Source: Haliotis rufescens (lineage: Eukaryota). Taken from it: 64,000 bases of DNA. The translations under genes and the position numbers were made by a program. The notes under the pieces are model-generated. The model was not told the DNA's origin and did no database searches. It saw nothing but the letters and a program-made list of their open reading frames with translations. Positions 1 to 64,000 of this stretch are shown here, in pieces. Every line of letters starts with the position of its first letter. Within the stretch, counting starts at the first letter, position 1. The stretch spans positions 1,240,001 through 1,304,000 of the forward strand of contig NW_025964376.1 in NCBI RefSeq assembly GCF_023055435.1. Reading direction: 5' to 3'.

Positions 1-1330
1 TCCTTGATGCCCTGTCTGCCTCAAGATTCTGTACCCCTGGTATATGGGAAATAGTTAGCCAAATATCCCTATTCAAACACCATAACCAAATACTTTTCAC
101 CAGAAGGTTGCAGGTTTTAGACTTAGAACCCCCAATGTTCTGAAGGTAGGCTACTGCTGTAGTGAAGTCACACTTGACATGGATATGTTTACTCCTGAAC
201 TCTGATGTTAATGAAAAAGCTTGTAGTCCCAGATATACCGCTTGAATCTCTAGTGCATTAATGTGTAAATTCATCTCATCTGTGGACCAAGTTGCTCCAA
301 TACTCTGGCCTTCCAAATGGGCCCCCAACCAGATAGCATTTGTGTATATGACCATGTCTGGGTTTGCTGAAGGCTGAAAACTCTTTTCTGACCAGTGGGC
401 AGACTTACGTCACCATTGTACTTCTGCCTTAGCTGTTTCAGATAAACACATCATTGCATCGAAATTCCCTTGATTTTTTTGTTAGTGCCTCTGTTTTCTA
501 TTAGGTCAATCTGCCTGAAATACAGCTAGCCCAGTTTGACTGCGGTAAAAACTGAAATTGTCAATCCTAATAATTGTGCAATAGACCTAATTGACCATTG
601 TGGGCTTCCTAAATAGCTTTGCATTTTTTTCTTAAAAAAATTGCTTTTTCTTCCGGTAGTTTCACTGCCATATTTTCTGAATCAATGTGAAAACCGAGGA
701 AGGTTATACATGTTGAGGGACAAACAGTGGATTACTCCCAATTGATTGAAAACCCCAATGACTGAAAAGAACTTGTCATATAATTTACGGAATGAGAGCA
801 AGCTTCAGTGGTCTCTGCTTGAACGTACATGTCATCAATGTAGCCAAGGCAGAGGTGACCAAGACACCTAAAGTGGGAAAAAACAGGTTTAAGAGTTTGG
901 TGAAAATTCGAGTTATTTCCTAAACATAGGATCAACTTTGATCGAGTAATAGGCCCTGCTAAGGTCAATAGATGCCTTGAAGGCGTTTTGCTCAATCATG
1001 TGTAACACATTCTGAAGGTTTTCCATTTTGAAATGACGATATCTAACGAAAGTATTCAACTCTAGATTTCAAATTCAAAATCACTCGGAATTCCCCATTT
1101 TTCTTCTGTCTAAGAAAAATATTGGAGATAAAAGTGATCAACAGACTTGGCTGTCCTTTCAATTATTCCTTCAAACAATAATTCTTCTAATTCAGACTCA
1201 ATAAGTTTTCTTTCCTGCTTATTAAAAGGATTTTGTCTGGGTTCCTCAGGTTGCTGAGGTGGAGTTATAAAATCTATTTTCAGACCTTTTGTTGTTTCTA
1301 GAATAAATGGGTCATTAGTAAACTTTTGCC
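1..1330 (-). pseudogene. DIRS-type RT/RNase H, disrupted
   Basis: KPVFSHFRCLGHLCLGYIDD..LGFSINWE (732-995); PSTCITFLGFHIDS; HINALEIQAVYLGL..D.TTAVAYL..GGSKS..HIPGVQNLEADRASR (1-280). Stops and frameshifts present. Confidence 0.88.
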
Positions 1331-1504
1331 ATTCTGAAAAACGTGTTGAAGTACCACCTGTGATAGAAGTATTCTTGCAGGCATAAATGTTCGAAGGTGT
1401 ACTGACCTACCTGGTTCGATGCCTCCGTCTGGGCAGCCGACAATACTGCTTCCCCTCTCCTCTTTTTTCCGGACCCTTGTTTCCGGATGTCGAGCGACCT
1501 CGTC

Positions 1505-2565
1505 CTAAAAAGATTGTTGTTGTAGGAGGGTCTTCCACGCCCTGGGGCGGGAATTGTTAGGTCCATATCCCTGATGGCCAGTTCCATACGAATAGGGATG
1601 ATATCGGAATGAGTGACCACGTCCTCTGCCAACAGAGCGACCCAGTCGGCTTGCCATTGAGACATCTTTCATGCTCTTAGCCACGTCATCTCCAAAAAGA
1701 AACTCATGTGAAACAAGGGCACGGGGTGCGCACAAAGCTCTAAACTGTTCTTTCAACTGAGGCTTAATCTGTTCCTTCCGTCGGAAGATAATCTCCCTAT
1801 TACAATATGCATTCATTGTGATAGCTTCGCTCAAATTGGAGACGATCGCCGAAAATACCTTGCTGGGAACTGTGTCCTTTTTCTTCACGAAACCGTTTGT
1901 TTTCGTGATGATAAAGGCTGTCTTGATGGCACCTGACTTCGTTTCTGCTGGTAAGCTTTCCCACAGAAGTTTGTTTACATATGGGGTATTCAGAACCTGA
2001 CAGTTCGCCGGTTTCTATATGTTTTTCAGTTTTTGTCTCATGATAGCGTTCGTCATGTCTCGTCTCGAACAACTGCTGCAGAAGTTCGGCCTGTTTATCA
2101 TCGAGTGGCTCGCCGTCTGCTGATTGGGCGGCAGAATATCATGCACGACTTCCTGTGCATGTGCAGGCGCACCGGTTGCCGAAGCGCAACCGGAATCGGT
2201 GGCAATATCCACGTTAAAATGAGGAGGGCCCGGCGATTCCGTAAATCACGCTTGACTGGGTTGTATGGAATCGTCATCATAGTCAAATTCACAGTCCTCA
2301 TAATGTCCCCCTCTGGCTCATTAACACTGCCCATGTCGTCCATCTTTTCAGCAACTTTAGTGAGATATGCATTCATTTTCTGAATTTCGTTCAGTAATGC
2401 TGACGACATGTCAGACATTTCACTAGACGCATGGTCGTTAGTGAGTTTAGAGTTCGAAGATGGAGACTTCGTTGCCTTGTGTTTCCCTCTTTTGGAACTG
2501 GAAGTGCTAGGTGCAGTGAGACTGCTGTCGTCCGATTTCGGACTTTTCAAAGCTGCTTCAGCCAT
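1505..2565 (-). pseudogene. DIRS gag-like ORF1, broken
   Basis: Ser-rich N-terminus (within 2098-2643) and RRKEQIKPQL..LFGDDV plus an RG-rich tail (1505-1888), directly upstream of RT. Confidence 0.7.
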
Positions 2566-3259
2566 GTTGAATATCATGATCACACAATGTTGTATCACAC
2601 AACCCACGAAAGGTACGGCACGCATTATTATATACTGCTTCAATATTTCATTACTTAGGCCTGAAATTATTCAGCTGGACATAACACGTCTTGACTCAGA
2701 GACAAGCCGCCAAACACTGATTCGCGCATGCGCTTTGCTATCTCATGTGATCCGGAACATTACGGGATTGGCCGATAGAATCAGTGATGGCACTAAATGT
2801 TCGCGACAACTGCGCCACTGGTAGCACCCGCCACTCCCGCAATTTGCATAAAAAAAGTATGTGTTTGTTGCCTGACACCGAAAAGCGTCGGCGGCATGTT
2901 AAAAACACAGACAAAAAGTGATAGACAAGAAATCCAGTCACACGAAAGCGCATTTACTGATTCTGTTGAAACAAAAGACAATGTGTTTATTTTAAATTGC
3001 ATGTACATGTACGTCTGTTGTGTACAAGTGCATGGATTCTGCTGCTTATAAGTAACAACTGCATATCATGGGACACATACACATGTACGTACACATATCA
3101 ACCAACAAAGTGTTACATTTTAATTCTATCTTCCCTTGAGGACACAAAACTGTCACTCCCTGCATTAACGATACACCTCATGGTAATGTCTAAAGGTTTG
3201 TCATTCTTTTCATTTGTCATCTTCAACATACATTTCTCAATTGATGTAACTTGAGTTCA

Positions 3260-3597
3260 TGGCTAGAATGGCTGCAACTGTGTAGTTCTAGTTTCTAGGT
3301 TAGAAGGATCCCAATGTTTCTCTTATTCCTTTCTTGCCTTGTTTTTCTTCTTTGCTTTGCTTGCTATATATATAATATAGTACTAATTAGATAAGTGGAG
3401 TAAGATTGAACACAGTTTTAACTGGCTAGCGCTTTCAACTCGTACCACGTACGAGTCTCATCAGGCCAGAGTTGAAAGCGCCAGCCGATTAAAACTGTGT
3501 TCTTACTCCACAAATATACAATAGGTTGCGATGAAAGATACACATATATCTTTGGACTCAGTTCGTCAATTTCTTTTTGAAAAACTATGTTTTTGAA
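3260..3597 (-). mobile_element. Penelope-like element pseudo-LTR remnant with inverted partial copy
   Basis: Contains a minimal hammerhead motif and an inverted repeat (3395-3441 vs 3469-3511). Occupies the place of the missing GPCR coding body. Confidence 0.6.
3422..3469 (-). ncRNA. Minimal type I hammerhead ribozyme (Penelope-type)
   Basis: CUGGC-CUGAUGA-GACUCGUAC-GUG-GUACGAGUU-GAAA-GCGC-UA-GCCAG: 5-bp stem I, full core, 9-bp stem II, palindromic stem III. Confidence 0.85.
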
Positions 3598-3770
3598 CTT
3601 GTCAACTACAGCCGAAAGGGTAATATAAACAGTAAGGGGTGTGGCTCGGCACCTTTTTTTACAACGGTGACAATAGTTGCATAATTTCAAACAGCTGGTA
3701 TCAACAGAAAAGTGATTCATAAATTCATGCTTATTTTATATAAGAATCAGACAACGGATTCTTCTTACAG
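3598..3770 (-). pseudogene. Truncated paralog of the 37636-38715 GPCR (5' end, TM1-TM2 remnant)
   Basis: Reverse complement gaaattatgcaactattgtcaccgttgtaaaaaaaggtgcc..ccttactgtttatattaccctttcggctgtagttgac matches 37772-37858; LTVYITLSAVVD vs LTVYITILAVVD; frameshifted. Confidence 0.9.
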
Positions 3771-5749
3771 CAGAGATTTCCGATGACTATAGAAATGATG
3801 AAGGGTTTGTTGCCATCAACGTTGTCAAATTCATAATTATGATCAGGTAACAGCTTTGCTGTTTCACTTCAAATTTCGTTTACCAATTTATGTGGCACAT
3901 TTATAATATTTACCAGAAAATAATATCAGGCAGGCACTTTTTTATCGCAGAAAAACTTTATTAGGTCCATTATCCAATGCATAGTAATTCATTTGGTGGG
4001 TTATTATGTAGAATGACATTCAAAACGGAAAAGTGCAGCGCATGGATTCCCTGTTCAACCAACATACAAGTGATGAAAGTGCTGTCAACGGATCATTTTC
4101 TACTGTCACCACCCTCCAATCAAACTGTTTTTTATAACACTTCCATGAATTAACATTAAATAAGTATAGTTAACGTTTCGATTGTTTATAATGAATAACT
4201 GAATCTCAAAGGAAATATTCGTGGTCGTATGTGTATACTCTGAGGCAATATGAAGTGGTCTCTACACATTCAGGTTCATGATGAGCACCATGGATGTGAC
4301 AAAGTGGGTAATATAACGGCTACAACCTGTAGCTGTGTCATGTCATGGACTTTCTTACCACACAAAGCTGACAAGTGGTGGAATGATTGAAATAAGCACG
4401 ATATAAAGTTAAACACCAAATATATCATTCAGCGAACTGATATTCTCCTCTAGTTTGATGATTGAGTAACTGTACATTCAGATACTTCAGCACAACTCAC
4501 ATCTTCCATTATCGATTGTAACGCATGCGACGTCATGATATGACAATAATTTTCTGGAACAGAAATATATCGGTTACGAATATGAATCCATGACAGTTTG
4601 TACTGAACAGAAGCTCAATAAGCCCGTTATCCTTATGATAAATTTGACAACCACAAATCCATTTGGATCCGTACTTCTGCCCTATATGGGGTATGCATTA
4701 TGCATACAGACATCGCCACATGATGTGTGACCAGTACACTCAAAGTATTGACTTGTAAACTATCTGGTAGGACAGCTTTAGTAAGATTTAGAAACCGACC
4801 AAATGATATTCTGGGGGTGGGGTGAATTGTGGGGTGTGGGCAGGGATTTTATCCAAAACAAAATTGTCCAGACAATTCTTGAAATTAAATCAATTATCTA
4901 ATATGCTTCGGAGTGTTGAGAGAAAAGACATTGCCTGCAACAAAAAATACATTTGCGCAATGTTTTTCTTCTACAAAAGAAATCAAGGCTCAAAGTTTTG
5001 AAGAACAATATATATCTGGTTTGGAAGCTGTTCCTAGAAAAATCTATTCTCGATACAAAATCCCAGATATTGAAGGTCATAATCGTCCAGAAGCCAAAAT
5101 AGTGATTTAACGAACAACGGACGAAGGGACCTACTGAATTTAACTGAACTTTATACAATCAGGACGCATTCACTGTACACTATATACAATAGTACATCTG
5201 GTAGTCAACATGGTATACAAGTAATATATGCACAGTTGACATCACCATGATTTAAACTTAAACATGATTATTTTACAACATTTGAACAGTTTTCTCACTG
5301 CGGACACGGCGCCAAAGTATATCACTGCTGGTTCATCATATTAGAATATATATAACTGAAACAAGTGTAATAATGAACGTCTTCTCAAGAAGTCAATCAT
5401 GTAAAGATGGTTCAGTGTGGTCATATTAACTATCCATAATGGAATCTTTTGGGAATAGTAGAAGTTTAAAGATGCTGGTCACATATTAATCAAAGGCACA
5501 TACAGATCACTTGCATCATTCCCCAATTATTAACCGTCTTCAGAGACAGAAAACAGATATGCGTGTCTGGATGCTTCGCTCACTCGTAGAGGACATATTA
5601 GAAGCCTCGATGCTGATTAGAAAGTTCACATGACGCTACCTCCTATGGCAGTAATACACTCTTCAAAACAAAGAAACCCACTGGCAGTATGTAGTTCAAT
5701 GAACCTGACTACGCCATCAATCAGGTATATAAATTGGATGTATGTAATT

Positions 5750-5990
5750 GGATAAAACGCCGCCATTGTCGATTTGCAATGTCTTAAACGCCATTGTTTT
5801 CATATTTGTTAAAAAATGCAATGGACGAAAACAGTAAAGCAAAATGCACGTGCAAGTTATGGCATTCGTAACTCGTATCCAGTCAGTGCCGAAGAGATCC
5901 AGAGCCGTGATTGCTGCCCGGGGTGGTCACACGAGATACTGAGTTAAGCGCAACCTTGTGGCCTTATGTGACATGACAATGAACAGTTTT
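5750..5990 (+). mobile_element. Internally deleted Tc1-like remnant
   Basis: gccgtgattgctgcccggggtggtcacacgagatactga encodes the Tc1 C-terminus AVIAARGGHTRY*. Confidence 0.6.
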
Positions 5991-6797
5991 CAATGCCTTT
6001 GTACAACGAGAACATGTGACTTTCGTGCTCCAAAATGTCATATTTGTATCTATGATATTAAGTTAAATGTATCGACTGCATTAGACTTTATTATCTACCT
6101 GTGCGTTTCTTATTGTGAAGAGTGTATAGTTTCCGTTCGATCAGAAATAGACATTATTACAATATATACCCTTGTCTAACCGCTCATTGAACGTTTTACA
6201 GCACCAAATGTTACCATTTTCAGGTGTTGTTCCTAATGTAAGTATGTCATTATAATGTGAGTGATTGATTTATATGTATGGTTTCGCTCATTAATAATCA
6301 AACATCAAATGTGTTTCCTTAAGCGTATACTATCATATTACAAGTGAAATGTGCTGGATGAATATGATTTGACAAACGAATGGAATATTGGGTGAGTTGG
6401 TTAGTTTGACAGTATTACAATTATATATACATATAGCCGTATCAAATTCACGTTGGAGGAAAGCAAAAGTAGTGAAGACCAAAGGTTTAACATTTCTGTG
6501 TAACCAAAGAGAGTAGCCAGTGAGGTCTTGTACTAAAAATGGAGCCATACATATTTTGTATTCAAACCCTATTAGCAGATCCTGTCACGTCGAGGGAATC
6601 ACATCTGCATTCCGGGGCCTTAGACGAGAGAACAGTTATCAAAATATGAAAACTTCACAAAAGAGGAAATTGCCTTCTTGTTAATCTATGTCCTTAGTCC
6701 GTAACAGTTTTATACATATATACTCTAATTGATATTGAGTAACGGAGACATTTAACATAATCAACTTTACAAGTAAGTTAGAGATTTTCATTGCTCT

Positions 6798-6896
6798 AAG
6801 CAATATTCATGAAATGGGCTTCCGACTAGGGCCTTCACAAATTGTACCTGAACATTCAAACCCGGGTCTTCGGTGGGTCGTAACTAGGCTTCCCAA
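6798..6896 (-). mobile_element. Degenerate SINE fragment (13332 family) abutting minisatellite 1
   Basis: agcaatattca..ttcacaaattgtacc..aacccgggtcttcgg..actaggct resembles 13365-13490; absent from the paralogous site near 30050. Confidence 0.55.
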
Positions 6897-8813
6897 CTAC
6901 TGTACAGCTCATCGCCGTCCTACTGTACAGCTCATCGCCGTCCTACTGTACAGCTCATCGCCGTCCTGTACAGTTCCTCACCGCCCTACTGTACAGCTCA
7001 TCGCCGTCCTACTTTACAGCTCATCGCCGCCCTACTGTACAGCTCATCGCCGCCATACTGTACAGCTCATCGCCGTCCTACTGTACAGCTCATCGCCGTC
7101 CTACTGTACAGCTCATCGCCGTCCTACTGTACAGCTCATCGCCGTCCTGTACAGTTCCTCACCGCCCTACTGTACAGCTCATCGCCGTCCTACTGTACAG
7201 CTCATCGCCGTCCTACTGTACAGCTCATCGCCGTCCTGTACAGTTCCTCACCGCCCTACTGTACAGCTCATCGCCGTCCTACTGTACAGCTCATCGCCGT
7301 CCTGCTGTACAGCTCATCGCCGTCCTACTGTACAGCTCATCGCCGTCCTGTACAGTTCCTCACCACCCTACTGTACAGCTCATCGCCGTCCTACTGTACA
7401 GCTCATCGCCGTCCTGCTGTACATCTCATCGCTGTCCTACTGTACAGCTCATCGCCGTCCTACTGTACAGCTCATCGCCGCCCTACTGTGCAGCTCATCG
7501 CCGTCCTGTACAGTACCTCACCACCCTACTGTACAGCTCATCGCCGTCCTACTGTACAGCACATCGCCGTCCTACTGTACAGCTCATCGCCGTCCTTCTG
7601 TACATCTCATCGCCGTCCTACTGTACAGCTCATCGCCGTCCTACAGTACAGCTCATCGCCGTCCTACTGTACATCTCATCGCCGTCCTACTGTACAGCTC
7701 ATCGCCGTCCTGTACAGTACCTCACCACCCTACTGTACAGCTCATCGCCGTCCTGTACAGTTCCTCACCGCCCTACTGTACAGCTCATCGCCGTCCTGTA
7801 CAGTTCCTCACCGCCCTACTGTACAGCTCATCGCCATCCTGTACAGTTCCTCACCGCCCTACTGTACAGCTCATAGCCGTCCTGTACAGTTCCTCGTCGC
7901 CCTACTGTACAGCTCATCGCCGTCCTGTACAGTTCCTCACCGCCCTACTGTACAGCTCATCGCCGTCCTGTACAGTTCCTCACCACCCTACTGTACAGCT
8001 CATCGCCGTCCTGTAAGTTCATCATCGCCCTACTGTACAGCTCATCGCCGTCCTGTACAGTTCATCATCGCCCTACTGTACAGCTCATCACCGTCCTGTA
8101 CAGTTCCTCACCGCCCTACTGTACAGCTCATCGCCGTCCTGTACAGTTCCTCACCGCCCTACTGTACAGCTCATCGCCGTCCTGTACAGTTCATCGCCGT
8201 CCTGTACAGTTCATCGCCGTCCTGTACAGTTCCTCACCGCCCTACTGTACAGCTCATCGCCGTCCTGTACAGTTCCTCACCGCCATACTGTACAGCTCAT
8301 CGCCATCATGTACAGTTCCACACCGTCCTACAGTACAGCCCATCGCCGTCCTGTACAGTTCCTCACCGCCCTACTGTACAACTCATCGCCGTCCTGTACA
8401 GTTCCTCACCGCCCTACTGTACAGCTCATCGCCGTCCTGTACAGTTCATCGCCGTCCTGTACAGTTCATCGCCGTCCTGTACAGTTCCTCACCGCCGTCC
8501 TGTACAGTTCATCGCCGTCCTGTACAGTTCATCGCCGTCCTGTACAGTTCATCGCCGTCCTGTACAGTTCCTCACCGCCCTACTGTACAGCTCATCGCCG
8601 TCATGTACAGTTCCTCACCGCCCTACAGTACAGCTCATCGCCATCCTGTACAGTTCCTCGCTAGCCTACTGTACAGCTCATCGCCATCATGTTACAGTTC
8701 CTAACCACCCTTCTGTACAGCTCATCGCCATCATGTACAGTTCTTACCACCCTACTGTACAGCTCATCGCCATCATGTACAGTTCCACACCGTCCTTCAG
8801 TACAGTTCCCCAC
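6897..8813. repeat. Minisatellite 1, 23/20-bp units (TACTGTACAGCTCATCGCCGTCC / TGTACAGTTCCTCACCGCCC)
   Basis: About 1.9 kb of tandem units; a 43-bp dimer becomes dominant in the right half. Confidence 0.98.
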
Positions 8814-10183
8814 AGTCCTGTAAATCTTATGTGTTTTTTACGGCAGTAATTCAAAAACCGATTTGAACCCTTTTCATAATGATCATGCCACTTTTTTTCT
8901 TTGAAGCGTTGTATATTTGAAGCAGAAGATAAAAGTCGTGACCTTTTAAAACAGACAGTTTTGGGTAATAACAATGTTCGGTTTCGAGTTTCATTGAATC
9001 GCCACGACTCGTATTGCAGCTTTGTATTAATCGTCAGACAAAGTTATGCATCGTAAACAAACTTCATTATTGGAAAATCGTTAATCTGAAGAATAGCATT
9101 CACCTTCTAATCAAAACAGTAAATCCCCGTAATGGGGACAAACTCTGTCCGAAAGCCGTGACTGACACAAACAAAATTGAAATCATTATAGAAATGGAAA
9201 TGTCTACACAGTGCTCTTACAAAGAACATTCACATATATACATTCGTGGCTCAATGTCATATGAATTACGACACCACGATGTCTTACGTGGGTGAGAGAG
9301 AATCTGCTCTACCGGTGCCATCCGGCGTGTGTAGTAGATGGTCACTAGGTGGGGAACATAAACAAGTGTGAAGGAGTTGTCCCCTTTTGGCCATGACCAA
9401 ATAGGAACTTGACAATGAAGGGATGCAAATACTGCATGCACCGATGTGAGTGATGCGTAAACGAGGTGCAGTTCGTACTTGACTTGAAGCCTCAGCACAA
9501 AGATGACTGAAAGGGCAATGTCACAGACTTGACACATCTTTGAATTCGGATTACGTGAGTCCTGTGATGTTGTGCCTTGATTGAATACGCATCGTTCGTG
9601 TGTTGACATTAGTAGCTAATGATCTGAACCTGAAAAACCTTATCCTAAATATTTACCATGAGAAATAACGGCTTTTTGTCCTTTTTTAGAGATAATTACC
9701 TCACATACCGACTTTCTACGAAAACTGAAATCCAATACCCTCGTCAAATTCTTACACAATGAGCTAATAATACCCTTGCATGAATACATTTAAACACATG
9801 TATGGCAGCAGCACATTGTTTTCTCAAAAAGGGTGATTAAGCAAAATTATGCATTCTCTTGGAGGCTTCCGTGGGTCAGTTATTTAGAACACGCCGCCAT
9901 CAGACAGGCTACTTGGCACAACAAGACTTGCATGCAGGAGATTTCAATCCATCACACATCCCTTTATAATCAGTGGAGACTATCAGAGTTGCAGAGAACG
10001 TGATAGCACATACAGTTACAGTATGAGGTACAAGATTATAAACAGAGCTTGCCAGTGTATAATTAATTATTACAAGTATTATTTGTTTTTGTTCAATATG
10101 TTATGTTATGTAAAGATAAAGCTTACACAATTTACACATTTGACCTTCATTTCTTGACATAATTGACCTTCATGTCTATCTTC

Positions 10184-10184
<1 letters not shown>

Positions 10185-10235
<51 letters not shown>

Positions 10236-10247
10236 CTCTATCTATCT
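10185..10247. repeat. (CTAT)n microsatellite
   Basis: Direct read. Confidence 0.97.
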
Positions 10248-10929
10248 GTTTTTGATGATGTACATTAATTGAGGATGAAACGTAGATTTCCCCACTAGCA
10301 CTCAAATATACAACTACCATTTGTACACACATATAGCACAATTAACAACTTAATGTCATTGTTATTCATCTGAATAGAATTGTGCTATTTTTTGCTTTGG
10401 CTTTTTGCTATTTTTCCCGAATTGTTTTGTTCGAATTTAAGAAAAAAGGATTGCGTACTTAAAGCGGCTACTGTCTATGTATGTTTAAGAATATGTTGAG
10501 TGATGTTGACAGATATATCTACCAAGAAGGAGAGAGCCGATAAGAAAACAAGCTCATTTACACTCGTGGACTACTAACCATCAATCATCGGAACCACCTT
10601 TAAGTCGTGTTATTTTCTGGGCTTGATTGTATAAAGCATTTGTGTGAATAGTGAATATATTCTATCGGAATAAAAATAAATTTCTTCTGAAATTAAAAGA
10701 TGCATCTTTCAATACATATGCATGCAGACATTTCCTCGACCTTTAGGTCATGATTCAAAATTTCCACCTGCATGTTCAAACACGGACAACAATTTTGATG
10801 TGTGCGTGTATTTGTTGGGAGCATGATACTCACAAACGTGTATTTTTTAAATGTGAACACCACACAGTGATTGTTCAACCACCAGGTGCTCATGAAAACA
10901 CTTTTGATTAACCGCAAATATCCCTCACG

Positions 10930-11270
10930 CCACGACCTGCTGAAAACCAACGTCTACGTGCCGTGGGTATACTGCAAACGCAATGTTGCCAGACATTGTT
11001 TAAGTTCACTGAAACACAATGTCATCTCTTTGTGGACAGCAGGACAACAATAATTGCCACGGGAGAACACAACTCATCATTGTCAATGCTGATTTGATTC
11101 CGTACGCGACCCGGACGACGTCGTTCGAGATCATGACCTGCCCTTAGTGCAGGGACGCACCGTTACGTCATGCAGGAACATTACCGCCCACGTGTTGTGA
11201 GGCAGCATAACATGGCTGTACTGCCTTGGACGGCTGTTTCTCCAGACCCTTCTCCCATGGTGCTGGAATG
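10930..11270 (+). mobile_element. Highly degenerate Tc1 transposase remnant
   Basis: QRNVARH, SGRPR-like and QEHYRPRVVRQHNMAVLPWTAVSPDPSP fragments resembling QDNARPH..WPA.SPDL.P. Confidence 0.55.
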
Positions 11271-11830
11271 TTGTCGAAAAAAGCAATTGTCAGAAAAAAT
11301 ATTGAAAAAAAAAATTTTTCAGACTGTTGAAAACAATAAATTTGCATGCCACCAAAAAATAACATTGTCGCAAGATTTGTTACAAAAATATCCAGCCTTC
11401 TTACAAAATTTCAGCCGCGCCACACGACCGAATGTCAAATGGTCGGTCCCAAATACGGCATTTTAATAATTAAGGAATATCAAATGTTCATAGTTTACAG
11501 TAAACTGCATCCGGGAGCGTGCTATTGGATATTACACTGCATATGAATATTTGTATATTTTCGCAATCACATATTTGCAAAATGTAACATGCGACTTATT
11601 TCATTTGAGCAATATTAAGATTCTGAAAAACACATACTGTTAACCTTCTAAGAGTGCGAGCAACGAAAACTGAATACCTTATAAGATAAAAACGTGTGAC
11701 GTCAGAAGAAGCTATTCTCATACATAAACGATACGTTGACTACCATGCCCGCTACTATCATACGTGGGTGCATTATTTGGATGACTGAATGACAACTTAC
11801 ATTTGATGATGGTGGATGTCATGCAGAGTA

Positions 11831-12037
11831 GGGGCGCAGGTGGCCCAGCAGAGTTGTGTCCTCGTAGCACGCCTGAAACCAATGGTAGTGGGTTCGAGTC
11901 CCAGGTCACCCGATTATGTATTTAGGTTTGGCAGCACTATACCAATCCTCGCGCGTATCCCCAAAGTAATCGTCTGAGACCTGCTTCACTTCGGGCTTTT
12001 CTCCAACATCTGATATAACCGGAATACTCACTCCTCA
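11831..12037 (+). mobile_element. tRNA-headed SINE, family A, degenerate
   Basis: ggtggcccag, B box gggttcgagtccc, body shared with 20447-20727. Confidence 0.75.
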
Positions 12038-12569
12038 GTATGTCAGAGTAAGGGAACATAAACTTTAGACCTATCATTTTAGGTCAAGTGCACAGTCAGT
12101 GTTTTCTATTATATGTGTTGCAAATGATACTCAAAGCTTGAGGGTAAACTGTTAAATTGCAAAAACTATGTAAACATCTATATCTATATTTGGATAATAA
12201 AACGAATAATGAACTTTGTGGATCGTTAGGTCAATTTGACACAAGGATTTAGTCACGGAAATTGCGGTGAAAGCAGTTCCTTGACAAATACAGGGACTTC
12301 ACACTGAGTGGGTGTGAAATATTAATAATGTAATAATGCATGATTGCTAAAACTAGGACATGGTCTCGAGTTGGGGTAATTGTTAAAATGCACACATTGA
12401 TAACGGAATATATAAAAATCATGCCTGAAGCATTTTGCTAAAAAATCTGTTGTTTTTTCTAATGTTTAAGGGTAATACAATGGTTTGGCCTTACAAATGA
12501 CCAGGCGTGAAACTGTTCACAGAAAGTAAAGATAGTACTGCCCCTCATTACCAATAACTTGTTTTGTAT

Positions 12570-12802
12570 ATTTGTTATCTAACGCCGCACTCAACAATAA
12601 TCTAAATATATACAGGCGGTCTACAAATATTCGAGTTTGGACCAAACAATCCAGTGAGTGCCATTATGAGCATCGATCTACGCAATTGGGATAAGATGAC
12701 AGGAATCAAGCTAGTCAAGGAGTCTGACTACCCGATGCCCACAATCGCCTCTTACACGAGCATGGGTTGCTGAAGACCCATTCCAACCCGGATCTTTATG
12801 AG
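12570..12802 (-). mobile_element. Non-tRNA short element, family C (LINE-like 5' and 3' ends)
   Basis: 5' part resembles the LINE 5' UTR (19757-19815), 3' end resembles the LINE/SINE tail; related pieces at 58400-58535 and 63539-63643. Confidence 0.7.
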
Positions 12803-12948
12803 TATTTGACCAATAAAACTGGTTCCATGACAGCATAATTATAAGGATGGGCATTACTACTGCTCCATGATTTTGTTTTATTTCTTCTGCTATGAGGCTG
12901 TCAGCAACTTTGCAGCTATATCGATCATGTCTTGCTGAACATATCTGA

Positions 12949-13184
12949 GTGAGTAAGTGAGTGGGTTGGGTTTACGCCGCTTTTAACAGTATTCCAGTTA
13001 TATCACGGCGTGTCAGCTTAATGTGGGAGGAAAGCCCGAAGTGATGCTGACAAACCTAGAAACATAATCGGGGTGAACCGGGATTCGAACCTACAATCAA
13101 AGGTTTCTGGCGTGCCCAAGGGACGCAACTCTGCACAGCGAATCGCGGCGCCTTTGACGACTGGGCCACCCGTGCTCCCTGTAA
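12949..13184 (-). mobile_element. tRNA-headed SINE, family A, internal deletion
   Basis: Near-identical to 20447-20727; (CTCA)n tail; possible TSD atatctga. Confidence 0.9.
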
Positions 13185-13331
13185 ATATCTGAAACTAGGT
13201 GAGATAATCTGTGGTTGATATGAGCAACGTCCGTGACGTAGCGGTACGATATAAGAAACAATGAACCACGATTCGTTTTACAATACACATGGTGTACCTA
13301 CGACAGATACTGTTCCTGAATCACCACGTTA

Positions 13332-13498
13332 GTGACTGAGTGAGTTTGGTTTAACGCCGCTATTAGCAATATTCAAGCAATAGCACGGCGGGGGACACCA
13401 TAAATTGGTTTCACACATTGTACCAATGTCGGGATACGAACCCGAAACTTCGGCGTGACGAGCGAACGCTTTAACCACTAGGCTACCCGACCGCCCCT
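13332..13498 (-). mobile_element. tRNA-headed SINE, family B
   Basis: A box tagcctagtgg, B-box-like gggttcgtatccc, (CTCA)n tail, 13-bp TSD aatcaccacgtta (13319-13331, 13499-13511). Confidence 0.93.
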
Positions 13499-14437
13499 AA
13501 TCACCACGTTAAGAAACAACAATTTTTCTGATGGCTAACAACTGGCAAAGGGTAATGTGATGTCTTATTTGTGTCGCATTTCAATCCTTGCATCTTAATA
13601 TACTTAAAACAATAGACAACTTCTTGTTCGAGTCACTGATAACACTATTTTTGTGACAAGTAAAACATTAATATAAAGTTGGTAAATATAAATACCTCAA
13701 CCAGTCTCGATTATCCATCGAAACATATTCCACTCGGCGTGAATTTACATTAGCGGTGAAAGTACTTGAACTACCCTCGTGCACAAATATACCATGGTGC
13801 TATGTCAGGGCGAGTTCCAAGAGAAAACCAATAGGGATGTTGTTCACGTTTTTGCGCTTCATGTCATCATTTCTACACCAATAAGCCTGATAACACAGTA
13901 TAATCACCCAGTCCTCAACAGTCCGCTCTTACCATTACAGGGTACTCTGAACTTTTCTGTCCCGGAATCCCCTCGGCGTTATTCATGTTACAGTCGTTGT
14001 AGTGGATCACGTGGAATGTGGATTATTGGAACCCTAAAATAAATATTATATCAGTATGGTTAGTTACATACATTCTCGTTTGGATAATACATGATAACAA
14101 AGCACTGAATGATGTACATAGCCTTTCATTGAAGTGCATATCACACGGTGATTTTGCCGCATAGATATTGAGGTGAACCGTTTACTTTCAATAGGCGGAC
14201 CAGGCGGACTATTCATAATGCTGAAAAAGAGTACATTACCTAAACTAGGGTGTGGCCTCGAGTGGCTTTTGCTACATATTGAGAAAATGTTAAAGTTGAT
14301 AGACAGGCGTCGGCTAATCCATCTGGGCTTTTGTAGGTACGCCGATGGATGTCAGTGAGTGAGTGAGTTAAGATTTAACGTCGCATCGGTAGTATTTCGG
14401 CCATATCGTGACGAGAGGTACATTAATAATACATATA

Positions 14438-15937
14438 AACTGACGTCCAAAAGAAACTTTACCAGAGTTTGAAATCACTCTTGCTCAAAAACAACAAAAC
14501 ATCCATGCATGAAGTAAAGTGTATTGAGAAGATCAATATATCAATATAATCAACACTGAAAATGACAACCATACCGCGACCGAGAATGACGTCAGAGCCC
14601 CCCAAAGTTGGGTGTGGTACAAAACTCGAGCCTATCATGGACAATAGGCAGAGTACATAAACAATCGCTCACGTTCAATAACAAGTCATTAGTAGCGTGT
14701 GTGACCACCAAATACCTCAATACGCGCAAACACTCTTCGACGCACAGAAAAAGTCAGTCGTCTGATGAGGTAACGTGGGATTTGACGCCATTCTTCTTGG
14801 TGGGCCAGGATCAGTTCTTGCCGGTTGGCTGGAGAGTGTGGTCGTTGTCGAACACGACGATCCATCAAGTCCCAGAGGTGTTCTATGGGGGACATGTCGG
14901 GTGAGCGTGCATGCCACGGCAGGTCGTTGACGTTGTTGGCTGCGAGGAAGTTAGTGACAATTCTGGCTGTATGGGCGCCAGCGTTGTCATGCTGATAATC
15001 GAAACCACGTGTCTGCTGTTGGAGAAATGGTAGGACAACTGGACGAAGAATGTTATCAATGTAACGCTGAGCTGTCAAGTTTCCGTCAACGATGACCAGC
15101 GGTGTCCTCTCCTGCCCACAGATCCCTCCCCACACCATGACACTCCCTCCTGCACGCAACACGCCGCCGTTCGTTCACCCCTTCGGTGGTAAACACGTTG
15201 TCTTCCATCAGCCCTAAACATACAGAATCGACTTTCGTCAGTGAAGACAACCCTCTGTCAGGCACGTCGTTGCCAACGTCGTACAGTCCGGACCCATCTC
15301 AATCGCAGACGACGATTTTGCGCTGTCAATAGCTGTCCTCTGTATGGTCTAAAAGCCCTGATTCCATGAGCCCTGAGTCTCATGGCCACTGTCTGTCGAC
15401 TAACCCTGTGACCTAAGGCATTTGTCGCCGATGACGTCACTGTCAGGAAGCGATTTCGGAGGTGCAAGGTACGCAAGTACCGGTCATCATGGGGCGTGGT
15501 CCACTGGGTCTGCCTGTTCTTGGCCTGTCAGCGGTCGGCCCTGTCTGTCTGTAACGTTGCATCAAGTTAGTAACGGCAACACGGGAGCAACCGAAGGTTC
15601 GTGCAATATGGGCGTGGGTGGCTCCCATCTGTACCATACTCAAGGCTCGTTCACGTTGTTCGACTGTGAGTCGTGGCATTTATTTTGTGTTTCTTTTTCA
15701 CTGTGGATGTCTGACTTGCCGTTGCAATCGTTTTATACCCCTTACCCGCACGTGCATTTGCAGTTGTCCGTGGTGCACGTGTTTTTCACTTTTTCGCGTG
15801 TTATCTCGCAAACATGTAACAGACGATTAACATTTCTGCATACACTATGTGTTTTAGATAGACCTCATCGAAAACAATTTTATACTTTGTCTGAGTTTTA
15901 TATTTTCAATTGGTAAAGTTTCTTTTGGACGTCTGTT
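14438..15937 (-). mobile_element. Tc1 transposon (DD34E), frameshifted transposase 14689-15679
   Basis: 27-bp TIRs (14438-14464, 15911-15937), TA TSD, motifs FTDESRF, HDNAGAH, SPDMSPIE with 34-residue spacing, GGHTRY*. Confidence 0.96.
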
Positions 15938-18606
15938 TATTTAGACAATATAAAAAGCTGTCAACGAAGAACAGTACAATAAGTAGAATATCACAGTGTC
16001 TATTTAAAACTAGCTGAGAATATATAAAAGTCATAAGTATTAGTGAACACCACAATGTAAAAATGGGCTAGAGATCGTCAGTAACTAAAGGGAGATCACC
16101 ATACTAGGGACCATGGGAACGTACAGTGCCTTTGCTTCCTGCATGGACCCTGCAGGATTTATATTATCCCTTCAGATCAGTCACTGGCGACAGTGTACCA
16201 ATTAAGCCAAAGATTAAAATGACGAATATTCTACATTTAAAAGCCTGGCATGCATAAAAATACGTCGAAAGATACGGGACTTACATCCCCTCTTAGGGGG
16301 ACAATAAGTTTACGCTACTTCAACCCCCTCGAGGGTACAGCCATTAACAATCTAAGTTATTAATTAGCACTACCAATTTTTAAAATCATACAGTGTGAAC
16401 ATCAAAATGTATATATTTATGTATAAGTTCTATTTCTTTAAAAAAAACATATTATTAAATGAGAATGAACTTTACTACAAAGGTCATTCACTGTTTTTAC
16501 ACTGAAATATTTATCCCTTATGATGGAAAAGTCAATACAGCCTTTCATCACAAGGATAAAAAACGGAGCATCCTCACTTTTTAACAGATACCCATGAGTA
16601 TAATCTAGAAGGGTAAATACGACATCGTCGCATAATGACCTCTTCACACCTGGACTGACAGCCCAAGTAGGAGTATCCAATATTTGGTTTAATTGCATGT
16701 AGTTTATTGATACCTACTTGGGTGTCCCACTTCTTTTGCATCAGATCACGGATGTAAGATCTAATTATAGGTTTATAATCATTGTATGGGATAAGAAGTG
16801 GTGTCATAGATTTATTGAGTGCTGCTTTTGCAGCAGCATCAGCCATTGTGTTACCAGTGATACCAACATGGCTTGGTAACCAACAAAAGACGATGTTGTA
16901 TTGGCCAGTAGCAAGATCATTAATTAACTCAAGAATTTCAATTAAAAATTGATTTTTACAAGACATATTTTAATAGCCATGAAGGCATGAAAGTGAATCT
17001 GAAAAAATAATGAATTCTTTATATTTGGATTTGTTCTTGATATATTTTAGAGCTGTTAAAATTGCGTGTGCTTCTGCTGTGAATATGGAACTATTAACGG
17101 GTAATCGTGAAGCTACTGTTCTTGATCCAATGACAGTGGAACTAGCAACTTCGTCACCATCCTTGGATCCATCTGTAAATATAGATTTATAAGTGTCATT
17201 AGTGTTGCGTAATTGATTGTATTCTTGTTTAAAAATTAGTGGATTTGTATCAGATTTCTTAAGTCTATTTAATGTGATGTCTACATTTGGCCTTACCATT
17301 TGCCAAGGTGGCGATGAAAATAGTTGTTTGGGAGCTATATCCTGAAAGTTAATCTTAGCAGCAGAAACGACATATTTAATTCTTATTCCAAGTGGTGGAA
17401 TAAGAGATGTTTTCTTATTGTAAATATCTACGTAAAGAGGATTAAAAACGCAGTTAAAAGCCGGATTTGACTGATTAGAATATAATTTAGTGATGTATTG
17501 TAAAGGTAATTTCAGATGGCGTTGTTTAGGAGAAGGTGCAACAGACTTGGAATAGGAGAAGTGCGAAAGGCTCTAAGACAAAGCCTCGGACCTTGGTGAT
17601 GGATAGTATCTAGTCTTTGAAAATAACTTTTACATGCTCCACCATAGACGATGGAGCCGTAATCAAGTTTGGAACGGATCAGTGATTTATATGCAAGTGT
17701 ATGCGGTAAGAAAGTTAGATGGCTGTCAAAAATAAAACCCGAGAACTTTGCCTCCTTTACCACTTTGATAGGGCTGCCATTCAGTCTTTATGTGGCTTAT
17801 ATTTTCTGCAGAAATGTATACAACTAGTTTTTGATTTAGAGAATTTAAACCCATTTTCAAGGGACCACTTGTGAATTTTATTGAGACAGATTTGTAACTG
17901 CCTCACTGTGGTATGCATATTTTTACCACGACAAGATATATTAAAATCATCCACGAAAAGTGATCCATCCACTGAAACCTTTGACAGACTATTTATTTTA
18001 ATACTAAACAAGGTAACAGACAAAATACTGCCTTGTGGGACACCCTACTACTGATTATAATGGCCAGACAGGGTGGTTCCCTCTCAAACCTAAATCATGA
18101 AAATCCTTTAAAATACCATGCTTCCAGGTAGTATCGTATGCTTTCTCAAGATCAAAGAAAATTGAAACTTCGTGTTGTTTATCTACAATAGCATTTTTAA
18201 CAAAGGATTCTAATCGTACTAAATGATCAATAGTACTTCTATTCTTCCGGAAACCACATTGAGTATTAGAAAGATGACTGTTGGTTACCAAAAAACATAC
18301 TTATCTATCATTTATTATTCGTTCGATGGTTTTGCAAACACAACTGGTTAATGATAAAGGGGGGTAATTTAAGGGATCTGCATAATCCCGTCCAGGTCTT
18401 TGTATCGGGACCACAATAGCACAACAAGTGTTGTGTTCGGCAAAAGGAACACTGTTCATGGAACCAGTGCCCTCAACCACCAGAATCCCTTCCTCCGCCG
18501 ACACAGGGGCGCAACCAACGGCAAACGGGTTGCCCAATTCGGTCGCCTTTTACGACCAGCAATGGGGTGCCGAGGACACATTCTACCCTGGGTTCACACG
18601 GGGGAA

Positions 18607-18661
18607 GAGCTGTTAGCGTTACCCAGCACTCACCACGGGGAGATTGCTCATCACGAATGCC
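18607..18661 (-). ncRNA. Compact HDV-like ribozyme at 5' end of minus-strand LINE
   Basis: GGCAUUC-GUGAU-GAGCA-AUC-UCCCCGU-GGU-GAGUGCU-GG-GUAAC-GCUAA-CA-GCUC; G1 abuts the TSD. Confidence 0.8.
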
Positions 18662-18797
18662 CGATGGATGTCAATTTTGTTTATCTATAAACGGCTTCTA
18701 ATAGGATTATAATCCCAAATGACAACGGTCGATAAAGGAATGCTCACATTTCCCGTTAAGATTGAAATTGACATACGATAAGAACACCTTGCCAATA

Positions 18798-19699
18798 AAC
18801 TCAACTGTGTCAATTTCGCAAGAGTTGAAGCTCATCTGTGTCAAATGTGTCAAGAGATGAAGGTCAACTGTGTCAAGAGATGAAGATCAACTGTGTCAAG
18901 AGACGACGCTCAGCTGTGCCATTTGTGTCGAGAGATGAAGGTCAACTGTGTCAAGTCAAGACATGAAGCTCAGCTGTGTCATCTGTGTCAAAAGATGAAG
19001 TTCAACTGTGTCAAAGTGATGAAGCTCAACTCTGTCAACTGTGTCAAAAAATGAAGCTCTACTGTGTCAAGAGACGACGCTCAGCTGTGTCTTCTGTGTC
19101 AAGAGATGAAGTTCAACTGTGTCAATTGTGTCAAGAGGTGAAGCTCAACCGTGTCATCTGTGTCAAGAGATGAAGCTCAACTGTGTCAATTGTGTCAAGA
19201 GGTGAAGCTCAACTGTGTCATCTGTGTCAAGAGATGAAGCTCAACTGTGTCATCTGTGTCAAGAGATGAAGCTCAGCTGTGACAGCTGTGTCAAGAGATG
19301 AAGCTCAACTGTGTCAATTGTGTCAAGAGATGAAGCTCAACTGTGTCAAGTCAAGAGATGGAGCTCAAATGTGTCATCTGTGTCAGGGGATGAAGCTAAA
19401 CTATGTTAATTGGGTCAAGAGATGACACTCAACTGTGTCAACTGTGTCAAGTGATGAAACTCAGCTGTGTCAACTGTGTCAAGAGATGAAGCTCAACTGT
19501 GTAAAAAAGAGATGAAGCTCAACTATGTCAACTGTGTCAAGTGATGAAACTCAGCTGTGTCAACTGTGTTAAGAGATGAAGCTCAACTGTGTAAAGAAGA
19601 GATGAAACTCAACTGTGTTAAATCAAGTGATGAAACTCAGCTGTGTCAACTGTGTCAAGAGATGAAGCTCAGCTGTGTCAAATTGTGTCAAGAGATAAA
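18798..19699. repeat. Minisatellite 2, left part (AAGAGATGAAGCTCAACTGTGTC[AACTGTGTC], 23/32-bp units)
   Basis: Direct read; continues at 25778 after the LINE insertion. Confidence 0.97.
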
Positions 19700-19754
19700 G
19701 GCACTCGTTGAGAGCAATCTCCCCGTGGTGAGTGCTGGGTAACGCTAATAGCTC
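19700..19754 (+). ncRNA. Compact HDV-like ribozyme at 5' end of plus-strand LINE
   Basis: GGCACUC-GUUGA-GAGCA-AUC-UCCCCGU-GGU-GAGUGCU-GG-GUAAC-GCUAA-UA-GCUC; starts where the satellite stops. Confidence 0.82.
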
Positions 19755-20352
19755 TTTCCCCGTGTGGACCCGGGGTTGAATTTGTCCATTGCTTGTCGTA
19801 TGAGGCGACTAAAATTGGGCAAACTGTTTGCCTTTGGTTGCGCCCCTGTGTCGGCGGAGGACCGGATTCTGGTAGTTGAGGGGACTGTTTCCAGGAACAG
19901 TGTTCCTTTGCCCAACACACTACTTTGACCCTTACTTCGCCTAGACGGGTGATAGGATGGGCTCGGTTCTATCAATCGGCTGGTCATGTCTAGCTCTGTG
20001 CTGGAAAATTGTTTGTCTTATTTACTACATTATATTGTATTTTGGCTTTGAATGTTAAACTTTCTGTAAATACGTTTGCCTAGAGTCCAATGCCAGAAGG
20101 CGGTGGCTCATGGGCCAATCTGGTAATGTCGACCTCTGAGTTCTATATGTCTCCAATTTCTTGTTATGAGCAGAACCAGCCTAGCATTATTATTGGTAGA
20201 CAATTATAGCTATTCATGCCGTATTAGTTGGAGTATATCACCCTTGTATCCCCAGTGTTTGCATGCCGGATCTCCGCTGCAGTGAAACACTGTCCTTGTT
20301 GACACTCCATGGTGGTTGAGGAGCGGGGGTGCTGAATCTTACTACCTACATC

Positions 20353-21690
20353 ATGTCGCTTACCCATTCTGGCTCCGTTAGAAATGACAAGAAAAGGAGA
20401 TTAGAGGCTGATCATCTCTCATATCATGAAGATGTATCAGTTTCAATTGGATGAGTGAGTTGGGTTTAACGCCGCTTTTAACAGTATTCCAGTTATATCA
20501 CGGGGTGTCAGCTTAATGTGGGAGGAAAGCCCGAAGTGATGCAGGTCTCAGACGTTTACCACTTCGGTGAAACCCACGAGCACGGGTATGGTGCTGACAA
20601 ACCTTGAAACATAATCGGGGCGAACCGGGATTCGAACCCACAATCAAAGGTTTCTGGCGTGCCCAGGGGACGCAACTCTGCAGTGCGAATCGCGGCGCCT
20701 TCGACGACTGGGCCACCCGTGCCCCCTTATCAGTTTCAAAACCAGAAACCAGAAACTTGGGCCAAGTTTATAGTCATTGAATCTACAAATGGAGATCCAC
20801 TTAAAATCAATCCTTTTGTTATCTCAAAGACAATTCAGTCTATCTGTGGTGAAGTTAAGAAAGTTTCACGTCTCCGAGGCGGTTTGCTCCTTGTTGAGTG
20901 TGCCAAACGGCAACAATCTATAAATTTGTTATAACAACATCAATTTGCAAACATCAGTGTTGCTGTTTCAGCGCACAAAACACTAAACTCTAGTAGAGGC
21001 ATTGTTAGAGACAGAGCCCGTTGTCTGGTGGACATGTCTGAGGAAGAAATAGTTTCCGAACTTAAAGACCAAAATGTCACTTCTGTTAAACGCTTCACTG
21101 TCAAGAAACAGGATGGTAGAATTAAACCCAGCAACACCTACCTGTTTACATTTGCTTTGTCTACTGTACCCAAATCAATAAAAGCTGATTATTTCAATAT
21201 CGGGGTGGAGGTGTATATCCCCTCTCCACTCCGATGTTATACATGTCAATAGTTTGGGCATGGTTCCAAATCCTACCGTTTCTCTCATCGTTGTCACCGC
21301 TGCAGTGAGGATCATCAGGACTCTGATTGCACTAAAGATCCTAAATGTGCAAATTGCAGTGGTGACCATCTGTCATCCTCTAAATCTTGCCCTGAGTGGC
21401 AGATTTAAACAAAAATCCTAAAATTAAAATATGAAACCAATATCCCTTTCAATGAAGCTAAATAACACATTCTAAGTCAGACTCCAGCAAAGTAATCTAC
21501 TACTATCTCCTACTCAGCTGCTGTCTCAAACAAACTAAAATCGGTTTCTATTTCGTGCCAAATAGATTTGACGTGGATTAGGTACCTGTAACTGTTGAGG
21601 TTCATAACTCATTTGACCCTCTGGAGATGGAGATGGAGTTGTCCGTTTTCCTCACGTGGCCGTGAGAGATCCCCCATAGAACCTCCATGA
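20353..21690 (+). pseudogene. LINE ORF1 (gag-like), disrupted
   Basis: INPFVISKTI..LRGGLLLVEC; PLRCYTCQ*FGH..RCHRCSEDH..KCANCSGDH..CPEW; SINE insertion and stops. Confidence 0.88.
20447..20727 (-). mobile_element. tRNA-headed SINE, family A, full length, inside LINE ORF1
   Basis: A-box-like gtggcccagtcg, B box gggttcgaatccc, 12-bp TSD tatcagtttcaa (20435-20446, 20728-20739). Confidence 0.95.
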
Positions 21691-24600
21691 ACCAATATCA
21701 TTTAGCGGAATTCCAGAGGATTGAGGAATAATTCTAATGAAGTACAGTTATTAGCACAAGATTATAAACCATCAGCATTTAGATTGCAGGAAACGTATCT
21801 TAAGCAAACTGATAAATTTGAAATGCGTCAGTACAATTCATACAATTCTTTTTCCCCAACAGGTGATAAAGCTGGGGGTGCTTCAATTTTGGTGAGGCAG
21901 GGCATTATCCACAGCCCTGTTTCTCTTAACTGTAATCTTCAGGCTGTTGCTGTCCGTCTTACCTTACACATAACCTTCACACTTTGTTCATTATATATTT
22001 CTCCATCCTCGAATCTTCAGCAGTCCGATCTTCAGGATTTATTTGACAAGCTCCCAAAGCCCTGTATCACAATGGGTGATCTTAATGGACATAACCCTCT
22101 ATGGGGAAGTTCCAATACTAACAATAAAGGGAAAATCCTTGAAGATTTTATTTCTAATAATAATCTATGCATATTCAACGACGGCTCGAACACAAATTTA
22201 CATCCTGCAACTGGTACATATGCTGCTTTAAATCTGTCAATCACAGATTCTAACATATATAATGAATTTGAATGGTCAGTCCATGATGACCTTTGTGGAA
22301 GTGATCATTTTCCAACAGTAATTACAGCTGTAAATCCCACTGATGCTCCACCTTCAACACGGTGGGATTTTTCAAAGGCCGATTGGCCATTATTTCAGAC
22401 TATATGTACTGACAAATTGAAACCAAACCTTTTCATGGATGTACCTGTTTCAATTAAATCATTCTCTGACAAACTGAAGAACATAGCTGATGAAACTATT
22501 CCTAAGTCCTCTATGAACCCACATATTCGGAAACCGTGGTTTAATTACGAATGCAAACAAGCTAGGAAGCGTAGGAAGAAGGGAGAGACATATGTTCGAC
22601 GCCATCCTACTGTACATAATTTAAACAATGTCAAAATCAATTCTGCCAAAGCTCGACGAACCTTTAAACACAATAAACGTCAGTCTTGGAAGAATTATGT
22701 TTCTTAAATAAATTCACGCATGCCTATGTCTAAGGTATGGAACATGATCCAAAACATCAAAGGCAAAGGTTCCAAAACTAATATTCGTCATTTAAAAGAT
22801 GACAATAATTTATTGACTGAAAAATCAGATATTGCAAATAAATTGGGCGAAACTTTAGCTAAACATTCTTCTTCGTCAAATTATATTCCAATGGCGAAGA
22901 TAATAATGAAGTTTTTTCACTACATGAACTACACACTGCGTTAGCACAAGTTCATGATACTGCAACTGGTGCTGATGATATTCATTATCAGCTCTTAAAA
23001 CACTTGCCTGAATCTTGTCTCACAACACTACTGAATATTTTTTATGATATTTGGACAACAGGACATTTTCCCCCTCCATGGAGAAATGCTATAGTTGTAC
23101 CCATACCAAAACCTGGCAGGGATCATACAGATCCATCAAATTATCGACCTATTTCATTAACTAGCTGTGTTTGTAAAACCATGGAGCGCATAGTAAATAG
23201 TCGATTAGTTTGGTTTTTAGAAGCCAATAATCTGATTAGTAACATCCAATACGGTTTCCGTAAAATCCGAAGTACAATTGACTATTTGGTTCGTTTAGAA
23301 TCATTTATTAAAAATGCTTTTGTAAATAAACAGCATGCTGTATCTATCTTTTTCGATCTTGAAAAAGCCTATGATACCACTTGGAAGCATGGTATTTTAA
23401 AAGATTTACATGACTTTGGTTTAAGAGGCCGCTTGCCTCAATTTATATCACAGTTTTTAACAGACAGACAATTTCAAGTTCGTGTTGGATCAACCCTGTC
23501 TGATCATTTTAATCACAGGGCACTATCACTTGGAAACATGGTATTTTAAAAGATGTACATGACTTTGGTTTAAGAGGCCGCTTGCCTCAATTTATATCAC
23601 AGTTTTTAACAGACAGACAATTTCAAGTTCGTGTTGGATCGACCCTGTCTGATCATTTTAATCACAGGGCAGTTTGTTTAGCATCCAAATAAATAGTTTT
23701 TCTAAAGTATTAAATGACTCAATAGATGGGTCATTGTTTGTGGATGGTTTTAATATTTCATGCCGTGGTAAAAATATGCATACCATTGAAAGACAGTTAC
23801 AGTTGTGTCTTAATACAATTAATAAATGGTGTCTTGAGAATGGATTTAAGTTTTCACAGACCAAGACAAATTGAATACATTTCTGTCGGAAATATAAACC
23901 CCATAAAGACCCAGAGCTCTCTTTAGATCGCACTCCAATTAAGGTTTCAAAAGAGGCCAAATTCTTGGGATTGATTTTCGACCACCATTTGACGTTTTGG
24001 CCACATATCAAATATTTAAAGACTAAATGCCTGAAGGCCCTAGATTTGTTGAAAGTCGTCTCGAATTCTAAGTGGGGGTGGGGGATCAGACAACTCTCCT
24101 TCACTTATATCGATCATTAATCCGCTCTTAATTGGATTATGGCTCCATTATGTATGCTGGAGCTTGCAAGTGTAATTTAAAAAAGCTAGATTCAATCCAC
24201 CATCAAGGACTTAGACTGTGCCTTGGTGCTTTTAGAACTTCTCCTGTTGACAAGGTCGTATCAAATTGTCTCTTCAATATATCACTAAATTACACTCTAA
24301 TCCTTCTAATCCTGTTTATGACTCTGTTTTTCATCCCCTATATGAAGAACTGTTTCAGAAAAAAACAAAGCTGGTTCCACCACTTGGAATTCGGATCAAA
24401 TCAAATATTATGGCTGCAAATATAGATCTAGATAAAATCTCACCATATCGTCTCTTGTCTACAAATCCCTGGCAGCTGGTGAGGCCAGAAGTAGACGTTT
24501 CTCTGAACCGTTTTATTAAATCTGACACAAATTAACTTATAATTCAACAGGAGTATGTACAATAAGGAAAGAAATATGACACTCACCGTTCCATCTTTAC

Positions 24601-25296
24601 TGATGGATCCAAGGACGGTGGCAAGGTGGCATGTGCCACTGTCGTTGGATCAAAACATTTATCATCTAAAATACCAGACAATAGCTCTATTTTCACTGCT
24701 GAGGCCAATGCTTTTCTTACAGCCTTAGTATACATTCAACGACAGTCTGCATATAAACAATTTATCATCTTTTTTTATTCTCTTTCTTGTCTTCAGGCAC
24801 TGAAAAAAGTCTCTTCTAATCATCCAATTATTTTAGATATTTTAGAACTTTATAATGATCTTTCAACTGGCCAATATGACATCGTCTTTTGTTGGTTGCC
24901 CAGTCATGTGGGCATAAAAGGCAACACATCCGAGATCTTGTGCAAAAGAAGTGGGACACCCAAGTAGGTATAAATAAATTACAACAAATTAAGCCAACCA
25001 TCGGTTACACCTTCTTGGGTTGTCAGTCCAGATTGGAAGAGGTCATAATGCGACGATGTCGTATTGGCCACAGCAGGTATACACATGAACATGTACTGAA
25101 AGGTGGGGATCCTCCATTTTGCATCCCTTGTGATGAGAGAATCACGGTCAAGCATGTCCTGCTTGACTGTATTGATTTTGCCATCACAAGGGATAACTAT
25201 TTCAAATCATCATCTCTTAAGGATCTTTTTAATAGTATTAGTTGTCATTTAGTTACGGGATTTTTAAAAGAAATAGAACTTATTGATAAATTTTGA
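21687..25296 (+). pseudogene. LINE ORF2 (APE endonuclease, RT, RNase H, zinc finger), disrupted
   Basis: LQET, GDLNGH..WG, GSDHFP; YRPISLTSCVCK, FFDLEKAYD; FTDGSK, WLPSHVGIKGN; CIPC..HVLLDC. Confidence 0.95.
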
Positions 25297-25777
25297 TTGT
25301 GTAGATAGTAAATTTTTATAATTTTGGTAGTGTTTAATCTGTAACTTAGATGGTAAGTGGCTGTATCCTCAAACGGGGTTGAAGTAGTGTCCCTCTGAGA
25401 GGGAGACCACATCCGGAAAGTACTTTTATTCCAACCACAGCTTTTAAATGTAGTATATTTGTTTCTTGTTAATTCTGGCTTAATTGCGTACCATCGCAAG
25501 CAGCTGAAGGAATGGTGTAAATCCTGCTTGGGAGCCATGCAGGTAGTAGAAGCGTTGTTAGTCCCCATGGTCCCTAGTAAGGTGGCCTGACTTTGGTTGC
25601 TGGCGATCTATAGCCCGATTTTATAATGTATTGTTGAATAATAGGTTATTATTTCAATTGTTCTAAACTAGTTTTACTTATAAACTGTGATATACTAGTT
25701 AGGTTTTATATTAATGTTCAAGTTACGATATGGCTGAAATATTGCCGACGTGACGTTAATTTTAGCTCACTCACTCA

Positions 25778-27840
25778 GTCAAGAGATGAAGCTCAACTGT
25801 GTCATCTGTGTCAATGAGATGAAGCTCAACTGTGTCAACTGTGTCAAGAGATGAAGCTCAACAGTTTTAAGAGATGAAGCTCAGCTGTGTCAACTGTGTC
25901 AAGAGATAAAGCTCAACTGTGTCAAGAGATGGAGCTCAACTGTGTCTGCTGCGTCAAGAGATGAAGCTCAAAATGTGCCAAACTGATGAAGCTAAACTAT
26001 GTCAATTGTGTCAAGAGACGAAGCTCAACTGTGTCATCAGTGTCAAGAGATGCAGCTAAGCTATGTCAATTGTGTCAAGAGATGAAGCTCAACTGTGTCA
26101 ACTGTGTCAAGAGATGAAGCTCAACTGTGTCAACTGTGTCAAGAGATGAAGCTCAACTGTGTCAACTGTTTCAAGAGATGAAGCTCAACTGTCTCAATTG
26201 TGTCGTGAGATGAAGCTCAACTGTGTCATCTGTGTCAAGAGATGAAGCTCAACTGTGTCAAGAGATGAAGCTCAACTGTGTCATCAGTGTCAAGATACGA
26301 AGCTCAACTGTGTCTGCTGTGTCAAGAGATGAAGCTCAACTGTATCAACTGTTTCAAGAGATGAAGCTCAACTGTCTCAATTGTGTCGTGAGATGAAGCT
26401 CAACTGTGTCATCTGTGTCAAGAGATGAAGCTCAACTTTTTTAAGAGATGAAGCTCAGCTGTTTCAAGAGATGAAGCTCAACTGTTTTAAGAGATGAAGC
26501 TCAACTGTTTCAAGAGATGAAGCTCAACTGTTTTAAGAGATGAAGCTCAGCTGTGTCAACTGTGTCAAGAGATGAAGCTCAACTGTGTCAAGAGATGAAG
26601 CTCAACTGTGTCAACAGTGTCAAGAGATGAAGCTCAACTGTGTCAACTGTGTCAAGAGATGAAGCTCAACTGTTTTAAGAGATGAAGCTCAACTGTTTCA
26701 AGAGATGAAGCTCAACTGTTTTAAGAGATGAAGCTCAACTGTTTCAAGAGATGAAGCTCAACTGTTTTAAGAGATGAAGCTCAACTGTGTCAACTGTGTC
26801 AAGAGATGAAGCTCAACTGTGTCAACTGTGTCAAGAGATGAAGCTCAACTGTGTCAAGAGATGAAGCTCAACTGTGTTTGCTGTGTCAAGAGAAGAAGCT
26901 CAACGGTGCCAAAGTGATGAAGCTCAACTGTGTCACTTGTGTCAAGAGATGACGCTTAAGTATGTCAATTGTGTCAAGAGATGAAGCTCAACTGTGATTG
27001 CTGTGTCAAGAGATCAAGCTCAATTGTGCCAAAGTGATGAAGCCCAGCTGTGTCAAGTGTGTCAAGAGACGAAGCTCAACTGTGTCAACTGTGTCGAGAG
27101 ATGAAGCTCAGCTGTGTCAATTGTGTCAAGAGATGAAGCTCAACTGTATCAATTGTGTCAAGAGATGAAGCTCAACGTCTACTTCTGGCCTCACCAGTTG
27201 TCAGGGATTTGTAGACAAGAGACGAAGCTCAACTATGTCAATTGTGTCAAGAGATGAAGCTGAAGACATGTTTTGATCCAACGACAGTGGCACATGCCAC
27301 CTTGCCACCGTCCTTGGATCCGTCAGTAAAGATTAAACGGTGAGTGTCATATTTATTTCTTAATTGTACATATTCCTGTTGAATTATAAGTTGATTTGTG
27401 TCAGATTTAATAAAACGGTTCAGATAAACGTCTACTTCTGGCCTCACCAGCTGCCAGGGATTTGTAGACAAGAGATGAAGCTCAACAAGGTCAACTGTGT
27501 CAAGAGATGAAGCACAGCTGTGTCAACAGTGTCAAGAGATGAAGCTCAACTGTGTCAATTTTGTCAAGAGATGAAGCTCAACTGTGTCATTTGTGTCAAG
27601 AAATGAAGCTCAACTGTGTAACAGTGTCAAGAGACGAAGCTCAACTGTGTCATCTGTGTCAAGAGATGAAGCTCAACTGTGTCAAGTCAAGAGATGAAGC
27701 TCAACTGTTTCAACTGTGTCAAGAGATGAAGCTCAACTGTGTCAAGTCAAGAGATGAAGCTCAACTGTTTCAACTGTGTCAAGAGATGAAGCTCAACTGT
27801 GTCAAGAGATAAAGGTAAACTATCAAAAGGTCAACTGTGT
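25778..27840. repeat. Minisatellite 2, right part, containing two antisense LINE fragments
   Basis: Same units as 18798-19699; non-unit inserts at 27174-27225 and 27268-27475. Confidence 0.97.
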
Positions 27841-30800
27841 ACTCAATACCGTAATAGTGTCTGTTCTCACTTTCCAATAGAAATCACACAGAGACTGTTG
27901 ATGGATTACAAAGGGCTTTGTGATGGATTGAAACCTCCCACGAGAAAGTCGTGTTGTGCCTAATGGGCTGTCTAATGGCCACAGTTTCAAATAATTGACC
28001 CACGGAAGCCCACAGGGGAATATATAAATGTGCTTAAGGAACCTTTATTGAGTAAACAATGAATTTCTGCCATATATCTGTGTCATATTGTATTCATACA
28101 AGGGTATTATTGGCACAGAATTTGCCAAGGGCCTCGGATGTCAGTAAGTGTAAGTTAATTATCGATAAACAATGAAGATTTTTATTTTTTCTCATGGTCA
28201 GTATTGAGGTTTGGGAGTCATAAGATGCTGATGTCATCACACGTAGGATGCGTATTCAATCAAGGCACATTCACAGGACTCACAAAATCCGAATTCAAAG
28301 ATGTGTCAAGTCTGTGACACTGCCCTTTCAACCCGGCTTTACATCTTTAAGCTATGGCCAATACACACTGCACCTCGTTTGCCCATCACTCATCTTATAT
28401 TTCAATCTCTTCAGTGTCAAGTTCCTATTTGGTCATGGTCACTTGCCGCTGTTCCCCAAGGGACAATTGCTTCACATTTAACGACTTTCATTATGTTTTA
28501 TGTTCCCTAGCTATATACAAATCCCAAGCTGTGGTGATAAGTTTGTATATGTAACAACAGCACTGGTTCAATAGGTTGCATACTGGGATAATTGCTACAT
28601 AAACTTGTCCATTGAATAAACCGTTACCAGCAAAAAGGAAAATTCAATTTCTAAAACATTTTCACCATGGCGAACAATGTGACTTAATGAATAACACTAT
28701 TGTGGCAATAGCTCCAACTAAAACAAATCAAATTCGGAAAAAAGTACGAATGCAGAAACATAAAAAAATAAACATTCACCGTTCAAGTTGACTTAAATTT
28801 TCGATCAATAACATGAAAGAAACGGATGTTCCAGTGAAGTTTTTCAGTTTCCTGTTCTTTATTTTTATCCAATCAAGATTAGCTCCGAAGCGCGGCAGAG
28901 CTCATGACATTAGAGGGAGTAAAGCATGATCCCTAATGGTTTTAAATGTAACGCGATGGGTAATTCAATAATGTTCACCTAGAGAACTATTAATGATTTT
29001 CAATTTTGTTTGTGTCAAGCAGGGATTTCGGGAATATTCTGTATGAACGTGTTGCTTTAAAGCGTCTTATACGGGGTTAATAAGAACACTACAATTAGTT
29101 CAATTTTTAAGAAAGCGCTTAATGGGATTATTTGATCACGTTAATCCTACTCCGAATACTCAGTGATAGCCTTAATCCTGGGAGCAGAGAACAGCTAACT
29201 ATATCAGAATGGTCATTACCATCAAAAATATCGATCACTTTTCTGAAAGTAAAACTATGCAAGTAGGATTATAATGTAGATTGGCAATTAATGGAAAGTT
29301 TAAATTAGCGCTATCCCCAATAACAAAATAACAAAAACATTAATACGGTCCTTCCACGTGGCTCTCTGGCACATAAAACTCCGGACAACACTAATGACTG
29401 GCGAACCCTTTACACGCTGCAGGGATGTTCTCGTTGCACATCGGGGCAGTCGGCAGAAGTGTTCTATTAGTCTGATGGAACGATCGCTGGTTGACAGAAC
29501 CGCGGCAGCATTCTGTTAGAAGGCAGGAACAGGTATCGCCATGTAAGTACATAGCACAATATGATGCGTTCTGTACCTCCATGTTCAAAGGAACGGAACC
29601 TTTTTACATAAATTCATGTTTTTTCTTACTACTTATGTTGTCAAGTTTATTCCTTTGAATTGCATAACTGTATTACTTCCTGAACTGATTTACCAATGTG
29701 TTGATTAGATGGTGAATGTGTTGTTCTTCAGATTAAGGACTTCCCAACAATGAATTTTTCTCATGTATATATGCGATGTATAAAATGGTCTTGCGATTAG
29801 AGTATGGTTGTAATACGAGTAGTTTCGACACCGAACATTGTTACTACCCTATATTGTCTGTTTTAGAAGGTTACCACTTTTATCTTATACTTCATATATA
29901 AGACACTTCAAAAGAATTAAGAAACTTTAAATCGGTATTCCTGGAGTGCCATGATCATTTTTAAAGGGGGTCAATTCGTATTCTAAAATATTGCCGTAAA
30001 AAGCATATCACATTTACAGGACTTGTGGGGAACTGTACAGTAGGGCGATGAAAATCTCTACTTACTTTTAATGTTGATATGTGACTCAAATTATGTGAAA
30101 TGTTTCCGTTACTCAATGTAAATTTGAGTATTGTATAAAACGGCGAGGGACTAAGGAAACATATATTATTAAACCTGAAGGCAATTTCTTGAAAATTTGT
30201 CGTCCAAGGCGCCAGAACTTCCGTGCAGATTTGATACCCTTGCCGTGACAGGATCCGCTTATCGGGTATGAATAAAATGTGTGGCTCCATTTTGAGTGCA
30301 CTACCTGAATGGGTGTGCTTCGAGGTTTTACAGAAATGTTAAGCCTTTGTTTTTCTTCCCGTGTGCTCCATTACCCGCCCCCACCCCAACCACCCACCAA
30401 CGCCCCCCACCTTCCTCCCCACCCACTTGAATTTTAAACGCCATTCACTCAATATACCATTTGTTTATCAACTCATATTCCGCCAGCACATTTCACTGGT
30501 AATATGATATACAATGTACACTTCAGGAAATATATTTGATGATGAATGAGAAAAACATATAAATATATAATCATTTACATTACAAATGTCATACTTATTT
30601 TGCAAAAAAACATTTCTGAACAAAGCCTGAAACATGATTACATCATGTGCGGTGAAACGTTTAATGAGCGATTGATAAACTATATTATTGTTAAAGTGTA
30701 TCTATTGCTGATCAAAAGGAAACTACATTGAACTAACCCCCAGAGGTAGGCCGCCAACAGATACTTTTTTCAAAAACAAACTGATCATATACATGTATGT

Positions 30801-32753
30801 GCCCGGATAAAAGAGTGTATTTTAAAGGAAGAGAGGAAGCTAGCACCGTCGTGTTCTACACTACTAATAGTTGTATCCATCGGAATTTATCTATGTAATC
30901 GACATCGTACCGCAGCTGACATCGCGGATGGTCTGGCAGTGTACTTTCGTTCTTTCCTGGACATAATAATCCATTCCAATTGCGTTACGTATGTACACTA
31001 TCCGTGTGACAATATAACTTACAATATTACTCACTTGATAAGAGCGAACGAGTGGTCAAGTTGTCTGGCCTTCGCACGTCACTCTGCAGATGTGCGTCCA
31101 AGGGCATGACGGGATCGAGGAACCATGGGTCCGAATCCCAAAGTAACTCTCTCCGTGTTCTTACCTAACCCGTGATCGTGGGTTTCACCTAACATAACTG
31201 GCCTGCAAAATGTCTACAGATTCAGTGACGACACATGGTCTCAATGTCTGCTCTCAAATAACAACAGTCTGGTTTGGATCATGATTCCTGCCGTTCCGAT
31301 ACGCCTCGGGTACATGTAATTTTATTTGCCCTTTTGCTCTTATTCCCAAGACGTATTTGTTAGCTTATTCAAGCTGTGTATCCTAACATTAGTTGAACAA
31401 ATGGCATGGCCAGAAGCCCTTTTGTTGCAGTTTAGATAGCATCTTTATATTCGCTGTGGTCTCACTTTACGGTTGGCGACACTCTCTGAACGCCATTAAA
31501 ACAAATGTAACACTTATGGCAATGTTGAAGAAGGATTTGTAAAGGTATGGTTTAAAAAGATAACCCATTTTATTGTTAGACAAAGACATTGATATAGTGC
31601 ATATGGAGTGAATGTTGTTTGACACAACAGTCAGCAATATTCCAGCTACATCATGGCTGCCTGTTAATAATCCAGTTAGGACAAGGAAATTGAAGACCCA
31701 AGGCATTGGCAACGTTCGATGTCATTGGGCGCGACATGCAATTAACCAAGCTACTGAATTTTACGACCATATCGATTTTGAATGAATCTTTCTCACTGAA
31801 TGTACACATCGAATGTACCACAAACATATCCATATCCATTGTGTGGATTTACCTGATCAACAGCTTACATGGCTTAACACTCACTGAATACATTGTTTAT
31901 CCAGCGCGAGTGCATCCATGCCAAAAGAAAGTGAGTTAGGAAATCTGTGAAATGCATGTTTGAACAGTGTTTCAGTCATATCATGAGGTGTCAGCTTAAT
32001 GTTAGTGGAAAGCTCACAAGGACGCAATGTCATTAAATTCGGATTTGTTATACTCCGATACTATACCTCCAAAGGAGGTCGCGTCATGTGAACTTTCTAA
32101 TCAGCGTCGATGTTTCTAAATTCTCCTGTACGAGTGAGCAAATTAGTCAGACACGCATGTCTGTTTTCTGTACCTTGAAGACGGTTATACTTGGGGAATG
32201 ATGCCGTTCTTCATGTGCCTTTAATTATTATTATTATGTGACCAGCATCTTTTACACTTCTACAATTACAATTCCCTACAGATTCCATTATAGAAAGTCA
32301 GTATTACCACACTGCACCATCCTTCCATGATTGACTTCTTGAGAAGACATTCATTATTACACTTCTTTCAGTTATAATATATGTTCTAATATGATCAGCC
32401 AGCAGTGAATATACTTTGGCGCATTGAGAAAACTGTCCAAATTTTGTAGAATAATCATGTTTACGTTTAACACATGGTGAAGAAATATAAACTGGTTGAT
32501 GTTAACGGTGCAAATAATATTTGTAATCCATGTTGATTCCCAAATGTACAGTTGGAATATTGTACCAATGAATGTGGCCTGATTGTATAAAGTTCAAATT
32601 CAGTCGGTCCCATTGTCCGTTTTTTTGTTAAATCACTACTTCGGCTCATGGGAGATTATGATCTGGAGTAATATTACGACTTTCACACATGAAAGCTGTT
32701 TGTAGTTAGTTCCTCTCCTCCTCACCATAGGCAGGTCAATGTCGAAGATGAGA

Positions 32754-32972
32754 GGGGGCACGGGTGGCTAAGTCGTCTAAGGCGCCGCGATGAGCTGTGC
32801 AAAACACTCCAGAATCCTATGATTGTGGGTTCGAAGCCCGGTTCGCCCCGATTATGTTTCTAGGTTTGTTAGCACCATACCCGTGCTCGTGGGTTTCACC
32901 GAAGTGGTAAACGTCTGAGACCTGTATCACTTCGGACTTTCCTGCCACATTAAGCTGACACGCCGCGATATA
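32754..32972 (+). mobile_element. tRNA-headed SINE, family A, 3'-truncated
   Basis: gggggcacgggtggctaagtcgtctaaggcgcc, B-box-like gggttcgaagccc, family body. Confidence 0.9.
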
Positions 32973-33117
32973 AGATGGAGGAACATAAAGTGAGCATAAC
33001 CGGACAGCAACAGCTTTAAGGGGTGTATTTAGAGGAACAGGGCTATGTATAACACCCTCCCTCACCAATACTGAAGATCCTACCGCGACTCTAGGTCCTG
33101 GAGGAGAGAAGTAATTA
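32973..33117 (-). mobile_element. I-group LINE endonuclease fragment
   Basis: LVREGVIHSPVPLNTPLKAVAVRL matches LVRQGIIHSPVSLNCNLQAVAVRL of ORF2. Confidence 0.8.
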
Positions 33118-33119
33118 TA

Positions 33120-34522
33120 TACTCACACGCAAAAGAAACGCAAGTCGAGTATGCAGTATACATGTTATTTATTTTCAACAGTAAAGACAAGAAATGCTTA
33201 TAGGGCAAGATTGACAAAAAAATTACTAAAGACAGTTTAATCAATTAAAAGTCAGATGACATAATTGTTTTTGTTCGAATGTTAAGGGCTTACATAGTTT
33301 CGGTTCAATACCCAAAATGGCAGTCAATACCTGGTGTGACCACCATTAGAATTGATCACTTCCACACATCTTCTGTACATTGAGTGGATCAGCCGATTTG
33401 TGAAGGCCCTAGGGATCCTCCTGCATACATCCAGAGCAGCTGTGCGTAGTTCATCGGCAGTTGTAGGGACTGGGCGCACATTGTGCAGACGCCTTTGAAC
33501 CTCATCCCACAAGTGTTCGATGGGGTTCAGATCAGGGCTGAGGGCTGGCCGCGGTAGAACACGGATGTTGTGTTGTTGCAGAAAGGCCATGGTAGCTCTG
33601 GCAACATGGGGTCGAGCGTTGTCCTGCTGGAAAATGTGTTGTTGATGTTGTGCAAAAAATGGAACAACGTGGGGTCCGATCACTTGGTCGATATACCGCT
33701 GAGCATTGACGCCGTGTCCCCGACCTTGACCAACATTCAGAAAGCACAGGGGTCCAAGTCTCGCATTAAGTCCAATCCCTGCTCATATCTTGACGCTAGG
33801 TCCACCCCATGGATCCCTTTCCACAACGTTTCTGTCAGCGAAACGATCACCTCGACGCCGCCAAATTCTGACTCTTCCGTCTGCATGGGAGACACAAAAG
33901 CGACTTTCATCAGAGCAGATGACACGCCTCCACTCATGATGACGCCAATTGCGATGACCCTGTGCCCACTGAAGTCGTGCTTGTCGATGCCGTGGTTGGA
34001 GAACAGGACGACGTGCTGGTCGGCGACATCTGAGGTTGTTGGAACGGAGACGTCGGATCACAGTGTCCCGGCTAATGTGTCGATTATGTGTTCCTATGGT
34101 CTGTCGAGCACTTTCACTTGCAGTTAGGAACGGATGTCGCTGGTGTTGACGGGTAATCTGCCCATCTTGTCGAGGTGTGGTGACCCAAGGTCGACCGCTC
34201 CGAGGAAGGTCATATATGGTCCGTGTAGCATTGTATCGATGCAGGAGACGGTAAATTGTGGTTATGTTAACGTTGAAATGACGGGCAACATCTTGGACAG
34301 ACTCTCCAGCTTCCAAACGTCCGATAGCCTGGTTTCTCTGAATTTGAGTTAGGCATGGCATCGTTTTTTATGTTGGGTTTTTACTCGGGGCTTCCAAAAT
34401 GCAACCAAAAATATTGATAACACCATCAGACTTCACTACATGCTAAAACTCGTATCAATTTATGGTTCCGTGTTTGTTACCTATTTGCTTAAAACCACTT
34501 GCGTTTCTTTTGCGTGTGAGTA
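33120..34522 (-). mobile_element. Tc1 transposon (DD34E)
   Basis: 26-bp perfect TIRs tactcacacgcaaaagaaacgcaagt, TA TSD. Confidence 0.97.
33324..34361 (-). pseudogene. Tc1 transposase with one premature stop
   Basis: ORFs 33783-34361 and 33324-33683 share a frame; TGA at 33783-33785 replaces the conserved Trp; ICSDESRF, QQDNARPH, SPDLNPIE. Confidence 0.93.
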
Positions 34523-34639
34523 TAGTAACACTTCTGTTTTCACAAATGCACTTACGAATGATAAAAGTGGGCAATGTTGGATAGAAAACAATTCTGGTTT
34601 TGCACCTGTAGTTGAAATTATGTCTAATCTCCATACAAA

Positions 34640-36660
34640 ATCCAAGAGATGTTATTACAATTTACCGCAGTTGCTATAACAATTTTCGACAGTTTATTAC
34701 AATTCAACGCACCTGTCCCTCAGTATAAATGATATAATTATAAATTAAAACGAAATTACTTTTTCGTTGTTTCATTGAATACGATGGTATTTTGAATGGA
34801 CCATGGTGAAGTCAAACAAACACTGGAATTCTAATGTCTTTGGAATCTGAAGAAATGAGTGATATTATTACAATTTACCGCAGTTGATGTTACAATTTGC
34901 CGCACCTGCCTCTCAAAAAGGAATTATAGAAAGTGAAGGAAAATCCCTCTTTGTCTTTCCTAAAACATGATGGTGGTCGGAATTGACCACGGTGAAGTCG
35001 AACAAACAAACTTCAAACTCATTTATTCTCAGAAAAAACACCCACGGTGGTACATGAGATACAATCATATACAATTTTATTATGTACAAAATGTCAGCAT
35101 TTAACAAGAATAGGATTCGTGGATACTTATACAATTTACCAATTGAATTGAACACATTGTTAAGGAATTTAGATAGGCCTTTTAGATCTCTTACACTGTT
35201 TGTGGTCATAATTTTCTTAAATTGAGACATGTTTGGAAACTGAACATAATACTTATTTAAGAGTTCATATCGCTGTTGGTGAAAAGCTTCACATCGGAAT
35301 AGGTAGTGAAATTCATCTCCCACAGCGATTGAATCACAGAGTGGACACTGGCGGTCTTCCCCGGGAATGTTCAACCATCGGCCAGTTTCAATTTTAGATG
35401 GACTCTTTCTATAATAGTTAGATTCTCGTACCCCTAGATCTCGACACCATATAATAGTATAGGGACGACGATTGCATCAAATGCAGATAAGAGGAAATCT
35501 AATGGCAAAGTAACATTTCGGGAAATTCATGAGTAAGCTGAACATGGCTTTAGTTGCGTTTTCTGACAGCGATTTGACTGCTTGTATATACATCGTCTAT
35601 TCCTGTGTAGTTTTAGGCCAAGGTAGTTATATGAATCTACAGTTTCGATAGGGTCGAAGCCGATAGTGAAACATAATTTCGATTCGTTTGCAGGTCCGGC
35701 ACCAAAGATCACCATTTTTGTTTTTGTTAGATTAACATTTAACTTCCATAGAGCACAGTAGTCGGAAAACTGATTTAACGATCTGTGTAGGTCTTTAGGG
35801 TTATCACTTATTATAGCTGTGTCATCAGTATAGAGCAGTGTTAGGAGCTGGAAAAATACTGTTAGGTTAGTATCGATCAGATTTTTAAGATCATCACCTT
35901 TACATTCATTGTTCAGCAGATATTGTTCGAGATCATTAAGGAATAATGAAAACAGGAGAGAGGAAAGGTTTTCACCCTGTCGTACACAATCAAGACATAT
36001 GAAATCATCAGTGAATACTGGAACTCAAATTAGTTTTCGAATTTGAAGGACTGAGAGATGTTATTACAATTTTCCGCAGTTGTTATTACAATTTGCCACA
36101 GTTTGTTTCAATTTGGCGCACCTGCCTCTCAATATGAATGACAAGAAATTGAAAAAGAATGAGCTTTTTGGGTATCCTAAATGTGATGATGGTCGGAATT
36201 GACATTGGTGAGGTCGAACAAACACTTACAATTCGAATGTCTTTGGAATCTGAAGGACTGAGATTTTTATTACAATGTACCGCAGTTGTAATTACAATTT
36301 ACCTCGTGGCTTGATGGTGGTCAGAAATGACCATGGTGAATGCAGTAGAAGAAACACTGGAATTCGAATGTGTTTGGAGTAAATCCAAACATTGAAATTG
36401 TAATGTATGTAGTCCTGGTCAATACGTTTCAATCGTTTTTTAGACAGGTTTTTGATTTCAAAACAGCTGATCATGAGTCTCACATTTTCAACTTCATGCA
36501 TGTTTCTTTGTATAGTAGCAAATGATAATATTTTATTACTGTAACACTTAACTGCAGTGTTATTACGATTTACCGCAGTATTACACTTAGCTCAGTGTTA
36601 TTACATTTTACTGCAGTTTATTACAATTTACCGCGTTATTACAAGCTACGTCGAAACAGT
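34640..36660. repeat. Degenerate tandem repeat of about 205-210 bp (ttattacaatttaccgcag motif), split by a LINE
   Basis: Units start near 34647, 34858, 36055 and 36261; shorter motif cluster at 36535-36658. Confidence 0.7.
35010..36015 (-). mobile_element. 5'-truncated RTEX/CR1-like LINE
   Basis: VRQGENLSSLLFSLFLND, LLYTDDT, WKLNVNLTKTK, RQCPLC..GDEFHYLFRC. Clade assignment tentative. Confidence 0.85.
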
Positions 36661-37484
36661 CACATGCTTGATGTTAGGGTGACTTGAATACATATCAATG
36701 TATTCAGATGTAATTGTTTGATTTCCACATCTACAAGTTATGGAAAGAAAGAAAATACAATAACATTAACAGTTAAATGTATGCTATATGACAATTCTCT
36801 ATCTTCATGAGAGAAAACGCATAGCAAGAACTGTGTCATATGTAATTGACCACAGATTTCTGCCTATCATCACAATAACACCTTTCTGAAGCTCACATTT
36901 ACTTGTATTACAAAAGTGGGTTAGGACAACACAATACATACATTGAATATACATTGCAAAGAAACAAACACAATCATAGTTTCATGTTCCAAAGTGTTGT
37001 TAACGATTTAATCCCTGCAAGAATGGGAGGCTGTAGTACAAATAACTTAGTACCAAAAATTTGGAGTAACCCCAAACTCACAATTGAACTTTATATGTTG
37101 ATAAACATGGCTATAATAGCTCCCATACAAAATGCCCATAGTATCAAGTGTGTGGGTGTGGCCCAAATCGAGCAAAGCAAAAGGCTACCAAGTTAGCCAT
37201 GTGCTCTGCGTTGAAAGAGACGTAACTCCCATAGCGGTTTAACAGATCGGAGACCGCTATCGTGACATATAAGGAGGGTTACTCCCAAAATCCAATTCAC
37301 TGATGAATATAAACTAAAATCGAATGTACACTTATAAAAGATACATAAAATATGGTTGTATGATAACATAACTAGCATATCAAATGCCTAGCAATATCAG
37401 TCGAATTGTAGGAAAGATAATGTGAAGTGCTTCAGTTAGTACTTCTATGTGGTAGATGTCTGCCGAATGAATATTTCTCAAGCC

Positions 37485-37507
37485 TTGTATTTCTTTTTAA
37501 ATTTCAG
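37485..37507 (+). promoter_or_regulatory. Probable splice acceptor of a 5' UTR intron of the GPCR
   Basis: ttgtatttctttttaaatttcag ends 128 nt before the ATG. Confidence 0.55.
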
Positions 37508-37635
37508 ATGCGTGCCTTTAAAAGCTGAATGAAGAAACGTGTTATCATGAAGAGGACATCAGAACCGTAAAACCTTCTCGTTTTTGTTGTGAAATTATTT
37601 TTGGAGAGGTAAATAAGGATCCTTTGTAACTCAAA

Positions 37636-38715
37636 ATGTCGTCGTTGCAAGGATTCGTGAACCACTCATTGACCAGATTGAACAATACCGAGAGTTGGAA
37701 TCTTATTGAAAACTTTGCTTTCAATCTGGAAACTGTTTATCTGTGGATTATACTTGTCATCGGTTTCCCCGGAAATTGTGCAACTATTGTCACCGTTGTG
37801 AAAATGTGCCCAGCCAGATCCCTTACTGTTTATATTACCATTTTGGCAGTAGTTGATAACCTGGCCATAGTTGACAAACTTCTAATGTTTGTACTCCTTG
37901 ATCATGGTGTTCACGTTGGGCAGTTTGGATGTAAAATACTTGGATACTTCGGAAACCTCCTCAGCACGTTTGCCAATTGGTTGTTGGTGGCAATGTCTGT
38001 TGAAAGATTTGTAGCTGTGTGGTTTCCATTCAAACTTGGACAAAGTTGGACATTCAAAAAATCAATCATGGCCGTTTTAGTTTTAGCACTGCCCCTCATT
38101 GCCTTGTTTCTGCATCTGTTCTGGATAATGAGATTCGTTGACGACAAGGAGCAAGGCATGGTATATTGCGCTATTCATGAAGAATATAAATATTTCATGA
38201 TGCACGTGTGGTACTGGATAAACGTGCTCATGTATGCGGCTATCCCTTGTACATTGTTGATCTTGTTCAACCTTCTTATCATCATGGGCATTGTGAGATC
38301 AAGAAAAGTTCAAAAGCGGCTCAGTGGTAACAAGGATGACAGCTCTAGTATTGATCGATTACGTCAAGTAACGATAATGTTAGTTGCTGCAGCTATTTCT
38401 CTGGTGATATTGACAACACCACGATGTGTAATGCTAATTTTGACTCCATATTGGAATCCTCCAGAGCAAACGATGGAGGGGTCCGTTGAGTATCTACTCG
38501 ACACAATTGCATTTGTCTTGTGTGATTTCAATCATGCAATCAATTTTTATGTATATTCAATGAGTGCTAAACGATTTAGACGTCAGTTTCTTGACTTATT
38601 TCAAAGAAGAAAGCACCAAATGACCCCAACCAAAACACAATATATTTCTCTTTCTACACGACAGTCAGTGCGACTGAATGGGGATAGCCCGAGTAAGAAA
38701 ATGCAGAATGGGTGA
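37636..38715 (+). CDS. Class A peptide-receptor-type GPCR, FMRFamide/sex-peptide receptor-like, 359 aa
   Basis: Seven hydrophobic segments; GFPGN, LAVVD, GCK, SVERFVAVWFP, ECL2 Cys, YAAIP, TTPR, NHAINFYVY, helix 8 KRFR; N-terminal sequons NHS and NNT. Confidence 0.95.
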   Translation: MSSLQGFVNHSLTRLNNTESWNLIENFAFNLETVYLWIILVIGFPGNCATIVTVVKMCPARSLTVYITILAVVDNLAIVDKLLMFVLLDHGVHVGQFGCKILGYFGNLLSTFANWLLVAMSVERFVAVWFPFKLGQSWTFKKSIMAVLVLALPLIALFLHLFWIMRFVDDKEQGMVYCAIHEEYKYFMMHVWYWINVLMYAAIPCTLLILFNLLIIMGIVRSRKVQKRLSGNKDDSSSIDRLRQVTIMLVAAAISLVILTTPRCVMLILTPYWNPPEQTMEGSVEYLLDTIAFVLCDFNHAINFYVYSMSAKRFRRQFLDLFQRRKHQMTPTKTQYISLSTRQSVRLNGDSPSKKMQNG

Positions 38716-39464
38716 ACTTCTGCTTTTGATTATTATCACCATGTCATCTTAAACTGTCAATGTCAACTTTCAAAGAGAGATGTATTCTTTTCAACTCTGA
38801 TTGATAATCTTAATGTAGAAATGAATGTTAAAATAGCGATGATGGAAGGCCATGATACGTTAAGATTCTTTCATGGTGCAGATAACAATGACACAGGTGA
38901 AATAACCTGGTATTTTATTATTTTAGAATTCTCAAATAAAAAATATCCTAAAGAACATGTGGTAATATTACAAATATGTTTTACTGTTTATGGCCTGTAT
39001 ATATGCAGGGCACTGATATATGTTTGATCTTGTTGTTATTTAATTATTTAATTACATAATGTTGATATTTTGGGAATCTTCGTATTTATCTGGGGGAAAG
39101 AAAGACATTCATTTATTCATATTCTCACCCGGATCTTCACGGATGATATCCCTTCTGGTTTGCAGAAGCATTATTTCAGCTATCTATTCAGATAACTACA
39201 TGAACATATTTGAGCAATGAATGTATCATCTTATTTAAATTCAGGTTGTGCAAAGTGTTAATATACACAAAGATGTCTTCTGCGAAATAGTGTTTCAATA
39301 CATTTGTTTTTCTGACGTTAACAAAGAATTATCCTGCAATAAGCACTAAGATTTGCATGTTTGCGCCAACATTTAATCATTAAATGTAACAATTTGCTAG
39401 TTGATTTTGCTCCATCATGTTATTGTCATATTTGTTGACCTGTCGCCTTCACATGGTAGAAGTA

Positions 39465-39830
39465 CTGCTGGGCGGTGTCACGCAACAAACACATCCGTTT
39501 TTTGCAAACTGTGTAAGTGGCGGGGACGACCGGTATGAGAGGACATGCTTACACTTTTTGCGAACACCTACTGTCATCAGTGATTTTCAGTGATCCATTC
39601 ATATAACTTTCACCTCTATTTTGGCTTTTAAGTCCAGTGGAATCTGTTTCATCGGATAATCGAGACTGGTTATTCTCTGGCCTTGATGTTTTACATTTAC
39701 AGTACACCGTCACGCACTCCCGTATTGGACGATTTGCTCCTCGTGTCAGGCATTTTTGAGATTCAGAGTTTGGTTGACCTATAGATCAGATCGTTTTCTG
39801 ATTGTGAGTTAAAAATTCAAAGAACATTGT
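39465..39830 (+). repeat. Dispersed repeat also at 53290-53700 (-), 2770-2890 (-), 47690-47746 (-)
   Basis: Shared core gtggcggg..aggacat.ctt.c.ctttt.gcgaacacct. Confidence 0.7.
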
Positions 39831-40139
39831 ATACATTGTAACCCTGATAAAATCAAATTCAACCCTGCCCCCTGCAATTGCCCTGATCTGCGGATTAAAG
39901 AGGTTATATTTCATGATTATATGATTCCTGTCTGGGCTAAAGGAGTTTCACTGAGTTTGAAAAATAACGATAGGAAAGCATGTGTTGGTCCTGGTATTGT
40001 TATATTAGGCCCTTATGGCAAGTTAGACAAGTAAGTTATGTTTTAGTCATTATATAATCCACGCCTCGATCGTCATTGTTCTTTGCGATTTATCAGGTAG
40101 CTCTCTTTTATCAATATTTCTCTTTCCACGTATATGTAA

Positions 40140-40645
40140 TTCTGCATTATATGGTGTATGGTGATTGTACCAGCTTGGTACCCTCGAGGGGGGTTGAAGT
40201 AGCGTACAATTATTGTCCCCCTAAGAGGGTATGTAAGTCCCAAATCATTCGAAGTATTTTTATGCATACCAGACTTTTAAAACGTAGCATTTTTGTCATT
40301 TTAATCTTAGGCTAAACTGGTAAACTATCGCCAGTGACTTAAGGGATGATATAAATCCTGCCGGGGTCCATGCAGGAAGCAAAGGCACTGTAAGTCCCCA
40401 TGGTCTCTGGTATGGTGATCTCTCTTTAGTTACTGATCGACGATCCCTAGCCCATTTTTTTACTGTGTTGTTCACTGATACTTATGGTTTTTATATATTC
40501 TCAACTAGTTTTAAATCGAATCTGTGGTATTCTAGTTATTGTACTGTCCTTCGTTGACAGCTTTTTATTTAGTCTAAATCTATGTATTATTAACGTACTT
40601 CTCGTCACGATATGGCTAAAATACTGCCGATGTGACGTTAAATCT
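40140..40645 (+). mobile_element. Solo 3' UTR of I-group LINE
   Basis: Matches the reverse complement of 15940-16350 plus 14355-14437; (CTCA)n tail. Confidence 0.9.
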
Positions 40646-40864
40646 TAACTCACTCACTCACTCACTTGTAGCAGCTTGTGCGTGTTGTAAGGAAACTCAT
40701 CAAAAGAACTTACGTTTATCAACGGGTGAATGTAAAACCGAAAGGCATGCGCAATGTATACCAAGACAAATAAATATTACCGATTTGGACGTTGTTGTTA
40801 TGAAAAGGTGTTGTTGTTTTCAGAAATGTTGTTCCTGCTGTTGCGCAAAGACAATCAAACATGA

Positions 40865-40936
40865 GTGAGTTGGTATGGTTTTACGCCGCTTTTAGCAATA
40901 TTCCAGCAGTATCACGGTAGGGGACACCAGAACAAT
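40865..40936 (-). mobile_element. SINE family B 3' fragment
   Basis: Tail motif; TSD caatcaaacatga. Confidence 0.75.
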
Positions 40937-43469
40937 CAATCAAACATGAATATAAATTATACGTTTATCAGTTGCTGTGTAAGGCATATTATCCTCAATT
41001 GTTAGAAGATTGACATTGCGTTCTAGAATGTAGGACATTGGTAATCAAAACATAAACAGGGCATTGACACCTAATCCCGGACAGTGGTTCCTCAGAAATG
41101 ATTGACCGTTGACAAACGTTACTAGAAATCACTGACCATGGACATGGTGTATAAGGATGTACTGATACTGTGGCAATGATGCATTACCGCTTAGACAATG
41201 AATACATAGGACACCGACAACTACCTTACCGGAAATCCATTGTCAGGCATTTAGAAGATAAAACCTACTTAGTTTAGAGGTTTCGAAAGTAGATCCGATG
41301 ACTGTAAATGTCATTCGAAACCGAACGCCATAAAGTAAAATTTCGATTTTGAAAAATATAACGGTATCGAAGCTCGAAACAGTATGTACACTACAACGCG
41401 AACGTTTGTTATTCCACGGATAAGTTGCAAATAATTCGCGAAAAATCCGCGGATTTCTGTGAAAAGTATTTTATGGGACTATCACGCCATCAATGCGTGG
41501 CGGGCCATGGCAATATTCTCCATACATGTACAATGTATACTATGGTGCTGCGCTGTGAACGGATTGCAAGTACATTTGAGAATTACATGTAAACAACAGT
41601 TTGTAAAATATTCCGGTTATGATAATGTTGTGATTAAATATTCTTTTTGACATGAGAATGTGATTTATGATACATTTTCATTGTGTCTCATGCATTGTAC
41701 AAATCTACATGTATACATGTTTGTACTTGCATATACTTATGCAGTGGTTTGATGAAAAACTTTGACACTGGTTTTAGTACAGTTGATATGTGTACATGTA
41801 CATTAAATTTTTTATTAAAAAACACATACAATGTACATGTATGGAGAGACGTCCTGATTATTGTGGTCACACAGTTAACGTTTATAACAATATGAAGTGC
41901 GTTGCATGTACTCGTAGAAAACTGATTATAAGATACGCATTAGACACATATACTTCAATTCCCATGTTATTTAAATTAAAACCAACCATTAACTACGGAT
42001 CTGTCTGTGTGAAAGTGCTAAGTGTCCTTGTGATATAACAATAGACCTTGTACATTCAAGCACGTTTTATACGTACTGTACAGGATATTGCAATCAGACG
42101 GACGGTCAGTAAGACAGCTTATTATCTTGTATTAGTTTACAATTAATGTGGTAAGTACATCAATTGTCGTCAGTTTATCCAGAAACAACACAATGTAAAT
42201 GTATAATGTGTGCTACTCTCAAGCGAAAATAATTGTATACTGATTAAAGCTAAATGTGTGAGCAACTATTGTTAGTTTATCATAATTAAATAACCAGGTT
42301 TGATTGTTGTGCATGCAAGATATACATGTAGTTATTATACTACACTCTAGGGATAAATCAAACTTTCGCAAGTTTGCTCTCGTTATCATAATGTTCAATT
42401 TCAACATGCCACACCAGGCGTTTATAAACAGTTATGCAGGTGTTGCTGTAGGCAATTACTTAGCCTGTATATATATATTTGTAGACACATGCATAACATA
42501 TTTTCGTTAATTGTTGATATATTAGGCACAAAGACACATAACGCTTATAAAAGATGAATTGGTGCCTTGATATACAACAAGAACGAATCTTGTTTTTTAT
42601 CTCCGCGATCGTGATGTGTATCATCGTTTAATGGTTTCTCCTGTTACATGTATGTTTGGAGGTGATATAAAGAGCGACGCAGCGCCCAGCAGATACAGAA
42701 AGTGTCATCCGTTTCGCGTGAACTACCAACCCACTTCCCTACCCTGTCAGTAAGAGTTATGTAATCGGGACACAAATAACTTTAAAACGGCGTGAGTGTG
42801 GAAGGAGTTTGAATTCCGACTGCCGTTCCCATAACCTAGCGATGCAGGTAACTAAAACCAAATAAAATATGTCTTGACATCATCTGTTGTGTATTAGATG
42901 ATAGTTATGATCTGAGAATGTTATAGCGTTTGGTTAGGAAGGAGAAAAACTTAAGTGTTTTTGAGATTTGGGAACACCCAAACATGTGGTTGAAATCAGT
43001 CACTGAGCAATAAGATTAAGCAACATAAACATGCATAACAGGGCATAGAGGGAATGGTGGAAACAAATTGAAATAGATTTTTATAACAAAATAATAACTT
43101 GCCTGTGCACAAGCGGCTCCAAAGGATAGGATATTGCACAGACAACACACACTTGTTTGATTGTTTTGAGTTTAACACTGGCGAATAGAACGTGGTATTT
43201 ATGTTACATGTATACGTTTGCTTCCATTTACACATTCAGATTTCTTACACACCTGTGGGTGGGAAACCCATTTGAGATAACTGGTATCAAACATATGTGT
43301 GAGATCGAATTCCAGGCCCGTGATAGGCTACTCCATGGTGATGACCTGAGGTCAGATGATGACGGACTACTTTTCTGATTGTAAGTCATTGATAAGTTGC
43401 TCGTGCTTGAGTCGAATGTTCACCTACGCCTTGTTGAACCACAGGACCGTGTAATAATTGAAACTACTC

Positions 43470-43502
<33 letters not shown>
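43470..43502. repeat. (ACT)n microsatellite
   Basis: Direct read. Confidence 0.95.
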
Positions 43503-44851
43503 ATAATAATAATGCGAGTTTGTTTGTTATTATTATTATCAGTTACATTATCTGCTGTTATGTCAACGTTATCATTTTTCAGAGTGTAATGCACCCCCTG
43601 GATGCCAAAGCGACACATATGTCCCTTCTCTTCAACCCTCACTTCAAAGTCGAATAAAATTCAAAATACATCACGCAAACTAATACACTTCGCAGTTTTG
43701 AATTCACTCTTCCTTTTATCATTTGCTGTCATTTTAGGCAAAGCAAAATTACTGAAAGTGACTTCTGAAAATTAGGTACATTGTAAATCTAGCCAAATCC
43801 CAATTCACGGGGTTATTTACTGTGTGTTTAGAAATCTAAATATTGGATATTTACTCGAATAATTAAAGTAGAAAAATATCATATTAGTGACCAAGGGTAT
43901 CAAATAACTAATGATAATTATGAAACGTCGCTGATATGCCTAGAATCGTTTAGAATGTTTTGGAAAATACGCCGAAGTTTACGTTCCGCCATATTGGATT
44001 GTGTTTACAAAATGCCGGTTACGAGACGCCTATTCGATCAGGTATATTTCAAACTCAGATGCTATACATGCATCCCTGAATTCCTTATATATTTTAGAAA
44101 CAAATGACAAATTTGTCACCAATGCCAATTATCTAGATGAAATCATGCGAAATAAATTAGGTGTTGAAACGAACACTGTAAGCAAACAAAGCAAAATATT
44201 CAGATTTTACACTGTGTTGCATGTTTAGAGGTACTTTCGTCTAATTGTTGCATGCATTGGCTCGATCACGCGTTTGAGAATATTCATGCGAAGAGTATCG
44301 TTGCACTGATAATGGAATTCCAAATATAAACATTACAATGATGTGGTTAATTCAATAGAAACCGTACAAGTGTGACACCATGACTGACGCTAAATCACGC
44401 CAAACGACGACGGTAGTTATCTGCATTTCTGACTAATTCTCTCTGTAACATTGAAAAAATGGTAAAAAAATAACAGTACGCAGATTGTCAAAATGTTTCT
44501 GATTACTTACGTGACACATTTAATTTATGTATATACGATCCCTCAATCAACGAAAATCCTCCTACGGAAGTAAACACTGTTGTACATATTTCTTTGAGGT
44601 GTAAACTTTTAACTCGGCATCCAGCGTGTTCTTTGTTTTTGTCTTGTTTGCATTATCATCATCGCCTTGATAATCCACATGGCGGAAACCTTTTTGTGTA
44701 GGGTCACATTATTTATGAGTAGTAAGCAGTACATAGAACGACGTCACTTATGACAGTGGTGTTATGTATTATGCGTCACTGCGATCATGAGAATATACAA
44801 AATGCATCGATCCGATGCTAAAAAGGTGCGATTTCAGGGTGTGTAAGAATC

Positions 44852-45001
44852 AGATTACTGTACTCGTGCCTGTCAGATTCCATTGATCTTAGAACTCGTT
44901 GTTACAAAGCTTATCTAACTCGCTTTCGCTCGTTAGATACGTTTTGAAACAACTCGTTGTAATATCAATGGTATCTGATAGACACTCGTGTAGTAAAATC
45001 T
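44852..45001. mobile_element. Palindromic non-autonomous element (possibly Crypton-related)
   Basis: About 70-bp imperfect arms with symmetric ACTCGT motifs. Confidence 0.6.
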
Positions 45002-47521
45002 ATATACCACCTGTGTGAAGCATTGTGAAGCTGAGAACAGAGATGCCAAGTACTACGTTAACACAGCGAAGCATATGATAGTTGTGTGCATGCCCTTTTC
45101 TCTTAGAAATGTGACACTAAAGTATTTATTAATGTAGTAAATTTATTAACCATGGTTACTCACGGGGCCTTGGGGTGTCTCCGAAGGATATGATTTTGAG
45201 TTTATTGACAGTTTTGATTATTTGGAATCATAAAGCCACTTTCTCTTTGACTCTATGCGAAGTCGTAGATTATAACTTTTTCTATTCTTACACGTACCTC
45301 GATCAACTGAGTGCTAATGAAGGCAACTAATAAATGACACCCCACATACCCGGTAGAAATTGATAGTGATGCTGTCGGTGTCGGATCCAAGGAAGGAACA
45401 AGTAAATGAAGACGGACATATGTGTAATTCAAATCAAAATTTATTTAGATAGAAAACCAAATGGCCCAAGAGAGAATGAGGTGATGTGGTGGAAAACACT
45501 TTCATTTTCCTAAAGAAAATCTCTGCCAAAGGCACAGGCGATTGTACAATTGTACGATTGTAAAGCATGCGATGGTGATATTCATGTTAAGCATGCGGTG
45601 ATGATCTTCATATAAAATTTGCAGTTGTTGCCAATAGCTGATCAGCATGTGACATTCAAAACCCTTTTTGGTACGAGATATACACATCAGCGCAGCAGCA
45701 TGGCATAATCACAGAACGCACAGAGGCACATGATCTTAACACGAAAGCATAATGGAACACGATCTTCACGCAAAGCACAACGGCCCATGATCTTCACCCA
45801 AAGCAAAAGGGATCTTGGATATCAATACATTTCATCACACTTTTCAGGAAAGCAGAAAAGCTTATTATATTATACAGTGACCGATTAGGGAAGACAAAAT
45901 CTTATGAACTCTCATACTTTACAATTCACATCAGCTCAAATCAAGTTGTTGTTATACAGTAAGCATCCACAACAGCACAACTCAGGGCGCCTAACAAGAT
46001 GCTTGGATTTAACTGGACACTACTCGCCATCGTTCTGCAAGTGTCAGCTCACTGGGCCTAATTTAGTTATATATTACATTATGTATTTGTTGTCTTGCGG
46101 GAAAGTGGTCTGAGGTGGCCATGGCAAAATATTAATCCTAATATGTCTGAAATAATGTGAAACTACATAGTGTCATTTAATGCTGCAGTTGGGCATCCGT
46201 TGTCTGCCATGAATTTGAAAAAAAGGGAAATCACATATCTGCAAACAAGAAATGTAATATTAAACTCCTACCAGGTGTGTGGGCCTGGGTTTTCACATTC
46301 ACTCATACAGTCCTGCACGGACCTGTTCAATGAATACACATACATGGTACCACATGTTCATCAACACACAAGGAAACAACACATATGACTAAGATATATA
46401 ATAAAAAAACAACTCAAACAATGTCCTGAAAATTTCATTCTATGTACATACGTCATTTTATGAACTAACTTACGCACATGCACATGCACATGCATACGCA
46501 ACGACACATACCCATACAAACAAATACGCTCGTACGATGCTACAGTACATATCACATTCTAACCTTGGGAGTATGTAGTATATTTATTGCGCCGATCTTC
46601 AAATATCCAACAGGTTAAACTTAACCAGTGCTGAAGAAACAACTCCAAATGTGACTCCCTGAGAGTGACTGAAGTGCCAGATCCACCACTGAGTTTAAAC
46701 TGTGTATTAGTTATGTAATCAAGACAAAAGGCGGGGACTGGTCAGTACTTATGCATTGATTGATGGCCTTTGCTCGCCCATGCTTCAGCTTATTTATGTA
46801 TAACGTTCAACTAGATGATATATATTCAGGATAATCAATTATTCTCGTTCCTAATTCGAATGAACGCATAGTAAGTCTACATCTGCAAGATGACAGACAA
46901 AATCCTTCATTGCACAATACAAACGTAGCGGCTGATAAAAGAGACAATAATTCAATAATCTTTGTGTAATTCATTATTTATTCTTGTTCAATCTATTGTC
47001 TGAAGACATTTTAAAGTTTCAAGGAGTTCTTTAATGGTGTGGTGTTATAAATGAAATTATAAGAATATGAATAGTGAAAAACAGCCACCATATGGGAACC
47101 CGCTTGTGCCGAAGTCCAGGGGTCATAAACCAAATTGGTCCCATAAAAGGGGCAATTAGTTTCGCAGCTACTCCTCAGTCATCCGATTCTCATCCGATTG
47201 GCTCTTTTCTGGCGGGGATAGACAGTTGCAAGGATGATATCAAAACCCGCGCAATAGGATACATTATGTGAATGATCTCCTTTGACAGTCACTCATTTCA
47301 TTGATGCCAAAAACAATCACTTGTAACAATTTGGTTGACTTGTACGAGCGTATCCCAAAGGAAATGCGAGATCCCTCAACGTTGTATTTTTCCATTAGCT
47401 GTATGAGATAAAACCGTGCAATAAAACACTTCGATAACTATCTGTCGTTACATGACATGGATAATTTAGAAGGGCGCTTTAGTTAAAGTGGTTTTTTTAT
47501 CTTTGTGTCGAATCATTTCAT

Positions 47522-47626
47522 CCAAATAAAAGCGACAAAATCCATTCCATAGTCATAAATAAAAAGCGACAAAAACATTTTCAAAATCATAAATAAATAG
47601 CGACAAAAATATTTCCCAAATCATAA
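47522..47626. repeat. Three copies of an approx. 34-bp unit
   Basis: aaataaa.agcgacaaaa..att..ca.a.tcat repeated. Confidence 0.8.
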
Positions 47627-49719
47627 GAAATCGATTCTAAAAGCAGAGTCTACTGTTCGATTCCGAGTATATCAGGAGCATAGTTTCGGAATCACCCCAG
47701 GTGTTCGCGAAAAGCTGAGCTTATCCTGTCCACCCAGTGGTACACAAAACACATGTAAAGGCAAATCAATTGTTCACCTGAACAAACACGCTAACATATA
47801 GTACAACTTAAAATAGGGAATGGCACAGGACATCTTTTGGTCGAAAGAGCATGCTCGAAATGCATCTCAAACGTTTTGAAATGTTGACACCAAACAACAC
47901 AATGTTTAAAAAGGGAAAGAAAACTATGTTTTCATTGATGTGACCTTTCAAATATATTTTCATACTTGATCATCAGTGATTTGTTCTTCTCAGGCTTTGC
48001 CGGGAGACTTGAACCAGTGACCATTAAAGACATCTGTCATTTTTTTCAGTAAATGGGAGTTAATTCTAACCAAACCTACGTTCTACTTTAATTTGACAAT
48101 TAAATAAACCATTAGACGTGCTATGGCCAGAAGCGCTACATCTCCGACACACAGAGATTTTTTTTTTATCAGACAAATGACATGTTCAATAATTAATGAC
48201 ATTTTGTCCATTTGACATATGTATTTATTACATCAGTCTTATTATAGGCATCACGATGTATCCTCGGCACCGTATCTTTATAGATAAAGAGTGAGTTTCT
48301 CTCTGTTAACAGCCTACAAGTGAGTGAACGTCATCTTTACCAGACTGGCCTATAACACTGAATTAAGTAGAAACCTTTAAAGAGGAAAAATCTCTTTTGA
48401 GGACACTTTCCTTTGATCCCGTCAAGTTCAATAAATAATTGTCATATTGTTATAGCTGATGAGTAGAAAAAAACTGTTATCTAGATACATTTCCTTGGTC
48501 CCCAGAGATATGTCACAAAGCAAATTTGATTTGATAAGTAGAATAGCAGTAAGTGTGATTGTAAACCCATTACTTGCTAAGGCGTCACAGCTCAACTGAA
48601 TAATCAGGAGACAATTGAAAGTGCTTTGCCCCACCCGCCACTGCATATTAGTTCTGTCTTCCATATAGGTGAGGCGTGGAAACCGACAAGACCTATAGTC
48701 TTTGTTGAAGTTAAGGATCGTGCAGCGAAGTAAATCCAAGGTTTGGTACGATGCCTCCATAGCAACAGTATATCATGCATGTTATTGTTAGAGTTTCTTT
48801 AATGGTTTACCTTATGATAAGATCCGTGACTTATCGTTTGGATTTCATATAAGAAGAAAATGATATATAAAGTAGTAAGTGATAAATAAGGAAAGCATTA
48901 CAATAGTTGTTATCATGTGTCTAAGAAAGTGTACACTGTAAGTCCCATATTCGTTGATTAGGCTTGACGTGTTATTAACATATGAGTTCATTTATTTATT
49001 TCATGAAAAACTGAAATTTGAATGTTCCTTTTAAATAGTTTTGAGTAAGTAACGTAATATAAATGCATTTTATGAGCTACGTGCATATTCTTGGGTAGAT
49101 GTTAATGCCTGTAAATAACAACATGTTCTCTCCAAGATTCCTTAGCTCTTCAGTGTGTTAATCATCAAAAACCTGAAGATGTAAACTACAGTATTTAGTT
49201 TGCTTCTGCTGATTCCTTGCGAAGATTAACCAAAATTTATTTTACTAGATTGTGTGAGGTAAACTGTCTATACCAATTTTTTTAAGCATGATGCTTTAAA
49301 CATTTGAAACCACTACCAGAATATCATGCACCAAGTTAAAAGTTGTCAACGATACACAAGTTGTAAAGTGTGTTGCTGTAACTGGGTAGTACTGTATTTA
49401 TTTATATAAGCTAAAATGAAATGTGATTGCACATAGGGTTAATAATGTCATGTGCTGCGTATACTCTTGTATGAAATGTTAATTATTATGGTTGTAATTC
49501 ACGACGGGAATACCATATTCAGGACTTTTCAACTGATTAAATGCTTAAAGGTCGTACATGTATAAACAAATCATTGCATCGTCTTATGAGTTTACGTTAA
49601 TGCTGCAACACAATCAAAGCCAGTGAAATTTCTATACCTTCATTAATCATCCGGATAACATTCAGTCCAATCTATTTCAGGCTATTATATAAAAACAATA
49701 CATAGATTTCGTTCCTGAC

Positions 49720-50023
49720 AATCACCAGCGACGGGGGATGGTGTAAATCCTGCTGGGGTATCATGCAGGAAGTAGATGAACCGTAAGTCCCCAAGGTCCC
49801 TAGTATGGTAGCCTCACTTTGGTTGCTGGTGATCTCTAGCCCAATTTTATAATGTATTGTTGAGAATAGTCAGATTTTTATGGTAACATGCTAGTTTTAA
49901 ATCTATATCTGTGATAGTCTAATGATTTTTCTGTCCTTTGTTGACAGATTTTAATCTCTATATGTATTAATGTATTACTTGATTTAGTCACTATATGGCT
50001 GAAATATTGCGACTCACTCACTC
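49720..50023 (+). mobile_element. 3' UTR remnant of I-group LINE
   Basis: Matches 25490-25777; (CTCA)n tail. Confidence 0.85.
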
Positions 50024-50959
50024 TTACTTCACACTATTATAATGAATTTACACCTCACCAGGCTAATGGTAGGAAATTGACAAGATACATCTTCTGAATT
50101 TCACTGTTATTGAATGCGCGTAGGGCCTTAACAAATAAAAATGGCTAATAACATATTTTCTCTCTATCAACTAGATATTGCTTCTAATTCTAGAATACAT
50201 TATAAATCTTCTATATTATGTTAGGCATAGGAGCCTACTTTGAATAATATTCAGAGGTTCATTTAAGGATATGTAGCATCAGTAGGGTCGATGTATAATA
50301 GTTACATATTACATTGGAGAAATAACAATGTCGATGAGGTAATGCAAAGTACAAGTTAAAAATAACATGTACGTTTATAAAACAAACTAGACATATATGT
50401 TGATGGGTTTTTTAAATAAATATAATACTGTTAAAATATAGCTAGTTGGTATGCGCGATATGTGTTCATAAGTTTAAAAAAGGAAATCAGTGACTTGTTG
50501 TCGGGCAGAGAATCGTGGAAATTAATATCATGTGAAGCAAAACGATTCCGTTTCACAGCCTAATTAGGGTGGAATAAGACCCTAATTTGGCGCTAACATT
50601 AACGACAGCACCAAGTCTCCAGTCCTTTAAATTAGGACTCAAGAACCAGCTTTCTCGTCGGCATGAGACTCCCTAAACCATAATGTATTGTTGGCGCTAT
50701 GAGCATATCTTGGTGTGGATCCAGCGCAATATAAGTGGACTAATTATTAGATTGTACTTTAAGAATAACAATGCAAACTTTTGAGGAATCAAAAATAAGC
50801 AAATGCACAACTACAATACCGGAGCTTGTTACATCACACCGAAACAGAAACTGTACTTCATTAGAAAGTGGTTTAAGGCGAGGTAGCGGCGGCGCATGCA
50901 TGATACCAGATGATTGAAACAAAATGTCAACCAAAGATTGGACCAACTAAGCTTGCGCT

Positions 50960-51365
50960 TCCGGCTGGTTCTGGTCCTGTCGCAGGCGTCGTTTCATCTC
51001 TTCCCAGACATGTTCTATGGGGGAAGAGGTCTGGAGAAACAGCTGGACAAACCCCTAAACTTACGGCGTTGAGTAACGCAAACGTCGCTAAAAACGTCCC
51101 CTGGACGACTGTAGACTGTTGAGATGAACCCTGGACTCATATGTGAACAATATACTGCCCAAGACTTGTATTCTGAACCTCAGATAATGTTTGCACCAAG
51201 CTAACCGCGTCTGACGGTGACGTGGAAGCAAAATTGTGGCCGGATGTTGTGCTTCCTCAACCGGTCGCGTCAGTTTGGCATCGATTCCGTAGATGCATCA
51301 ACCGAATATGATTGTCTTGTTGACGCGACATCATACCTGGACAACCGGCCCGTGGCAAGTCATGC
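50960..51365 (-). mobile_element. Degenerate Tc1 transposase remnant
   Basis: DLPRAGCPG-, HRQTRLAWC- and SPDLFPIEHVWE-like segments. Confidence 0.6.
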
Positions 51366-51436
51366 TAGTATATATATTATTTTAGCCTGACAAATAGTAG
51401 CACAGCACAGCACAGCACAGCGTTATTAGTAAATAT

Positions 51437-51980
51437 GATCCGTCATTCTGTATCCCTTGTGATAGGAATCACAGTCAAGCATGTCCTGCTTGACTGTATC
51501 GATTGTTCTATCACAAGGGATATATATTTCAGTGCAACATCAATAATGGATCTTTTTGATAATTTTTCGTCTCATTTAATAATGAGCTTTTTAAAAGACA
51601 CTGAACTGTTAGATAAATTTTGAATGATAACTTGATGATAATCGCCAGCAGCTAAGGGATGTCGCAAATCCTGCTGGGGAACCGTGCAGGTAGCAAAGGT
51701 ATTGTAAGTCCCCATGGTTCCTAGTATGGTGGCCTACCTTTAGCTGCTGGCGATCCTAAGCCCCGTTTTAATGATGTACTGTTATCTATCGTGATAGCTT
51801 TTTATGGTTCCATACTGGTCTTGAAATATAAATCTGTGATGATCAAGTTATTTTACTGTCCTTTGACGACAGGTTTCATAATCAAATTGTATGTATTATT
51901 ACTGTCTAACTTGATTTAGTCACGATATGACTGAAATATTGCCGATGTGACTATAAATATTCACTCACTCACTCACTAAC
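51437..51980 (+). mobile_element. 5'-truncated I-group LINE
   Basis: ITVKHVLLDC..DKF*, 3' UTR, (CTCA)n tail, 13-bp TSD tattagtaaatat (51424-51436, 51981-51993). Confidence 0.93.
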
Positions 51981-52539
51981 TATTAGTAAATATATACTTA
52001 AAGTCTGACAAAGCATTGGTACTTACACTATCTATATCACTAAAAAAAGGTTAAGGAACACATGATTCTTTCATATCACTATAGTTTATATGTCGTGCCA
52101 CTATTTTGGGTGGTATATGTTGATTTTATAAAAATAGAGTTCTGTAATGTAGTTGTTCTAGACAATGGTATGGACAGGCTTTGCTAACATGTACTTCGGA
52201 ATTGAACTAGTGTGAATCAAGATTGCTATTTGTTAAACTGCCCCTCGTCCAGGGAATAACTATGCATACAATCTGAAACCATTCTCTTTAAATATTTCCA
52301 AAATGACTGAAATCAAAGTTGTTGGATGGGAATAAATTGCTGGCATAACTGTCTCATGGGCAATCAGTATGGATTGTAAACTTTAAGCACTGATTAAAGT
52401 TAAACATTAAGGAAGAGTGATGTGTGATTATGATTATAGCCGAAAGGCATATAATATAAGGTTACCGATCTAAAGTTCTCTCATAGAAACTTAGATATCA
52501 TATTTGATGTTAAAATAGCGAATTGCATCAGACATCATG

Positions 52540-53235
52540 TTTCTCACTGATGCGTCAACTTTGGAAATAACCACCGCGCGACTAACATACAATTTTTTGA
52601 AAGCTTTGCTGAGGATTTAAATGTTGTAACCTTGATCAAACAACTTTGAGCAAGAGTCTTTCTGACGCGCTTTAAATTTTTGTAGAAAGAGCATGCTCGA
52701 TTGTATCTGAAAAAATATGAATTATAGACGCCAAAGACTGGAGCTCCTTGAATATTGCTCGACATGATGGGAAAGTTGACATTTGGGAGTCATCCCTCTT
52801 GTCATACAGTCGTCTGGATATTTTTGTCCTCCTGAATCTTCATGCATAGATCTAAATATGAAAAAGATAAGGCGGTTTTATTGGTCTCTTGTATTTCTGG
52901 TTCAAGGGAAGTCATTTTTGCCGTACCTATATATTTCTTGGTCAAAATGCCTTGTTTTGATTGTGCCAATCTGAGTAGAAATTCCGATCATATGCATAAA
53001 GAAACAGGTCAGGAAGAAGATGAGCACCATTGGTACCCATTGGTATGTCTACCTAAATAACCTAAATGTCTTATAAATTTTTTTTTACATAATTGTTATA
53101 AATGAGGAAGGTCAACTTTTCAGATGACATTTGCTTTCATTTTTGACAAATTGTCCTGAACCTTTGAAGATAGAGATGTAACTATGCATATGTTCACACA
53201 TGAATGAGTATATAAATGATCAAGTCACTTATTAA
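52540..53235 (-). pseudogene. Penelope-like RT fragment
   Basis: IPMGTN, SYLDL, LYDKRDD, NFPIMSSNIQGAPVFGVY..RYNRACS. Confidence 0.78.
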
Positions 53236-56200
53236 GAATAATATTATCGACTCCTGTCTTTGACACATGTTCGATTCCCGTAGGAGCTGTTATGGTATCG
53301 CAAATACATTATATAGATTGAGAAAGTAAGAATTTAGTAAATCATGAGTATGCTTCCCAGCGATACTTATGTGACGAGATAAGGCAAACTTCGTGCCCAA
53401 AGAAGGATGCAAGCCATTCGTCAATGAAATAGAGTTTGTACTGAAAATGCAAATCCAAAAAGTCAACACCAAAGAACAACCAGCCTCGATCATCTACCGA
53501 AACAACCCTCATCGGACGCAAAAGGCAAAACAGCGCTGAAAAGCACATGAATGGATCACCGAAAATCAGTAATGACATCAGGTGTTCGCGAAAAGGGCAA
53601 GTATGTCCTCTCCTACCGTAGTTCCCGCCACCAACACAACAAGCAAGTGCCTACCCGTCGCCCGCCGCCGCACAGCAACACCCCCGCCACCAGACAATCC
53701 AGAAGCAGTTTCAAACAACATCTATTCGCATATTGCATATTTGTTAAGTAAAATCTATGAGTGAGGTAAATGTATATACCGTCAATAGTACTGCCTTCAA
53801 ACCTTCATCTGACCCGTCTTGACGGTGCGATTATCGGTACGATTTATGGGTACAATGTGTGAACCCATTGTGTGAAACCAATGTGTGGTGTCTCTCGTGA
53901 TGATATGAGCGGACAGTTGCTACACGCGGCGGAAAACTTCTATAAAGTGACGAATCTGTTGTCATACTGAAGTAGAAACATTGCCATCCAGTGGTGGAAC
54001 TCACCAGTTGTCAAAATTACATGCAGCCGTATATATCAGACAGTTTGCTGTCGAATACTGCTGATGTTTTCATGTAAAAAGTGAGATCAAGGGTTTTGTT
54101 TTGAGCCAACGGCACATTAAGAACAGTATTTAGTTATAGTTGATTTTGTAGTTTCTTGTTGATTTAGAAGTTTGTCTTTTCATCCCATTGTAGAACGTGA
54201 TCAAAGGATAGATGAGGTTATACACACGATATTTCAAAGGAGGTTCAATACTGCTTGTAATACAGATGCTTGTACACACAGCCATCAGTGGCACAACAAG
54301 GAACAAGGCGATGCTAACTTAGTGAAACATATTTCATATAAAGGAGAGGCTGCTTAAAAATATAAACACGCGGTGAAAATATGATACTTACTTAATGACT
54401 GAATATAATACGGCAATGTCAAGTGTGTGTCTAAACATGCATTGTCAGCACACGCAATGACATGCAAAACGTCATGTCAGCGTGTAACATGACAAGATAT
54501 GATTGTGTGGCATGACCTGATCATGACGTGTGTTACACTGTGCTATTGTATGTTTGCGTTGTGATGAAGTCCATTGTGATGAAATGATATGACAAACAGG
54601 GTTGTAAGGGACAGACCATGGAGTTGGTTGTGGCTATCGATAAGACTGTGAACATAGTTCATTCAACAAAATGCTAATTGCTAATTTCACAAAAGAGATA
54701 ATTGTTCAGCGGACATACTGTATGTCTTCTAAATTATAATATGCAAAAAAGTAGGTGGTATTTTGTTTTGAGGTTAAAAGATCTCTCAACTTAATATATA
54801 GGCTCCAATCTTTCACTTTTATCGCAATTATGGAACGAAAGATGATATGCATGTTGTATTAAATAGCAAATTATGTTACGAATCTCCTTCAACTAGCATT
54901 TAATCATTCTTGTAAATCTAATCACAAAACAAGAGTATCAAACCCGTTCATTGTAAACATGTAATACTGCACGACTTAACGTTGTATAAATGTTGATAAA
55001 ACTTGCGATGGAGCAATAGATAGCCCTATCGCATGACACCCACGACACTTGCTAGAAATAACAAATGAATCATATAGTTTTTGCTTAGCGTGGACTTGTA
55101 CACCAGTATAGAGGTGACTTATAATTACATCTAATGCTCCAGAACATCCAGACAAAGTACGAGTACATGTTCAAATGGTTCTTTGATAGCAAAATATAAT
55201 ATTACTACATAAATATCCACTTCTATAACATGCTGGGGCGAGTTATGACTGTGAAGCAACGTCTGAAGATCAAAGGGGTTTCCGATAGTAACTCTATTTC
55301 AGATGTTGTTATAAATATACTGACAAAAATCCATTATCAAAGAGCTTAGACAGATCTGTCGTGGAGGTGCAAGGGCCGCCTGGCGGCAGATTGAAGAACC
55401 TGCTATATATATCAACAGTGTTATGATATAACCTCATCCATATCCATCAATAACTCCTTTAACATTGTGTTCTGTCATGATGAGACGGGTGTGGAATTTT
55501 GCACAGGCAACAGATAGAGTGTTTAACATCTGACAAGTGCAGTTTTCAGTGACTTCAAATGTTAGTTTTGACAGTGTTAACATTGAAGGGTTTGATCGTG
55601 AACCGAGCACGGGGAACACAACCAGTAATTGAGTACGTATCCCCGGCCTCAAGTTTTCGAAGAGACACATTTAGCCATGTCACATATTGTAAAGTTCAAA
55701 CACTATAAGTTGTACTCTACTGCCCCGTAATGATATTCTACTGATAATGTTGAATATGTTCGTGTTTTCACCATAATACAATTTCCATTTGCCACTCGCA
55801 GTCACGTGGTTGGAGTAGTTGATCACACATACCAGAACGTATACTGCTCGTCCTTGATTGAGCAAATCGTATTGATTTGATAGAAAGCTTAGTGTACTAC
55901 ATGTGTGTACAAAATAAGGTTTATTAGTTTCGAATGACTACTGCAAAGGCATGTAAAGAATGACATTGAAACATACCTATCGCAGTAATCTTTCATGCAT
56001 AAAGTGATCATTAATAGAATCTACATTTCCAAAATATATACTCTATACATGACATATAAATATTATGATCCATCGTCAGAAGAAAAATCAGCTTTGAAAC
56101 ACGACTGACAGATCTAGATGATCTGAGATTTAACACACACGAAATATTTCACGTCGACCATGCAATTCCTTCGTGCACGTGGGTTAGGGAGCATTCTTGA

Positions 56201-56469
56201 TTTTGACACTTCAGTGAAAGATCGAGAAACCGCTCTGAATGATTAGGATTGCTAAGTTTCATTTGCTATCACGTAAGCTCTCTACTCCTGCTTAATGCAG
56301 TATTTGTGATCAGATTGGGAATGCTTCAAACTGGAAGAACTATTGGAGAGAGGTCGCCACTATGTTTAATGTGTCTAAGTCTTTGGAACAGGTTTCTTCA
56401 GACACAAAATGCTAATCATCCGCGCTTGATCAACAACAAGTCCAGGGACGAATAATCAGAAACTAGGCT

Positions 56470-57050
56470 TTAAGAAATCGTTCTCAAACAGCCAACCAAA
56501 TCGACGTTCAACCAGGCGCACTCAAGCCAGACGCCAATTGTCTTTGGGGCGTACAAACTGCGGGAATCGCCAATGGTCATATAAATGCAGGTTCACTCTG
56601 GATGGATGTATAGGTCTGGAGACGACCTCACGACAGTCATGCGAACGTTAACCTAAGGCTACATGATTTGGTGTGGTGTGATTACTATATCTGCCTGAAC
56701 GTCACTGCATACCGGCCATGGAAGGGTCGCTGGACAGTACTGCCGAAACAACATTCTGACCCTAATAGTTGTGCCGTGTGCGCGCCATGCTTTAATAAAT
56801 CGAGCCCAAACAGCCAATAAAATCGATGTTTACGTGTGCGAAGTCACGAGAGTTCAAGTCACGGACCAGGCGATTAGAAATCGCCAAGCGAACATCAAAG
56901 TTAGGCAATATGACAACTTGGGTCTGTAATGATATTGGGCGGACTACCAGAAAGTCACTGCATATAGTCCAATGGGTGAGTTCGTTGCTGGACAGTTCTA
57001 GCGAGACAACAGTTGTGACAAATTGCTTGACCGTGACCGATCGCTAGGCA
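56470..57050 (+). mobile_element. Very degenerate Tc1-like remnant
   Basis: GRPH.V, HRPW-like, QQHSD, SPN- and IEHV-like traces only. Confidence 0.35.
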
Positions 57051-60000
57051 TTATTGATCAAGTCATCTGAAACGTATATGTTTTGACTTCACACCCCTGC
57101 CGTCGTTCTTGGTTGTTATTATATCCAAACAATGAACTTACTTAGTCAGTACTCAAAGAATCCTTCTTCATGGTGATATTTTTAAAAAGACAGTCGCTTA
57201 TGGTTCATGGGTATCTTAGACATCTTATCTCAGAAAATCATCAAGTTAGCTTATTTCGGCAATTATTATTTCCATTATGGTAGGGCTCATGTGGTAGCAA
57301 ATTCATTTCTTATCCTAGCCGTCATTGAACCAGTCTTTTTTACACAAAATTGCCAAGCCTCAGATTACTTTTTGCAAAACGTTGCAGGAAAGAGTGAAGG
57401 TTTATAATACAATAAATACATAAATAAATACATAAATACAGGATACAATCTAACAAAACTTCTTTCAAATTTCAATTACATAAAACTAACCTCGGTATAC
57501 TTTCTTTTGCCCAAAAGTTTCGATATGCATGTTTGTGTTCAAAACATGAAATGGAAATACACAACACCCCCAATAGCTTAAGACCACATCATGATGATTT
57601 TACAATCTCAGGGGAAACAATCAAATCTGAACAAGGACAGTAGAGACAGAGGCATGACTTGTGTAAACACTGACTTAACTGGAGGCCATAACAGCTACCG
57701 AAGACAAGAAATTGTCATTACACGACAGATTGCTTCATATCTCATTAACAGTATCAGATGACAATAGGGATTTGAAAAACTGCGTAAAATACTAAGTACG
57801 GAAAATGGCGTCATTGGGAAGGATGCTCCTAAAGGGCGATAGTCAGCGTCAGTATAAGTGACACGTTGTAATGTCACTCACAGTGTCCACAGAGGAGACC
57901 ACAGAAAGTATTGCACAGCTCAAAAACAGGAGTGATGACACAAAGTTAAAATACTGACTACAACGACCTAACTGACACCAATTAGTGTAAACATGGTGTC
58001 ACGTGGTACCAATCACTGGCTTGAATTCATCACCATGAAACCTTGTACTGTCATTTTTCATTTGTAATGTATTTGTAACTGATCGTGAAAACAATACTTT
58101 TCAGCCAAAGTAATGAAAATATTTTTGGAAGTCAACTTATTTTTCACTCCCATATTATATAGGTAACCCATCAATTGCAAACTCTTATGGCTGAAACTTC
58201 CATCTTCAAGACAATATGCCTGAACTTGAGTTGTGATGAGATCGGTGTTTTTTCTTCAGAAAAGTAAAACTGTTCAGATTTTTTCAGATTCTTGTCATAT
58301 ATCCTCTATTACTTTCAAAGCTGCAGTCGTATGATGTGCTAAAAAAATGTTGCTGTCATTTTTTATCAATTTTGGAAGATCTGCGTTTGACACATGTTTT
58401 GTTTCTTTGTTTGTTATGTAACGCAACACTCAGCAATATTCCAGCTGCATGGCGGCGGTCTGTAAATTTGGATACGATGACATGCATCAACCAAGTCAGT
58501 GAGCCTGAGTTGTTAAAGACCAATTCTAACACTCACCTTTGGTAACAAATAGGATGTAACAAATGCAAAATATTCTCAGAACATAAACAACATTTATGAA
58601 TATTGACAAATTTTATTTTTGGAAAATAATTAGAATGCTTTACATGTTTACATTATGTGATGGCTGACGATCTCGATGTGTTTGAAGTTTTCCACTGACC
58701 GAGATTAAAATCATGTCGTTACAGTACTCCATATAGATTTATTCCTGCAGACAATATTGTAAATACATATGTAAAAATTCAGAGTTGAGCAAACCGTATT
58801 ATATTCATCATGAAAACACAGTCTCAATGAATAAATGGAAATGAATGTTTCCGTTAAAACATTTTGAAGTTTATTACAAGTATCTCATTGAATACGTTCA
58901 AAGGAAATCGAAAACGTTTAAAGGGAAATCGGATTAGTATGATAGTAAAAGCCAACAGGTTAGAAAATGTACATTGCTATTGTCACATGGGGAGTTACCT
59001 GTGATGATACTGTGGTGCCGAATTCATCAACGTCTTGTTTGATACATGTTGATAAATGGTGATACGCTGATCGCATAACCTCGGTTATCGGGAGGACACA
59101 CATAACATTGCATTCTGTGTAGACGAGCTCAAAGTGTCAATACTCAGGATGAAATACATATATCGTTTCGTGGACCATATGGCTCTGTTTCAGATCATGT
59201 GTTCAATCACTCTTTTTAATGGTAGTATGTTTCATTTAAAAGAAGAAAATATGAATAATATATGCACGTTTTTGCAAAGTGTTCAGTAATGATTCTACAG
59301 ACATACATACGTACGAGAATCGTGTAAAAACACGATTAATTAGGTTTTCAGCTTAAAAAACGGAACTTGAATTTATTTAAGATCAAGTTGCCTAGAAAAT
59401 ACGTGACAGGTGTTTCTCTAAAACGTATATATAGATGACTAACAACTTTTTTAAGCGAGGTTTTGTTAGTTTTCTTTTCACGTAATGACACCGATCAATT
59501 GTTTTGTCAAGAGTCATTGCGTTAAACAAATGTTTCACATCATTATTGCCGACTTTCACTAGTCCTTCCCTACAGCTACAGTGCTTCCTCCGCTAGATGA
59601 TAGCACATCAGAACACGTGGAAATAAATAGTAATTATAAGCTTTGAAAACACATCATTGAAAATAGTTCATGTTTCTTGTTTCTTCTTCATGCCCAGTAA
59701 CGACTTTTCTTAATGCATTTAAGTAAAACAGTTAATGTTGACAAATCAAGTTTACCTTTCCTTGGAATTTATGTCGTTTTGGATATCCCTCGCCGCCACC
59801 CAAATTTTCTTTTGTTCAGAAAGTGTGTTTGTGCGTCTTTCAGAATCTTTTCAATATAGTTTCGAAAAGACGTTAAGACTGACAGAATACTTCCATATTT
59901 CGGGAACGCACTTGGGAACTACCAAGGTGACAAAACCGATGGACTCATAAGTATATTGAAAGGCTTGGACTATTCAGCAATGATGACCAACTCTTAATTC

Positions 60001-60129
60001 ATTGATCGAAGATCGTGTAAGCAATTTTGGCATCATGTAATTGAGAGTCGACGTACTACGAGTTGCATTCACTGTGACTGACTTATGGGGGTGCCTCGAA
60101 CAAGAACTATTCATCTAATGAAGATATCT

Positions 60130-60342
60130 AGTGAGTGACTGAGCTGGTTTTAACCCCGCTTTAAACTGTATTCCGGTTGAGGTTTACCATTTTTTAAACC
60201 CACGGGTATGGTGCTGACAAACCTAGAAAGATAATAAGAGACCCGGGATTCAGACTACAATCAAAAGTTTCTGGCGTGCCCAAGGGATGCAATACTGTAC
60301 AGCCAATTGCGGTGCATTAGAAGACTGGGCCCACCATGCCCT
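60130..60342 (-). mobile_element. SINE family A, degenerate
   Basis: ggtatggtgctgacaaacctagaaa and tttctggcgtgccc shared with 20447-20727. Confidence 0.8.
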
Positions 60343-61039
60343 ATATATAACGAAGGGGTTATACATGAATTTCACTTTGTGTGACATCGTTGTCGTATGA
60401 ACCTTCATATTCTGTACTGGGTTAAACTGTATGAACATGGGAGAATGCAAATGTCGAATTTTGAATATATTCGCTTTAGCATATGTACCGTAATTGTACA
60501 CCGCAATTATCATAAAATAAATTCTAATATACTAATGAACCATAAACTTCCATTAAACCTACTGTATGCTGATGGGTTTCGCCGAATATGTTGTCGTATT
60601 GTTAATATCCCACGTTAGGAATAACACATATGCTTACACTCACAATGACCCGACTAAAATAATTTGTATTCCAGATATAGAATATTTATGATGCGGAAAT
60701 AAACTCGTCTGTATCATGTCATGATTATTTTTTTAGAAAAGGTTTCTGAAGTATTTCACTCACTGCAGAAACCGAGTATGTCGGAAGTTACAACTGTCAC
60801 CAGCAGTTTGCCTGGCCCTGTGTGGTTACAGGCTGCCTTGACATACATGAAGGTGGAATGTTACCAACGGCGTCAAACGCAACACGCCATATGGGTAATA
60901 TGTTATGTTCCGAAGCCAAAGTGACATAAACACAGATGCTGAGAGAATTGAGGACATCACAGTTTACCTGGGTGTTCACTTAAAGACTTCGTGAGGTTAC
61001 ATCATGAACGTGTATATGCTTCTTTTGGACATGGCGTTA

Positions 61040-63900
61040 TAAAATGAATGGATTAAGTATCATCATAATGTCTGGATTGCATACATCATTTTGTTAGCAA
61101 TTTATTGACGGTCCTGGGGCTGTGACGTCTGAATTTTTCATGTATGTGAAGGTTCACCACTCCTGTATATGGAGGCAAGGGTAAACATTGGGGGATGGGT
61201 GTATGGGTGTGTTTGTTCATAAGTCTGTATTTAATGCTTGATAAAACGAGTCTTTTTCAGCTTATAATCAGATATGATTCGGAGGGGGGGGGGGGGGGGG
61301 GGGTTGTACTTTTCCCCAGAGAAGACAGTGTATTACCATGACCAGGACAAGCACAGCCTCGACATGCTAGTTGATGCTCTGTGTGAGATCAGCTGTAAAT
61401 ATGATGGTCAGGTGATACTTGGGATTTTAACAGTGGAACTGGAGAGGAAGATGACTTTATTACTGATGACAGTGCACATTATCTCCCAGTTGAATACATT
61501 GACTGCTATGACAGTGATGACTTTTCTACTACGCGCTCAAATAAAGACAAGTAAGTCAACAATTTTGGAAGACGATTGCTTCACATCTGCAAAACATTTC
61601 AGTTCACATCGTAAATGGCAGATACCCAGCAGAAAAAGATGGGGAGTATACATGTGTAGCAAATGGAGGTGACAGCGTTGTGGGTTATTTCATGGCCAGT
61701 TTATCATTATAACACATAAAACACTTTAGGTATCATATATTGATACCTCGGATCATTGTCCTCTCATGTGTGAACTTTTCATAAATGTGAACATGATACA
61801 AGTGTTGTTGATTATTGGATTATCATAAGTACGTCTGGGATAATATTCATGCAAGAAATCTCATCTCGTTGTTACAGGATGAAACGTCAAAATCCTTGCT
61901 CAAAGACATTAACAGTCAGATATATGTTTATATTGAGAAATCCGTCGCTTCCATATGCCAGTTGTATATGAGAGCAGCTTCCCAAATGAGCCGACGACAT
62001 GGATCACGTGAACTCCAGCGCTCGACACAGTCGGCCTGGTGGGATATGGACTGTGAGTTTGCAAAGAGTGAGAAGTACTCCATGTTTGACACATTTAGAT
62101 GTACAAGCGACGAAAACAACCTTAAACGTTATAAACGACAAAGAGGATATTTCAAATCTTTATGCAGTCGAAAGAAAAGTGACTTCCAAGTTACAACAAT
62201 TGGAAAGTTTCATGCCATTAAAAGTGATAGTGATAAACTTTGGAAGGAAATCAGGAAAATACGTCACTTAAACGTTACAAGCAATATCAATTTTAAGGAA
62301 TGGTTTAACGACTGAGAACAACTTTTAACCTCGTCTCTGTCCAACTCTTTTATGGAAGATATTCTACATCCCGACTGTGATGTTGGACAACCTGAACAAC
62401 TAAACTTACCGATCACAGCACAAAAAGGGACACAAGCAATTCGGAATCTAAACCAAAATAAAACTCTTGGATGTGATGACTTTCCAGCAGAACTATTTAA
62501 AATTCCCTCGATAGTATTGTTCCTATATGCGCAAAACTGTTCAACGAGATAATGAGGTCGGGTGTGTACCCTGAAACATGGAGCAGAGCGATTATATATC
62601 CGCTTCACAAGAAAGGTGCTGAAGGTCAAGTTAACAGCTATAGAGGAATCTCTCTACTTTCGGCTATAGGGAAAATATTCACCAAAATCTAAAATAAAAG
62701 ACTTTTAATATGGTCAAACGAAAGCAACATCAGTTCAGATAATATGTTTACGTTATATGGAATGGTGAGGAAATATTTATCAAAATCGAAAGGAGCAAGA
62801 TAATATTGCCTTTTGTAAAGCTTTCGACTGCGTAAATCACTCCTTCCGGTGGCATCTTTTTTCTGAAGTATGGCATTTATGGGAATTTTCTGACAGTGCT
62901 TCGTCATATGTACTCTAAACTTAAACATGTATATGGACTGAAAATGGTCTTACGGAGTATTTCAACTGTTGTGTCGGAACACGTCAAGGATGCATGATAA
63001 GCCCTACATTATTCACACTATTTATTCATGAAATTGTCACCGAACAAAATCAAACAAATTGCAGAGGAATTTCCATTTCAGAAGATGAGCCAAATGATTG
63101 TTCGTTACTATCGCCGATGACGTTCAGGTGACAGTGCAGGGAGATTATATATATACAGGAGCAGATTAACTGTATCAGTGATTTTTGTATGAGATGGGGT
63201 ATGGCTTTAAATGTAAAAAAAATCATAATTTTCAGCAATGGAGGACCACTACGGCACAACGAAAAATGGCATCACAGAGGAAATCAATTAGAAACAGTCA
63301 CTTCTCACAATTGCAAGTACCTGGATTTATTCTTCACGCCAAAACTAACCTGGACAAGAGCAGCAACTTACTTCAGCACGACAAGCAGAAAAAAGCATGC
63401 ATTAAATCTAAACTCCAAGCCTATTCAACTTTCATATAAACTCTTGAACCGGGTCTCTACTTAAATAAAGTACATTGACTGTAAACCTCAAATGATATAT
63501 TTAACTCGTTTCCGTTGTGATTGCCATAAGCTCAGAATATTCCAGCACTCAGCAATATTCCAGCTATATGACGGCGGTCTGTAAATAATCGAGTCTGGAC
63601 CAGACAATCCAGTGATTGATATCATGAACATCGATCCTCGCAACATAAGCTCAGAATCGAGAGAGGAACACACAAAGGTGAAGTCAAAGAAGAATGTTTA
63701 TGCAAATACAGTGTAAAATTTGGATTGGACTATGTCGAAAATGAATATCATTTCTTGTTCGTGTGCCAACAATATTCAGAATTACAAACTCGGTATCTTG
63801 ATGCGCATCATTTCACTAATCCATCGTTAAGCAATTGTGTGTGTTTATATATGAAACTTAGTATGTCGCCCCACTTGTAATGTTTATTAAGCTAATTGTA
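61040..63900 (+). mobile_element. Degenerate RTEX/CR1-like LINE (APE, RT, C-terminal Cys/His)
   Basis: DFNS.TG, SDHCPL, YRGISLLSAIGKIFTKI, GTRQGCMISPTLF, RFRCDCHKLRIERG, ENEYHFLFVC. Confidence 0.85.
63539..63643 (-). mobile_element. 5'-truncated family C element inside the LINE
   Basis: 14-bp TSD cataagctcagaat (63525-63538, 63644-63657). Confidence 0.88.
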
Positions 63901-64000
63901 TATATTCATTGATGACTTTGCACTCCTATAGTCCTGTAGTCTCATGTTAAGAAAATCTGTATCACTCAGAAACAATCTCGTTTTTGTTTATTTAAACGAA

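What the first reader, a model, noticed from the sequence alone, without database searches (positions are those of the whole stretch)
6897..8813. Birth of minisatellite 1: the single-copy seed survives in the paralogous arm
Seen: the paralogous site reads (reverse complement of about 30012-30059) agagattttcatcgccctactgtacagttccccacaagtcctgtaaat, one unit only. The left arm has the same flanks (gagattttca near 6781; cagttccccacagtcctgtaaat near 8803) around about 1.9 kb of units, plus a SINE fragment inserted right at the seed. The unit holds the palindrome CTGTACAG and the array grades from 23-mers to a 43-bp dimer. Inference: the SINE insertion or its TSD may have nucleated the expansion.
Basis: partly seen in the sequence, partly recalled or inferred. 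Interest (0 to 1): 0.7.

Follow-up and report, generated by a model that had tools for sequence, protein, structure and literature searches.

The report
Minisatellite grown from a SINE head
A 1.9-kb tandem repeat found at this one spot starts exactly at the front end of a decayed jumping element (a tRNA-derived SINE) and is likely made of copies of that front end plus a few flanking bases, while the matching site in a nearby inverted duplicate is likely a deleted remnant rather than an untouched one-copy seed; repeats born from SINEs are already known.

Summary
The array (6897-8825, about 88 units of 23 and 20 bp, grading into a 43-bp dimer) and the inverted paralogous arm (81-86% identity in blocks) are real. 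The unit occurs only here (47 of 47 hits). The decayed SINE is real (E 8e-9), but its alignment begins inside the flank shared with the other arm, so that arm is probably not a pre-insertion site. It holds about two unit-like pieces, not one. The B unit resembles the SINE's 5' end (69 of 100,000 random 23-mers, 799 of 100,000 shuffles score as high). The same SINE head is duplicated at 9 other loci, 5 of them arrays. Best reading (0.6): the SINE inserted and its head plus target duplication doubled before the inverted duplication; the right arm then lost the SINE body and the left arm expanded. Main rival (0.25): an array born from a chance proto-repeat, later hit by a tail-less SINE; a precedent exists (L083). 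No outgroup was obtained, so expansion versus collapse is not polarised. New member of a known kind (SINE-derived satellites). Earlier scan notes on other DNA of this genome describe related cases (a minisatellite in a dead Tc1, a SINE chain), not this one.

The parts
5074..9971 (+). Left arm of an old inverted duplication (five homologous blocks)
   Evidence: no third copy found in G000
27904..32664 (-). Right arm of the inverted duplication
6762..6771 (+). Possible left copy of the SINE target-site duplication (8/10 to the array core; 6/10 at the same place in the right arm)
   Evidence: null 0.006 over 12 offsets; inferred
6771..6798 (-). Flank shared by both arms (25/28 after one gap) that resembles the SINE's 3' tail in the register set by the SINE body
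   Evidence: inferred tail
6799..6898 (-). Decayed SINE body and head, 75-83% identical to the family consensus depending on gap costs; the last few bases of the head are missing
6897..8817 (+). Minisatellite of about 88 units: A type (23 or 20 bp) and B type (23 bp), A23-rich on the left, 43-bp A20-B23 dimers in the middle, most diverged units on the right
8798..8825 (+). Terminal degenerate unit and last core, shared with the right arm
30012..30068 (-). Right-arm site: tail-like flank, B-like piece, intact core (30040-30033), second head-like piece, degenerate core; no SINE body
13335..13497 (-). Young full-length copy of the same SINE, used as reference (tRNA-like head 13428-13486)

Best explanation
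The array starts exactly at the 5' end of a decayed tRNA-derived SINE and is likely a run of copies of that end plus about 10 bases of target-site duplication, and the matching site in the inverted duplicate is likely a remnant that lost the SINE body. Inferred order: (1) the SINE inserted with a target duplication; (2) head plus duplication was doubled at least once; (3) about 5 kb or more was duplicated in inverted orientation; (4) the right arm deleted the SINE body between tail and a head, which are similar in register, keeping about two head-like pieces; (5) the left arm grew by slippage and unequal exchange, with 20/23-bp variants and a 43-bp higher-order unit. Shown: positions, unit structure, SINE identity, the similarities. 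Inferred: every step of the order.
For: The SINE profile alignment starts at 6781 and its envelope at 6771, inside the shared flank. The shared 28-mer scores 6.4 bits (right) and 4.9 bits (left, one gap removed) on a profile of 48 SINE tails; background fractions 4e-4 and 8e-4. The B unit scores 13.2 bits on a profile of 37 SINE heads; 69 of 100,000 random circular 23-mers and 799 of 100,000 shuffles of B reach this. The terminal unit is also head-like (9.3 bits, background 2e-4). The A-to-T change in the left copy's head recurs at the start of B and of the terminal unit (read). A target-duplication-like 10-mer lies upstream (8/10, null 0.006). Precedent in this genome: 26 matches at 9 loci show the head duplicated; 5 of 9 are arrays of about 6-45 units. 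L112 has the proposed seed layout (duplication, SINE, duplication, second head) and 3 of the 5 arrays have no SINE body in the 3 kb fetched. 29 of 30 head-selected copies keep their tail.
Against: The tail-like flank matches the consensus tail at only 13/23, less than the body (75-83%), and the right arm matches the B unit better (16/23). Split up, the first 18 bases give only about 3 bits (background 0.6-0.8%). The head at the first junction lacks about 5 bases that B has, so an extra deletion is needed. The A unit, 37 of 83 regular units in its commonest form, is not head-like (0.3 bits in register). A search for an exact tail-to-head collapse gave 2 hits, and both were full-length SINEs. 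3 of 30 SINE copies sit inside unrelated tandem repeats, and one of them (L083) lacks the tail and starts at model position 32, as the left body would. The tail and duplication tests were chosen after seeing the sequence. No outgroup.
Confidence: 0.6

Rival explanations
1. Array first, SINE later. The ancestral site was a chance proto-repeat of two to three imperfect units, which the right arm still shows. The left arm duplicated a 23-bp stretch between short direct repeats and expanded, and a tail-less SINE later landed in the leftmost unit. The SINE did not nucleate the array.
For: A contiguous 23-mer of the right arm (30051-30029) matches a rotation of B at 22/23. The right arm has three cores in register. 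SINE copies sit in tandem repeats in 3 of 30 cases and L083 is a tail-less example. B and A contain the motif that lies upstream of the SINE body in the left arm, so the first doubling would precede the insertion.
Against: It needs three coincidences: B resembling the head of the very SINE next to it (7e-4 to 8e-3), a tail-like flank in register (about 7e-3 for the first 18 bases) and a duplication-like 10-mer (6e-3). Only 1 of 30 copies is tail-less.
Confidence: 0.25
2. Sub-case of timing, compatible with the best explanation: the array already had three or more units, perhaps many, when the arms split, and the right arm lost SINE body and units together or collapsed later. The right arm is then a remnant of an array, not a seed.
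For: 55 of 83 regular units carry C at position 9 and T at position 11 of the 12-base variable part. This is intermediate between B (C, C; 25 units) and the terminal unit shared by both arms (A, T; 1 unit), which by parsimony implies a third lineage before the split. A and B differ at 4 of 23 sites, close to the 14-19% arm divergence.
Against: A recurrent C-to-T change or a short conversion gives the same pattern. Units are young among themselves: mean distance to the nearest unit is 0.06-0.75 per 20 bases. 4 of the 9 head duplications elsewhere are short.
Confidence: 0.4
3. An old head-derived repeat without SINE body, like L110, L117 and L118, predated the duplication. In the left arm a break was later repaired on another SINE copy, using the head and tail similarity, which wrote a patchy SINE body into the first unit.
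For: Body-less head arrays exist (3 of 5). It explains the head-like unit, the unit-like flank (16/23) and the indel-rich body (5-8 blocks).
Against: It needs two SINE events at one spot, and it leaves the tail-like repeats and the duplication-like 10-mer unexplained.
Confidence: 0.12

Closest known systems
SINE-derived satellites (sSats) of squamates, Vassetzky et al. 2023, PMC10702118 (abstract, section 5 and Discussion read; figures and supplements not seen)
   Same: Tandem units taken from part of a SINE, with a longer terminal unit that continues to the SINE's end. Some units are the 5' part plus about 30 nt of unknown origin (sSat3Gja2). Alternating subvariants occur in long loci.
   Different: In the variants whose lengths I read, units are 67-215 bp and often shared by many loci. 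Here the unit is 20-23 bp, single-locus and decayed, the extra bases are likely the target duplication, and a paralogous arm keeps a short version.
Alu-, B1- and LTR-derived minisatellites and the Haber-Louis short-direct-repeat model (as summarised in PMC6947457 and PMC3389668; passages read; the original papers were not read)
   Same: A first doubling between short direct repeats or from a mobile element, then growth by slippage, conversion or unequal exchange. PMC3389668 reports that 23% of human minisatellites derive from mobile elements.
   Different: In the passages read, those units come from the element's own sequence; here the unit likely straddles the element's 5' junction.
Bivalve SINE tandem arrays TSD1-(SINE-TSD1)n in Scapharca broughtonii, PMC11481361 (passages read)
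   Same: Units made of SINE sequence plus its target duplication in a mollusc; unequal recombination between duplications is proposed there.
   Different: Those units are near-whole SINEs; here only about 13 bases of the head are repeated.

Membership tests
tRNA-derived SINE (the family of 13335-13497) | tRNA-related head | tested here: met
   Rfam tRNA 29.6 bits, E 2e-4, at 13428-13486 minus
tRNA-derived SINE (the family of 13335-13497) | High copy number, simple-repeat tail, target-site duplications | tested here: met
   27,202 exact hits of a 25-mer; tail kept in 29 of 30 copies; a shared flanking word of 6 or more bases found in 24 of 30, some of the shortest probably chance
tRNA-derived SINE (the family of 13335-13497) | The left-arm insert belongs to this family | tested here: met
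   Profile hit 6781-6898, model 13-158 of 163, E 8e-9
tRNA-derived SINE (the family of 13335-13497) | The left-arm copy has its own tail and target duplication | tested here: inconclusive
   Tail 13/23, 4.9-6.4 bits; duplication 8/10 left, 6/10 right
Named mollusc SINE families (MESC, LP, Vhc; PMC4758252) | Central conserved domain matches a named family | not tested
   Passages read; consensus sequences are in figures that are not held, and supplements were not opened
SINE-derived satellite or minisatellite (sSat) | Repeat unit similar to part of a SINE | tested here: met
   B unit 13.2 bits on the head profile, p 7e-4 to 8e-3; A unit not similar. Met for B only, at moderate significance
SINE-derived satellite or minisatellite (sSat) | Longer terminal unit continuing to the SINE's terminus | tested here: met
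   The SINE body abuts the first unit at 6897-6898; about 5 head bases are missing at the junction
Widespread satellite or element-borne multilocus repeat | Unit present at many loci with unrelated flanks | tested here: not met
   47 of 47 exact 17-mer hits in this array; 16 of 17 one-mismatch hits at the two arms; 18 of 18 DNA matches here
Haber-Louis birth between 5-10 bp direct repeats | Unexpanded ancestral site with short direct repeats around one unit | tested here: inconclusive
   The right arm has imperfect cores 23 and 21 bp apart, but it is not shown to be ancestral; no outgroup

The most novel reading that the evidence does not exclude
The GC-rich tRNA head of this SINE is a recurring nursery of minisatellites: head-plus-flank doublings grow into long arrays while doublings inside the SINE stay at two copies, arrays can shed the SINE body, and this locus preserves an old example with both the grown and the cut-down form 23 kb apart. 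In support, 5 of 9 head duplications are arrays against 0 of 6 internal ones (Fisher p 0.044), from one head pattern and one control pattern.
Probability: 0.3. Interest if true: 0.5.

Novelty: new member of a known kind. Interest (0 to 1): 0.33.

Why it matters
If the best reading holds, this is an old example of a minisatellite born at a SINE's 5' junction, and the genome holds younger stages of the same process: two-head seeds, arrays beside an intact SINE, and arrays without a SINE body. With about 27,000 or more copies as denominator, birth and growth rates could be measured. It also shows that a short paralogous site cannot be taken as the ancestral state without an outgroup. The process is known from reptiles, mammals and bivalves, and no gene or function is affected here as far as tested.

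Tried and rejected
Outgroup by sequencing runs: one search (window 4900-6900, DNA runs, library word PACBIO) listed none. That means none was listed, not that none exists; no reads could be laid. Two metagenome scans for the shared site gave 0. Third copy of the arm: none in three genome searches or in 264 kb around the window; the other 38 of 40 scored matches cover only about positions 447-575 of the query, a dispersed repeat. These searches score only the best candidates. Widespread satellite: rejected. Coding function: the long frames across the array follow from stop-free units; frames over the conserved arm blocks are full of stops and the 132-aa frame at 9220-9615 has no Pfam hit. Tail-to-head collapse as a common event: 0 of 2 hits. 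A degenerate pattern meant to cover both arms was out of register and gave nothing new. The Fisher test used 10 loci by miscount and was redone with 9. The Taylor and Breden paper was not held, so it is cited only through PMC3389668. Earlier-note look-ups near the locus and by words gave nothing.

Full report
Observation. TRF places the array at 6897-8805 with periods 23, 43 and 66. Splitting at the 8-base palindromic core gives 86 cores and 85 intervals: 50 of 23 bp, 32 of 20 bp and three irregular ones. There are two unit types, A (23 or 20 bp) and B (23 bp), differing at 4 of 23 sites. A23 dominates the first 800 bp and is absent after about 7700, where A20-B23 dimers take over; the last bin has the most diverged units. 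The quoted right-arm sequence is present. The arms are five inverted blocks, 5074-9971 against 32664-27904, 81-86% identical in gap-free blocks.

Copy number. All 47 exact hits of a 17-base unit pattern in the 1.33-Gb genome lie in this array, and 16 of 17 one-mismatch hits of the seed pattern lie in the two arms. No third copy of the arm was found. So the array is single-locus and the genome offers no internal outgroup. Earlier notes of this scan call the genome abalone; I did not test that.

The SINE. A young copy at 13335-13497 has a tRNA head on the minus strand, and a 25-mer of it occurs 27,202 times. A profile from 30 copies hits 6781-6898 at E 8e-9, so the array begins at the SINE's 5' end. 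The alignment starts inside the flank that both arms share, and the arms still match at 17 of 19 positions up to 6798. The shared 28 bases score 4.9-6.4 bits as a SINE tail, a level reached by 4-8 in 10,000 background positions. A 10-mer just upstream matches the array core at 8/10 in the left arm (null 0.006) and 6/10 in the right, which is where a target duplication would lie.

The unit. The B unit's best 13-mer scores 13.2 bits on a profile of 37 SINE heads; 69 of 100,000 random genomic 23-mers and 799 of 100,000 shuffles of B score as high. The terminal unit shared by both arms is also head-like in the left arm (9.3 bits) and weakly so in the right (2.8 bits). A is not head-like. So B reads as 13 bases of SINE head plus 10 flanking bases.

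The right arm. It is not one unit. In register with B it gives 16/23, 15/16 and 6/8: a tail-like or unit-like piece, an intact core, a second head-like piece and a degenerate core. A contiguous 23-mer matches a rotation of B at 22/23; at 19% divergence that has probability 0.05. If the unit comes from the SINE head, a site with two head-like pieces cannot be the empty pre-insertion site, and the simplest account is loss of the SINE body after the duplication (inference).

Precedent in the genome. A pattern for the head followed within 4-30 bases by a second head gave 26 matches at 9 loci, control 0. Five are arrays: 34 bp x 35, 40 bp x 6, 34 bp x 17, 34 bp x 33 and a 22-bp unit x about 45 (44 bp x 22.4 by TRF); four are short. 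L112 shows duplication, SINE, duplication, second head, which is the proposed seed. Three of the five arrays have no SINE body in the 3 kb fetched. The same kind of pattern for an internal segment gave 6 loci, all of two copies; 5 of 9 against 0 of 6 gives Fisher p 0.044. This is one pattern and one control, exact matches only.

Against this reading. The tail-like flank matches the consensus at 13/23, while the body is 75-83% identical. About five head bases are missing at the first junction. An exact tail-to-head collapse was not found: 2 hits, both intact SINEs. Three of 30 SINE copies lie inside unrelated tandem repeats, and L083 lacks the tail and starts at model position 32, a real precedent for a tail-less SINE in an existing array. 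The tail and duplication tests were post hoc. Weighing these by judgement, not by a fitted model, I give SINE-first 0.6, array-first 0.25, repair on another SINE copy 0.12.

Timing. Whether the array was long when the arms split is open. Of 83 regular units, 55 carry a two-site state intermediate between B and the shared terminal unit, which hints at three or more units before the split, but a recurrent change or short conversion would do the same. The one run search listed nothing and two metagenome scans found nothing, so no outgroup was seen.

Comparison. SINE-derived satellites with a longer terminal unit, extra bases of unknown origin and alternating subvariants are described in squamates (PMC10702118; abstract, section 5 and Discussion read). 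SINE-plus-duplication arrays are described in a clam (PMC11481361; passages). Mobile-element-derived minisatellites and the short-direct-repeat model are reviewed in PMC6947457, PMC3389668 and PMC9659126 (passages). Four literature searches (listings only for papers not named above) showed no paper on head-derived minisatellites of this SINE; the library lacks most subscription journals, and supplements were not opened. Verdict: a real locus and a new member of a known kind; the SINE link is likely, the pristine single-copy seed is not supported.

Noticed in passing
L110 = G000:C17:607540-610593; L115 = C68:416093-419152; L117 = C68:31920199-31923252; L118 = C124:14488807-14491859; L135 = C575:527496-530537: Five young minisatellites whose units contain this SINE's head (22-40 bp, about 6-45 copies); three have no SINE body in the fetched stretch.
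   Followed up: partly
L110:1967-3054: A second array (16/23/39-bp periods) beside the head-derived one; its unit resembles an internal stretch of the same SINE by eye.
   Followed up: no
L060, L061, L083: 3 of 30 SINE copies sit inside unrelated tandem repeats (39, 31-32 and 32 bp); L083 lacks the tail.
   Followed up: partly
window 18800-19700 and 25778-27805: A second minisatellite (23/32-bp units) present at two sites in the same orientation; the first is flanked by an inverted pair, 18426-18661 against 19925-19700, 83% identical.
   Followed up: no
window 15980-18421 against 25701-23087; 21706-23549: Two decayed LINE copies in inverted orientation, about 70% identical; endonuclease (PF14529) and reverse transcriptase (PF00078) frames; a 149-bp tandem duplication at 23378-23671.
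   Followed up: partly
window 37630-38715 (+): Open frame of 361 aa for a rhodopsin-type seven-transmembrane receptor (PF00001, E 7e-17).
   Followed up: partly
window 33324-34367 (-) and 14689-15174 (-): Broken Tc1-like transposase frames (DDE_3 hit for 33324-33779).
   Followed up: partly
window 11848-12009, 12956-13180, 20452-20727, 32753-32973, 60201-60349: A second SINE-like family that shares the tail of the family studied here; one of its internal words looks like the A unit by eye, untested.
   Followed up: no
window 24448-24658 against 27478-27268: A 211-bp inverted copy (95%) of LINE sequence interrupts the second minisatellite.
   Followed up: no

What the first reader, a model, noticed from the sequence alone, without database searches (positions are those of the whole stretch)
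10123..10176. Reciprocal case: seed of minisatellite 2 sits in the left arm
Seen: the reverse complement of 10123-10176 (atgaaggtcaattatgtcaagaaatgaaggtcaaatgtgtaaattgtgtaa) is about two units of the array at 18798-19699 and 25778-27840. It lies at the collinear position (ttacagtatgaggtaca near 10016 vs ttacggtattgagtaca near 27838-27854). The seed has AAGGTC, as do edge units (about 18860, 18940, 27828), while the core has AAGCTC. So each arm expanded a different seed with a 23-bp base period and kept the other in near-ancestral form.
Basis: seen in the sequence. Interest (0 to 1): 0.7.

Follow-up and report, generated by a model that had tools for sequence, protein, structure and literature searches.

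The report
Decayed short twin of a minisatellite
A 54-base stretch is the worn-down, two-unit twin of a 3-kb repeat array in the other copy of an old duplicated chromosome segment; the array likely grew after the duplication, which is ordinary repeat evolution, and growth rather than shrinkage is not proven.

Summary
The reverse complement of 10123-10176 is two 23-bp units plus a 9-bp sub-unit of minisatellite M2 (profile score 47.9; next best -15.2 among 805,732 positions). M2 units were found nowhere else in the genome. The seed lies about 90 bp from the end of a collinear block in an old inverted duplication, far larger than the window (about 18% diverged; it holds GPCR and EGF/VWA genes). 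The interpretation needs four corrections. (1) The two M2 arrays are most likely one array split by a 6-kb LINE. (2) Collinearity holds on one side only: beyond both seed and array lies a rearrangement junction. (3) The seed is short but not near-ancestral in sequence: each unit is 3/23 from the G-type unit, as neutral decay predicts. (4) Edge-to-seed kinship rests on one base; whole-unit distance shows none. The shared 23-bp period and the reciprocity look coincidental: M2 is mostly 32-bp, M1 and M2 are unrelated, and two more arrays have no seed. Post-duplication expansion is likeliest (0.6); truncation of an older array remains open (0.3), as no outgroup was found. Known kind of event, modest interest.

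The parts
10122..10176 (-). M2 paralog ('seed'): two 23-bp units plus one 9-bp sub-unit, decayed
10175..10247 (.). (TCTA)n microsatellite; on the minus strand it runs into AGATGAAG, the head of a possible third, truncated unit (inferred)
10033..10122 (.). left-only AT-rich spacer of about 90 bp between collinear flank and seed, bounded by TGTA; single copy
5034..10032 (+). left arm of the old inverted duplication within the window (continues beyond the window start to C598:1216807)
27838..59778 (-). right arm within the window (continues to C598:1339847), interrupted by many insertions
18798..19699 (+). M2 array, part A (30 parsed units); its far end is a rearrangement junction; G-type units at 18854 and 18932
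25778..27840 (+). M2 array, part B (64 parsed units); ends at the collinear flank; G-type unit at 27806
19700..25777 (+). full-length non-LTR retrotransposon (endonuclease, RT, RNase H) splitting M2; 13-14 bp of array phase repeated on both sides, like a target-site duplication
14356..18661 (-). second, internally deleted LINE of the same kind with a nested DDE transposon (14435-15940); exact 13-bp target-site duplication. With the first LINE it makes a false inner pair of 'arms'
10270..18797 (+). block L2 (apart from inserted elements): its two-copy parts have an inverted paralog at C598:1351955-1361765, not next to the array
27268..27478 (-). 211-bp inverted piece of the neighbouring LINE (24448-24658) inside M2, with 10-bp microhomology to the unit at the return junction; shorter second copy at 27174-27225
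6897..8822 (+). minisatellite M1 (23- and 20-bp units), preceded by a 98-bp left-only insert (6799-6896)
30015..30061 (-). M1 paralog in the right arm: about one full unit plus partial ones, collinear on both sides
37636..38715 (+). intact single-exon rhodopsin-family GPCR in the right arm; only a 90-bp remnant (3599-3688, minus strand) in the left arm

Best explanation
The 54-bp stretch is the left-arm paralog of minisatellite M2, and it likely descends from a short (about 2-3 unit) G-type tandem repeat that was copied by an old inverted segmental duplication, then decayed on the left while the right copy likely grew to about 90 units. Shown: homology, orientation, one-sided collinearity, single locus, LINE between the two array parts, decay of both seed units. 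Inferred: at duplication the repeat was already tandem with near-identical G-type units. On the right, slippage and repair-driven copying (gene conversion, template switching) added units, and a C variant at position 10 swept the interior while a few G units survived near the ends. A LINE later split the array, and a template switch copied 211 bp of that LINE into it. On the left the repeat was too short to be homogenised; it took neutral substitutions, a 90-bp insertion and a microsatellite. M1 did the same independently on the other arm; nothing couples the two. No function is implied.
For: Homology far above chance; M2 single-locus. Flank two-copy, collinear up to the last array units, which align one-to-one with the two seed units. 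Arms differ at 15.9% of 8,884 gap-free columns (JC 0.18; 0.20-0.22 near the seed): 4.1-5.1 changes expected per lineage in 46 bp, 6 seen against the G-type unit (Poisson p 0.23-0.39). G in both seed units and in 3 of 90 array units, all within 7 units of an end (p 0.003 at k=7); the unit tree joins both seed units to the G-type edge unit (95/92). The array is star-like: 18 of 89 units identical, about 1.7 changes per unit, younger-looking than the seed decay. Split array: LINE ends mapped, 13-14 bp phase overlap, while the sister LINE has an exact 13-bp duplication. Template switch: the neighbouring LINE is the best match (96% vs at most 94%) among 40 scored of 937 candidates, with microhomology. 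Precedent: in human segmental duplications the repeat number exceeded that of the outgroups in all but 2 of 69 cases (PMC2812944, passages).
Against: No outgroup: no third copy near 8 GPCR paralogs or by genome search, and organism B shows both the seed and M2 units. Both M2 copies sit at rearrangement junctions, so the seed may be a cut stump. A possible third truncated unit next to the microsatellite points to some loss on the left. Edge kinship rests on one site; whole-unit distances do not differ, and the best gapless 55-bp match is a core stretch (26569, 12 mismatches vs 13 for 18854; over 46 bp 18854 wins 7 vs 8). Low diversity inside an array reflects homogenisation, not necessarily recent growth. 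A target-site duplication inside a tandem array is not diagnostic; rare 14-mer sharing between parts A and B gave no clear gradient.
Confidence: 0.6

Rival explanations
1. Stump, not seed. M2 was already a long array when the region was duplicated. The left copy was cut at the rearrangement junction or later shrank by deletion, leaving the flank-proximal 2-3 units, which then decayed.
For: Both copies of M2 end at junctions with block L2. A truncated unit head lies beside the microsatellite. The left arm has lost other things, such as most of the GPCR. G at array ends is expected here too, since ends homogenise slowly (PMC5615363, passage). The seed already has the compound 23+9 structure.
Against: G units occur at both ends around a C core, which fits growth inside a small G array. 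M1, collinear on both sides, has only about one unit in the other arm, and M3 and M4 have no counterpart, so arm-specific births occur here. Expansion dominated in human duplicates (PMC2812944).
Confidence: 0.3
2. Later copy. The seed was copied from the array edge into the left arm after the duplication, by conversion or template switching between the inverted arms.
For: Template switching is seen in this array. One block with the VWA exon is less diverged between the arms (p 0.088 vs 0.13-0.26), a hint of conversion.
Against: The seed is as diverged as its flanks, differs by at least 7 of 46 from every array stretch and is present in organism B. Any copy must be nearly as old as the duplication.
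Confidence: 0.07
3. Coupled or selected reciprocity: each arm had to amplify one 23-bp seed, for example to break the pairing of the inverted arms.
For: One array with a short paralog on each arm, both containing 23-bp units.
Against: With two arrays, opposite arms is a coin toss. Unit lengths are mixed, the units are unrelated, and two more arrays in the duplication lack seeds. Transposon insertions break arm symmetry far more than the arrays do.
Confidence: 0.02
4. Chance likeness, or a dispersed repeat family.
For: The seed is short and AT-rich.
Against: 63-bit gap to the next best site; no M2 unit elsewhere; right orientation and place.
Confidence: 0.01

Closest known systems
Variable minisatellites between paralogs in segmental duplications (De Grassi and Ciccarelli 2009, PMC2812944; outline, section 9 and passages read)
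   Same: Paralogous copies differ in minisatellite unit number; units of about 30 bp; expansion favoured.
   Different: There: young, near-identical human duplicates, exonic repeats of about 4 units, polarised by mouse and dog. Here: an 18%-diverged inverted duplicate, non-coding, about 2.4 vs 90 units, no outgroup.
Minisatellite birth by slippage between short flanking repeats or at non-contiguous repeats (Haber and Louis 1998; Taylor and Breden 2000; seen only as summarised in PMC3389668, passages)
   Same: M1 fits: the other arm has about one unit bounded by short imperfect direct repeats. The M2 unit has an internal GTCAA repeat when position 10 is G.
   Different: The M2 seed is already a tandem repeat, so it records early growth or loss, not the first duplication.
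Slow homogenisation at array ends (McAllister and Werren 1999, as cited in the review PMC5615363; passage read)
   Same: An older variant (G) survives near the ends around a homogenised core.
   Different: One site in a 3-kb single-locus array; one end is a rearrangement junction; edge units are barely more diverged than core units (1.9-2.2 vs 1.7 changes).

Membership tests
Single-locus minisatellite | Head-to-tail units of about 10-60 bp | tested here: met
   units of 23-33 bp, 94 parsed
Single-locus minisatellite | Unit confined to one locus | tested here: met
   17 of 17 and 27 of 27 pattern matches at this locus
Single-locus minisatellite | Copy number varies between haplotypes (VNTR) | not testable with these tools
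   only short-read contigs were offered; they break inside the array
Paralogous proto-minisatellite (unexpanded progenitor) | Homologous to the array unit | tested here: met
Paralogous proto-minisatellite (unexpanded progenitor) | Collinear flank on the array-proximal side | tested here: met
   about 90-bp left-only insert
Paralogous proto-minisatellite (unexpanded progenitor) | Collinear flank on the far side | tested here: not met
   block beyond the seed pairs with C598:1351955-1361765
Paralogous proto-minisatellite (unexpanded progenitor) | Short state is ancestral by outgroup | tested here: inconclusive
   no third copy; organism B shares both states
Paralogous proto-minisatellite (unexpanded progenitor) | Edge units closer to the seed than core units | tested here: inconclusive
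   position 10 yes (p 0.003-0.03), whole units no (p 0.12-0.54)
Transposon-borne tandem repeat (Helitron/MITE-type; recalled lead) | Unit and flanks dispersed in many copies | tested here: not met
   flank two-copy, spacer single-copy, unit single-locus
Full-length non-LTR retrotransposon insertion (19700-25777) | Endonuclease and RT domains, shared 5' end and tail, target-site duplication | tested here: met
   Pfam PF14529, PF00078, weak PF00075; ends; duplication 12 of 13 letters but not diagnostic inside an array

The most novel reading that the evidence does not exclude
M2 is the pivot of the duplication. A short tandem repeat caused a fold-back, multi-switch replication event that copied about 33 kb in inverted orientation and patched in block L2 from 90 kb away, so that two of the three junctions fall at M2. 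The same template-switching habit then grew the right copy and pulled in an inverted LINE piece. The locus would be a dated record of a minisatellite that both caused a gene duplication and was amplified after it.
Probability: 0.15. Interest if true: 0.5.

Novelty: new member of a known kind. Interest (0 to 1): 0.27.

Why it matters
Minisatellite origins are hard to see because the starting state is overwritten. An old duplication that keeps the short state of two arrays gives an internal comparison, and the G-to-C layer plus the LINE insertion and capture give an order of events. That makes a tidy example, not a new principle: paralog-specific expansion and slow array ends are described. It would matter more if an outgroup showed that the repeat sat at the breakpoint of the gene duplication before it grew.

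Tried and rejected
Third copy as outgroup: 20 stretches of 10 kb around 8 of the 9 closest GPCR paralogs gave only dispersed-repeat hits to the arms and no M1/M2 unit. A paralog GPCR just left of the window: none, only a remnant. Inner 'arms' (15980-18661 vs 19700-25701) as part of the duplication: rejected, they are two LINE copies. Collinearity inside 10250-18797 with the array's far flank: none. RNA gene in the arms: Rfam on 1-40000 gave one tRNA-like hit at 13428-13486 only. Expression: no RNA holder listed; one small-RNA run laid 0 reads, which is no test. Seeds for M3 and M4: none found; the best M4 scores (22, 24) are below the shuffle mean of 27. Rare-word continuity between array parts A and B: uninformative. 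First unit parser had an index error and was redone. Four units broken by the LINE piece or misaligned (25958, 27162, 27251, 27421) were dropped before the edge tests (90 of 94 kept); the tree also left out the gapped unit 27806. The tree has 23 columns and an unsettled bootstrap; units exchange by conversion and are not independent, so the tree and the permutation p-values are indicative only. PMC1461170 (Taylor and Breden) is not held. Four paper searches (listings only, apart from three papers read in passages) showed no report of this locus or of reciprocal expansion; the library is partial. Earlier-findings look-ups returned nothing.

Full report
Observation. The reverse complement of 10123-10176 reads as two 23-bp units and a 9-bp sub-unit of the repeat that fills 18798-19699 and 25778-27840. 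A 23+23+9 profile made from array units alone scores it 47.9 bits; the next best site outside the arrays scores -15.2 among 805,732 positions of window, neighbours and paralog regions. Pattern searches of the whole genome found M2 units only in the two arrays: 17 of 17 exact and 27 of 27 with up to two mismatches. M1 is single-locus too (35 of 35). The likeness is real and is not a dispersed family.

Setting. The window is C598:1240001-1304000 of a 1.33-Gb animal genome. Self-alignment shows an inverted, non-coding similarity between 5034-9971 and 32705-27904. With neighbouring sequence the chain runs from C598:1216807 to the seed on the left and from the array to C598:1339847 on the right. 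Sixteen blocks differ at 15.9% of 8,884 gap-free columns (JC 0.18). The duplication holds a rhodopsin-family GPCR, intact at 37636-38715 and reduced to 90 bp at 3599-3688, and a pair of genes with EGF and VWA exons.

Position of the seed. The flank aligns to 10032 vs 27838. About 90 left-only bases follow, bounded by TGTA, and then the seed; in a global alignment the last two array units fall on the two seed units. On the far side collinearity ends. After a (TCTA)n run, 10270-10670 and 13180-14354 are two-copy sequence whose paralog lies inverted at C598:1351955-1361765. The 136 bp before the array (18662-18797) continue that same block across a LINE insertion with an exact 13-bp target-site duplication. 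The paralog goes on into non-repeat sequence where the window turns into array. So both M2 copies end at rearrangement junctions, and 18798 need not be the array's original end.

One array, not two. 19700-25777 is a full-length non-LTR element: its 5' end matches the family end mapped, it encodes endonuclease, RT and a weak RNase H, and it has the family tail. The array phase is repeated by 13-14 bp across it (12 of 13 letters). This fits insertion into one array, though a duplication inside a tandem repeat is not diagnostic. The apparent inner pair of inverted arms is just this LINE and its sister at 14356-18661.

Is the seed ancestral? In sequence, no. Each unit differs at 3 of 23 sites from the G-type unit, which survives unchanged at 18854 and 18932, and the two differ from each other at 4. 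Six changes in 46 bp match the 4.1-5.1 expected from flank divergence (p 0.23-0.39). The simplest reading (inference) is a homogeneous G-type tandem repeat at the time of duplication that has decayed since. G at position 10 is in 3 of 90 array units, all within 7 of an end (p 0.003-0.03 for edge widths 3-10). Whole-unit distance to the seed is no smaller at the edges (p 0.12-0.54), and other seed alleles are spread through the array (p 0.15-0.58). A unit tree joins the seed units to the G-type edge unit (95/92), on that one site, with 23 columns. The AAGGTC at 27828 may be a 9-bp sub-unit variant, as one contig of organism B suggests.

Reciprocity. M1 does have a short paralog at 30015-30061, collinear on both sides, of about one unit; that is the cleaner case. 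But M2 is mostly 32-bp (56 of 91 units; 19 are 23-bp), M1 mixes 23 and 20 bp, and the units are unrelated (p 0.13-0.16). Two further arrays in the duplication, M3 on the left (29 bp) and M4 on the right (41 bp), have no seed in the other arm. Two arrays on opposite arms is a one-in-two outcome.

Other genomes. Twenty DNA-type runs of six studies hold the left flank, of organisms A and B; one may be the source of the window. Contigs of two B runs cover the seed and spacer (9523-10195 with 7 other letters and 1 gap; 8790-10195 with 12 and 2), with no difference inside 10123-10176 among the 40 rows shown; 18 rows were not shown. Both also hold M2-type contigs at the array edge and span the M1 paralog. 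Both states thus predate the A/B split, which gives no polarity. No third copy was found.

Mechanism. Shown: homology, orientation, one-sided collinearity, decay, the LINE between the parts, and an inverted 211-bp LINE piece inside part B whose best match among 40 scored of 937 candidates is the neighbouring LINE (96% vs at most 94%), with 10-bp microhomology to the unit. Inferred: growth on the right by slippage and repair-driven copying with a C sweep in the interior, and neutral decay on the left (0.6). The main rival is that the seed is the stump of an array that was already long (0.3); the junctions at both copies and a possible third truncated unit keep it alive. A later copy from array to arm (0.07) must be nearly as old as the duplication.

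Known kinds. Paralog-specific minisatellite expansion is described for human segmental duplications, with more units than the outgroups in all but 2 of 69 cases (PMC2812944; outline, section 9, passages). Birth models are summarised in PMC3389668 (passages), slow array ends in PMC5615363 (passage). No supplements were read. Verdict: a real, tidy example of a known kind; interest 0.27.

Noticed in passing
window 27268-27478 and 27174-27225 vs 24448-24658: Inverted internal piece of the neighbouring LINE inside the array, with 10-bp microhomology to the unit at one junction, plus a shorter second copy; looks like template-switch capture.
   Followed up: partly
L056:5630-6393 (C598:1225629-1226393) vs C598:1308029-1308786: The block with the VWA exon is about half as diverged between the arms (p 0.088) as other blocks; conversion or selection. 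The right copy reads TGA a few codons before the left copy's stop.
   Followed up: partly
window 37636-38715 and 3599-3688: Intact single-exon GPCR of an expanded family (9 paralogs at 54-67% identity, several in opposite orientations on C2); its left-arm twin is a 90-bp remnant.
   Followed up: partly
L056:4105-4887 (C598:1224105-1224887): 29-bp minisatellite M3, left arm only, just upstream of the EGF exon; its unit resembles the common SINE/LINE tail of this genome (by eye, not tested).
   Followed up: partly
L078:2412-3115 (C598:1306412-1307115): 41-bp minisatellite M4, right arm only, next to a (GT)n run; no paralog found.
   Followed up: partly
window 23378-23671: 149-bp tandem duplication (97%) inside the RT region of the LINE.
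   Followed up: no
C598:1354337-1356810 and 1358208-1360679: 2.47-kb direct repeat at 99.9% identity, 1.4 kb apart, inside the L2 paralog: young LTR-like element, recent duplication or assembly artefact.
   Followed up: no
C598:1340893-1349000: Element with about 1-kb inverted arms (84%) and 170-bp subterminal tandem repeats, foldback-like.
   Followed up: no
window 27994-28698: Contigs of organism B (X8, X10) skip 705 bp of the right-arm flank, including its most conserved block; X8 also has a contig skipping 28056-28193.
   Followed up: no
window 9510-9610 vs 28330-28230: Very well conserved non-coding block (about 90%) with a GTGAGT donor-like motif in both arms; possible exon or regulatory element; no Rfam hit.
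   Followed up: no
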